A stretch of 64,000 nucleotides of DNA, from assembly GCA_964252035.1 (NCBI GenBank), contig OZ176206.1. The stretch is one strand, 5' to 3'. Shown here one piece after another: positions 1 to 64,000 of this stretch. Made by a program: the position numbers and the translations under genes. Source of the DNA: Podarcis erhardii. Its lineage: Eukaryota. The notes under the pieces are model-generated. The model searched no databases. It was not told where the DNA came from and saw only the letters and a program-made list of their open reading frames with translations. Each line of letters opens with the position of its first letter. Positions within the stretch are counted from its first letter, which is position 1.

Positions 1-1262
1 TGAACTTAATAAGTTTCTACAGAAACAGAACCTTGTTTTTAACTTGTTAAAATTACGGTGGCCTGTGGCAGTGCAAATAAATATACTGACCATGAAAAAT
101 GTTGTGAGTCTAAGACACCAAGCACAGAAGCAATTTGCTTGCAGTATTGTACTATGTGGTAGGCTATATGACTGCTGTTTGTTTCTACATGCAAAGGTTA
201 CTGAAAAAGGGAAGGCTACAAGAAGACTGGGAGAATCCCCCCCCCACTCAGTATTACAGCATACAGCAACCAACTGTGCTAGCTAGGAATGATGTGGGTT
301 GTAGTCCAAAATATCTAGAGGACACCAGGATGGGGAAGGCTGAAATACAGAATATCAGAGCAGATATCAAAGATGGAAGTACTACTGCCAGAACAAGGAA
401 TTTTTACCTGCCTCTAGGAGTTGCCCTACTTCTGTTGATCAAAGCGATTGTTCAGTACAGAAATTATGGATAGCTACTTTCAGGGGGGCTATATGACAAA
501 GAGTCTTCTCATCATTTCCCCCCTATAAAATAGCCCAACATAAAGTGCAAAAAGAGATACCCAAGAGAAATCCACTAATCTGCATTCAACCTACAGATTA
601 AGCAATGCTATATTTCAGAGGTAGTGGCAAGAAGACAGTTGCATTTGTGGTGAAAAGCTAAGAACCTTGTGGAAAGTTGAGAAGAGATGCTAAGAGACTT
701 AAGGACCAACGACACTGAGCTGAATTCCACAGGCTGAGACATGAAGCTGGAAGGACAATGCAGCAGACCGTCTGAGGTGCCCCTGTAAGTCAGAGAGGTC
801 TGCTTTGGAAACCAAGAAAAGCCTTTCGCAAACAGAAACTTGCCGCACCACCAAAGAAACCCAATCCATGAGCGGGAAGGGTGCTATTCCAGTAAGGGCA
901 ATTTAGAAATAGCCACATTTTTTTGTGGCTACTCATGACAGACAATGACATCAGCAGAGAGAGAGACAGCACAAACAGAGAAGTCTTAAGAAGAGATCCA
1001 AGTCTATATCAAGTCAATCCAATCAAAGCCTTTCTGTGAAGAAAGCACTATAGCCCTCAGTATTGAAGGCCCTCTCCAATGGATCCCTGTTGCGATTGTA
1101 AAAGCCCCCCCCCTACCCCAATCAGCTCTCTCCACTTCACCATATTCCTAGTCTGCCCATTTTGTATGAGCTGATTTCTTGTGGGCCGTCTATCTCTTTT
1201 TGTTCCCTTCTCCTCACACCAAGCCACCTCCTGCCATGCCACTATTGCGGGGGGGGGGGGGA

Positions 1263-1636
1263 GGTAAAGGACCCCTGAATGATTAAGTCTAGTCAAAGGC
1301 AACTATGCGGGGTGGTGCTCATCTTGCTTCACACTGAGAGAGCCACCGTTTTCCACAGATAGCTTTCCGGGTCACGTGGCCAGCATGACTAAACGGCTTC
1401 TGGCACAACGGGACACCGTGACAAGTGCCAGAATGCATGGAAATGCTGTTTACCTGCCCACCGTAGCAGTACCTATTTATCTATTCACACTGGTATGCTT
1501 TTGAGCATAGCATACTTTCGAGTGGGTGGCGCTGTGGTCTAAACCACTGAGCCTCTTTAGCTTGCCGATCAAAAGGTCAGTGGTTCGAACCTGCTCAAGG
1601 GGGTGAGCTCCCGGTGTTCTGTCCCAGCTCCTGCAA
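1263..1636. mobile_element. Sauria SINE with inverted 5' half
   Basis: 3' part on the minus strand (1263-1505); 5' tRNA-like part GGGTGGCGCTGTGG..GGTTCGAA on the plus strand (1523-1636). Confidence 0.8.
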
Positions 1637-3212
1637 ATGCCACTATCTATGCCTGGATCAAACTCCCACTCTCTATGGCTATGAAGGCCCTTCCTCCATG
1701 TCTCCTTACCACTGGAAGAGGCAATGCCTGCATAGGCCCCCAGGTGAAGGGACCATTTTCCTTCTTTAGCCATGATGATTTTATTTATTTTTAAAAAAGG
1801 AAAAAGCAGGAGTAAACACTACTAAACACATTGAGTTTTCCCCTACAGAAGATATCATTAGCTTTTGAGACCCACACAAGTTGCTTTTGCTGAGTATGCA
1901 GAAAACCAACACTGAAGAAGCAGCTAGGGAAGAAGAAGAAGCGGTGAGCAAACAAAAGCAACGCCTTTGGTTAGGCCTGGCAGAGGAAGAAAAGACACAA
2001 AACAGGCTCAAAGGCTTGAGGAGCAAAGGGGGGAGGGGGTACCTCAAGTTCTGCAGAGGCAAAGGAGACAGAAAACACAGGGGCCATTTAAATATGACAT
2101 ATATGCAAAGGGCTAGCACTCATTTGTTGGCTCTGCTACAAAAGGACCATGGTCTCCTATGTAAACAGTCCAGAAAATTATGATGCAAACCATGCCATCA
2201 GGATCCTGAAAGGGGAAAACAGGACTCCCTTTCAGGGCAAGTAAAGTGTAGGTGGGGGAATCAGTGTAAAGGCAGAGGACCAGAAACGTCATCAGCTTCT
2301 TCCTCAGTGTCTAAACCCTTCTTTTAGTAATTGATTCAAGTAAGCCATTAGACAATGCAGAGCAGACAGAAGTCATTTCCAAATAATAGGGTATGCCTGG
2401 GCACATTTCTTCAGATGGGCCAACCAGGGCTTTGCTCCAGGGATAGGGCTGAGGCCACCCACAGTACTCCATGTCTCTCCTCAGGAAAAAAACACACCCT
2501 CACTTGTCAGAAAGGAGTGACACCTAGACAAGATTTAAGTGGGACTCACTTTTTCTTTCTTTGCAATGTTCCTGCCACAAAAGTTTGCCTGGCATTCTTC
2601 TTATGAAAAAAAGTACAAACATGTTTGCATGCCTGTAGAAATTTATTTTTTTCCTGTTTTTCCCCCCTTCAAAATGGGGACCTATACGTAGAAAACCCAG
2701 TAACTGTCATGTTGGCTTGCATCAAACTGCAGTAACCAAACTAGCCACGCTCATCTAGCTAACACACACACACACCACATATTTCCTTGTGCACCAGTCA
2801 CTCTGAAACTTTAAATCTGGGTGGTTCTATAAATGAAACTACTGCAATGTGTTTTTATGTTTGTAGGAAAAACATTGTGAAGACTCTTTTTCTCGCCCAG
2901 GTATCATAAATCACAGAAAGGTATTGACTTTACGGCTTCCCGAGACACTAACACAACAGATGAAGGACAGGGAGTGGGTGTTTCCCATATAAAGTCATTT
3001 CCAACTCTGGACCAAGAAGCAAGGCAGCAGAGAAGCTACTTAGGTCTTCTGTGAATAACCTGAGGTTGCTCCCTGGTGGCAGAGGGGCACATCTCTGGGC
3101 AAAGTGTAACACAGAATCAAATGCTTAAGTTCTCAGGACAAATTCAACAAGTTGTTGGCTGGGACCTCATGCTCACCCCAAGCCTTTGTTGACACAAGTC
3201 AGGGAGCATGAC

Positions 3213-3239
3213 GAGAGCGAGAGAGAGAGAGAGAGAGAG
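3213..3239. repeat. (GA)n microsatellite
   Basis: Direct reading. Confidence 0.9.
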
Positions 3240-4503
3240 GATAATACACAGAATGGGCTTCGAGTTAGGTAGGAGAAATGTTATAATCCTTTCGTCGTAA
3301 ATGATTGAACTGCTGGGCACCACACAGTGGGACTTGGGCAACCCACAATGGCTGTGTTTACATAGCCAGCGGATGGCTCCCACTGCTCCTCTCCAATCGT
3401 GGGAACTGCTCTTCAATGACAGGCTCAGAATTCTCCCAACAACTGCAGCACAGAGTTTGCCAGGTCAGCTCCCGGGTAGACTTGCTGGGAAGGGGCTGCT
3501 CAGGTATTCTGATGTGTTCCATACCTAGAGTGCTTTCAGCCCCACCCACTCAACCAGCTACAATTGAAAGCTGTTGTGTGCAGAACAAGGAAATCCTCTC
3601 TCCTCCAGTAAAGGTAAACAGTCCTGAAACCCAGGACCTTTAACCCAGAACTTAATATCTTGTGAGGGAAGTAAGAAGAGCCCTGCAGCTACTGCTGGAT
3701 CAGGCTGAAGGGGGCCCAGCAGACTCTTTCCTACAGTGACCAACCATATGTCCCATCAAGAAGTTCCCAAGGGAGGGCAAAGGAGTTGGTAGCCCAGAGG
3801 GACTAAGCACCAGGCCTCAAATCTTCTGCTTCCTTCAGTCATTTAAAAAACTTAACACACACACACACACACACACTGCCCAGAGACACCTACACATATA
3901 AATTAGCATATGCACATTTTCATTCCACATCCTTTAAAGACCTAACAACAACCCTAGTAAGACCAACAATCCATTCTTATTCAACTTCCCTGGCAACTTG
4001 TACTTTGAGGAATATCACCTCTGAACACAGATAGGCATTGATCTGCCTGTACTGTGCTACAGACAATTTTATAGTCAAGTTTGAAGGCAGCATGGCACAG
4101 AACCACTGCAGAAGGAGAGTTCATTTTTCATTGAACTGAAGCCCCAAGGTAGAAAGAGAGGACGTGAGAGGCAGAACACAAGACCTGCAGCCAGAACACC
4201 AGTGGCCTTGGGCTCTCTAGAGGAAAAGGCCCACAGACAGCACCCCCATCCCCAATCTGACCAATTAAGGGCAGAAACCAACCAAACACTCCTAGTGCAG
4301 CAGGGCAGCTCTCATTGCAGCACCCTATGTTCAGCTGTTTTACCACTGCTGAAGTCAAAGTGAGGTGAGCTCTGCTCACCGAGGAGTAGGTGCATTCTAC
4401 TAACACAACATGCCCATTCTCACTGCACCTTTTCAAGTGCCCCAAAACCTTTTCCATGCTAGAATAAAGGGAGGTAGGGGAGATCACCAGGATAGTGACT
4501 TAC

Positions 4504-7500
4504 CTTGGAGGCATTAGGATTACGATCACACTGTTGAGAGAAGAAAAGGAAGAGAAAGAAGAGAAAGGATGTTAAGCTCCTGGAAGAAAATATTTCTGGC
4601 CTGCAAGAAAGAGCCCAAGCCACGTGAGGTACCTGGCATCCTTCACTTCTCACTCCCAGAAATGAACTGGGAGCAAAGTTCTTATTTACTAAAACCAGGA
4701 CATTAGAGCTGCCTTGCCAACCTGGTACTCTCTAGTTGTTTTGGATGACAACTCCCACCAGCCCCAGCTTGCATGGTCATACTTTCTACTCCAACACAGT
4801 TGTGCTGGCTGGGGCTTATGGGAGTTGTAGTCCAAAACTGGAGGGCAGGAGGCGAGCAAAGGCTGAGTTCAAGTCATTTGAGAGCACATGCTGCTACATT
4901 AATCAGCTCCTCCACCCAAGCCCACAACAAGCTCTTTGACAAAAGAGGCAAAGAATAGTTTGTGCCTCACCTTCTCTCTGGAGCTCCACAGCCTGTACCC
5001 AAAGGTGGATATTCTTATTAAATAAAAGCTACAAACATTCCCAATTTCTCCCCCATACTAGGACCTCACCGGATGAACCTCTCCTATAAGGTACTGGTCA
5101 AGCATCTCTCGGGCATCAATAGAGTGGCCAACGTCTTCAAAGTTCTCAGTGGCATCTTTACCAGCTTGTTCAAGCAGAACCTCCTCTCCACCTGGATGCT
5201 GCAAAGAACAACATGGGAACTATGAAAACGAAAAGCAGCAAGAAAAACACACCAGCTTCTCTTCCTCAGCATATACACAACTGACAACCCAAGGCATGTC
5301 CCACTGAACTCAGTGGGAATAATATCCAAGTAGACATGCAAAGGATTGCACTCGGTTGAATCCTATACTTATCTACTCAGAAGTAAGTCCTTATGAATTC
5401 AATGGGACCTGCTCTCAGATAAGTGTAGTTGGATTGCAGCCTTAATGTCCCATCTCCACTATGGGAAGCCTCAAGAATTCCATCCAGTTTCCTTAAACAT
5501 GCTTGAAAAATTAAGGCCCTGGCCATCCAAGAACCTGGAAGCCTAGTAGTGGCAAGCAAGAGGTCCGCGGATTTTACTCCTTCTATCCATGGTCAGGAAA
5601 TGCATTAATGTTGGTCCCTTAAACACACATCAGGTGCCTGGAGATTTACAGTACTGTATTTGTATTTTAATCATGTGCAGCCTTGAGTATTCTTTGATAT
5701 AAATGTAAGATAAAATAATAAAAGAAAACAAATGCAATGTTTTTCAGCACCACTTAAGACCCATCTGATTTTTTTAAACAGTACCTCTGATATTAACAGC
5801 CATTTTTCCACCTAAGGACACCCATCTGCTCTGGTCCAGAACAACTGTGGGAACCACCAGGTTGGTGAAGATTGAGTTAAAGAGTGGGATGGAGGGTTGC
5901 CAGGATGAGCAAAGCTAGAATCGCTATGATTACTACGGTGCTTTCTGGTTCCACAGATGCAAGGAATGAGCACATGTTTTACATACAAAAAGTCCCAGGT
6001 TTAATCCCTGCTGGCATCTTTGGTTAAAACAAAGTGGCAGGCCGGAAGAGAGCATTCTCTAGGATAGCCCCATAGCTATTGAATTCCCTCCTCACATAGA
6101 TGTGTCTGTCTTCATTATACAGCTTTTGTCATTGTTGAAAATGTACCTCTTTATACAGGCCTTCAACATCTGATTATCTATCTGTCTGTCTGTCTGCATT
6201 TGTACTCAAATTGATATTTGGTCTTTTATCGCTTGTGTGTATGTTTGTCTCCCTGGGCACCCTTAGAAGGAAGATAAATGTTTTAGGGCCCACCCTATAC
6301 TTCTGATTCAAAGTTGTTTTTAACTATGTTTTACATTGCTGCAGCCCATCCTGGGACCTTATGGTGAAGGGCAGGTAAGAAATCTAAATAATAGCAATAA
6401 TAGTGGACAGATACTTGCAGTTGGAATAAATAGTGTGAGGCTAGGTGGTCAATTGCCCGATGTGCTAAAAGGAGAAGCTTCCTACACTTATCTGCATTTT
6501 ACTTCCAATAGTTTGGACTCCTGCTACCTCTCCCTTGGGTTGTAGATGCCACTGACTTTTGGCAGAACAGGAGCCACATACAGCATCTCAGGTCAGAGAG
6601 TACAGTGCAGTCAAAACATGCCCAGGCACACCTTCAATGTGCTGGAAGGATCCCTGGGGTGGATTTTGCTCCCAGGGTAAAAAAAAAGAAAAAGAAGAAG
6701 CCTCCAAGAGCGAGGCAGGGGGCAGAGGTGATGTGAATAATCTCTGATTGACGTCATCAGCTTCCCCCTTTGGCAGCTCACATTTCTCCCCAGAATGACA
6801 CAAGAGGTGTGGACACTGAAGGCCTTAGAAATGGACAACAAGCGAAAAGGGCTTGATTTAAGCCACCAGCAATTGACTTCTTTCCTTTGTCTTTATGAAC
6901 TGCAAAGTTAAGGATGGGCATGGAAAGAAGTTAAGCAAAGCTTATTTGAGAATGGATAGTATTCAGCCCTAACTAATCTCTCAGGCATTGAATCTGGTTT
7001 CCATACTACCAGAGAGAAGGAGAGAGAAGACAAATACAAAGGTAGCTTTTGAATTAGGCTAGTGTGTGTCATGCTGCCTTAAGTTCTTGGTATCTTCTGG
7101 TTTTAAGTTTCTCCTTAAAGAACAGTTTTGGCATTCCATGTCACTTAGAAAAGTTGGATCAGTAAGATAGATGATCTGATATACAGTCAGTTTGAGAAGT
7201 TGAATTCATCCACAGCCAAAAGGCCATTTACATCCAGAAAATTTTTCTCCAAGTGATCAAGCAGACAGTAGAGAACAGAATGCCAAACCAAGTTGGAAAG
7301 TACCCAGCAAAGATGCCCCCAGCGTAGGCAAGAATAGGAACCCAAAGCTCTTTGCCGGAGCTAATGCTATTCAGACGTTTGATTTTAAATCTTCCAAAGT
7401 CTCGTAGCAACTTGCATTTAGAGCAGGAGACATAGTGAGGGCCCAGAATTTGGCACACAAGAGAAGGGGCACAAAAGCAAGCATTCCTGTGCATCCTCCC

Positions 7501-10500
7501 TTGAAATACATTATGGGTACCCATCTGGTGTTCCCAGGCAGCTTCTGAGCTACCCAGGAATTCAATTCCTAGCTTGCTGGAGCTCCAGGTCTCCCTCATT
7601 CCAATGTGCTTCTATCACATGAAAGTCTAATGTCTCATTCTTTAATATGTAATCTTTGCTGCAACATTACTAAACAGAATTGGATTTATGTAATCCCTGC
7701 TGCAATTGGCAGGCTTCAAGGACTAAATCAGCATCTGGCCCATTGACCGACAAGCTGCTGGAGCCCCAGGAGCAGAACACAATTATCTCTTTGCAAAGAG
7801 GCCTCCTCTGCTTTACGCAACAAGCCTGTGGTAGCACTTCAGGCTGAACCACAATCTCACTCATGTATCATGCAGCAAGAAAGCACAAAGAGTTTCAGGT
7901 TGAAGAACATTGCAGTACAATTGCTAAAATAGGCAGAAAGATCAATAAGTGGTCCTCCAAGACTACAGCAATTTTTCAAGCAGTCCATGGGGGAAGATGT
8001 TTAGGAACTACTGAACTAACTAGGAGTCTGAAAGGTACTATCTACAGCTTCAACAGAAGATCCACAGAAAGCACTTCTTTCCTTGTGAGCTCATCCATCC
8101 TTTCAAAACAGTAAAAGAGGCCTTGGTTAAACTCACACACAGGCACACAAGTGTAAACACACAGCGGGGTCTTCTCAGTGGTGGCCTCAATCCATTAGAC
8201 TACATTATCAAAGAGGTCAAAGCATGTAAGTAGCTAGTAATTGGCCTAAAGGCATTTTATATTAGGACAAACCTATGAGGCTCTTTTGCAAATTTACAAT
8301 GTTTTCATGAAATTTTCTTTTATCTCTGTGATTAGCTATCAATTTTTAAAAAATGAAGCACTAATTACTTTAATATAGTTTTATGTTGCTTTTATGTAGT
8401 GATTGTTAACTGCTCTGGATAGGCAATAAAAAGAGGTCTAGAAACTTAAGTGAAATAAACAGTAATTTAGACCACCCACAGTCTCCAGACTACTCTTTAT
8501 GCAGATGGTATTGCAATCTAGATCTGATTCAGATTATGGTGTGGATGTGCATTTACCAGAAGCTTAAGACTTTTTCTTGTCTTGTCTTGTCTTAAGACAC
8601 TGTGGACTGCTGGGAAGGGGAAAGAGGAAAGTGATCATGTGTGTCTGTGTGCACACACAATTTCACCCCCAACCCTCTTAATCAGTACTTCTGGGAAGTA
8701 AACAGTAACTTCAAAGTCACTGAGTAGCCAGAATTGGGAATTAGCTCATAAGCAGTTGAGGAATTAATCAGACAAGACAATATTATATGTTAGGTACCAG
8801 ACACTGAAATATGGATATTTCCAATACAGTGGCCACTTCCTGCAAAACGTACCTTGCTTTTTAAAATACTGGCATTTATTAGGTATTTTGGAAAATGGTT
8901 TGTCTGATTGCTATGCATTTGGACACCTCTTAAGACACTGTAACCAAATTTTGCAAAATGGTTCCTGAGATCAAGAATGCGTCTTTTATCTTTGTTTGGG
9001 TACAATGGGAAGCCATTAGAAATCAAGATGGCACACTGAACTGGACCTTTCAAAACTGCACTGATGTTTTGATTTCTTAGAATTCCTGAGCAATTCCAGG
9101 TACAAGGCTGCTAGCAGTTAATAATTATTTCTATAACATTTTAGTATTCCAAATAGTTGAAAATCCTTTTCATATAAATGTTCACATCAACCCTGTGAGA
9201 TCCTAAATCTTAATAGAGGCTGCAACATACGATATGTTCACACAGAGGGTTAGCTGAATTTTGCAAACCGTTAACAAGCATTTGCTCCTATCCTGTTCTC
9301 ATTTAGAGAAGTCAATAAGCAGTTGTGTGTGCCTACAAAGCCGCCAAGTGGTCAACCCCCTGGGTCCACTAGCCTAGTACTGTCTGCTTCAAGGGGAGGG
9401 GAAACTTGCAGCCTTCTAGATATTTTTGGACAGCCAGTGTGAAATAGTTGTCGGTGTATTGAACTAGGTCATGGGAAACCAGGGTTCAAATTTTCACTTG
9501 GCTATGAAGCTCCCTGGGTGACATTGGGCCATTCACTCAGCCTAGCCTACCTCACAGGGGTGTTGTGGGGATTAAATGAGGAGAACCATGTAAGCCACCT
9601 TGAGCTCCATGGAGAAAAAAGTGAGATATAAATGCAATAAAGAAGTAAATCAATGAGTTCCTATTATCCCAGGCCACTGGGACAATTAGGTCATTAGGGT
9701 TGATGGGAGTTGGGAGCCTGAAAATACTTATAGGGCCTCAGATAATTTCCTGCCCTTCCCTTTATTTTAAAGTGACATGCAGTGGGTCTCCAAGGCTTTT
9801 CCTAGCCCTTTCCCCCTCACACTGGCCATCCAACATCTCAGGCAAGAATGTAAAGGTAAAGGAACCCTTGACCATTAGGTCCAGTCGTGACCGGCTCTGG
9901 GGTTGTGGCGCTCATCTCGCTTTATTGGCCGAGGGAGCCATTGTACAGCTTCCGGGTCATGTGGCCAGCATGACTAAGCCACTTCTGGCGAACCAGAGCA
10001 GCGCACAGGAACGCCGTTTACCTTTCCGCTGGAGTGGTATCTATTTATCTACTTGCACTTTGACGTGCTTTCAAACTGCTAGGTGGGCAGGAGCAGGGAC
10101 CGAGCAACAGGAGCTCACCCCATCACGGGGATTCAAACCGCCAACCTTCTGCTCGGCAAGTCCTAGGCTCGGTGGTTTAACCCACAGCGCCACCCGCATC
10201 CCTTTAAAGAGTGTACCACACTTTTAAACTGGAGATGCTGCGGACTGAATCTGCATGTCTCCTACATGCAAAGCATTTGTTTTATCCCCATTCCCATGTG
10301 GGTCCTCCAATTGACCCTGGCTGACTCTGTGTATTGCTACTTTTTATGTATACATTTTTAACATTTTCAAAGGATAACTGAGGAAACTCAGCCCACTGAA
10401 GTTGTGGGGACGGGGTGAACCTGCCCACAGCCTTAGAAGGAAGGCAGGGGATGCTATGGCAAAGCAACGCCCTGTGTCTGTCAGGAGCTGGAAGAAGTTA

Positions 10501-11033
10501 GCCTGGACATTATGACGTTGTGTTCTGCCTTTCCCAATCTACAGGCCGCTTGCAGTTGAAAGTCCAGGAGGCTGGAAGAGGCTCCCTCGAGGGCCTAGCC
10601 ATCCCAACCACCACCACCCCGCCATGTTTAGCCTGCAGGTTAGCCTTTTCCCTCACCCCGTCCGGCAGAAGCCAGCTGGGGTCTCCCCTTTCGGCCCCTC
10701 CAGGCCTGGTTGGGGCCTTCATGATCTTAGCAAGGCCCCGCATCTCCCTCCTTGCTCCCAGGAAGTCCCTGGGCGGGAATGGGTCCACCCACAAACCCCC
10801 GCTCCCGTATCGCGGAAAACAGCTCCCTCCTGAGGGTGGGGGGCGTCATTTGCATAAATTAGCATAGCCACCTCGCTGAGGAAGCGGGTCACGTCATAGA
10901 CGCGCCCGCTGATGACCAGCCAGGTCTCCTTGTCGGTGTTTCGCTTCGCCACTTCATCCAGGGTGAAGACAGGCCTCCTTTCGCGCGTCTCCGGCGCGTC
11001 CCCGCCGCTACCGTGCTCCTTCATCGACCCCAT
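4504..11033 (-). CDS. CYB5B: Cytochrome b5 type B (outer mitochondrial membrane), partial: coding exons 10872-11033, 5070-5198, 4504-4530; later exons including the C-terminal anchor not located
   Basis: Spliced translation [54 protein letters not shown]|[43 protein letters not shown]|CDRNPNASK. It contains the haem-binding HPGG and GHS motifs. [21 protein letters not shown] fits the B isoform. All junctions are GT-AG, phase 0. Confidence 0.9.
9435..9650 (+). mobile_element. tRNA-derived MIR-like squamate SINE with L2-type tail
   Basis: GGGTTCAAAT box B, CTAGCCTACCTCACAGGG core, and tail GTAAGCCACCTTGAG...ATATAAATGCAATAAA. Confidence 0.65.
9851..10202 (-). mobile_element. Sauria SINE (Podarcis-type), full length
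   Basis: Reverse complement starts GGGATGCGGGTGGCGCTGTGGGTTAAACC, contains CTGGCCACATGACCCGGAAG and ends in the CCTTTACCTTTA tail. Confidence 0.9.
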
Positions 11034-11039
11034 TCAGAC

Positions 11040-11260
11040 TCGCTCGCCTCGACCGAAGGGGATTCTTGGGCTTCCGAGGCCGCCGTACCTTAGGCCACTC
11101 CCACTCATCAACCAGGTGGCGAGGCGGGGGGTGGGATGAGGTGGAGGAGGGCATAGTGCTCAGAGGCCAATCGGAACGACGCGCCGTTGACTTTGTCAGC
11201 CAATGAAATAGTCTACTTTCATGAGGCGGCCGACGGGGGTGGGAAGCAAAGCATGTTTTT
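11040..11260 (-). promoter_or_regulatory. CYB5B proximal promoter (CpG-rich, two CCAAT boxes)
   Basis: CpG-rich stretch just upstream of the ATG, with GCCAAT at about 11166 and about 11199. Confidence 0.55.
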
Positions 11261-11673
11261 CTCTTAGTAAATGCGAACGACTAGGATGTGCTTCATACGG
11301 AACTTTTGAGAGGAATGGCATCAGCGTAGACAGGCAGATAGCATATTAATTGGTTCCTAACCTGTATGGAAATGATGGATTGATTTTTTGGGGGTGTATG
11401 TATGATATATTCCCACTCTTCAATATAAATTATATACACATACACAAGTCTGAGAAGCTGATACACTAATATATACTCAAAACAATTTAAAAAATCATAA
11501 AAGCATAACCATTTTAACACAGATTGAAAATAATAAAACATATAAAGGTAACTATATATGTCTAGAAAGGCTTACCAAAACAAAAAGTCTTTAAGCAGGT
11601 ATCATATAGGTAGGAGGATGCGTACCTTATGACAATGGGTATGTGTAAGGACTCTGCTGGCAGGGAGGCTTTC

Positions 11674-12380
11674 AAGTCAAGTCAAGTACTTTATTACGGT
11701 CATAGACCAGCATAAACAAAACATATACATAGATAGTATAACAGTATGAATCCAGGCGAATAATTATTAAATAAATAGGAGCTAGAACCAAATGTAGATT
11801 TAAACATATACATAGAGTACTTAATTAAGGATAGACAATGGGTCTAAAAAATTTATAAGAAAGATTAAAAGATTAAAAGATCAGTTAACACAGCTATATG
11901 GGTTGGGCTTCAGAAGTGCGGATCTAATAATATGGGCCTTCAGTTTAGGATTGAATTGTAGCATAGATCATTATTCGTCAGATATCTGTCATGGCAGCGC
12001 AATATCTGGTGACTGAATATGTGACTTCTGGGCTCTCTTCCTGTGAACCAGACCAAGTTTTATTGCGACAAAAGCCAGCGACACCAAACACCACAAGACC
12101 AAACAAAAAGAAATCAACAACAACATCAAGAAGAAGAAGAAGAAAAAAGATTACACAAGGGAACTTCGCAGTGTGCCACTCAACAAAAGAAGTTTACGCT
12201 TCCTGATTGCTAAAGTGCAAAATTTGGCCACCTCATATGATTGAGCTTGAGGAATCTTCCAGAAGGTATTTTCGTATAATTTCGGGGGAGGATTCCAAAT
12301 AATGTTGTAGGGGTATAAATTTTGATAAAAGCGGCAAAATGAGTTGAGCTCGTTCTTCACTATAAAATTTGCAAAATTTT
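11674..12380 (-). mobile_element. 5'-truncated LINE insertion made of two 3' ends (clade uncertain, RTE-X/L2-like)
   Basis: Exact 14-bp TSD GCAGGGAGGCTTTC (11660-11673, 12381-12394). Minus-strand AATAAA at 11690-11695 with an (ACTTG)n tail. ORF2-terminus-like peptides CKFYSEERAQLILPLL..LLED and YEVAKFCTLAIRKR. Confidence 0.65.
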
Positions 12381-12441
12381 GCAGGGAGGCTTTCTGGATC
12401 CAAGAAGGGGACCATCAATATTACCTAAGAATATCTTAAAA

Positions 12442-12751
12442 TAAACCACAGAGCCTAGGGCTTGCCGATCAGAAGGTTGGCAGTTTGAATCCCCACAACG
12501 GGGTGAGCTCCCATTGCTCGGTCACTGCTCCTGCCAGCCTAGTAGTTCGAAAGCACGTCAAAGTGCAAGTAGATAAATAGGAACAGTGTTTCCGTGCGCT
12601 GCTCTGGTTCGCCAGAAGCGGCTTAGTCATGCTGGCCACATGACCCGGAAGCTGTACACCGGCTCCCTCGGCCAATTAAGCGAGATGAGTGCCACAACCC
12701 CAGAATCATCCATGACTGGACCTAACGGTCAGGAGTCCCTTTACCTTTACC
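12442..12751 (+). mobile_element. Sauria SINE, slightly 5'-truncated
   Basis: TAAACCACAGAGCCTAGG...CACATGACCCGGAAG...CCCTTTACCTTTACC; near-identical to the copy at 9851-10202. Confidence 0.9.
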
Positions 12752-12834
12752 TATGTGTAAGGACTCTGCTAGCAGGGAGGTTTTCTGGATCCAGGAAGGG
12801 GACTGTCAATATTACCTAAGAATATTTTAAAATA

Positions 12835-13075
12835 CAGTGGTACCTCAGGTTACATACGCTTCAGGTTACATACGCTTCAGGTTACAGACTCCGCTAACCC
12901 AGAAATAGTGCTTCAGGTTAAGAACTTTGCTTCAGTATGAGAACAGAAATTGTGCTCCGGCAGCACGGCGGCAGCAGGAGGCCCCATTAGCTAAAGTGGT
13001 CTTCAGGTTAAGAACAGTTTCAGGTTAAGAACGGACCTCCAGAACGAATTAAGTACTTAAGCCGAGGTACCACTG
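12835..13075. mobile_element. Tc1/mariner (Tigger/pogo-like) MITE
   Basis: Terminal inverted repeats CAGTGGTACCTC / GAGGTACCACTG with TA on both flanks. Confidence 0.85.
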
Positions 13076-15164
13076 TAAGTGAATGAGAAAATGAGTTATA
13101 TCTTTCCACCTCTGCCTTATCTGGGATTTGAAGGGAGCACCAGGAGTCCACATAGGAGTTTTCAGAAGAACCCTCAGGCTGAAATAATTCTAAAGAGCTT
13201 GAAGAGTGCAACACTTGCTATTGCTGATTTCATCAACCGGGTGCCCTCCAGTTGTTTTGGACTACAGCTCCCATAACAGCCAAAGATGTCATCCAAAACA
13301 CCTAGAAGGTACCAGGATACCAAAGGCTATGAAACTGAATGTAAGTGGTCTATGTAGATGCCACCTCCACTACATTGGGACACACAACAGAGCTTCAAAC
13401 ATAACTTAGAAAACACTAATCAACAATCATTTTACAAACACATTAGAACAAACCTGTTTCAAAATAATTTCTTGTTGTTTTTAGGACACCCCTCACAGAG
13501 CCACAATTCCCAGAACACTTAACAAACTGGTTTCCAGGATTCTTTGGTGGGAGCCATAACAGTTAAAGTGCTGTGAGAGTACTTTCAACATATGGTGTGG
13601 AAATGACTGTCAGTCCTAAATACATTTATTTATTTAATTTATGTAACAAAATTCATATACCGATTGATTGAAAGAAAATCTCTAAGCAGTTTACAAAATT
13701 ACTTATATTTAGAATATATCTTGCTAATTTATTTGGATTTTCTTTAAGCTTAGTTACAAACCTAGGCATGCTTTATTAGGATCAGTACTGATTGAAATAA
13801 ATGTGACTCACTTGCCAAATATTTTTAGACTGTTAATTATTCTTCTGTACATTTATCCTCATACAACACCACAACCATACCCTCTGTTTCCAGTCTTCAG
13901 GCTGTGATGCTGGTTTCTTATGCAGTCAAAACAGTAGCACCAGCACAACAGGAACTGATCAGCTGGGAGAAACAAAAAGCTGGGAACATGGTGTGGACCC
14001 CAGAAACAGCCCTATCAGAACTGAGATGGATTGCAAGTTGGTGGGGGTTGGAACAGGAAGACGGAGGTTGAGGAAGGTGAATTAAAAAGAGAAACCAGAA
14101 CCCTGGACTGAAACAGTTGCTTCATGTCCCAGTTTAATCTATTTTGGATTTAAAAATAAAAATAAAAATTGAAGGTGTGGGGCAGATATAAATGCTTGAA
14201 CCTGTATCCTGAGCAGCCTGACACACTTTTAAAGCAGATATAAGCCAAGGAGTTGTGCATGTCACTGTTTCCCCATGTATACATGGGTCTCTGAGCAGTT
14301 AAATGTTCGAACTAAGGACACACATTCATTTGAACCTCACCAACAAAGTGCAGCTACATTTCAAAAGCTTTCTGGGCTTTGGCAATTGGTTCAGCTGAAT
14401 TGAGCAATGCACAAATGGACCTTGGCATATGAGGGCAAGAACGTGATTGATCCAAGTACATGCATCAGCTTTCGGAGTAACATTACACGACTTTGCCAAT
14501 ATGCTGAGTATTTGAGACGTGATCTCTAGTTCTTCACCTGCTCTTATTGACAAGGGAGATGGGTGGGAAAGGGGCCCCACCACATTCAGATACAAAAGTT
14601 GTATGAATTATGGGGTGTGTGTTTCTCTTTTTGCCTGATTATCCCCCTATGACAGCCTTGCCTTCCTGTCTTCTGTTTATTCAGTCACGGGAAATATTTT
14701 CAGGTTGAGGGGAGTGTGGAAAGCCATCATTTTCACAGGAAATGTGCATTTCTCTTTATTTTCCAGTTAAGCAAGTTAAACCACATGAGCTGGAGGGCAG
14801 CCCAACAGCCTCTTCATTTATTTACCATCAAGTTGCAGAGGGTTGGAATGGGCTGAGATAACAACAGGCCAGAGACGCACAGTCACGATGCTTCCATATC
14901 TGCACAGTGGCTCCAGCTTATCTGCAGTCATAAAAACAAAAATGTAGGTAGGGTAGTTCTATTCCCTTCATTACAGCAGTTCGCTTATTTGTTGAAAGAT
15001 GACCTGAGTGTTGTTATCTGGGGCTTCTGGAAAGCCCTCCAAGGGGTGGGGGGAGTGAGGAGGGGATGAATTTGCCCCCTTGTCTTTCAAACCATATTAT
15101 GAGATTCTTTGGGGGAGCAACAATATTTCTGTCTAACTCACCAATTCTATGTTGAATTACTATA

Positions 15165-15385
15165 CAGTGGTATAGTACTTAATGGTTACGTACTTAATTC
15201 GTTCCGGAGGTCTGTTCTTAAACTGAAACTGTTTTTATCCCGAAGCACCACTTTAGCTAATGGGGCCTCCCACTGCCGCTGCCAGATTTCTGTTCTCATG
15301 CTGAAGCAAAGTTCTTAACCCGAGGTACTATTTCTGGGTTAGCGGAGTTTGTAACCTGAAGCGTATGTAACCCGAGGTACCACTG
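15165..15385. mobile_element. Tc1/mariner MITE, same family, opposite orientation
   Basis: TA|CAGTGGTA ... GAGGTACCACTG|TA; internal sequence is the reverse complement of the 12835 copy. Confidence 0.85.
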
Positions 15386-18300
15386 TAGTTATGAACATTC
15401 ACATGGGCTCAGGTATGAGTGCTACATCTTAAAGGCATCAATCCTTCTATTTCAAAACATTTCTGAAAATTAGCTCTTAGATCTTCATGAATATTACTCC
15501 TTCTCTGCTGGAAGCCTTCCACACATCCTGTACCTAATATCTGCATTGTTGATACCTACTCTGATGGCTACATAACAGGTGCTGCTTTGAGATCATGGGA
15601 GTTTCAGCCCCACCAAGGGCCAGCCATACAAAATGCCTTACCAGTCCCACATTCCTTTCACAAATTCAAGCAGAGTGAAATGTAATTTATGGTTGTCCTA
15701 CTCAGTCTTGTGCTTTACCACAGATTGGACTTGGATCTTGAAAACTAACCATAGGAATAAGACCAGAGCTGTCAAATGAACAAGCCCATCGAGATCATAA
15801 TTGTTGGGAAATAACTGGGAAATGCTAGTTATTCCTGAAGTCCCATTTGTGTGGGGAACTACAAAGAAAAAACGACTGACTGCTCAGAATAAAAACAAAC
15901 AAACATGGGACTTTACGCACTCTGTAGCCAAAACAGCCCCCAGAAAAGTTTAAAACTCAGATCTATGCAGCATTTGCAAAGTGTGGGAAATATAGCTTAT
16001 TAGACCTTTAAATGTCCAAGTGCTACGTGCTTACAGTTCTCTTCTGCCTCTAGCTTTCTCGGAGTGAATAGACCACAAACTTTAGTAAGTTTAAATGCTT
16101 TACTTACAGTAAACACATGTCTCACTCATGCATTGTTCAATACAACAGCAGAAACAACACAGGCAGTATATTATTGATTACAAAAGGCAAACACTAATCT
16201 CAAACATGTGGCCTAAGTCTGGAGTCCAAGTCTCAAACCTTTGCTCAGCTTACATGGTTCAACAGAAGAAGGAAAGGAACAAGAAACAGACAATACTTAT
16301 TCCCAAATGTGAGGGGGTGTGACCTATCTGTCCCTTCTCTAGTAATTTACAGCTCTGTGGTCTTTAACCCCTTCATTTACTAACTAGCATAGGTATGCAT
16401 TGTTGACTGCAAACAACTCCCACAATAATTACCCAGTTGAAATGGACAGCGACTTGGCCATAGAAAACATGGAGGTTACCAACTTGGCTCATGTTAGTGG
16501 TAACCAAAAATCCAATTGTACTTATAAAACAGATGATAGCAGCAGCTGTAAAAACCAGACATGAAATCAATAAGCCCCTAAGTAGGATGCAACAGAACAA
16601 TTTCCCTCAACCAGGCACCCTCCAAATGTTTTTAAGCACAACTTACATCTGTACTAGTTGGGGTGGGTGGGAGCTATAGTACAAAACATCTGGAGGACAC
16701 CAACTTGTGGAAGGCTAGAACAGAGAATTATGCCTAAATAATTACACCAGCGAGGTCTACCTTATTTGCCATTTTGTCTTTTCCTCTACGTAGATCTGCT
16801 AATTAGAGGTAGTTGCTCTTGCTTAAGTCCTTTTACTACCTTCCAGAGTTACACTTTTCTCGTCTGTGGTTTGATGTCTTATGGAGTAGGTCAAACCTTT
16901 CCTCAAACCAGTTACCGTCCTTGTTCCTGTGGAATACTCTGGCAGAAAGCAGAAACTTCCTCTGACATACCAAATAAATAGTGGCTTATTACTAATAAGA
17001 GTGGTTCTGGGGCACGATCCTGCTGGAAATCATTCCATCAGCAACACCCTATACATGTGCTCAGGGCCCTTCAAAGGCAACAAATTTCTGTCATGGATAA
17101 GCAGACATAAGGGAGAAGTGGTTGACTGAGCCAGGTAAGGAGAAGAGATGGCAGACTATTTTTCTTTCTGATGATAATGCTGCTGACCTTTGTCTCTCTG
17201 ATGTTTACTCCTCAAAAATATCTCTCTGATGTTCTTATTCTTTAAGTAAAGATTATTTCCCTCTGCTTGTTAAACCACAGCCATTAAACCAACCACTTTC
17301 TACAGCAACCTTAACTATGTTCCTGCCCTTCCCTCTTGTTCACAGTTAAGCATGTGGTCTTATGACAGAGAAGGATCGAAGGAATTTGGCATTTGGGCTG
17401 AGGATCATGACCATTGTCAACTTTGTCATACAGAAGAATCTTCTCTGGCCAGACCTTTAAGCCCTCTTTCTCGTTTCTCCACATGCAAACTCCTCCGTCT
17501 TGGCTGTAAGTCCTAGATGTCCTGATCCCTCCCTTGCAGACTTTTTTTCCACCTGGCCTGGGAGAGTGGGCCCCTGACTGACTCTAGCTACAAAAGCTGA
17601 AGCTTCACAAAATGTTCTTTGGGGGAGGGGGGCTTGCTCTTGGTTTTTCGTATCTTTATTTTAGATCTTGTTGTGATTTATGTGGACATTGTTCTGTTTG
17701 GTTCTGTTCTGTGTATTTTTTTAATGTTTTGTTTATTGTTCATGACTTTTGTTATGTTGTAATTACATATTCATGTTGTAAACTGCCTTGAGCGTGGCTT
17801 GAACTGTGGAAAGGCAGCATACAAATACAATTATGTATCTATATATGCTTGTAGCTTACTCTCCCATGTTGCCTTTATTGATGTCAATAATTGCATAGCT
17901 GTTACCCACAGTAGGGCCTAGAAAATGCTCTTGATTCTCTCCAGGCAGGGATAGTTTCATACAGCAGCAGCCACGAGGCACTTGGCACCCAGTATATGTG
18001 CTCACCAGTGTGCCCCTTGTAATTTTCCTTTTGGGAGGGTGGGGTCACTTCCTATGACCCCCTCCCTCCCGCCTGCTTTTACAGTAACTCCTGCAGAAGG
18101 CCAGGCACACAAGACCTTAGCAATGTGTGGGTCCTGGGCCTGGAATGTTTTCTTTCATCTCTAATCGCTGCACTGAGGCTCATAAATCATGTAGCCAAGA
18201 CAACAAGTAAAAACATGACTGTAATTTGTTTCTTCCTGGCCCATTTTTGGCACAGCAAAACCAGAGACTTTCTTGGCTGGGAATGATGATGACACCATAA

Positions 18301-18447
18301 CAGAAGGCGAGTGAGTGGACATCAACCTGGTGACTCTTCCCCCACCTTCCCTGCTTTCTTTTTAGAGGTGCCAGGAGGTAGTAGGATGCTGACAGTTATC
18401 TCACTGCTGACCATGCTGGATAAAGAATAACACAATTAGCAACCGGA

Positions 18448-18473
18448 TTGTGTGTGTGTGTGTGTGTGTGTGT
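18448..18473. repeat. (TG)n microsatellite
   Basis: Direct reading. Confidence 0.9.
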
Positions 18474-21083
18474 GCCACTTCTTTGAGGGAAAGAACGTCA
18501 TATTCATGTGTGTTTATTGTCACCAAAGGCACCTGATCAGATGGTGGAAACAAAGTTTTCAGATAAACAAATTATTTTTTTCATTTTTTTCCTTTTGGAG
18601 ATTGGAGGCAAAACAGGCCTGGTGGTGCAAGAAGTTTATGGACTGAAAAAAAGTTATGTTTTACATGATTGTCCTTATTTATATCACGTTCGCAGCAATC
18701 CTCTGCAGAATTAAGTGGAAGCAAACCTCACTGAACACAGTTATATTGACTTTGAGGCAAACATCCATGGGAATGGGCCACTGTATCCTAATTTCCTGAA
18801 CCACAGGTGACATGTTCCTGCTCCTAAGTAGTTTAGTGTATGAGTTCAAAACTGTCTCCCATGAATACATAACAATTGATTGTCTGTATTGTGGTGGGCC
18901 ACCTCATCCAGAACTGTTTCACGAAGTGGCTCTGGGAAGCTCTCAGATCAGAGCTGACAGAAAGCACCATCCCATGTCTGTCTCAAGCAAGTACACTCAG
19001 GCATTGACAGCTGGCCACCCCATTAGCCTCAAGCAGGCTTCACCACTGGATGCAACCAGATGTTGTGGACATGGCTCTTATAAGCCCCAGCATCATATGA
19101 CCATGCTGCCTGGGGTTCATGGGAGCTGAAGTTTGAAACATCTGGAGAGCAACGGGTTGGCAAAGACTGTCCTAGGGTAAGCAATGGCACCACTTGAATG
19201 GGCTGTGCTGTTGGGCCAGTGCTACACAATCCCACATAATTCTTCAGTTACTATTAAAAAGAAAAGAAAAAAGATAGAAACTGTTTTTTTTCTTCTTCTG
19301 AGAATGCCACTGCCTTTATGAGAACAGTTTCTACACAACTCCTAGTTGGGAGTCCTGGGAAATAAAGGCTTGGGATGTGTGTGACTTACTCATTTCTGAC
19401 TAGCCTGATAAGACCCAAGATGGACCCCACCACTGTTGTCTTCCTCCTACCCCTTTCCCTCAGTGGCTGTCAAAGAATATGAAGGGGGAGGGAATTCCAC
19501 AGATCTCTCTTGGGCCTCAGCTGAAACTCCCCATTCCATAGCTCACTGGAAGAAGAATGAGGAAAAACACATACTTATACCAGAGCCTGCCAAATGGAAA
19601 ATTATAAAACAGTGGGGAGAGGAGCATGATTGACACACAAATAAATAACACTTAGAATGAGACACGCTGTTTAAAAAGAAGGGAAGTTTTCTTTTCGCTC
19701 CATTCCTACTGCAGAAGTTATGACAAGCAACAGCTGACATCTTGTCAAAGTTGTTGGATCCAGTATGTCCCATTGAGTTCAATGGGCCTGCTCTTACGGC
19801 TGTCTGGATCCAGCACCTTATTTGCTGCCAATAGCTACAGCTGCTCTCTCCAACTCTTTTTCTGCATAACGTGAACTGGTGAAAATGTGCCTCCTTTAGC
19901 TTAATAGATAGTGGTATAATGGTAAATTCTGTAGTACAAGAGCTCATCTTGACACAGATAAATTTATAAGTGATGAGAATAAGGTGGTGCAATTGGGGCA
20001 GAGTGAGGCAGCTGCCTCAGGCAGCAGGGTGGGCAAAAAAAGAGGCAAGTGGAGCTCTCAGAGGGTGAGCTTGGTCTGGCAGATGACCATCTTCTGTAGA
20101 AACAAGCCTTTTTCACAGTCTTTCTAATTTACACATGGTGGGCAAGCAATTCCATTGGTGGGCATTTAGCCCTCTCGGTACCCCACCCTTCCCCAGTGCC
20201 ACCTGTATCCCAAATATTTTATAGCATAAAGGAAGGAAGGCAACACCTCTGCTATCTTTGTTATCTGCAAACAGAACATGCAGCACCCAGAAAGGGAAAT
20301 ACAACAACCTTTCAAACATTAATTAAAAAGTAATTCCCAACTACAGCGTTTGAAGCTTTCATGATTTGCAATTGCACGTTTAATTTTTTTAAAAATACAC
20401 TTTTCCAACAGGACTAGATATGACAGTGCTGCAAGCAAGCTATTTCTGGAACTCCGCAAGGCTATGGAAATGCAAAGCTCACACTGAATTTTAAACGGAT
20501 ATTTTGCTTGTGTAGTAAGAGCACAGTTAGGTTCTCTTTAAGCGGGTGACAGCAGGTGTTTATTTTAAATGCAGAACAGGTAATTTATTGGTGTTCCACC
20601 CATGTGCTCTGTTCCCTGCGGGTATCCGCCCTGGCCAAGGATAGTGTTCATGATTCATGTAATAAAACCAGTTTAACAAACCCGTTCTAGTGCCCAAGGT
20701 GAAAGAGTCCTACACGTGAGGTGTTTCACCATGTTTAAATGGCTGTTCCACTTTCATTACAGCCTTTTGGAAGCATAACAATGTGACAACTTTCCCCAAA
20801 GACTTTTTGAAAGATCTGTTAGTTGTGCCAAACTAGAGCCTAACAGCAACCTCCAGTATGTGAATAGTCCAGCATCATGTTCTCATGATGAAGAAGGTGG
20901 GCATCCCTACCAGCTGGATCCATGATGTGACTTGTATTGTTTTTGATGTTTTAATCTTCTTATTGACTTCATGTAATTTCGAGTCAGTATTTTGCTACAC
21001 CCTGCTCTGGGATTATTTTAGTGAAGAGCAGAACATTTCCCCATCCCTGAGCTAAGCCCTGAATGTTATAGGAAGTGTGTGCC

Positions 21084-21132
<49 letters not shown>

Positions 21133-21226
21133 TATTTATTTATATCCCGCCCATCTGGCTGGGTTTCCCCAGCCACTCTGGGTGGCTTCCAACAAAATAT
21201 TAAAAATACGTTAAAACATCAGTCAA
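21084..21226 (-). mobile_element. 3' tip of an L2/CR1-type LINE with an (AAT)n tail
   Basis: About 16 AAT units followed by TTTATATCCCGCCCATCTGGCTGGGTTTCCCCAGCCACTCTGGGTGGCTTCCAAC. Confidence 0.7.
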
Positions 21227-22683
21227 ATAATAATAATAATGCCTGTTTTGTAGCAATACACTCTGCCCAAGCAGGTCTCTGGCCATTACTTCCTTCATAC
21301 CTATGACCAGACTAGATTCAAGTGGGGGAAAACCATCCATGATGCCGTTCATCTGTTGGCCAGAGCCAAGGCTAAACGGGTTAACCCTCAAGCCTTTGCT
21401 GGATTGCCAAGAGAGGAATCATCACCCGCTTCCTAGTCCTGCTCTTCAGCACCCTCTTGTGGGATATGTACACACAGCCGCTTAAAGTGGATTCAGTGCA
21501 TCCACACATTGTCCTCATCCAAATGGCAGCCTGAATCCTACCCACAGCTGCTTTAATTTGGATTTCCCCAATATACAGATAACGCAGCAAAGGATATAAA
21601 GAAAATTTCGTAAGGGGAAAAAAGGCCAACATTGTGTGGACGAGTATTTTTATTATAAAAAAAACCTGGTGATGTTTTTTCTGGATGTCCTCTATTAATA
21701 CCCTCTGTTACTAAGTCCTGTACTTTCATTGGCAAACTGCCTCCATAGGCCTGAGGCAACACACTCACTTTTTTAAAAAAACACTGTTTTGTGCAAGTGT
21801 GGTATATCGGAAAACTAATATCTCAAAAATTAAAACAAATTGCCCAGTTCACAACAGGCCTCAGTTTTCCAGAACTCAGGGAAGATGGAGAATAACTAAT
21901 TAAGAGAAAGGAACAGCAACAGGTTGATTTCGGTAGACAACCTGTTTATTGAATGTTCTTCCTGATTTGTTTGTGGGAAGTTGTATGATACCTTATCAAG
22001 CATTTTTTTTTATACCACACTCTCCAGGGCATTGCCCCAGCGCTTTCCTTACTGCAAAAATCCCTTTTTATTTGGAAGCAGCTTTCTTGTGTAAGAGGGC
22101 CCAATCCACTTGAACTGCACCACCTCAGTTTGCCAGGAATGTATTGAAGTCCATGCCCAAAACAGTAACAGCCTGGAGACAGGTAATTAATAAATAATAA
22201 TAATTTTATTATTTACATCCTTCCCATCTTGAACCATTAATGGTGTTTGTACTCAATTCTTTCCTTCTACTCTTGTCTCTGGTTGACCAGGTTTGCCAGG
22301 TTTTTGAAAGGGGGGGGGGGAATAAAAACTTTGTTTACTAAAAGCAAGGTGAGCACAGTCAAAAAAATTTACCTGCCTCCAGCTCCAGCCTGTTGTTGTC
22401 ACAGGTCCTGTTGTTTTGCAAACCACACTTCCCCAGCCAGCTGCATTCCTAGCCTCCCCTTCCTGCAAATGTGAGACTGGGGAGCCAATGCGAGAGCAAT
22501 AAACCTGGGAGTGAGGAGGAGGAGAACATGGCAGCACAGTGAGAGAAGCAGGAGCAATTGGTATCAGATCAACCTCCTTTGGAGGGCATTATTTTATACT
22601 AATCGATAGGAACACATACTTTTGAGGGTAACTTTAATTATTTAATTATTTAACAAAAACCACATGCCACTTGATTGTAATAA

Positions 22684-22757
22684 AATATCTAAGTGGTTAA
22701 TTAAAATTAAAGTCAAACAATATCTAAGTGGTTAATTAAAATTAAAGTCAAACAATA
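22684..22757. repeat. Exact 35-bp tandem duplication
   Basis: AATATCTAAGTGGTTAATTAAAATTAAAGTCAAAC x2. Confidence 0.95.
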
Positions 22758-23533
22758 GGAGACTGTTAAAAACAGGAATTAAAAACATTCAAAAGATAAT
22801 GTTCCTGTGTGCTGGTGGAGATCTTGAATTTCACTCCGATTTCTACAGCAGAACTGTTGCTATCCAACCACTGTGATCAAAGAAGCGCATTCAATATATG
22901 AGGCTGAAAGCAGGGGTTTCTCCCCAGAAAGGCTGCTGTGTGTTTGGACTATATTTTTAAAGGGAAACAACATGCAATAATGCAAAACAGCCTGGGACTC
23001 CAAGGTCACATTTGACATACATCAACCCTCTCCCAGCTGGTGCCCTGAAGATGCTTTGGACTACAACTCCCATCAGTTCTAGTATCACAAGGTTGTGCCA
23101 GCTGGGGACTAGGTGAGTTGTAGTCCAAAGGGTACCGGCTTGGGCAAGGCTGGTATGCATAATTTTAAAGTGAGAATAAAGTAGAGAAGCTTTCTCTGGT
23201 GATGGTGTCCACACTCTGTTTAAGATGGCAAAAAATAATCTCAAATTTCACTGGAACCTATTTCCAAAAAGATTGCAGATGTGATCTATTCCTATGTGCC
23301 CTCCCAACCACAATCTCGGCCCACAAGCTTTGTCATCCTCCTTTTCCTCCTAGAGTCAAATTTCCCTGCCCAGTGTTTGTGGAAGCTGCCCAGCTGCCCC
23401 CTTGATTTCCATGGGCAAACAGAGACACCGGGAGGGCTTGGCCTCTTCCTTCTCCTGTGTTTCATGTGGGCTTCTAGCCAGAGGAGCAAGCAGATCCCTG
23501 CTGGGACCATCTTGCCTATCCTGCCAGGTTGAG

Positions 23534-26500
23534 ATGGCACTGAGGCGACAGACAGCTCCCGGCTTAGCCCTGCTGCTCTGGGCCCTGTGCAGGACTGCTG
23601 TGCCTGTCACCACGCCTGAGGCTGTGCTAAGGGAGCACCAAGGACATTGCTACCAGCTTGCTCAGGAAAGACTGGCTTTTGAGGATGCCCAGGCTGCCTG
23701 TGGCCGATGGGGAGGGCACTTGGCACAGGTCCCTTGGGAGGTGACAGGGACGTGGGGTGCTCTGAGAAGGAGGAGGGGGCAGCTGAGAGGGCCCTCTGGA
23801 GGCTGGTGGGTCTCCAAGGGCCCAACCAAGCCTGCGGTGGCAGGTAAGTCAGTCCTGTGGGGGCACCAGAGAGGGCTGGGCAGAGGTGGGAAGTTGTTTC
23901 TACTCCAGAGGGTGGAGGGTGTGTCCTGGTTTCTATCACAAAGGCCAGGTCCCTTTACACAGCTGACTTGGCTGTGGTTAAAGGCTGGGATTTGGGGAGC
24001 CACATTGAGGGGCAGGGTGTGGAGGTGGGGGGCACTGTGCTGCAGAGAGCTGGCTCTTTTGCTTGTAGTGTAGAATTCTGCTTATTTTCATCTGCTCTGT
24101 CAAGGGCATACCACCCCGCTCTGCCTACTGTGGTCAGATCTTACAAGAGGGCAAGGCCCTCACCTTGCCCTGCCCAGCTTGCCACCATGCCCATGGCAGC
24201 CTCTTATGTCTTTGCCCAGGAGCCCAGCCTCATCTGCATGGGGCTCACCATCAGCCCCCCACCTGCACCTTCCTCTCCAACCTGGGCCTGCTGCAGGAGG
24301 CTACCGGGCCCACGTGCCGCCAGAGGCATCCTTTCATCTGCGAATTTGGTGAGAGGCCAGCTGGGCTGCCAGGGTGGGATTGTGACACCCCCACTCCACC
24401 CCACCTCTGAGGACAGAGATGGCTCCTCCTGACCCAGGAGGGGCTCCCTTTCAGGATGGTCCTTTTTGCAGGTCCTGTGGAGGGAGGTGAATGCCCAGTC
24501 AAAGTGGCCAGGAGTGCCAACAGCTCCAGGCCTTGGCAAAAACAGAAGGCTCAGCTGGTAGGTGATGGTGGCCAGTTCTCTTCCCTCCAAGTCCAAAGCA
24601 AATAGGCTTTCCCTCCTGCTGCCTGAAACCAAACTCCAGCAGATGCACCAAGGCAGAGGATGGGGGGGGGAGCAATAAAAACAGCCTGTCTGCCACCTCT
24701 TAGCCACCCTCCAGACAATTCCTTTGGGCATGATTCCTGGGCAAGCTCCTAACAGGGAACCCTTTGCCCTGCCCCTTCCAAGAAAGCCTATTGGGTGACA
24801 TATCCTACCTGGCACAGTGGCACTGCTCTGTCCCACTCTTTTTTCTCTGTCTGCCTCCAGGATCTGACCTCCATGGGGCGGAGGCCACAAAGGCTCATGC
24901 GGCGGCATCTGGGTGATAAGCAGAAGTACCCAGGTGATGTGGGGATTTATTGATTTCTGAAATAATGCATTGAAGAGTAGGTCATCTGCAATTATAAGCA
25001 ATTGTGAGAGGCTGATCATCTTGGGTCATTCTGCTTATTTTAACAAACCCTTTAAATGCGCTAAAATAATATTTGTGCGGCTGAAAGGGGTATTTTATCT
25101 TATTTCTCATAGACCATCTTTTCCAAAAGATTGTAGATGTCAGCACAACCAAAATATATGCTTTCAATCTGCCTGTACAGAATTACAACTCCAACATTTA
25201 CCAATGGTGTTTAAGCTGTGCCCAAGGGGCAAGGCACCCGTGATTAACTGTTTTTAACAAGTTTTATTTCAGATAAACTTTTATTGCCATGTTCTACCTC
25301 TTCCATGGAAAGAGCCTGAAGCAATGCTCAGGATGAAAATAAGCAACTGTAATAATGTAAAAGCGGGAATATAACTAGTAGCCAGTGGTTCCCTTATCAT
25401 GAGGCTGATCCTTTTGCTGGTCAGGGCAGTGGTTTTCCCCTGAAAGGAAGCAGCTTGTTGAGACAGGCTCACCGCAAGGAGTTTGTGTTTATGGAGGCCA
25501 AAATGCCTGTTTCTGTGTAGGGGGACCCTGAGGGGAGAAAAGACTCTTGCTCATACTTCTCCTCTTGCCTCCAGAGACATCAGCAATCAGGGAGGCCTTG
25601 CAGGATGTTGTTCCCAGGACCTGGCAGCAGGTAAAAGAGCCCCACTGGGAGGGAGAATCTGGGGAGGGGACCCCCTTCAGCCCAGCCCCATTGAGGCCCA
25701 CAGCAGAGCCACCAACCTTCCTCTGGCTCAAGACAGCCAACCTCTCTTCTGGTGGTTAGCACAGGCCTTATGTAGGCCGGGAATCCCTTATTCAGTGATC
25801 TGCATTTGCCTGCCAGCATTTGAACCCAAACTCCTGATTCTGCCTGCAGGAGCTGCTCCAGCGACTGACACTGCCGGTGAACAATGGTGCCTGGAGTGCC
25901 TCTGAGCTGGTATGATTGGGCCCATGGGGAGGGCGGATGCCCCAGAAGGGACTGAGCCCCAACTCCAAAGGCTGTGTAGCTCCCATGGGGAACCTGAAGA
26001 AAGAGTCAGGCCAAGTCCTAAGAAGCTCTTTCCTCCAAGAGAGGTGATGGGGAACATCTCATGGAAGGAGTCGAGGGACCCCCATTAGTGCTGAGGGTCT
26101 TGGGCAATGAATGGGCATGGAGGAACATTAATATTATGTGCCTTTGCGTGCCAGGAAGAGGAGGTGGGGTTTCTTCAGGCTGTCAGTGAGGACCTGCTGA
26201 AAAGGAGGCCTCCAGCCTCCCCACACTGGCACCTCCTCAACCTCCTGGCAGTCCATGGCACCAGCCGGCTCCTGCAGGTTATTCTGGGCCCCTGCTCACC
26301 CAACGTCAACATCCAGGTGAGGATATGCCACACTCCCGGGTGCCCTGGTGGGGAGGGACAGGCCGGTGCATGGGTCCCTTCATCCCATATTGCCCCATCT
26401 TGGATGGAGATTGAGTCCCCAGTAACTGCCCACTTCTCCCTCCAGCAGCATGAGGCCCTGACTGGCACCCTGATGCAGATCCTTCACAAGCTGGAGCAAG

Positions 26501-29500
26501 CTCTTCAGGAACTGGGGGGCAGCAGTGATGCCATCACCATGGAGACGCCTCTCATCAGCATCTATACACACAGGTAAGCTACCAGGCTTGCAGCCACTGG
26601 GTAACGGGGAAGGTAGGAAGCTTGACTGGTCTGGGAAGGGAAGGGAAGGGAAGGGAGAAAGATCTTGGCAGGAAGTGTCCAAGGGAAAAGGCCTTGAGGT
26701 AGCCATCTGACCTTCCCTCATCATGGCAGCTGGCTCACATTTGCCTGGCTGTCCTGCAGATTGGCAACTCTCCTGAGGCACCCTGATCCCAGGCACCATC
26801 TGCTGTGCCCTGGCTCTAACCCTAACTCTCTTTGTCTCCCTGGCTCAGGGTGAACTCTTCCAGGCTGGGCAATATGGCGTTCTCCTTCCCTGGCAACCCA
26901 TGGGCAGCCAGAGTCATTTTGCCAGAGCAGTCTGCGCTGGGCGCCGTCATGCCACAGAATATCCCAGTGGATGTGCAGGTAAGACGGAGCAGGAGTGTGT
27001 GGCTGGCCCTCTCCTTTGGACTGGGCACAGGGGCCTTCCCTTTCCATGGAACGCAAACTCTCCTCTGGCATCTGCTGCTACCCCAGGAGGAGAAGGAAGG
27101 TAGAGAGCACCCAGGCAACAAGTCACTTGCTGTGCTGTGGAATGCACTGGGGCCCAGCACTCAGAAGTGACTTGGCTCCTTCAAATCAGCCTGATGATGC
27201 ACCCAGAGGCATCTTCACTCCCTCCCTCTTCTGGAGCCTCATGCTTCTGGGTTGGACTCCAAACATTTCATGACACCCCCCTTGCCAACACCCCTGCAAC
27301 CAAGGCCCTCTGTCTTGGCCCTACTCAATCTACCTACCCAGTGCTTCCAACAGTAAGCAGCCATGTTTCAAAAAATGGGGAGCAGAGCGTGAGGGGGGGG
27401 GGAGCGCCCAGCCATCCTGCCGAGTGTGGCCATGTGGCCGAGCAGGCATGGCTGGTGGGTCAGGCCCCCTCAGCAGTGGCGCTGCCCTTTCTTCTTCTCT
27501 CCCTCTCTCTTTAGATGGTGAGCTTCCTGGGCAGCCCCTTTCCCCCGAGCTCTGGGGAAGGGGTCCCAGGAGCTGTAGCTGAACTGAACCTCCTTTCTGA
27601 GGGCAGCCAGATCAGCGTTAGCAACCTGAGCACCCCTGTCCAGGTATGTCCTGCCTAGAGACTTTGGGCTGAGTGGAGCCTTCCTCCCTGTAAGGGGGTG
27701 GGCTATTGAGCATCTCCAGAGGGCAAGGACAGCCCTCCAGGATCATTTCTCATGGCAGGATCTCATAGTGTGGAGATCAGCTGGATTAGCCACCAGGTAA
27801 GCCAGCCGCTTAGCCTGGGAGAGCCTACAGTACAGGGTCTGGTCTCTCTGTCATCATCCTTCCCTCTCTCCCGCCGCAGCTCACCTCCATCAGTGAGGCT
27901 ACCTCTGCTCCGGGTGAGAGCCTGAGGCAGCTGCTCATCTCACTGTGGTGGTGCAGTAGCAGCCAGTGACATCCTGCTCTCTTTTCCTATCCCAGATTTT
28001 CCTGCCCCGGGTTGGGCCTACAGCCCCTGCCGAGCCAGCTGCCTTCCTCTCTCCAGGGGAGGCCCTCCTTCTGACTGCGAACGTGACATGGACAGGGGGA
28101 TCCCTGATGATCCACGCTCACCTGGACCCTGTGGGGCCTCTGGAGCTCTTCTTGCAGCCAAGCGAGCAACTCCGGGAGCCCATTGAGCCCAACGTTGGCC
28201 TGGGTATAGCAGGGGGACAGAAGAGCTGGCTTCTGCTTCCACTTTTGGCCTGGGGAGTGTGAGGACCTCTTCCTAAAATGGTTAACCTTTTGTGTTGCCC
28301 CCCCCCCGCCCCCATCTCCTGCAGATGGCTACACTTGGCTAGTGAAGGAGGAAGTTCTTCGTGACCTGAGAGGAGCCCTTCAGTTCCTGGTGGTGCCACT
28401 GAACCTCTCTGCCAGCCAGGGTCCTGCCACCTTACATGTCAGCACCTATGGGATCCAGTGTGTCTCCCGGCACCTGCCTGATGCCCAGTGGCGAGAGGCA
28501 GGCTGCAAGGTGAGTCTTGGCGTTCAAGAAACAAAGGAAATCTGGGTACCAGAGGCAGGGAAGAATCAGAATAGCTGCCTCTGGTCCTTAATAACACTTC
28601 TATCCCATTTCAAGACCATACTGCCTGCTTCTTTATTTAAAGCATCTGGATCTCTGTTTTGTGAAAAATATCCAAGGTGATCTGCTGCCCAGAAGCGCCC
28701 TTAATCCCACCCTGTTTGCAGGTAGGAAAGAGCAGCAGCCTGGCGGAAGTCCACTGCCTCTGCACCCACCTCTCCTTCTTTGGCAGCAGCTTCTGGGTGG
28801 CGCCAGTCCAGCTGGATGTGGTGCGCACAGCAGAGTACTTTAGCCAGGTGAACAAGAACCCAGTTCTGGTTGTGGTCCTGGGAGTCGTCTATGCCCTCTA
28901 CTTGGTGGGGGTGGCCTGGGCCCGCTGGTTGGACACACGCCCCCTGCACCAGGTAAGTTGCTGGGGGTGAGAGGGCCGGAGGTAAGGGGGGGGGGTCTGG
29001 CAGCAAGCAGCACAAACTCACATGCCCTTGGCAGATCTTAGGTGGTGATGCTCTCAGAAGGGCAGGTCATGCAGCAACAGCCACCATTTGGAGACTGAAC
29101 TCTTGGAGGGTCTCCAGCGGCTCTCCCATGCCATGTGGAGAATAAAGGACTCTGATCTCCACCCCCTCCACCCCTAAAGGGTGTGGCTGGCTAGGGGCGG
29201 GGAAGGCTTCTTATTTTCTACAAATGGTCATGACTGCATTTTGCTCTCTATAAACATACAGCTGAGTGAGATGCAGCTAACTCTGTTCTGTCTAACAATT
29301 CCATGTGGATTTAAGGTTTGCACATCTCTTCACCAGCAAAAGAGATCCCCTTATTCTGGTCTTCACTGGGGCCAAGTGGGAAGGACAACTGTATGTATGG
29401 GGCCTCAGCGCTCTCTGCTCTCCTGCGCTGCTCCATGGCAGAGCATGACCCTAGAAACGCCACCCCTCACACCTCTCTCCCTCTCTCAGGCAGGGCCAGT

Positions 29501-32500
29501 CCTCCTGTCCGATGATGATCCCTGTGCCCAGTATGGCTACCTTCTCCAGATCTCCCTGCATGGGCAGCAGAAGGCCCCCGGAGGCAGCCCCTGTGTGAGT
29601 GGTCTGCCCTGAGTGATGGAGGGGGTGGGGTGCCTGGTCTTTGCCCCAGAGCTCACCCAGCCCTTTCATCTCCAGCAGGTCTGCATCTGCCTGCAGGGAT
29701 TGTCTGGTGTCAGCAAGCCTCGGCGCCTGCGCCTGGATGCCAGCCTCTTCCTCCTACGGGAGCCATACCCACTGGGAGAGCTCCAGAGCATTTGGTTGTG
29801 GCAGGAGCCCCACTCCGCTCCACAGCTGCCCTGGTCAGTCTGCCCAGAAGTAGGGTGGGCGGGTCACATCCCACTTGGAGACATTGTGCTGGCATGCGGA
29901 CACTGTCCACCTCCCATGGCTTGGCTCTGGGTGCCAGCCTGCCTCTGCTGGATATGCCACAATTCTCCCTCTCTCTGAATGGGGCAGAGGTGGTTATTGT
30001 GTCAGGGTGGCCATCCTCAGGCACCCTGAGGAGGTGGGGCTGGGGGCGGGTCAGCAGCACACCCGGCACTCGTCCAGCAGGGAAGCCTCCTGCCTCTGCC
30101 TGACAGGACCTTCTTCTAAGTGGGGCACTAAGAGCACCAGCCTCCTGCCTGGCACTCATTACCCATCCCCTTCCCTCAGGCATATCGCCTACATCACAGT
30201 TCGAGACCTGCAGCAAAGTAGGAGGTTCCATTTTTCTTGCCAGCCGTGGCACGTCCCAGCAGCAGGGGCCCCACACAGCACTGCCCAGCATTTCCTAGCA
30301 TCTCCACAGCACCAGCCAACAGCATTCTGGTAGGCTTACCAAGAGATGGGGGAGTCTGTTTGGGTGTCCTCAGCCCCCACCTGCCCACTGTGCATGAACT
30401 TAGCAGGCATCTCCAAACCGCCTCCTCCCAGCCAGAGCTAGAGACTCCAGCTGTCTTCCTCCTCTGGCTCTCCCATAGCCTGGCCCACCCACCCATCTTC
30501 CGCTCTCTCTGCAGGCCCATCTTCCGGCAAAGGACCCTGAATGGTCTTCGGGAGGAGCACACAGTGCTGACAGTGCTGCTGACCCGGACAGGCCACGGGC
30601 GGCTCATCACGCGGGTCCAGGGCCTCTCCTGCGGCTTCTGCCTCCTCCTCTGCTCTGCGCTTGTCAGCCTCATGTTCTGGGAGGTGCCCCATGAGTCACC
30701 CGAGCTCCTGAGTGTTGGTAAGGGTTGTGCCACATGGGATATCTCCCAAGGGCCACTGGCATGGAAAAGGGAGCTGTGCAACTCCTCTGCTCCAACTCCT
30801 GCCAGTGGAGGAAAGTCCCTCCTGCCACAACTGGAGGGACAAACACAGCCATACCCTTTGGGCCGGCAGGAGGGAGGTTCATGCATTGTATTAGGACTTT
30901 GGAAGAGCCTGGGTGCAGCTGGATCAGGCCAACTGCGGTGGGATCTAGCCTAGCATCATGCTTCTCACACGATGGCCACCCGATGCCTCCTGGGAAGCCC
31001 ACAAGCAAGGCTCCTCTCCTACATTTGATCCCCTACCCGCTGAATTTGGAGGTATCCTGCGTCTGATTGTGCAGGTAGCAGTTGGTGCCTCCTTCCAGTG
31101 TCCCTGGGACACAAAGAGTGGTGACTGGTAGGTCCACTTGCAGGCACTTTCCCCCCCTGTTGATACACAGGCAGCTGCTTCTCCCTCTCCTGGAAGGACA
31201 TCATGATCAGTGTGGAGAGTGCCTTGATTACCTTCCCCGTCAACTTGCTCCTTGTATTCATTTTCCGCCACGCTGAACCACGCAAGAGCCATGCAAAGCC
31301 TGGCCTGGCAACAGCTGTGCCAAGTGCCCCTGCCAGCCCAACAACCCTGGACACTGTGCATGAGGTAGGGACAAGAGCTCTCCAGGACCCAGGACATTTT
31401 TCCCATTGTGCCTCCCCTTGGAATAAGGCCATGGCTGAGCTGGCAGTGGAGAAGAACCCCCACCTGATCCCCGAAGCCCCACGTCCCCCAGGATCCTTCT
31501 TGCACCAGTGAACTTGGTAGCAGGGAGACGTTTTTGCAATTGCAGATACAGCAAGCACTGGCTTGCCAGAGAGTTTTCTCTGTGGCAGTTATGGGATGGC
31601 TTTTAATAGGTAGGAGAGGATATGTTAATGGTAATTTATCCCTCCAGGTGCCCACATTTGTGGGTTGAACATACAAAGAGATCAGCTTATCGCTTCGTTT
31701 AAAACACAGGGCTGAGCAGAGTTCAAAGTCTCATCCTCAGCAGAAAAATAGAAAGCATAGGAAAAGGCTGTGAAGCATTCATTAAATTCAGTCCAGCCAC
31801 AAAGCAAGCTGGTTGCCCCTTAACAAAGAACCAGACACAGACTGAGAAGTAAGTTTAAAATATGTTTACTTACTCATAGTCATGCAATTGTTCTCAGCAG
31901 CAACAGCAGTAAAATACATGCAGGCAAAATACTTATATTTACAGTATGAACAGCTTGAGGCATGTGGCCAATGCTGGAGTGAGAGGATATATGTCTGCTC
32001 CATTGTTGGTTGAAGAGAAAAGAGAGAGGGAAGGAACAGGAAATACCTTGATTCTTCATTCCCAAGAGAGGAGGGGAAATGACCCCACACAGAACCATCT
32101 CTACCAATTACATTTCTATGGTCCGAGTCTCTCTATCAATAATGTGACCCTATGGTCTTAACGCCTTCACATGCTAACTCACAAAAATATGGATTGTTAG
32201 ATTTGGCTGCAAATCTCCCACAGCACTTCTCCCATCTGCTACATCTTCTTGTGCCCAGCTTTGCCCACCTTACCCTCAGCCAGTTGGGTGCATTTGTGCC
32301 CCAGTCGTCTGCCACTCTCCCGTCTACCCGTGCTTGTCTTTCCCTCCCTAGAGCCTGCGTGGGGCAGTGGAGACGCTGAGCAAAGCCAGCAAGCAGAGCC
32401 AACAGCTTCTACATCCCGACATGGACCTTGAGGAGCTTCTGCAGTGGCTGGCTCGTTTTATCCATCCTGATCCTGGGGAGGAAGAGGAGGCAGCAGGTGA

Positions 32501-33943
32501 GAGCCCAGCCATGCCTGCCTGCCTGCCTGCCTTGGGCAGCCCTGCTAGACCCCCAGAGGATGGTGACGCTGTGGCTTCTGCTTGCAGGGAGGGAGCCCAA
32601 GATCTCCAGTGTGGCGCCCAGTCCTGATGTGCTGCACCAGACCTACTGCAACCGCTACCTCCTCCTGAAGCTGCGGCACATTTCCCGTCTCCTGGGGGAG
32701 CTGGAACCAGGAGTCTCGACAGCCAAGCACCCTCCGGCTCTGCAGCAGCGCGTGGAGGAGATGGCCAGGCGTCTTGAGCTAGCAAGCCCCATCCGGTCTC
32801 ACTCCATGTAGGTAGCTCAAACAAGCTCCGTGAGCAGGCAGGGAAGCCTACCCTGCAGAGCCTCCTCCTCATGCCTTCCTCTTGTTCCTCCACAGCCGAA
32901 GGTGGCACTTGCCCTGGTGGGGCGCCTGGGTGGGGTGGGCCCTGCTGGTCTCCCTCAGCGCAGTGGCCACCTTCTTCTCCTTGCTCTATGGCTTCCACTA
33001 TGGCAAGGAGAGCACCGAACGCTGGCTCATCTCCACTGCCATCTCCATGGGCCAGGCCCTCTTCGTCCTGCAGCCTCTCAAGGTACTTCCCAGCCAGGCT
33101 GAGCAAACCCAGCATTCCAGGGGGGCCTTCTCATGGGAGGTCAGGTTGCCAGACCTCCAAGTCTGATCTGAAGTCTTCAGGTTTGCCTAGTACCCTCCAG
33201 GTGGCAGGTGAAGGGCTTGAATCGCTAGATGGGTGAGAGTTCCAGTGGTGTGTGTGTGTGTACACAGAAGACTGTGTATAGAGGGTGCACACTTTGGACC
33301 AGCAGGAGCTGGATGCAAATTATAGCATAGACACTCTGGAGGACTACCTCCACCCTTCTCCTAATTAACCTCTGTCTCTAGGACCCTTGTGACTATACGT
33401 AGCAGGGTCTGTGCCCCTGACACCACCAGGGGCAGCCCCTAGGTCTCAGGTTTGGGCCCTGAAATCTCAGGGTCTGTGATACTCCTCAACTGGCAACCCG
33501 TAGGGGAAGGGACATCTCAGCAGCAGCAGCAGAAATCATGGTGCACATACTTCTTCCTCATCTCATGTATGTGTCTGCCACCTGCCTGGCTGGGACAGGT
33601 GTCTGGCATTGGAGCACTGCAAACACCCACTGCATCTCCTCTCTTCCTCCCATGAATTTCAAGGGGGTGGGGGAGAATTTAACCAAAGCACCCTCACACA
33701 TACACCAGTTTGTTGTGGTGTTTTGGCACAAAGTGAGGGGCTTGGCTCATCTGGAGAAAGGGAAGCCTGCAGATGCTCCCTCTGTTTTATGGATGGGGGG
33801 AGGCAAAATGGCTGCGGATCCTGCCCATCCCTCTTCTTCCATGAAACCCAATGCAGGTGATAAGCTTTGCCATTTTCTGTGCCCTGATACTGAAGAAAGC
33901 AGAGGATGAAGATGAGGCAGTCCTGGACCTGGAAGACCGGTAA
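23534..33943 (+). CDS. Polycystin-1-like protein, PKD1L2-like membrane region, truncated after TM5 (about 1110 aa): signal peptide, C-type lectin, GAIN/GPS, TM1, degenerate PLAT, TM2-5, short acidic tail; no TOP or pore domain
   Basis: 22 GT-AG exons with consistent phases, 3333 nt in total: 23534-23843, 24220-24348, 24472-24557, 24861-24933, 25575-25630, 25850-25909, 26155-26316, 26446-26573, 26849-26978, 27515-27643, 27996-28203, 28325-28509, 28722-28952, 29490-29594, 29679-29833, 30180-30329, 30515-30717, 31171-31364, 32352-32496, 32588-32807, 32896-33082, 33857-33943. Motifs: MALRRQTAPGLALLLWALC, CYQL..ERLAFEDAQAAC, HPFICEF, VHCLCTHLSFFGS, TRVQGLSC, LPWW...LLYGFHYG...QPLK, then VISFAIFCALILKKAEDEDEAVLDLEDR*. 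Confidence 0.8.
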
Positions 33944-34853
33944 AGGGAGGAAGGAGGCTTGCAGAAGTGGAAAGGCAGGATGAATTGAAGGAGGGAAGGG
34001 GAAAGGGGCCTCTCCAGAGAGGGTGGGGACCTGGACTGCCTCCAAGTAGAGAAGGGCAAAGGTGGCACTGAGAATGTCCCGCACCAACTGCAGAAAACAA
34101 ACTCGAGTTCAAAAAATTCCTTTCAAGACAGGGGCCAGGCAAGAGAAAGGGTTTTCAGTACTACGTCTGTTCCCTCTTCCACCTCCCGTAAGGGAAGGTT
34201 ATGCACACACAGAGAAGAATCACGCCTCTCCACTTTGGATCGGCATGACTAGGAGCCCACCTGGACCATTCCTCTGCTGCTTTGAGTGGCCTGGCAAGGC
34301 AGGCAGGCTTGGTGGAGGAATCCAGTTGCTGGTGTGGGCACCTCTGGTTGCCAAGAGCAGGTAGCCCAGGGCCTGCTCTGGGAGAGGCAGAGGATGCAGA
34401 GTGGCTACACTAGGCATCTCCTGGGCTTGCTAAACAGGAAGGAAACACATTGAACCGAAGTCCCTGCAAGGGCAGGACTGGGACTGTCCCCTGTGGAAGG
34501 GGAGAAGATTGGGGAGGGACTAAAAGGTAGTGACTGGCATGTGCACAGTGGGGGTGGAGAGGAGTCACCACCCAGTGGCAGAGCAGCTGCTTTGCAGGCC
34601 CCCTGCCTTCCTAACTCTTGACACTCCCCATTAAAAAGATCTCGAGTAGTCTCTCTTTGCTCGTGGCCTTGAAACGCCACTGCCAGTCAGACTAGAGCAG
34701 ACATATTAGGTTACCAGTAATTTAACCATCCTAAGGGACACTGCAGCTCCAGGACTGGGGCCAAGGGAGTAGAAAATATGCTGGGAAGCAGTCCTAGGGC
34801 CCCATCCTGACCCACGTCTTCAACCTCTGTGATTGCAGGCTGTGCTCTTTCCA

Positions 34854-34895
34854 GTGATGGGAGGACAACTTTCTGTGATGGGAGGACAACTTTCT
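34854..34895. repeat. Exact 21-bp tandem duplication
   Basis: GTGATGGGAGGACAACTTTCT x2. Confidence 0.95.
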
Positions 34896-35406
34896 GCGAG
34901 GCCACCTTGGCTTTTGCCACGCCATGTGCCCAAGACCTCCAATCAGCCTCTCCAACATGATGTCACCCACACCTGTACAAAGGCCAGGACCATCTCTCTG
35001 GAGGAACGGGAGGGCACAGCATGGGAGGGGGACAGCGAAGTCCCATTCTGTAACCTGCCAATGGAGCCAACCCTGAACTCACTGAGTGTTGAAAGAGTTG
35101 GGATGCAACTCAGCTTGCTGAGGGTTTGCATGAGGTTAAAGTGGATAGAGAAGGGAACCTCCAAGATTGTCTAACTGCCCTTTGATCTCTGTGATGACCT
35201 TTCCTTTACTATTAGACTGATATTCTTAGGGTTCCTGACAGTGACCAAACTTCCTGCTTCCCCCTCTTCCTTCTGAAGCTGAAGGAGAGAGGACATCTAT
35301 GGATGTATCTCTGCCGAGAGTAAAGAGCAAGCATGACTCCCTTGTAGCTTTAAGATTAATTAGCTAAAACTAGGAACTCTTTTCTATCCAAGTATATATT
35401 TCTTAT

Positions 35407-35412
35407 AATAAA
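35407..35412 (+). terminator. Candidate polyadenylation signal of the truncated polycystin-1-like gene
   Basis: AATAAA about 1.46 kb after the TAA, followed by a T/GT-rich tract, and upstream of the PKD1L3 start. Confidence 0.45.
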
Positions 35413-35730
35413 TGGAGCTTTATTATATTCCAATTTTAAGTACTCTGTGTGTGATTGCAATGAAGGCAAGCCTCCTCTCCCCAGTAAGAAGTCCATGTGT
35501 GCTGTGTGCTATCTTGCAAAGTGATTCAGCACTAGGCGCGGCCCACAGTGGTGTCTGTGGAAGCTCTTTCACTCTCTGAGGACTTCATGATTGGCTTCCC
35601 AGGGGCCCAGGCCCAGATCCAGACACCCATTCCCACTTCAAGCCCCCTGGTGGCCCCCTGGCAGTGACATGCAGTAAATTGTAAAACCTCATGTGGCTGG
35701 CTGGAGACTCGCCAGCACTTGTCCAGAAGA

Positions 35731-35960
35731 ATCATAGAACTGTAGTGTTGGAAGGGACCGTGAGGGTCATCTACTCCTACCTCCTGAGGAATCCCACTAG
35801 CACAACCTCCCTGGAAGGGGGGTCCCTTCGCCTCCGTTTAGAAACCTCTAATGAAGGGGAGTCTGCCACCTTCCTGTCTGCCCCACTCCCCAACCCCTTG
35901 AAATCCCATTTCTTGTCACCCAAACTGCTTGATTATCATACAGTTCTTCTTCGGAGGAGT
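35731..35960 (-). mobile_element. CR1 LINE 3' fragment
   Basis: ATCATAGAACTGTAGTGTTGGAAGGGACC..GGTCATCTA, the reverse complement of a typical CR1 3' end. Confidence 0.6.
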
Positions 35961-36249
35961 AAAAGGAATGGGATGTGCCACCTGGGCTCTCAACATTTGC
36001 CTGCCAGCGTGCCTTTTATGCAGCAGACAATGCAGTTGCTCCTCCTTTCTTCCTCGCAGGGGTGCAGACAATGGCATCCTCTTCTTTGCAAACAAGAGGG
36101 CCCATCTCCAGCTGGAGCGCCAGGTGCTGCACCTGTTTAGCCTCTGGGTGTGGCGCTGCTCTGCTCCTCTTTTCAGCAGCTCCCACCTGCTTTCTCAGTT
36201 CGTGGGCTGAGCGTGCACGGTGTGTGTGTGTGGGGGGGGCGGTTTAGAC

Positions 36250-36256
36250 TATTAAA
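36250..36256 (+). promoter_or_regulatory. TATA-like box of PKD1L3
   Basis: TATTAAA 40 nt upstream of the ATG at 36296. Confidence 0.45.
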
Positions 36257-36295
36257 GGGTGGCCCAGGGCCAGCTTGCTCCAAAGAGGGAGCGGC

Positions 36296-39200
36296 ATGGG
36301 GCTCCCTATAGGGATGTGGCTCTGGCTCTGGGCCGCACAGGTCTCTTCGGAGGAATCGGAGCCCGCCTGCCTGCCCGTGGCAGGAGAGGACTGCTATCGA
36401 CTGCTCCGGTGGCCACAACCCGCCTTGGGTGCAGTGATTTTGTGCGGACGATCCCACGGCCGGCTCCTCCACACGTGGAACCAGCAGATCCAGGACGCCC
36501 TGCGCGACTGCCTGGACGACAGGAGCAAAACCTGGATCGGGGCTGCAGCAAAGGCGCTCCCAGAAGTGAGCCACCCTGGCAAAGGTGAGAGCGGGGCGGG
36601 GGCGCAGAGGCCCAACAGCAGCACCGCAGAAGAGGGGCAGCAGCAGCCAATTCCAGTATACTCTCCCGGGATGTGTGTTATTCCCCACTCAGCATCTCTG
36701 ACTCGCCCAGACGCCAAACCCCTCAGGGCAAGACCGCCACCCTCCCTACACAAGGTGGGACCACCGTCTCCTCGTGGGGATCGAGGCGGGGCAGCCAAGC
36801 TTCTCACTTCAAGGGCCCAGCCAGGCCCTGCAGACCCTTCCCTCCGTCGAGGGACCCCGCCCACCAGCGTTTCAAGGACACCCAGGGTGGCAACCATCCT
36901 CCCATGCCAAGCCCCGCTGCTGATGGCTCAGCTCTGCAGTCTGTGACAGGCAGCCAAGGAGTGGGGAGGGTTAAAAATAATAATAATAATGCAAGGCTGT
37001 CCGAGGGTTTGCTACCAGGCACTCACCCTATGCAAAGGCTCCCCTTAAACCACTTGCCACCACTGGGAGACTCTAGTCTGGAGAGGGAGCGGAGCCCTAC
37101 AGGGGGCGCTCAGGGCAGCCTCAGCCGGAAAGCCTTAGCCTAAGAAAATCCCTCAAAGGCAAACAACTGGCGGGCTGGTGCTGAGTGTGGGGTGGCGGGG
37201 AAGAGGGATAACCGTGTCTGACGGCGGCGCCTACTCTCCGCAGACCACTGCAAAGTGCTCGTCCGGAATGGGGACCAGTTCTATACCAGGAGGGAGGAGT
37301 GTGACCAGAAGCACTTTTTCATCTGCCAGTCTGGTACGTGAGTCTGCCCGCCCCCCGGGGTGGGCGTTCGTGCCCTCATTCCGCACCCACAGGGGCTTGG
37401 GCAGGGGGCCTCCAGCTTCAAAGAGCGAGAAGGACCTCGTGGCTGAGCTGAGGATGAGACTCTCTGGAAGCACGCCTCTGGAAGCACCCCCCACGAAGCA
37501 CGCCCTTTCGAGGTGGCTGCAACCCCGAGGCGGCTGGGCTGGGCCGTCGCAGGTCCTAGAACCATCCCTGCCGCCCCGGAAGGGCCGCTTCCATGAATCC
37601 TCCCGAGCTCAACCCCTTCTGCTCTCTGTCCGCTACAGGCCCCCCGAGGACGCCCCGAGAGACTTCCACGCCCTGGGTGGTAAGTTCCCGCCAAAGCAGG
37701 TGCCCGCGCAGCCGTCGAACAGGAACGGGCGAAGGCTCTCTAGGCCGCCGTCGCTGCGCAGCGCCCCCTGGGCTGACCGCAGCGCACCACCGAGCAGCCG
37801 GCCCTGGTGACTCTCTCTCCCTGTCTCCCAGAGAACGACCTGCCAGCATTTGACGTGCGGCCCGACGGAGGCGACGCCCATCCTCACCGAAGAGCCAACG
37901 GCGACTGCCCCTCTGAGCGCCCAGCCCTCCGCCGCGACTCCTCCGCCGCCCAGTGCTCCTCCAGGAAGCAGCACAGTTCGCCAGCCGACCACCGCTGACA
38001 TCCAGTCATTCCTTGGGACCAGGCCAGAACTCGGCACTCCCCGCCATCCGCCGAGCAGCCCCAAGTCGGCATCCAGCACCTGGCCAGCCAGCAACAGCAG
38101 CCAGACCCGCCCCAACTCTCAGACCTCAGCCCCAGAGCCCAGCACTCAGCCGCTGCCCACCAGCAAAACCACCCCGGGGGGTACCAAAAGGCACGAGTCC
38201 AACACCAGCCCGGACTCCTTCACCTTCAGCCCTAGAGACTTCCCCCCTGAGGACCAGGGGAAGGTAGGGAGACATCTGGACTGGCACCTGCCCCTACCCT
38301 GGTGGCACCTTGTCCAGACAGGCTCTCCTCTCTCTCGGTCCCATACCCCACACCCTGCTCCGGAGATGCCAGAAGGTGGGGGTGTTGTGTGCGTTGCAGG
38401 ATTCTTCCTTTGCACCTGGAAAAACCAACGCTGAGGTGCAGATCAAAGATGAGTGTGACTTGTATGTGATTTCCCAGGGATCCAAAGTCACTTAGTGAGT
38501 GATTTCCAGACTGGTTTTGCCCACAGCAGAAAGGGGGGCAAGTGGCTCTGGGGAGGCCTAGCTGCCTTTTCAGGTCTTCCCCCTATAGGGTAGAGGAGCC
38601 TTCTTAGAATTAGAGATTTAGCAATAAGCTCTACTTGCAGGCTCACTGACAGCATAATAGGGCAACCAGGCCCCCTTCTCCCCCACCCCCTCTCACTCAG
38701 GGTCTTCCCACAGGCCCTAGAGAAGGTGCTGCACCAGTTCAGCCAGGCTGTGCAGACCCCAGACCACCCTATGGCACTGGAGCAGGCAGCCCGGATGCTG
38801 GAGAATTTGACAAATTTCCATGCTCTGCTTTCAGACGATGCCCAGGTACTGGCATGTGGCAGGGAGGGAAGGAGGGTGGGTGGGTGGCACCCCTGATCTA
38901 AGGGTCTGTCCCCTGCGGCCTATTCTCCCAGTCCTTGGTTGAACCAGGCTCTACCCAGGCTATGTACAGAGGCAAGCCTACCGCTTGGCACAGCCAGCCT
39001 CGCCCTTGCACCCCCAAATCAGCCCCACCAGATGATCAGCCCTGCCTTGTTCCTACAGGCCTCTGCCAGCCAGGCACTCCTCTCCCTGAGCTCTCAGCTA
39101 CTGAGGGACCACCCTGCCAGCAATACCTCCTGCCTAGACCTCGCATCACAGGCTCTTTTCCAGGCCCTCAGCAACCTCCTCCAAGCCTCAGGCAGCCAGA

Positions 39201-42200
39201 CACCCAGCTTCGGCCCGCAACAGGTGGGGGAGAAAGAGGACCTGCAGGGGTCGGGTGGAGGAGGCTATTCTGACCTGCTCCTTCCTCCTTCACTCTTTCC
39301 CAGGCCAGCAGAAGGATGGGGTTGCCAGCTCAGGCCTGCTGCATGGCTGGGTCTCATTCTGAAGGCACTCCCTTTTGTCAAGGCCTTCCCATTGCTCTGA
39401 GCCCATGGGAAGGGAGCTGAGCTTCCCGGCTCCCCACCCTGGCTCTGCCCAGCTCCTGACCACACCTGGCCTTTCTGCAGCAGGAACCAAAGGTCCTGGA
39501 AACAGCATTGGAAGCCCTTCCTCTGATCCAGACGGGGCTCCTGTTGGGAAGCTCCACCATGGAGGAATCCACAGTAACTGTGGTGTCTCCTGTGCTCAGC
39601 ACCACCCTCAGCAGGTACCAGTCTCCTCTCTCCTAGGCACTGAAGAAGGGGGGGGGGGGGCTTGCTCAGGGCAGCTGGGGAACTGAATGAATTGTTTGGT
39701 TGCCAATTACGCAAAGTAAGACATTGTTCAGAGAATGCATCTTGGTTAGGGGACAGACTTTTATGAGTTACAATCTCACACACAGGGATGTCTGTAGTTA
39801 AGATAAATAATAAAGGAGTCTATTACATTATTTTTAAAATTATTACTACATTTATAACCCACTTTTTCTCCAAAAAGCTCAGGATAGCTCACAGACTTCT
39901 CCTTTTTTCCATCTTATTCTCATAACAACCCTGCGAGGTTGGTTGGAGCTGAGAGATAGTGACTGGCCCAAAGTCACCCATTGGGTTTCATGGCTGAGGG
40001 GGCATTTGAACCCTGGTCTCCCACGTCCATGTCTCGCACTCTAACCACATAGTTGGGTAGAAAAGTTCCAAGTTCTAGCCTAACAAGTCTGTACTAGAGC
40101 ATGGTAGCCATGCTGGCTCCTGTCTTATCTCAGAGGATAATTCTTCTTGGAGAGAGAAATGTGAGAGCAGGAAGTTGTGAAACAGAGTGCAGCCTGAGAA
40201 TATCAAAAGAGATAGAGAGGTGAGCTGAAGAGGTTAATGACACAAAGGTAGTCTGGGAATCTGGAGGTCTCGAACTCTGTTCTATCTGTCCTAACCTACG
40301 CAAGACCCCTCTTCTGAAAATGGAGTTGCACTCAAACTTTCAACAGTAACCCCTCTCCTCACTCCCTACCAGGTGTGACAAAGCCTCCCTGCCCCATGCT
40401 TCCTTCCACCTGCTTCAGCCAAGGGGCATGAATGTAACCTTCCCATCCAGCTCTGCTCTGGAGCCAGTTCTGAGCCAGCACCCTCAAGTACAAGTCCAGG
40501 TAAGGTGGTAGTGGCTTGCTGTCCACTGGGTCCTTGTAGGGGGACATAGTGCAGGGCTGGCAGGGCGTGGAGATGGGGCAGAGGGCACCCCCACAGCTCG
40601 CTCTTGCTCTCATCTTCACTCTAGGTGGCCTCCTTTGCATTCAATCCTTTCCGGCACCTGGATGGGAAGCCGATCAAAAGGACGGCAAGTGTCGCTCTCA
40701 TGGCCAGCAAAGAGTCCATCGGTGTCCACAATCTTGCAGAGGAAATAGAGGTGAGAATTGATACTGTACTGGAAAGTTCTCTCATCAGGGGACTCTTCTC
40801 TCAGCACCCAAGTGGCATGGAGAAGCAGCACTGTCCAAGGTCCAGCTCTGGATCAGAGATAAGCACTTTGTGCTGTATGGCCTGATGGGAGACAATATGT
40901 GCTCAAGGACCAGTGGGGGGATGGACGGACTGCAGGGCTGACCATAGGCATTCTGTCTGCTTCCAGATTGGGCTCAGTGCTGAGGCTAGTGCTGAGGCCC
41001 CTCACACTCACTTGACTGGCAACGTCAGGAACTTTGACATTGTGGTAAACATCACATCAGTAGAGGATGCCCTGCTAGTATCGGTGGAATCCAGCACAGT
41101 GGTCCAGATCACCTTGCACCTGGGCCTCCAACCTGAGCCCAACAAGAACAGCAGTCTCCTCAACACCACCCTGCCCAGCAGCGGATGGCAAGGGGGTGAG
41201 GACTTGTTAGAAGGAAGCTAGAGGGCAGGTGCTGCTTTGGGACTTCCTATTGGAGCATCTGATTGACATCTAGGAGAATAGTGATGGACCAGAATGGTCA
41301 TTGGCCTGATGTAGCAGGTTCTTCTTATGCTCATACATACAACACAATGCTGCATGTATCCCCTTAAAAGTAAGTCTCATTGGAGTTCAGTGAGGTAACT
41401 CTCAGGTAAGTGGGCATAGCTTTGAGGTGTTAACTTCACCGGCTGTTCTGGGTTTCAGCCATAAGACATGACCTGTATGGCAGGCTTCCTCAAACTCGGC
41501 CCTCCAGATGTTTTGAGACTACAATTCCCATCATCCCTGACCACTGGTCCTGCTAGCTAGGGATCATGGGAGTTGTAGGCCAAAAACATCTGGAGGGCTG
41601 AGTTTGAGGAAGCCTGCTATATGGGAACAATTTACCTCTATAAATAAAAAGGGAAAGTTGCAAAAGCATACAGATTGAATCAGCTGTGTTTCAATTATTT
41701 AATTGCCCATTAAATTCATTTAATTGCAAATTAACATGGTGTAGTGGTCAGATTTGCACTGTGGGAAACATCAATGGGAAATTTGATTTAAATCGCTTAG
41801 TTAAATCAGCCCGTTGCTTCATTTACATAATTGATCAAACCACTTTGATTTAAATCTGTGCACCTGGGAGTAGGCACAGAGGGAGGAGCTTGGGCCAGGC
41901 AGGACTGTGTCCCCCAGTGGGGGAAGGTGTGGGTGAGGTCAGTGCGTGTGGTCCCTCTTTGCTCTCTTTGACTCACTGCTCTTGCTTCAGAGGGTACCTA
42001 CACATGGGTGATTCCTCCAGAGGAGCTGCAGCATCATGGCCTGGGCACCTACTACATCTCTGCAGAGGTGGCTCCCCTCTCTCAGGGCCCCTGGAACCTC
42101 TCCATTCACACCATCATCTCCGGATGCTACTACTGGTCCAGCCAGCATCAGGCCTGGAGAACTGATGGATGTCGGGTATGCAGTAGGGTCAACCAGGCCA

Positions 42201-45200
42201 GAGGGCTGTTGGGCAGGCAAGCAAGCCTTTGCTTCCATGCTGGGAGGGAAAAAAAAGTAGGGCAGAATGTCATGGGGAACCAAATGGAGCAGAACTTTGG
42301 GGACCTCATCCTCCTGTGTTGGTTTCTAATGCATCAGTGCCTCCCTCCCAGGTGGGCTCCCAAAGCACCCTCCATAGCACCCAGTGCTTGTGCAACCACC
42401 TCACCTTCTTTGGGTGCATCGCCTTGGTCCTGCCACACCTGATTGACCTTCACAACACTGCAAAGCTCCTGAGCACTGTGGGCCAGAACCCTTCCGGGCT
42501 GGCCTTGCTAAGCAGCTTGTTGCTGGGCTATGGAGTTGCCCTTGTTTGGGCTCAATGGAGACAGAGAACGGATGTTAAGAAGGTGAGGGGAAAGGACAAG
42601 CAAAAGATTTATGATGGTTGTTTGGGGTTATTAGCATTTCAAGGCCAGAGACACTCCCCCCATCTGCCCTCATTCAGGCCATTCTTGTCTGATGTGCTGA
42701 AATGAGGAACAATGAGATATTTATCCAGCAAACAGCTGAGAGCCAGACACCCTAGAAAAGCCGACTTGCTGAAGTGGGGCTTGGCCATTTCTAGGGCCAC
42801 CCACCCCATGTGTGTTTCTCCCCCCTCCAGGTGAAGGTCACAATCCTAGCAGATAATGAGGCCACCGCCTGCTTCCCTTACCTGGTGCAAGTCTTCACAG
42901 GCTACCGCCGAGGGGCTGGGACCTCTGCTAAGGTAGGGGAGGGTCTCACTTTCCTGCAGGCCCACTTTGTACTGTTGATGCTACAAGTGCTGCCCATCAA
43001 GTTCTGTGACCTCAGGCTCCTGCCCACAGAATCTGGGCCGAGTCTGGCAGATCTCTCCCTATCGGGGAGTGGGTGTGTGGGGTCCAGGCTTCTGTGTGAC
43101 TGGCAGCATGCAAAAGCCTGTCTTTGATGACATCCTTCATGTGCTCCCTGCTTGGGCAAGGAACTGAGGAAAGGAAGCAATCCATGAACCCCACCCAGCA
43201 CCCACCCTCTTTTCCCTTTCCTTGATTAACCCCTTCTCCCTCCTTGGCTTGAGGTTATCCTGACCCTCTATGGGGCAGAGGGCCGGAGTGAGCCACACCT
43301 GCTACAGCACCCCCAGGGGCCCTCCTTTGAGCGAGGTGGGCGGGATGCCTTCCTCCTTGCCACTCAGAAGTCCCTGGGCAACCTCCACGCCATCCGCCTT
43401 TGGCACGACAACACTGGGCCCAACCCCAGCTGGTAAGTCCATGGCCCAGCGAGGGCTGAGGGTGGGGGCTGAGAGGGTGGGGTTAGAGTGAACCAGACTG
43501 CAAATGGATGCCAGGCAAGGAGGAGGTTGGAAGCACACAACTGGCGTGGGAGAGTCCGTTGGCAGCACCAGACCTTATCAGGTGCTAGTAGGCGAAGGGA
43601 CACTGCAGCTGGCATACCTAGTCCTCCCATGCCATGGGGTTGTGCTGCCAGGACCTGGATACATGCAGAATTCCCAGGTCCTCAAAGATACCTCCTTTCA
43701 AGCCTATGCTGAAGAAATTCACAACATCCCTGTCCAACTGTAGCAAAACTAGCTGCAGGTCAGTTGGACATTTCAGGGGGACGATGGAACTGTGGCATGT
43801 CTTGTCCCACCCAAGGTTTATGCTCACCATGTTAAAGGCCAGCTTTGGCTCCAGAGGCCACATTGTCATGTAAAATAATGCATTATGACCCACCTTTGGT
43901 CTGAACCCCCAAACATAAAGGATACATCAGGGAGGGAATACCTTTCCATCTCCAGTCTTTTCCCAAAGCTGCTGGGCAAACGACGCTTTATGTATAGGTT
44001 AACTTGGAGCAAAGCTTCCTTGTGCTTGAAGGAAGCCACATGCAGCTCTCTGCTTTGGCAAGGTGATGAGGGCAGAAGGAAAAGATCCCCACTGCTTCCC
44101 TTTAACCTGCAGCTCTTGAGTGATGGGGGAGTGGGGGCACATCCCTTGGCTGCAGCTAATGGGCACCACATGACTGCTTGGCAGTGCCACCCATGTGTGG
44201 GCAAATGACTGAAAGGCCTGAGCCTCCTGCAGGTTTGTGAGGCGGCTGGTTGTCTGTGACCTGCCTGCCAAGAAGAAGTGGCATTTCCTGTGTGACTCTT
44301 GGCTGGCAGCTGACCTGGATGACGGCCATGTGGATAAAGTCTTTGCTGCTGCCTCCGAGAGGGATCTCCTGTCTTTCAGGTAAATATGAGCCCCACCCAC
44401 CCACCACCTGCCAGTTTGTGGCGTCTCTGGAATGTGTTTTTGTCCTTGGGGTGTTTCTGCCCCTGATTTACCCAACAGGTACCTTGCCTTTGACTGAATT
44501 ATACTAAGAACACCTGTGTGAAAAAGCAATAATCAGACATCAAAAAATAAAAGTCAGGGAACGGCAGGCTCTGTCCCAGAATCTGCTTGGAATGACAAAT
44601 CTCAGACCCAGTGCAGAAAGTTCCTTTGACTATACACAGAGAGGGCCTTTCTCTCCCACCCATCTGGGAGTTGGGTCTTCCTTCCAGGTCAGAGAGTGTG
44701 ATGCAGCTTCCAGCTCCTCTTCATTCAGAAATTAGGTGCAGTAGGAAAGGTCCCACCCTGCTCCTGGCCCTTGACCCTCTCTGGCTCAGCCCCCACCAAA
44801 TACATCTCTTATCCCACTTCACCAGGTACCAGTTCTGGTCAGGGCTGGTGGACAAATTGACGCAGGAGCACCTGTGGCTGTCGGTGGTGACCTGCTCGCC
44901 CTGGAGCCCCTTCACCCGTGTGCAGAGGCTCTCCTGCTGCCTGGCCCTCCTCTGCTGCACCTTCCTCATCAATATCATGTTCTGGAGAAAAGAGGCAGCG
45001 TCCAGAAGCCCCGAGGCTGGTGAGTCAGCTGCCAGCTGGAGGCTAGCATAGCCAGTGCCTTTCCTTGTCCCCCACCCCAACATGATGCAGGTGGGCGCTG
45101 GGCTGGGGGCAGGTGAGTGGGTGGGGTAGGGAAGAGGCTGGTTTCCCACCACTTGCCATGGCTCACAGCCCCCAAGGCAGAGCCCTAAAGAGTCCTGTAT

Positions 45201-48200
45201 TTTTGCTCCTGTCCCCATGCTCCACCTTCCATGCATAGGGCTTGTATGTCTCTAAGTAGCGCTGAGGATTCTAAGCTTCACAATGGAGCTGGGTGTCCCC
45301 CTTTGGACACCGCCCAGCATTTTTGGCATTGAAACTGCCTCAGCCACAGCAGTGATCCTTTTGGCCACCCCCTCCTGACTGAAGGTCTCTGTCTGCCCCT
45401 CCTCTCTCCCCCCCTGCTCCCGAGACAGGGCCTTTTATGGTGACTTGGCACGAGCTGCTGGTGAGTGTGGAAACAGCCATCTTCCTAATGCCAGTGAGCC
45501 TACTGATCAGCCACATCTTCCAGCTGGTCCAGCCTCCAGCCCCAAAGCCTCCGGCTGCCAGCTCCGAACTCCTGCAGACTGTGATGCCCCCCAAGCAGGT
45601 GATGCCCATCACACGAGTCAAGCAGGTGAGACCCCCTCCTCACAAGTCCCTCCAGTCAGCAAGAGGTTCTGAGCGGTCAGCCTCCGCCCTGATGGGTGCT
45701 TGGCACTCTTGCCCTGCTCTCTCCATTGCAGGAGCTGGAGGAGACCCTGGGCTTCCTCTACAAGAACAGCCTCTGCCAGTGCAGAGCCATGGACAAGTTC
45801 CCTGGGACTTGGGAGCAAGTACCAGAGCTTGTGGCTGCTCTGTGTGACCTCATTGAGTCCCACCTCCAGCACCAGAAGGACCTGGAAGGTCCCCCTCAGG
45901 GTAAGAGTAGCTTGCCTTGGCAACGGATGCAAATACCACTCCCTTCCTCTCAGACAGAGAGTGCGCCACCCTTCCTCATGCTCTGTGCACCAGCTTGCAC
46001 CTTTGGGGAGCTGAGCAACCCTTGACTCAATTGGAAAAAGGAGGGGGAATTAAGGCTCTGGAGGGTGAGAGTGATTCCTCTTTGTACTTGTTTCCAGAGA
46101 GGTGCTTCAACCTCCACAGCTACCTGAGCCATGTGCTGAATGACTTGGGGACTCAGCTCTGCAGCCTGGATTTGTGCAGCTTCCCTAACCCCTATGACCA
46201 TCTGCATGCAGTGGACCAACTACGAAGAGTCCAGCAGCACCTGGAGCAGCAGCAGGCCCAGCCCTGGCCCAGCCCTGAGGGGCCTGGCAGGTAGCCCCCA
46301 TCCGGAAGCTCCGCTCAACTATCTCTTCCCCACTCTCCTGGCCCCATTTACTGGTAAAATTTGGCAGAGATTGCTCCAAACCCAAAATAATACTTGGGGA
46401 ACAAGATCCTCATTTGTAAGCCACTGTGAAACTCTGTGGCATCTACTGTACACACCCTACGTATGTATACAAAGAAACACACCTAGCTAAGGTCAAAGTT
46501 CCTTCCATGAAATAGCTTGCAGGAAGAAACTAACCAGATGTCTTCACACTCCAGGGAATGCCTTCAGGGGCTGGGCGAGGAGGCAGGTCACAGTTACAGG
46601 AGATAGAAGTTACCCCCCCCCCCCAGGACTCACCAGTGAGGATGGGGGTCACATATGCAGCAGAGCATTCAAATGTGACCCAGAAACAGAGTGAGGCAAC
46701 AGCACAAGGTCACCACCGCAGTCGAGTTCAGGCAAGGTACAATGCAGCAAGGCAGGGCGATGAGAATCAGGAAATAAGGCACCAGAGACCCGTATTATTT
46801 CCTGCAACTAGAAGGCTCACTAGGGAGGCTTTATATACTCTTGTCTCCTAAACTACACTCAACCACAGCCACTGACTGCTTCCTCACAAGCAGACTGCCA
46901 CCTCTGATTCCTGAGACTGGCAGGGGGAGCTGTTCCACCTCCTGTTCTGACAGTTCCAGGAGTTTTTCATCAGGTACTAACCTGGAGGGCCCCTGGATCT
47001 ATAGAGTATCTGGTTCATCTTCAGAGGACTCCGTGTCTGGTCCCGTGTCACACACAGACCCAAAGCCAGCCAGTTTTCCCAGCCCACCCAATAATGGTCT
47101 TTTTCTTAACTGCCTCTTGCTTTTTCTGCTTGGTCTGTGGGACATTTGCCCTCCCCACTGCGCAGTTCCCTCCCTCCACTGGTGTTCCCAAAGGCTGAGG
47201 TGCCATTTATTCTCCTGTCTCTGTGTCTCAGGCCCACCGGGCCCAGGAGCGAGCTCAGCAGTTTCCCACTTGAAGACCCTGACAAGGAGAGGCCACCGTT
47301 CTCCCACTGTCTCCCCGGGAGATTCAGCTTCGCTTGCTGGCTCACAGTGGGGAGCATCAGCCTGGTTTCAGCCTTCTTCACAGTGCTCTACAGCCTAGAA
47401 ATGAGCAGGGACGAGGCTGGGCACTGGGCCATCAACATCCTGCTCTCAGTGCTACAGAACATCTTTGTAATGCAGCCCCTGAAGGTAACTTGGTCCTATC
47501 TGGGGTGCAGCTAACCTCTCCCCACACCCTTGCCAGAACCAGCATCTCCCCTCTTCTCCCTGCCTCTACAAATGTCTTTGGTGTTCTGTGATTCTGCAGC
47601 AACACAGAAGGGTCAGAGGTCTGCAAGGATCCTCAGACCCCACCTAAGTCCAGACTCTGGGTTTAATGCTTGTCCATCTCTCCCCCAATCTGCACTGGTA
47701 ATGTGTGTAATGTTACTAACCATTTGTGGTGGGGCACCTCCTGCTTATTCTGCTAAGGGGGCCCCAGACACATGCCCTGTGGGCCCCCCCCCCAATGGCA
47801 ACCCTGTTCTCCCTCCTTCCCAGGTGTTGGCTCTGACCTTCCTCTTCTCACTGCTGCACAAGAGGGAGTTGTGGAAGGACAAGGGGCAGGAGCAGCAGCT
47901 CTGGTGGGCCCTGGGCCTCGTCACAGGTAATTCAAGCTCTCCAACCCCACCCCACCCCGCGCCTCCATCTGCAATGCTCGATAGGGCATCTGCCTAAGCG
48001 GCCTCTGACCAAAGGGGGCCTTTTTCCTCTTGCTTGGGACTGACTCTAGCTTTCCTCTCCCTCTAGCAAGGGGCCTACAACTGGAAGCTTATGGGCGGGG
48101 AGACTGGGCAGACCCAGCTTACAGACCCCCTGCCCTCCAGCCAATGGTGCGGCTAAAGGAACGAGCCTTGAAAGACGAGAAGTTGTACTCCTTGATCAGA

Positions 48201-51200
48201 GAAATTGCAGGTGAGACCAGGCGCGAAGGCCAGTAAGGGCGTGGATGGGTTGTGCAACACTTCCTGCTCCCTCCCCGCACCAAGCAGGGGTGAAATATGC
48301 TCAGCATTCACACTCCTAAGCATCAGTGGTTAAGGAAGCAAGCAAGACAGAGAATGATACCAAGGCCAAGGTCAGAATGGTGGGAGCGGCAGTTGCTTCT
48401 AGGAACTTAGGAAGAAACTGCCACATACCATGTCAGAACATTGGGCTTACCTTACATTTTCATCAAAAAATTGCTTTGCACAGCTAACTACCATAGAGTT
48501 AGCAAAATTTTCAAAAGTAGGGGGTCCATGGCTTGGCTTTTGAAAAATAGGGGGTCCTCAGTACAGTGTTACCTCGGGTTACAGATGCTTCAGGTTACAG
48601 ACGCTTCAGGTTACAGAATCCACTAACCCATAAATAGTACCTCAGGTTAAGAACTTTGCTTCAGGATGAGAACAGAAATCACGCAGCGGCAGTGGGAGGC
48701 TCCATTAGCTATAGTGGTACCTCAGGTTAAGAACAGTTTCAGGCTAAGAACGGACCTCTGGAACGAATTAAGTTCTTAACCCGAGGTACCACTGTAATTA
48801 GCTAATTGGGAACCACTGCTATAAACCATACATAACTCAGTGGGTGCAGAATCTGCTCAGGACAAATCTTCAGATGTAATTTGCAAAATTTAAACCACCA
48901 GCAGGGAACATCATACCCACGGGCGTAGAAAGGGTGTGTGTGCGCGGGGGGGGGGGGGGTGCGGTCTGCCCCGTGTGTCATTCCTGAGGGGGTGCGGTCT
49001 GCCCCGCGTGTCATTCCTGAGGGGGTGACAAAATGGCACACCGCAGGAGGGTGACACCGTGAGGCCTGGCCTGCAGTGCGCCCAAGCCATGCGTCTCTCC
49101 TGGGAGTGATGCAGTGGCTCAGGGCCCTGCGCTGCCCAAAACGGACTCCATGGGCAGATCACCATGCCACCCCCCAGGCGGATCACCACGGCGCCCCCAT
49201 GGGCGGTGCCCCCCGCTCCCACTGCTCCGGTTACCGGAGCAGCTAGCTACGCCCGATCATACCTGCAAGCGGGTGGGTTGCTTAGATCTGGATGGGATTA
49301 TAATTTGGCCTGTGAGGTTGTTCCCCCCACGTTGTCTGGCTGTAGGGATGCAAAATCCAACAGGACAAACTGTTTCGATCCACTTCCCTTTTCTGACACC
49401 CAGTGCAGCTTGTGTTCCTGGCTGTGCTGATGGTCCTCAGCTATACCGAGAGAAGCCCCAATGAGTTCTACTTTAACAACGCCCTCCAGAGGACCTTCAC
49501 ATCCCACCTGGAAGACATCCTTACCCCAGAAGAGTTGTACAGGTGGATCAGGGTGATTTTGCTGCCTGGCCTCCATGGCAATTCTGAAGGTGAGCAGCAC
49601 AAGGAACAGAGATAAAAGAGACATCCTTCTGTATACAGGCAGCCCTCTGCTTATGGGCATTCTACTTGTGTGTGACTGCTTTTATGCGGGTCACCACAAA
49701 ATGAATGACTGAATAAATTGAAACAGTGTGCCTTCCCTTGCTTCAGAGCCGCTGCCTGGAAGTCTCTTTTTGCTGCTCACTCACTGCAATGGGAGGGATT
49801 GTGGGGCAGGCTCAAGGCAGAAGCCTCAAGTGAGGGAAGGTGTGCTGGGCAGTGGCCCCAGCGGCACACACTGTATAAATTATAAAAACATGGCCTCTTT
49901 AGGCTTTTTCAGTGTTGCCAAAGCTGAAACCTGAAATTTACCCAGCTTTTCACATCTGTACAAACAGGTGTGTGTCTGTGTGTTTTGCTTCTAAGCAGCA
50001 CATTTCTCCCCTCTCTCGATCTCCCAGGTTTGGCCATGGATGGAAACTCTTTCCTTGTGGGCAGCGTGCGGCTACGGCAGATCCGAGCCACAGGAGCCCC
50101 GCCAAAGCCAGGGCCAGCTTTTCTCCCACTCCAAGAGGGAAAGCAGGGTCCCACGGCCAGCTGGGGGCCTCCTGCTGCAGGTGGGAGAGGTCAGGCGAGT
50201 GCCTGGGTCTTCCAGAATGAGAGCACCCTGCAAGAGTACCCCATCTGGGGGAAGTTTGCTCTCTATCCGGGAAGCGGCTACCTGGCAAACCTTGGCAGAA
50301 ACAAAAGCTACGCCATGAGGTATGTGGACTGAAGGAGCTGCAGAACAGGCATCTGGTCCCGAAAGCTCCAGGGGCTTTTTCTGGGCAGGTGTATCTCAGT
50401 CTCTGCCCACTATTTCCTGATCTTGTGAAGCTGTGGGAGAGGCAGAAGACCCACTAAAGACCCACAATCCTGGCTAACAGTAGTGAATATGGCATTGCTA
50501 GCTGGAGTCTGGCAGGTGGTACTTGGGGGAGAACTGGTCAACTGGGCAGGGCATGCAATAGTAAACTAGAGTTGTTTCTCTTCCCTGCCACCAGTAGATT
50601 TAGGTGCAGCCCTTAAGAATTCTCTCCCACTGCAAGGTGGAAACACAATACAACTTTTTCTGCACCATTCCCCACCAGAACCCTTCGCTATCTGGAACGG
50701 AACAACTGGCTGGACAGAAGCACACGAGTCGTCTTCATTGAGTTTGTTGTCTACAATGCAAATGTCAACCTCTTCTGCGCAGTCACACTGATCTTGGAGG
50801 CCAATGGGATAGGCAAGAGCGTGTAGTAGAGACAAAGGGGGCCTAGCCCTGCAATGGGCCTCAGAGGCAGGATGGCTGTCCTTGGGCTGTTGGGGAGGGA
50901 GAAGGAGAAAAGGCGTTCCCTCTTCCTGGGAACCAGCCTTGCTTGCAGCCTCCGTGCTTGACCCTGTGCCTGTTTCTGTGGCAGGGGCCTTGTTCAGCAA
51001 ATCAGAGTTGCAAATTCTCCGCCTCTATCCAGACCTCCAGCTCGTCCTCCAATTTATCTGTGCCCAGATCACCTTTCTCCTGCTCATACTATACTACATC
51101 TTTGTGCAGGTGAGCGGGGCCTCTGTGAGCCAGCTTAGTTTCCTTAGCCTAGCACCCTCCGGATATTGCTGGACTACAACTTCCATCAGCTTTAGCCAGC

Positions 51201-53026
51201 ACTCTCAAGGTGCCGAGGGTTAGTGGGAGGTATCAGCCAGCACCAGCTCAGGGGAGCTGAGATGTGGAACCTGCGGGGGCCCTATGGGTGCTGCTAGGCT
51301 CCCATAATTCCTGACCATTGCCATTGGCTGCCTAGAGCAGTTGGGCATTTGGATTCCAGCAGCACCTGGAGTGCCGCAGGAGTGTCATCCCACCCTTGTT
51401 TTAGGGCAGTGTCAACCTTGGGTCCCCAGATTTGTTGGACTATAACTCCCATCATCCCTGAGCTCTGGCCTTGCTAGCTAGGAATGATGGGAGTTGTAGG
51501 CCAAAAGCATCTGGGGACCCAAGGTTGAGAAAGGCTGTTTTAGAGGGTGGTGGTGTGTGGAGGTTGCTGTATTGCCAGAGAAAGAGCATCACACCACCAC
51601 TGCTCCTTCCACTTGCATTCCCCCCCCCCCCCAACATGTGGCTGCCTGAGTCAAGCCTGCTTCTTCCATGGGGCCAGCAGGGCCGGCAGTTGAAGCAGCA
51701 GAAGTGGAAGTACTTCAGCAGCAAGAGAAACCTGCTGGATGCCAGCACCATCCTCATAAGTGTGGCAGCTATTGGACTTTATGTGAAGAGGCGCATGCTG
51801 GCAAAAGGCATCCTGAAGCAGCATCGCCAAGACCGCAACAAGTGAGTGTCTACCATCCGAAACAAGGGGCAGGGGCAGACCCCCACTCAGCAGAGGCGGC
51901 TTTCACACACCCTAAAGCAAATCTCCCTCCACACCCCTGCCAGGTTCATCAGCTTCTATGAGATGGTGGAAGTTGACTCTGCTCTGACATACCTCATTGC
52001 TTTTCTGGTGGCCTTGACAACCATCAAGCTGTGGAACCTCCTGCGCCTAAATCCCAGAATGCACCTCATCACACAGACACTGCAGAAAGCCTGGGATGAG
52101 GTCCTGGGCTTCCTGCTCACACTTCTGGTGCTGCTTGTGGGTTACGCCATTGTGGTAAGAAGAGACCTGCCAACTGCAGGGAAACCAACCAAGGGCGGAG
52201 GGAAGAGCCCCCCCCCTTCCTGTGTCCTTATACCCCTCCCGCTACATCACCTTCACTCTCTTGCCATCAGTGCAACCTCATGTTTGGATGGAGCGTAGAT
52301 GACTACAAGACCTTCTTTAACTCAGCTGTGACCATCGTAGGGCTTCTCATTGGAATCTTTAATTATGAAGAGGTGAGTGCCATGCAGCCCCACTTTAGGC
52401 CGAGGCACACTGCCAGGCTGCCCTTCCAGCACACCACAGATCACAGCAGACCCCCAGCCCCATTCAGCTCCCAGCTCAGCACCCAGAGAGACCTGCATGG
52501 ATTTCAGCTTTCTGGGTCTAGAATGCCATGCTTCCCTGTGCCCTGCAAAGCACAGCACGGCCAACAGCTCTCTGCTAAGTGCATATGTAGACAGGAGACA
52601 TAACTGTGCTCTTCATGCTTAGGTCATTGCTGTGGACCCCGTGTTTGGCGCTGTGCTGATTGTAACCAGCGTCATCTCCATGGTGTTTGTGATCATCAAC
52701 CTGTTTGTCTCTGCCCTTTTGACGACCTTCAGTCGGGAGATGAAGGCTGCCAAGGTAGGTGTAAGCCCAAGTGGCTGGTGCTGCTCATCACCAGGCACCA
52801 GCCAAGCTTCAAGCAATTAAGCCTTCATGAGAAGCTGCTTGTGCCGCAGCCACCCCTCAGGATCCGAGTTCATATATAAGGCATCTCTCTCTCTCTCGGT
52901 TCATCACAACAGGCCAGCAAGGAGGAATCCATGTTGCAGCTGATTCAATTGAAGATTTCCACCTTGTTTGGAATCAAGAAACAGCCACCCTTCCCAGCAG
53001 CTTCCCGAAAGGAGCCACAGGACTGA
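36296..53026 (+). CDS. PKD1L3: Polycystin-1-like protein 3, full length (about 1771 aa): signal peptide, C-type lectin, S/T/P-rich stalk, GAIN/GPS, PLAT, 11 TM with TOP and pore
   Basis: 31 phase-consistent exons, 5316 nt in total: 36296-36584, 37244-37333, 37639-37679, 37832-38263, 38714-38845, 39059-39223, 39484-39614, 40373-40499, 40625-40750, 40967-41195, 41991-42175, 42352-42582, 42831-42932, 43254-43432, 44233-44379, 44826-45019, 45429-45625, 45732-45900, 46098-46290, 47232-47484, 47824-47926, 48067-48210, 49404-49589, 50028-50319, 50679-50812, 50985-51109, 51681-51841, 51944-52154, 52271-52372, 52623-52754, 52913-53026. Motifs: [108 protein letters not shown]. It lies tail-to-tail with IST1, as mammalian PKD1L3 does. 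Confidence 0.92.
39835..40050 (-). mobile_element. MIR-like squamate SINE
   Basis: Reverse complement of the same architecture (ACAACCCTGCGAGGT..GGCCCAAAGTCACCCA..TTTGAACCCTGG). Confidence 0.65.
41481..41616. mobile_element. hAT (Charlie-like) palindromic MITE
   Basis: TIR CAGGCTTCCTCAAACTC / GAGTTTGAGGAAGCCTG; 8-bp TSD CTGTATGG / CTATATGG. Confidence 0.85.
46586..47052 (-). mobile_element. Probable solo LTR (Gypsy-like)
   Basis: About 465 bp bounded by GTCACA-type ends (minus-strand start TGTGACAC); internal minus-strand TATATAAA and GGTGAGT; TSD not clean. Confidence 0.4.
48564..48794. mobile_element. Tc1/mariner MITE, same family, in a PKD1L3 intron
   Basis: TA|CAGTGTTACCTC ... GAGGTACCACTG|TA. 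Confidence 0.85.
48918..49255. mobile_element. Non-autonomous hAT-like DNA element
   Basis: Ends CGGGCGTAG / CTACGCCCG; 8-bp direct repeat ATCATACC at 48910-48917 and 49256-49263; internal 33-bp tandem duplication. Confidence 0.6.
51407..51537. mobile_element. hAT-type palindromic MITE, related family
   Basis: Arms TCAACCTTGGGTCCCCAGA / TCTGGGGACCCAAGGTTGA around an ACTCCCATCA..TGATGGGAGT core. More decayed relatives lie near 270-350, 4712-4855, 13230-13320, 19095-19170, 23020-23150 and 51160-51230. Confidence 0.7.
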
Positions 53027-55319
53027 AGCGGCATCATCCCACCTCCCCATTTGGACAGCTCTTTTCTATTCTAAAATGGGAAGGGTCACCATTTCCCTAG
53101 TATCACTAATGTACATGCTATCTTTAAGAATATCAGAGGTCAGCTGGGCTGGCAAGAAAATCTGTATGGCTTTTCTCCCACTTTTAAGCTGCCCCTCCCG
53201 CTCTTCAGCTAATTTACCATGTGATCTTGACTCAACATTACCTCATGCTACATCCTACTTCCTTTATCCTTGACACGCCTTTGAGTTGTTGGGACTAACC
53301 AAGGCAGAACAAATCTGACTGCCCAGAAATCCCCTGCTGCTGCCCTGCAGGTTGAAGAGCAAAACCGATCTTACTGGCTTCCAGCCCAAAGGCCGGTCAA
53401 GTCCCTAAACAGCAGGAGCCAGTTTCTTCTCTGCCCAAAGAGGCAGAGCAAAGGAGGGCTGTTCTTATTTATTGCCAATCCCAAATACTCAGTGGTGCTT
53501 AACATCAATTAAGCCTTACAAATCAAGTTATTTTTAATGTCGCTGAGGAACTCTTTACCTATTGCAGGGTTTAAACTCTGAGGAGACAAACAGGGAATTG
53601 TAGATTACACTCCCCTACCCAGCCACAGATTTGAAGAACTTACATGACAAAGGGGGGGTCTGTTGAGATGCACAAAGGATACACTGTTTCAAGGTGAACC
53701 AGAGGGAGGAGATAGAAGGGTGGGTGGGGAAGAAGAGTGACTATTGCCCCTCCCCACCCAGAGAGCTCAGTTTGCCCAATGGGAGAGATCAAATCCAGGA
53801 CGGGAATCCAATCCTGCCTTTCCTTAAAGGCAGCCAACCTCTAAGATGCAAGGATCCTTAAGCAGCCCTTACCTTAATCCAGAGGGGACCCTTCAGCCTG
53901 GCCCAAGCAGAAAGCACTCATCGCGCTACTCGAACCTGTAAAGGTCAGCATAAATCCTACAAGGGCTAATTTCTCAAGAATGGTGGCTTGACAGTTCTGT
54001 CACATCACGGCAGTGAAGGACAGCTGCTTCAGCACCCAGGCACTTCCCCGTGCCCTGCAGGACAGGTGGCCCGCTCTTCTGAAGCTGCCACTGCTGCCAC
54101 CACCCACAATGTCTTGTGGGAAGCAAGTCTAAAGGGAGCCTCATAAATTTGCCTGTGGGAGGTGGTTGTGACAGGACATGTTCTGAAATATAACTGCAAA
54201 GCCAAAGTAAAGGCAACACATTTGCATGCTCCTTTTAGCCAATATTTCCCCTTCCCTCAATAAATAGTACTCCTTGTTTGACTGGAAGTGTGACTGTCAG
54301 TCTGAAGGAACACCCATTCTCTCCATGGTAAGAACTGGTGGCAGCTGCCTCTCCATGTTGTAAGCATACCATGCCTCCTTTGCTTCCCCTCCACCACTGC
54401 CAGAAGCCAGGAAATATTATGTTTCACTTGAGACAGATCCAGTCAAGGCTATTCCTCAACTTTATTTAGAATTAATAGAGAAGATACAAACCAATCAAAT
54501 TGTCCCAGAAAAGCCACATGAAAGAGTTACATACAGAGTGTTACATGGGAGAGCTGAGGTTGGCTGCTGGCACTGCAGCTGGTCTGTAAGAGCAGCAGAA
54601 GTTGCTGGATGTGTTGCTGCTGCTGTCACCACCACCACCCATGGCTTTGCCCTATAGGCAAGGGAAGAGGCTAGAGAACCAGGAGTGATGGCACATGTCA
54701 AGCAATGGCCCTGAACCCAGCCTGATGCAGAGCCACGTTAAGGCAGAACTGGGCTCACTCAAAGCTAGGAAAATGTGCCTGCTGCTCTGCAAGCCAGAGG
54801 CAGGAGGACCACTGAGCCACAAGGAGTGTAGACTAGTCAACTTCTGTGCCCCACAGCATCCCTCCCCAAAGGAAAGTCATAATGGCCCCGGAGGGCTCCC
54901 TGAGAACGCGGCAGGCAAAACAAAGCTATCAGGGGCCCAGAGCAGCTCCCCTTCCACAGCACATGCCTGGAGGGGGGGGGCGCGCTTCTGTCCAACTACG
55001 TTGCCCAGAATCTTCAGGTTGGTGTCCCTACACCACTGTCTGTCCAAATGAGAGGCCACCTACATCACTCCCTTTCCCCTCTAATGCCCGGCTGCAGACT
55101 GCAGAGCAATGCATTCGGAGGGATTGTTCCTGCTCCCATCTCAAAGAGGCTGTGCAGTCCCCCACTCCTGGAGCAGAATGTCAGAAAAGCAGTGGCATTT
55201 GGTGTAAGTACAGAAGGAAGAAAGGCCAAGCGGAGGAAGAGGAACGAGCACTTGGCCGTGCTAAGAGGGAAGGAGGAGGCAGCAATCAGGCCCATCGGCC
55301 CCCTGTTCAGGGGCTCTTT

Positions 55320-55757
55320 TTAAGTTTTCTTCTTCAGTTCCTCAAACCTTCGAGAGAGGTCATCGAAGTCAATGTCTTCTGAGGCAGAAGTGTTGGCACC
55401 AGCAGAAGCGGCAGGCAGCGTGTCTGGCACAGATGGCAACTCTGGCAGCACAAAATTATCGCCCGAACTAGGAACTGCAGCTGGTGGCCTCCCCCTCGGC
55501 TGTGGCTTTGGGGCTGGTCCTGCAGCAGACAAGAGTGACTGGTTACAAGCAGCGGGCAGGCTCAAGGCAGCGAAAACAGTAGTCTACCTAACAGTAGTAG
55601 GGGCAGGGGTAGGACCATTCTTCTTTTTGCTGTACTACAGTTAGTATATGTCCTGCAGAAGTGAGCACTTGCTGCACTTCAGTTGAGCCTTGCAGCTCCT
55701 ACCAGTTGCTAAAGAGGCCCAAGCTCTCTGCCATGAAGAGTCCCAGTCTCTGCCCCC

Positions 55758-55799
<42 letters not shown>

Positions 55800-58700
55800 T
55801 ACCTCAGCAACTCAAGAGCGAACACGAGTGAAGGGGACCAACAATAAACACAAGCACCAGCTTTCCCCTGACATCACCACCTCCCTCCCTCCTCACTGCC
55901 TTGCCAGCTCTGCAGCCTCCCCCTCCGGCCCTGCACTCACCGGTCACCTGTGGGGATGGCAATTCCTTGTCAGCACCCATGTCATCAATCTGAAACAGAA
56001 AAAAGCTGGCTTTGCATGGAGCACCCCACACAGAACCACCACCTGACAACTCCCCAGAGGCCTACATGCACAGCAGAAGCACTGTATCTGGTGTTCCCAT
56101 CTTCTTCATGCAGCCTTGCTAGACAGCAGAAGGAAGGATGAAATGAGGGATCTGGAGGAGGAGGAAGCAGTGGTGGTGAGCCTGGCCTTGTGGTGCCATA
56201 GGTGAGGGAGAGCCATTCAGCATGGCTGACTACCTGACTAGCAAGTGGCCCTGGCTACGTCCCCCAAGGATGGCCTGTAGCTCTTCACCATCACTGGTAG
56301 TCTCACCTCACATGAACCACCACCACCAGCAACCACAAAAGTCTGGAGAGCAGCAGCTGAACAAGCACAAGGGCATGAAGGTGGACACATCCCCATTTCC
56401 ACACTCTCTAGCTGCTCAACCCACCCCCACATCTCATCCTCCACCCCTGCTAGCCAACGTCCTCCACTCATGCCTTCCATGGACAGCAGCCTGGACTCTG
56501 AGACCAAGGTGACCTCTGAGTCACTGCCTGCAAGCTCATCCAGGCTGCTGAGATCACGCTGAGGCTCCCTCGGTATCATCATCACAGCCCCTCCCTCCTG
56601 CCTGGTAGACTCAAGTAGCTGCCCTGCTCGCTCCCCTCAGTGGCTGCCTCCTCCACCACCACAATGTCAACCAAGGTGCGGCTGAAGAAGCTGGAGCAGC
56701 TCCTGGTGGACAGGCTGCAGGGCCACTGCTGGACCTCCTGGTCAGCCTCTATACCAAGTGCAGTTTCCACTCACTGCTTCAGAGGGACAGGCTTGTCTTG
56801 GACTTCCTCAAGTGGGAATGGGACTCCTGATTATTGAAAGTGACATTGGCAAGTTTCTCCTCAACAATGCCTAGGCACTCAACATCCACCTTACCACTGG
56901 CGGTAGGCCTAAGAGCCCCACCATCTCCACCATGGCCCACTACTCGAGGACCCCAGCCAGTGCAACATCTGGCATTATGTGCATTTATGTGTATTTTAAT
57001 GAACTGAACAGAGTGAAAGATTATGAGTCATGGGGGTGCAGAGACTGTGTGAATGAACTTAGTGCCTAGCTTATATTTTTAATTGCTACTTTGTTAATGT
57101 TTTTAATATTGTTGTATAGATTCTAAATGCCGAATTGATTTGTTAATCACATGACTTGCTGTAATTGTGAGGTTTAGCTTATTTTTTAGTTGCTGTTTTG
57201 TTAAGTTTTTTATAGATTGCCACAGCTTTATTGATAATTTGTTAATTATTTTATATGATGTACGCTGTATTTGCGACATGCTATTATGTTTTATTATGTT
57301 ATGGCTATTTATTGTTTGTAAGCTGCTTTGAGATCATTTGAATGAAAAGCAACATAGAAATGCAATAAATCAAAATCAAATCAAAGGTACATTAAGTTTG
57401 CTGCAAGCCCAAATCCAGTGGATGGCAACTCCTCAGTCAGTCCAAGTGGGAAGGCCTGCCAATACCCAGCACTAGACTAGGGACAGCAACAGTCCCAGCA
57501 GAGAGAACTTGCCCTCCCAGCAATTCATCTTTTGTTTTTCATCAGCAGTACTTACAGACTCGTATGTTGGAGGTGTTGCTGGAATCTGAGGTGGGTGAAG
57601 GCTGGTGAAAGGCTGGTAGGTGCCCACCGGTAGCCCGTTGAAGTGCTCCTAAAGGAAGAAATTGTTAAGTCAGACCAGCACCCCTTCCTAATGGCAGAAT
57701 CAGATAGGCAATACCTGCCAGAACAGCTGGAAAACCTTGTTCACACAGCAGGTATTGAGGTGTGCTCAGATGCTAACTCACCACAGTAGACTGCTATCCT
57801 TTCCTCCCCACCCCCACCACCCCCAAGCCCAACTTTACAGACTCCCCTCCTGTTTCAAGCAAGACATAGGACTTACTGGTCCCTTTGGAGGTGGGTATGC
57901 AAAAGGGGGAGCTGGAGATGGCATGGGCATGGGCATTGGCATTGGCACAACTCCATCAGGACCAGCCATTGGGGTCATGAAGCCGCCGCCACCACCACCT
58001 CCACGGCCACCTTTCTTTGTATCATCCACGAATCCCACATCAATCAGGTCAGCTTCCACGCCTGCGGGAGCCTCAGCCTGGGAAGAGGAAGAAGCTGATG
58101 TCACATGTGGGAAAGGGAGCTGCTAATAAGGGAATTGAGAGTGGAACCGCCTCCCAGTCACTCACCATGACAACAGAGTCTGGCTCATAGGGCACGTTGT
58201 AGTTCTTTGCGATCTCAATCAGGTACCTCTCCACTAGGATTTTGGGAGGTGCCTCTACGCTCAACTTGTGCATCAGCTGGAAGGGAGGGAGGGAAGAGTG
58301 AGCCCTTCACTGAGCTGGGCAGGTCAAGAACACTTAGCTAAGAGATACCCAAGCCAGAAAAAAGAAGTTTCTACCTCGCCTGGTGAAGCACCACAGACAG
58401 GACCTCCTGCTGCAAACAACTCATCTTTATGAAGCACTGATATCGTTCCCTCCCTTAAGAACAGCCTGCTGGATCAGGCCATCAGCCTGTCTAGCCCAGC
58501 ATCCTGTCCTCACAGTGGCCAAACAGATGCCCCAACAAGAAGCCCCTGAGTGGAGCAGCAGCAGTGCTCTCCTTCACCTGCGATTCCCAGCAACTGACTT
58601 CAGGAGCAGATCACCTCTGACAGCAGAGGAAGATGTAGCCATTGTGATTAGTAGCTCCTGAGAGCTTTACCGCCATCTCACCCCCATGATGCCCTTCCCA

Positions 58701-60255
58701 TTCCACTCACCCTGTCATTGACGGTCCCAATCTGGTTGCTCCGGCACAACTTGCCATACTCTTTGCTGTACTTGGCACAGAGTTGGTCAGCAACCTAGTA
58801 TGGAAATGGCACACTCAAAACAGAGTCCAGGTACCACTGACTCCCCTCTATTTAAGACAGGGCACAGCAACTATCGCAGCACCCCTGGACAAAAGGTTCA
58901 GGAGTTTGGAGACTGGAGCCAACCTAAACTCCCAGATCAAACAAGAAAGTCACCAAGTTCTCTGAGCATCCTGTGAGGATAGATCAAAGTGTTTTCCCAA
59001 CTGCTGCCCCCAGATGTCCAGGAAGGCTGAGCAGCCTGCCAAGACACAACTAGCACTACTCACCATTTTCAGCTCAGCCACCTCCGCTTGCAGTCGGGGG
59101 GCAGCCCAGATGAGGGTGGAGACAGCTTCTGCCAGGCCGGAGTCCAGCTCCCTGAAGGGACACAAAGTAAGGCAAGAGTGAGCAAGTAGTTGAAAGACAA
59201 GGAGGACAAAGAGGTCCCAGACCTAGCAGACTGAGGGGAGGGGACACGTGGCAGGCACCCATCACCCTCTTCCCCATAGGCCAAGACCTTACTTCATAGA
59301 TTGTATGAGGCCAAAGCGTGCCAGAAGCAAGTCACAGTAGAGCTCCAGGATCTCCATGGCCTCCACCAAGTAGTCCTCCCGGATGATGTGCTCCACACGG
59401 ATGCGAGCCCGCTCATCTTTGCCAGCAGACAGGTAGTCAGCAATTTCCTTCCGTGCCTTCTGGGCTAGCTCAGCTGCAAGAAAAGGGTTCATCATGGGGC
59501 AGCAGGGGAGACCCACAAGCCTGCCCTGGACCTGCCTGGGGTGTTTGTGTATGCAAAGAGAGGGGCTCCACCAAGAAGGACTGTGGGTTGTCTCCAACTA
59601 AGTTATACTCAGAGTAGACATATTGAAATTAAGCAACCATGTCCATTCAATGAGTATAGTGGGGCTAGAACTGGACACAAGTCCACAAACCTGAGAACTC
59701 TTCACAGAATCCACACCCCCATCCCAATGACCACAATTCTCAGCATCTTTGAAATACAGTACACACACACACAAGCAATTCCACACTTACACTCTGACAT
59801 GTGAAAATAAATTAAAACAATTCTTTTAAAAGATAGTTAAAAAGACACTTCTTAAAAACCTAAAAACTCCCTTAAAATAATCAAGTCTTCAAAAAAATTA
59901 TATGATCTAAGAAAGTCTTTAAAAGAATCCTTCCAAAAGAATTTAAAAATTATAATGTAGCACCTTAGAGACCAACTGAGTAGTACAAGCTTTCGTGTGC
60001 ATGCACACTTCTTCAGATACACTGAAACAACATGTGCAGGCTATAAATCAAGCATCTCTTAATTTATAGCCTGCACATGGTGTTGTGGGACACCACGACT
60101 ACCAGAAACCTCCTGAAGCACTACTCTGGTGATGAGGTCAAGGAATTAGGTAGGAAAGTCCACTCACTTTTCTTTTTCTCCAACAGTTTGAGGCGATTGA
60201 TGACAAGACGTAGGTTGACTCGCAAGCGCTCGGCCTTGAACCCAGAGCCTAACAT
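55320..60255 (-). CDS. IST1: IST1 ESCRT-III-associated factor (364 aa), complete
   Basis: Coding exons 60168-60255, 59293-59473, 59064-59151, 58711-58794, 58166-58276, 57877-58077, 57556-57648, 55941-55989, 55320-55519 (1095 nt, phases consistent). Translation MLGSGFKAERLRVNLRLVINRLKLLEKKK, TELAQKARKEIADYL, Met-Pro repeat PMPMPMPMP, and C-terminal MIM EDIDFDDLSRRFEELKKKT*. Confidence 0.98.
55760..55796. repeat. (CA)n microsatellite
   Basis: Direct reading. Confidence 0.9.
59957..60030 (-). mobile_element. Penelope-like element terminal-repeat fragment
   Basis: GTAGCACCTTAGAGACCAAC...AGCTTTCGTGTGCATGCACACTTCTTCAGATAC, the typical reptile Penelope-like terminal motif. Confidence 0.7.
59983..60020 (-). 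ncRNA. Minimal type I hammerhead ribozyme motif
   Basis: Minus strand GTAT-CTGAAGA-A-GTGTGC-AT-GCACAC-GAAA-GCTT-GTAC: intact core, 6-bp stem II, 4-bp stem I, palindromic stem III. Confidence 0.55.
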
Positions 60256-60614
60256 GGTGTAGAATTCCTGCCAAGAACACAAGAGAGAAAAAGCCTACTG
60301 TCATGTGACGAGAATTTTCCCACAGTCATGTGTGTTAAAGGCAGACAGCTAGCAGTTTCCTCTGTAGATATATTCTACTTGTAATATTTATATATTGCTT
60401 TGCACATTCAGAGCCATTCCAGAGTTATTTAGAATAAAATACAAAATACATTTAAAATTCAAAAAAGTGATACAAATATAAAACACCAAAAGTGCTCAAA
60501 AATTAATCTAAACACAATATTCCCTGCTCTACACAAGCAGGACACCAGTATTCTCAAAAATCTCAATCATCAGCGCTGTCCAAATGCTGAGAATAACTTT
60601 TTTGCATGGTTCTA

Positions 60615-60805
60615 GATTCAGGTAGGTAGCTGTGTTGGTCTGACGCAGTCGAAATAAAATAAAAAAATTGTCCAGGAGCACCTTAGAGACCAGCTAAGTT
60701 TGTTCTGGGTATAAGGTTTCGTAGGTATCTGAAGAAGTGTGCATGTGCATGAAAGCTTATACCCAGAACAAACTTAGGTAGCCTCTAAGGTGCTACTGGA
60801 CATTT
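60615..60805. mobile_element. Penelope-like element fragment with inverted terminal repeats
   Basis: Arms GCACCTTAGAGACC..GGGTATAAG (about 60678-60722) and CTTATACCC..CTCTAAGGTGC (about 60749-60793). Confidence 0.7.
60724..60763 (+). ncRNA. Minimal type I hammerhead ribozyme motif
   Basis: GGTAT-CTGAAGA-A-GTGTGC-AT-GTGCAT-GAAA-GCTT-ATACC: 5-bp stem I; stem II held by G-U wobbles. Confidence 0.5.
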
Positions 60806-61399
60806 CACAATTGGAGCGGGGGGTGGGGGGAGGAGGGGAGATCTGTTCTCTTGCTGCTACCTGCTGAACATCTTTTGGAGAGGCAGTGAATGGTCTCAGA
60901 TCTCAGGATCTGGATTGGTTTGAATGTGGAAAGGTTGCAAGCTGTAATGTTTTATCTCCGCTGCAAATATATAATAAAGCAAACAAGCAAATATAAGAAA
61001 TTTTAATGTGAATTTTTGTATACAGCAAGAATAAATGTTTGAATAGACTATAAATGCCAGCCATTTTTAAACAGAGTCCATACAGACTCAAGTGTGTGTA
61101 ATAGTACAGTATGCTCAAACCTATTTATCCACTTAAGAAATGCTTTGTGTGTGGTTTTTTTGTCTGTATGTATGTGTAGAGCACTTTCATCTGTGCAAGC
61201 AACAGATTTCTGGTTTCCCCCCCTTTTGTACATGATTTGATCAGCCAGGCCCAACCATATACAGCACAAGGGGCAGCTCACAACCTTGGATCTCTTTAAC
61301 CAGTTTCAATCCCTGGAGGACAAACCTGCCCCGCTATGTGGGAGCTGATGGAGGATTTGTTCCAAGAGGGTGGAGGAGTTTGCAGGTAGTTGAACTACA

Positions 61400-63130
61400 G
61401 AGGCACGAAGGCAATTCCCAACTCTTCTTCCGGCAACGGCTTCGCTTTCGGCTAGACACAGGCAGCTGCCTGCTCCGGGTTCAGAGACCCCAAAGGTGAA
61501 ACACCAGCGCCGCCCGACCCGTGGCCCAGACAGGCAGTTTCGATGTGCTACAGGCCCCAAGGAGGAGCCATTCCCGGCCAGCGGCAGGAGCAAGAGCCGG
61601 AAGGGAAGGCGAGCGGTCAGGCTGGGCAGAGGCCAAGCCCGCCAGCCGCGGACCAGGAAGCGCCGCTTCTTCGCCCGCGCCTCCCGCCACCGGCTGGCCG
61701 AAGGCAGCTTCAGGCGGCGGCCCCTCCGGGCCTCTCTCGCCTTTCCCGGGGCCCTTCCCTGCCTCGGCCCGTTCCTCGGGCGAAAGGCGACCGGGAAGGC
61801 GGGGGAGGCTTGTGAGGGCGGCGGAGCGGCAGAGCCGAGCGAGGGCGGTCAGCCGGGGCGGCCTTACCCGGGGGCGGGGGGGGGGGAGTCTTTTTGTCTC
61901 CGTCTGTCCCGACAGGCAGCGAAGGTGGCGTCGGCGGCGTCACGGGTCCAGCCTCAGCTGGGCAGGCGGAGGGATACGTCTCTTCTCTGCTTTTCAGGAG
62001 GAGGAGGTGCGCGACAGTAGCAAAAGCAATAGTCGTAGTTCTTAGCAGCGTCCGGCCCTCTGTCTGCGACGCGGCTTCTCCAAGATACAGTGCAGCGACG
62101 CACGGGGCGCTTTGTGTTTGTGCGGAACTACTTTACGGGCGGAGGGATCTCTCGCCGGAGAAAGAGGGACCTCAATAAAAGTCGTACTTCCTAAAGCGAG
62201 CGTTACCTTCATTGAGGTCCCTCCATAGCCCTCAACCGCGGCTGGAGAGTTCCGACCTCGTCGGGTACGACGTCGGAGAAGGAGGAGGAAGAGGCGGCGG
62301 CCCCGCCCACTGCCCCCCTCCCTCCGAGCTGCTTCCCATCCCCGGGGGCGTCGCTCGGCAGACTGGAGCCCTCCCGCTGTAGGGGCGCTCGCGTGAATGG
62401 CCGGGCGCCTTGCAGGGCATGGCGGGGGCGTCAATCGGGTCCCCCTGCTCGTGGCTTGAAAAGAGGCGGGGACGGCGGCAGCCCCGCCACTAGCACCGCG
62501 GCGCCGCCGCTCCGACAAGAGGAGAAGCGGCCCCGTGGAAGCAGGCGACTCGGGGCAAGGGAGGCGGGTTGCAGCAGCAGCAGCAGTTGCTCCTGCTCCT
62601 CCTCCTCGGTAGCCGGGCCCGTGGAGAGCGCCGAAGGACACAACTCTGGCCTTGCTGGCTGGTCTGGGTGCGTGAAGCCCCCGGAGGCGCCGGCCTGATG
62701 GCTGCGGGACCCCCTCCCGGCTGAGCGCCTGCGCCGGCCTCGGGATCGGCGCCCCTGCTGCCAGGCAAGAGGCGCGCTCCGCTCGGAGGGGAGGGAAGGG
62801 CTCCAGCACAGCGCGCCCCCGTCCGCCTGTCTGTCCGTCGGTCCCGCCGTGCACGAGCCGGGCGCTCCCGCCGTGCCGCCATCTTCCTCTGTCTGTCTGT
62901 CTGCCAGCCTGGGCGGCCCTTTGTCCTCCTGCAGCGCTGCTGGGCGAGCCCAGGCCGGGCGACGGAGTCAGGTAAGGGCCGAGGCGGCGGCAGCCTCCTT
63001 TCGAGCGCGGGGTGGTGGCGGATCTCTAAACGCCCCCGCTCGCCTACCCTGGTCATCCCCCGCATGGTGACAGGGCTCTTCTTTCCGCAGGTGCGCCCCC
63101 CCCGGGGGGGGGAACCATGTCCCGTCGGAA
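61400..63130. promoter_or_regulatory. CpG island / bidirectional promoter shared by IST1 and ZNF821
   Basis: Very high GC and CpG density between the divergent first exons; plus-strand donor CAG|GTAAGG at 62971/62972. Confidence 0.8.
61867..62060 (-). other. IST1: Probable non-coding first exon of IST1 (5' boundary approximate)
   Basis: Minus-strand donor CGG|GTAAGG at 61867/61866 inside the CpG island. The first coding exon has an acceptor 12 nt upstream of its ATG (60268-60269). Confidence 0.6.
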
Positions 63131-63156
63131 ACAGACCACCCCCAATAAAGTCCACT
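63117..63156 (+). CDS. ZNF821: Zinc finger protein 821, first coding exon (gene continues beyond the window)
   Basis: ATG TCC CGT CGG AAA CAG ACC ACC CCC AAT AAA GTC CAC T|GTGAGT = MSRRKQTTPNKVH, matching the recalled ZNF821 N-terminus. Acceptor at 63089-63090. Head-to-head with IST1, as in mammals. Confidence 0.88.
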
Positions 63157-64000
63157 GTGAGTAATAAGGGGAGGGGGGCTGTTGTCACTTCCACCTTCAC
63201 CCCCTTCCCCCGCTCAAGCGAGGCATCCTCATCCGCAAAATGATGGGGGGGACAGCCCTCCCCTCCACTATTTGCTGCATTCTTCTCCCATAGCCCTGGT
63301 GGAGACTCCCTGCCCAGCATCGAGGATTTGTTGGCTGAGTTGAGACATGTCCACGTACCACGTCTTGGAGCCTAAGGGCTCCTTAGGTACTCTGGGGGCT
63401 CAGAACCCCTCTCCGCCATTCTAGTGGCATTCTGTCTCTCATTGGGCCACCTTAACCACTGATGTTTCTTCTGCAAATGAACAGCTTTTCAGCACTAGTT
63501 GGGAATGGCTGGCTAGTCTCCCATGCACAGTGAGGAACAGGGGACTTCCAGGCACCATGATAGCTTTAGGATCAGAATTGAAATAGCAAAGGCCCAGGAA
63601 AGAGTCTGGCAATTTCAGGCAAGCACTGCCCACTTTGCACAACTTAAGAGAAAACGTATCAAGGAGGAACTAAAGCAGATAACTAAACCTGGACCACAAA
63701 ATCCACAGAAGACCTCTCCCACCACAAATTTGGTTTGCAAAAGTAGATAAGTAGGTTTGCTATTGCCTACACTAAAGCATCTTTTACACACATGTGACAG
63801 CTTTACCCCTGGAGGAGAACCTGTATGGCAGGACAAGCTCTTCCAAAATATGGGCCCCAGGGGTGGGGGAGCACATGCAAATTCTAGGGCGGAGCCAGGG
63901 CACGCAAGAGCCCTCCCTGTGTGCTTAATGCTGCTGAAGACATTTGTATTTCCAGGTCATGTTGGAAAGGATGCGAAGGGACGGATTGGTCAGGCCACCG

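Follow-up and report, generated by a model that had tools for sequence, protein, structure and literature searches.

A pore-less polycystin-1-like gene in tandem with PKD1L3 in Podarcis erhardii belongs to an old vertebrate paralogue family

RESULTS

A 23-exon gene lies upstream of PKD1L3

We analyzed a 64,000-nt stretch of Podarcis erhardii DNA (contig OZ176206.1 of assembly GCA_964252035.1), referred to below as the window. Its plus strand carries a gene, here called T (23534-34857), and, on the same strand after a gap of about 2.4 kb counted from T exon 22, a full-length PKD1L3 (36296-53005, start approximate) with GPS, PLAT, TM1-5 and channel exons, whose model is reliable from 40424 on.

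T starts with the ATG at 23534 (MALRRQ...). Exon 1 (23534-23843; donor CAG/GTAAGT) contains a predicted signal peptide and the first half of a lectin-like domain, and the NCBI models of Zootoca and Pogona have an identical exon and junction, including the signal-peptide start. The second half of the domain (...C..FICEF) is encoded by exon 2 (24220-24348), which in the P. raffonei model begins at an alternative acceptor (24074) that breaks the signal-peptide frame. Exons 3 (24472-24557) and 4 (24861-24933, 73 nt) encode a linker; P. muralis isoform X1 skips exon 4 and starts at an internal ATG. After exons 5 (25575-25630) and 6 (25850-25909), the predicted helical GAIN subdomain A begins in exon 7 (26155-26316) and is followed by exons 8 (26446-26573), 9 (26849-26978) and 10 (27515-27643). 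Exon 11 (27996-28203), with the weakest donor of the gene (TGG/GTATAG), encodes the GAIN beta subdomain, exon 12 (28325-28509, 185 nt) the first part of GAIN/GPS, and exon 13 (28722-28952, 231 nt) the GPS motif CLCTHL/S, the stalk and TM1, the predicted cleavage position falling between 28772 and 28773. Both exons 12 and 13 have the same length and phase as PKD1L3 exons 41991-42175 and 42352-42582, respectively. The predicted PLAT domain starts in exon 14 (29490-29594), continues in exon 15 (29676-29833), which is preceded by an intron of 81 nt, and ends in exon 16 (30180-30329). TM2 and TM3 are placed in exons 17 (30515-30717) and 18 (31171-31364), a cytosolic helical loop in exon 19 (32352-32496), a further cytosolic loop in exon 20 (32588-32807), TM4 and the beginning of TM5 (...LQPLK) in exon 21 (32896-33082), and the rest of TM5 and an acidic tail (...KKAEDEDEAVLDLED) in exon 22 (33857-33939; donor CCG/GTAAAG). 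In line with an earlier note on this DNA, which had proposed 22 exons in one frame with matching phases, exons 1 to 22 (23534-33939) are joined by GT-AG introns of 81-987 nt, with consistent phases and in a single frame, and sum to 3332 nt, or about 1111 codons.

The gene most likely ends in a conserved 19-nt exon

The earlier note had let the open reading frame end at an in-frame TAA (33941-33943), which is reached by reading through past exon 22 and gives ...KKAEDEDEAVLDLEDR as the C terminus. This triplet sits within the splice donor CCG/GTAAAG, and a conserved terminal mini-exon comes after it. Indeed, the annotated Podarcis and Lacerta orthologues all end in ...LEDR-LCS(F/L)Q, and mapping this lacertid C terminus onto the window identified exon 23 (34839-34857, 19 nt), which finishes the arginine codon and adds LCSFQ before a TGA stop. 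Because the TAA lies within a donor and the lacertid orthologues use the terminal exon, the true C terminus is most likely five residues longer than first thought; the full gene has 23 exons and an open reading frame of 1116 aa ending in ...LEDRLCSFQ.

C-terminal tails of the same type were found in Lacertidae and Iguania, and in plaice and bowfin an 85-nt exon 22 is followed by a short terminal exon. A dedicated short terminal exon after the TM5 exon is thus seen in the window, three lacertids, plaice and bowfin, and the T family has kept it from fish to lizard. The probable 3' UTR (34858-35412) extends to the AATAAA at 35407-35412, a signal that had been noted before and was confirmed here; L. 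agilis and P. raffonei share this signal, and the 3' UTR is highly conserved across four lacertids. The window also shows a 21-nt tandem duplication immediately 3' of the T stop.

T is predicted to be a five-TM protein with GAIN and PLAT domains

The domains were assigned from an AlphaFold model, Foldseek, hydropathy and Pfam searches on orthologues, and the signal peptide by eye. In the predicted order, a signal peptide, a C-type-lectin-like domain and a GAIN domain with an intact GPS site (HL/S) precede TM1; PLAT and TM2-TM5 follow, and the protein closes with a short, acidic tail in the cytosol. The four-cysteine pattern of the lectin-like domain is conserved from fish to lizard, and the GPS motif C-x-C-x2-H-L-S/T in all T proteins. 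Pfam gave no match on single window exons. On the P. raffonei protein only GPS passed (E = 7.3e-5), and PLAT was below threshold in lacertids; PLAT was found in frog, fish and Sceloporus orthologues, the frog and fish proteins showing GPS and PLAT with or without Lectin_C. The AlphaFold model (pLDDT 78) has a GAIN domain, a TM helix, a PLAT beta-sandwich (model residues 444-557) and four further TM helices. With this model, Foldseek retrieved adhesion-GPCR GAIN domains (E = 3e-6; best those of latrophilin, BAI and CD97), the PLAT domains of RAB6IP1, 5-LOX and lipases, and a polycystin-1/2 complex (E = 7e-4). Hydropathy gave five hydrophobic segments only.

Two hallmarks of the polycystin-1 family, a GAIN domain with GPS just before TM1 and a PLAT/LH2 domain in the TM1-TM2 loop, are thus present in the predicted protein, in line with the five TM helices, GAIN and PLAT of the earlier note. 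The six-TM channel module of this family (TOP, S1-S6; 11 TM in total) is absent. The open reading frame stops 22 residues past TM5, which places the truncation, as had been claimed, right at the boundary before the channel half.

No channel exon separates T from PKD1L3

Neither TOP nor S1-S6 nor pore remnants were found in 33083-36262: the best hit of a channel HMM had an E value of 0.78 (about 1 bit), and tblastn returned nothing below E = 0.4. As a positive control, the same HMM detected the PKD1L3 exons at 1e-10 to 1e-36. We therefore consider the interval between the note's stop and PKD1L3 (33944-36262) to be free of channel-domain remnants, as stated before. The earlier description of the window hence holds for the exons, the frame, the AATAAA and the missing channel, and had to be changed for the stop.

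The strong divergence from the neighbour was also borne out. T and PKD1L3 are 27-40% identical in shared exons (30-37% in the comparison bearing on this claim) and about 25-30% identical in their ectodomains.

T is intact and under purifying selection in lacertids

Podarcis muralis, P. raffonei and Lacerta agilis share this open reading frame in intact form, all indels being in frame, and no frameshift or stop was seen in the four lacertids. Lacertid dN/dS was 0.25-0.39 (Fisher p = 4.6e-10 to 9.4e-08); by domain, it was 0.15-0.5 everywhere but in the linker, where pN/pS was near 1. T is therefore under purifying selection. We rejected the idea of a processed or unitary pseudogene on these grounds, in agreement with the view that T is not dead. 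The signal peptide is missing from P. muralis isoforms X1-X4 and from the P. raffonei model owing to internal starts, a skipped exon 4 or an alternative acceptor; given these annotations, the full secreted form may not be the product of many lacertid transcripts.

The squamate lineage of T is fast-evolving (stem branch 1.02 in the tree). Varanus lacks T in the interval from DHODH to PKD1L3, so that the gene is dispensable in some squamates.

T orthologues form one clade from ray-finned fishes to lizards

T orthologues of 950-1200 aa, which extend 30-45 residues beyond TM5, were found in lizards, frogs, newts and salamanders, caecilians, bichir, sturgeon and teleosts (tarpon, plaice and clownfish); none gave a Pfam Polycystin_dom or PKD_channel match. 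A full-length open reading frame with the same exon plan, including the dedicated terminal exon, is kept in over 30 species that range from bichir to lizards. The lizard protein is 33-38% identical to the fish and frog copies, and NCBI names the orthologues of many species "polycystin-1-like protein 2."

In a tree built on the GPS-to-TM5 core, the 19 T rows formed a clade (support 100/99) whose topology follows the species tree. The best tree united T, PKD1L3 and one further group (99/99), with PKD1L2 outside; the sister grouping of T and PKD1L3 was weak (69/37), and the AU test did not reject a single clade of T and PKD1L2 (p = 0.104).

T and a complete PKD1L3 are arranged in tandem in the window, Podarcis, Lacerta, Pelobates, bowfin (L006) and assembly L007, with IST1 on the minus strand beyond PKD1L3 in the window, bowfin and L007. 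The tandem is thus present in lizards, frogs and bowfin, and in Varanus the locus lacks T. DHODH adjoins T in frog and plaice; it is absent from the window, and in lacertids a CYB5B-like gene takes its place as the upstream neighbor of T within 23 kb. Plaice kept T and has no adjacent PKD1L3, in agreement with a published survey (PMC5318412). Furthermore, an RNA-derived frog contig (L004) contains an intronless 1060-aa T coding sequence with its stop, followed by 558 nt of AT-rich 3' UTR. T is thus transcribed in a frog.

DISCUSSION

We propose that T is a functional 23-exon gene for a pore-less polycystin-1-like receptor module, an old paralogue with a probable channel-independent role, and we give this explanation as a whole a probability of about 80%. 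T forms one clade, stands in tandem with a complete PKD1L3, has its own terminal exon and is transcribed in a frog. It is thus an old separate paralogue and not a remnant, and these four points are what is new here; for the lizard, T is an ordinary orthologue within a family that databases had annotated before. The family dates from before the split of ray-finned and lobe-finned fishes and probably arose by tandem duplication with PKD1L3. In cryo-EM structures of polycystin-1/polycystin-2 and PKD1L3/PKD2L1, polycystin-1 and PKD1L3 fill the fourth pore position among PKD2-type subunits. T, which lacks S1-S6 and the TOP domain, would be unable to take this position. Most likely, it would act independently of any channel, as a receptor or adhesion protein at the cell surface: the ectodomain, made up of lectin and GAIN domains, might undergo autoproteolytic cleavage and respond to a ligand or to force, and the PLAT domain and five-TM core might handle trafficking or signaling, independently of PKD1L3.

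Several observations could be read as decay, T being a remnant or unitary pseudogene of PKD1L3 on its way to loss. The fish copy was so interpreted in 2017 (PMC5318412), Pfam does not detect PLAT in lacertids, the squamate branch is long, Varanus lost the gene, the linker pN/pS is near 1, and annotated lacertid isoforms lack the signal peptide. However, the four lacertid reading frames carry in-frame indels only, dN/dS is significantly below 1, the full-length frame and exon plan with its terminal exon persist in more than 30 species, and spliced mRNA exists in a frog. Additionally, T coexists with an intact PKD1L3 and so cannot be the remnant of that gene. We regard decay as largely refuted and very improbable. 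Equally improbable, in our view, is that T is merely the 5' part of a longer unit, with the exon 22 donor splicing to PKD1L3 exons to yield a channel-bearing protein. The note's stop does lie in a usable donor, the two genes share a strand with only 2.4 kb between them, and three public models, from Phrynocephalus (P0002), Pelobates cultripes (P0004) and bowfin (P0006), fuse them. Yet joining exon 22 (phase 2) to the homologous PKD1L3 exon (48067) is out of frame and meets a stop after 67 codons, and joining it to PKD1L3 exon 2 does so after 19 codons. The conserved terminal exon closes ten lacertid NCBI/ENA models as well as those of Pogona, Sceloporus and Anolis, the frog mRNA stops after TM5 and runs into its AT-rich 3' UTR, and teleosts have T without PKD1L3. 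In bowfin, a complete PKD1L3 is found beside a complete T that has a terminal exon of its own, so that P0006 is a chimeric model.

A functional T could also have no role beyond that of an accessory to, or decoy for, PKD1L3/PKD2L1, sharing ligands through its lectin and GAIN domains or binding the channel in trans. This would fit the tandem, maintained over more than 400 million years in several lineages, and the common ectodomain plan. The earlier note had suggested that T may be an autoproteolysed adhesion-type receptor or decoy, working beside PKD1L3 and, for example, in chemosensory tissue. The part on working beside PKD1L3 is weakened, because teleosts retain an intact T without a full PKD1L3 (PMC5318412); Varanus, conversely, keeps PKD1L3 without T, and the two ectodomains share little identity. 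We consider an exclusively accessory role unlikely, though less so than decay or fusion, and retain a receptor module with its own role as the best explanation.

A question in polycystin biology is what role the N-terminal membrane module (GAIN, stalk, TM1-5 and PLAT) has separately from the channel half, which bears on ideas of GPCR-like signaling and trafficking control. As a gene for that module alone, conserved from bichir to lizards, under purifying selection and present in zebrafish and Xenopus, T would offer a clean genetic handle on it. Our results also correct the published "decaying pkd1l3" of ray-finned fishes, which kept a different, older paralogue (bowfin retains both), and identify the public models from bowfin, Phrynocephalus and Pelobates cultripes as two-gene chimeras. 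Tentatively, with odds that we place slightly below even, bony vertebrates ancestrally had a tandem of a full receptor-channel gene and a pore-less T that has persisted for over 400 million years, of which teleosts retained only T, and Varanus and, within our searches, mammals only PKD1L3. If true, T would be a natural experiment in which GAIN-TM1-PLAT-TM2-5 has its own function and needs neither a pore domain nor a PKD2-type partner.

Comparison with known systems

The closest described gene is the zebrafish "partial pkd1l3" (ENSDARG00000091803, 1083 aa) of England et al. 2017 (PMC5318412), which has Lectin_C, GPS and PLAT, lacks a channel domain, adjoins dhodh, was found likewise in other teleosts and gar, and was read as a pkd1l3 remnant without further analysis. 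Together with the NCBI-annotated orthologues, it contradicts the claim that no vertebrate gene of this architecture had been described; of the earlier interpretation, the intact pore-less five-TM gene distinct from PKD1L3 stands, and the exact stop and the novelty of the architecture do not. T shares the domain set, the lack of a polycystin cation-channel domain and the size (about 1080 aa) with the fish gene. Plaice, clownfish and tarpon proteins fall inside the 100/99 clade of the window T, with the same 23-exon plan and short terminal exon, and dhodh is the neighbor in plaice and frog. On sequence grounds, T is thus judged to be the lizard orthologue of "partial pkd1l3," the link to zebrafish being drawn through other teleosts. 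Unlike the fish gene, lizard T coexists with a complete PKD1L3 and is much more diverged, its PLAT falling below the Pfam threshold.

PKD1L3 itself resembles T in the predicted domains up to TM5 (signal peptide, lectin-like domain, GAIN/GPS, TM1, PLAT and TM2-5), in the exon-by-exon match of lengths and phases from GPS to TM5, and in its place in the tree. It differs by about 490 more residues, which form the S1, TOP and S2-S6 channel module that T lacks, and by a long mucin-like N-terminal insert. A T-family profile scored PKD1L2 at 674-737 bits versus 412-528 bits for PKD1L3 cores, but PKD1L2 has about 2450 aa with a channel domain, and T is located at the PKD1L3/IST1 locus and not at that of PKD1L2. 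Adhesion GPCRs likewise carry a GAIN domain with the HL/S or HL/T autoproteolysis motif directly before the first TM. However, their sequence relation to T is limited to GAIN, and we rejected T as an adhesion GPCR since it has five predicted TM helices instead of a seven-TM bundle, and its first cytosolic loop, which follows TM1, contains PLAT; we know of no G-protein coupling motif for a T-type five-TM core. Sea-urchin REJ1 and REJ2 are polycystin-1-like proteins with one or two TM and no channel part and, in this respect, resemble T as receptors without a pore of their own.

Gene model and 3' end

The pore-less polycystin-1-like gene (T; + strand, 23534-34857) was modeled with our own splice-aware protein-to-genome aligner, using the P. 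muralis isoform X1, P. raffonei, Lacerta and Pogona models as guides. This yielded 23 exons with GT-AG borders throughout, introns of 81-987 nt and an ORF of 1116 aa, in a window with 0 N runs. The 22 exons that an earlier note had proposed from the sequence alone were reproduced exactly by guide mapping (3332 nt), and both the ATG (MALRRQ...) and the terminal peptide it gave, ...KKAEDEDEAVLDLEDR followed by TAA, are found at 23534-33943 on the + strand. Its placement of the stop just after TM5 holds, but the TAA itself lies inside CCG|GTAAAG, a usable donor site from which the lacertid models splice on. In these models, the donor at 33940 is joined to a 19-nt terminal exon (34839-34857), so that the protein ends in ...LEDR-LCSFQ before a TGA stop. 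A tail of this type (R/G-L/P-x-S-x-Q) also closes the Sceloporus, Anolis and Pogona proteins. If intron 22 is retained, the protein ends as first proposed, and in both cases translation stops just past TM5. The 3' region up to the AATAAA at 35407 is strongly conserved among lacertids, and the signal itself is kept in L. agilis and P. raffonei.

At about 34854-34895, a 21-nt unit (GTGATGGGAGGACAACTTTCT) spanning the stop codon is tandemly duplicated, leaving the stop unaffected; P. muralis, P. raffonei and L. agilis each have one copy of this unit. Pogona isoform X2 (P0003) was discarded as a mapping guide because its GPS/TM1 exon is read out of the usual frame, and the spliced alignment then showed frameshifts that are not real. 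Both this exon and the first PLAT exon of P0003 are in a frame unlike that of all other family members, probably an artifact of annotation or alternative splicing.

T is intact and under purifying selection

We recovered the orthologous loci of P. muralis, L. agilis and P. raffonei. In agreement with the earlier claim that T is intact, the same 23 exons were present in all three, with 0 frameshifts and 0 stops; when the window protein was aligned to these loci, the only indels were in-frame and of a single codon. The dN/dS ratio (Nei-Gojobori, six pairs) ranged from 0.25 to 0.39 (Fisher p 4.6e-10 to 9.4e-08). By region, pN/pS lay between 0.15 and 0.5 for the lectin, GAIN, PLAT, TM and loop regions, and the linker (residues 148-240) was the sole region near 1, on small counts. 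T is a real, intact gene.

The annotated 5' ends are heterogeneous. Among the lacertid isoforms (P0151-P0159), variation falls at 24074-24557 and 24861-24933 and involves acceptor 24074 or 24220 and skipping of exon 4; this variable stretch corresponds to the linker with pN/pS near 1. Most of these isoforms lack the signal peptide, and internal ATG starts occur at 24491 and ~24876. The NCBI isoforms of P. muralis begin at such internal ATGs, one of them by skipping the 73-nt exon 4, and the P. raffonei model uses acceptor 24074, which breaks the signal-peptide frame. The Zootoca and Pogona models join exon 1 to 24220 and have a signal peptide.

Five transmembrane segments without a channel half

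Hydropathy analysis placed five TM segments at residues 600-618, 803-821, 847-865, 1033-1051 and 1076-1094. Pfam detected GPS alone in the lacertid protein and GPS plus PLAT in frog and fish orthologues, with Lectin_C in some fishes; neither Polycystin_dom nor PKD_channel was found in the lacertid, frog or fish proteins. All family members keep an intact GPS motif, C-x-C-x2-H-L-S/T, and by alignment the N-terminal domain shares a cysteine and WWV pattern with fish Lectin_C domains. We modeled the P. muralis orthologue (residues matching 201-1116 of the window protein) with AlphaFold2 from a 37-sequence alignment. In the model (mean pLDDT 78), a GAIN domain with a helical part ahead of a beta part leads into TM1; a beta-sandwich resembling PLAT, TM2 and TM3 come next, and a cytosolic loop of helices connects to TM4-TM5. 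This bears out the five-TM, PLAT-containing layout of the earlier note. Foldseek against the PDB retrieved adhesion-GPCR GAIN domains first (E 3e-6) and PLAT domains next, and also matched the polycystin-1/polycystin-2 complex (E 7e-4). Neither Pfam, run on ten individual open frames from the window, nor phmmer, run with the TM4-5 exon on PDB sequences, gave a useful result, the exons being both too short and too far diverged.

The absence of a channel remnant before PKD1L3, also proposed earlier, was borne out. A profile built from 12 post-TM5 channel regions and searched against the six-frame translation of 33083-36262 gave a best E of 0.78 at ~1 bit, and ten PKD1L3 channel-exon frames of the window, used as a control, scored 2e-6 to 1e-36. 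Similarly, tblastn for a channel domain in this interval found nothing below E 0.4. The PKD1L3 model upstream of 40424, a mucin-like region, contained guide-induced frameshifts and was left unused as unreliable. Overall, these data show that T is a membrane protein with five TM segments, PLAT and GAIN and without any pore module.

Two short motifs vary between classes. Just after the lectin-like domain, fish and frog proteins carry a dibasic R-x-K/R-R motif (RRRRS, SKRS, RKRR, PKRE) that looks like a furin-type site, where lizards have KVARS instead. Most amphibian tails read E-S/T-x-L/F (ESIL, ESRL, ESNL, ETMF, ETAL) and by sequence resemble a PDZ-binding motif of class I; the squamate tail is ...S-x-Q, and teleost tails are inconsistent.

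T belongs to an old channel-less clade next to PKD1L3

When 1.8 billion representative proteins were searched with the TM4-5 exon by phmmer, it matched a 940-aa Podarcis lilfordi protein (97% identity) and many further proteins of ~950-1120 aa, where the matched part is just ~35 residues away from the C terminus. All of these bear the automatic name "polycystin-1-like protein 2". Four short representative matches (P0130, P0205, P0088 and P0082), considered as possible T transcripts, were invertebrate-like and irrelevant. Homologue searches with a frog query or an 8-sequence alignment returned frogs only, owing to the word index, and a lizard query limited to residues 480-1107 reached other classes. 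Orthologues were found in lizards (Zootoca, Sceloporus, Pogona, Anolis, Phrynocephalus), amphibians (many frogs, Pleurodeles, Lissotriton, two caecilians) and ray-finned fishes (Erpetoichthys, Polypterus, Acipenser, Albula, Megalops, plaice, clownfish, Cyprinodon).

In an IQ-TREE analysis of the GPS-to-TM5 core (LG+C20, 46 rows, 633 columns), the channel-less proteins formed one clade (100/99) whose branching matches the species tree. A 99/99 group united them with the PKD1L3 clade and with an additional unnamed pair, leaving PKD1L2 and a lamprey gene outside. Since T plus PKD1L3 alone received 69/37 and a T plus PKD1L2 grouping was not rejected (AU p 0.10), the sister relation rests mainly on synteny. 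From the GPS exons to TM5, exon lengths and phases agree between T and PKD1L3.

In the window, three lacertids and Pelobates, T is followed directly downstream by a full PKD1L3 in the same orientation. Bowfin and a further comparison locus (L007) share this order, and in both of them, as in the window, IST1 comes next on the minus strand. Here, an open frame at 59292-59597 (-), downstream of PKD1L3, contains ...KARKEIADYLSAGKDERARIRVEHIIREDYLVEAMEILELYCDL of the IST1 N-terminal part; the order of IST1 after PKD1L3 is that of bowfin, Varanus and L007. The upstream neighbor in the window is a CYB5B-like gene instead of DHODH: an open frame at 10722-11033 (-) is by look a first coding exon of cytochrome b5 type B, and DHODH, expected there, was dismissed as the frog protein had no match anywhere in the window. 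Plaice has DHODH(-) followed by T(+) and lacks PKD1L3, and Varanus has DHODH(-), PKD1L3(+) and IST1(-) and lacks T. In the Varanus komodoensis locus, the DHODH-PKD1L3 gap (7589-10001) measures 2.4 kb, and T-like exons were not found in it. T seems to have been lost or moved in this anguimorph, whereas lacertids and iguanians keep it. In plaice and bowfin, an 85-nt exon 22 is followed by a short terminal exon; the truncated plan is therefore ancestral and no lizard accident.

A 5297-nt RNA-derived frog contig (Logan assembly, run SRR32314942) carries an intronless T coding sequence of 1060 aa (1557-4739, +) that stops after TM5 and continues into 558 nt of AT-rich 3'UTR. This is spliced frog mRNA. 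The contig also holds an intronless DHODH coding sequence (193-1392, -), head to head with T and with 164 nt between the start codons, which suggests either that the two genes share a bidirectional promoter or that two 5' ends which overlap were joined in the assembly.

Some public models join T to a channel. The bowfin "PK1L2 partial" protein (P0006) leaps from T exon 22 into PKD1L3 channel exons; it was rejected as a full-length member of the clade, as the bowfin locus holds two complete genes (2085-15780 and 19260-34911). In the Phrynocephalus (P0002, 2765 aa) and Pelobates cultripes (P0004, 2401 aa) models, T is fused to the whole of PKD1L3. All three are chimeras of two adjacent genes.

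How T may work

In polycystin-1/PKD2 and PKD1L3/PKD2L1 complexes, S1-S6 of the PKD1-type subunit occupies one of the four pore positions. Lacking a pore module, T is unable to do so. We favor, at a probability of roughly 0.5, a channel-independent receptor or adhesion protein, whose ectodomain would be cleaved at HL|S and whose PLAT domain may steer trafficking or signaling. That T is instead an accessory or decoy of PKD1L3/PKD2L1 ranks below this and appears unlikely: teleosts keep T without a full PKD1L3, on which it cannot depend there, and Varanus PKD1L3 persists without T.

Two further explanations are more improbable still. Decay into a pseudogene is hard to reconcile with lacertid loci free of frameshifts and stops and with the low dN/dS. 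Read-through into PKD1L3 is equally improbable, as exon 22 (phase 2) is out of frame both with the homologous PKD1L3 exon at 48067, where a stop follows after 67 codons, and with PKD1L3 exon 2, where it follows after 19.

Relation to known channel-less pkd1l3

A zebrafish "pkd1l3" of 1083 aa with Lectin_C, GPS and PLAT, without the channel domain and flanked by dhodh, has been described, as has the same channel-less gene in other teleosts and gar (England et al. 2017, PMC5318412). The zebrafish gene is listed as ZDB-GENE-060810-132, and chondrichthyans carry pkd1L4.1 and pkd1L4.2 genes (PMC11979771). As this architecture was known and the lizard gene is already annotated in sister species, the earlier suggestion of a novel gene type does not stand. 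Apart from England et al. 2017 (PMC5318412), literature searches turned up nothing on how the fish gene is expressed or functions, and no paper was found that treats T as a separate conserved paralogue or assigns it a function. New relative to the literature are its coexistence with PKD1L3, its monophyly from bichir to lizards, the purifying selection and its own terminal exon, together with the presence of both genes in bowfin and the chimeric nature of the apparent fusion proteins. T is a new member of a family already noticed but misread. It is a natural "receptor-only" polycystin, and it corrects the way in which pkd1l3 of ray-finned fishes has been read in the literature.
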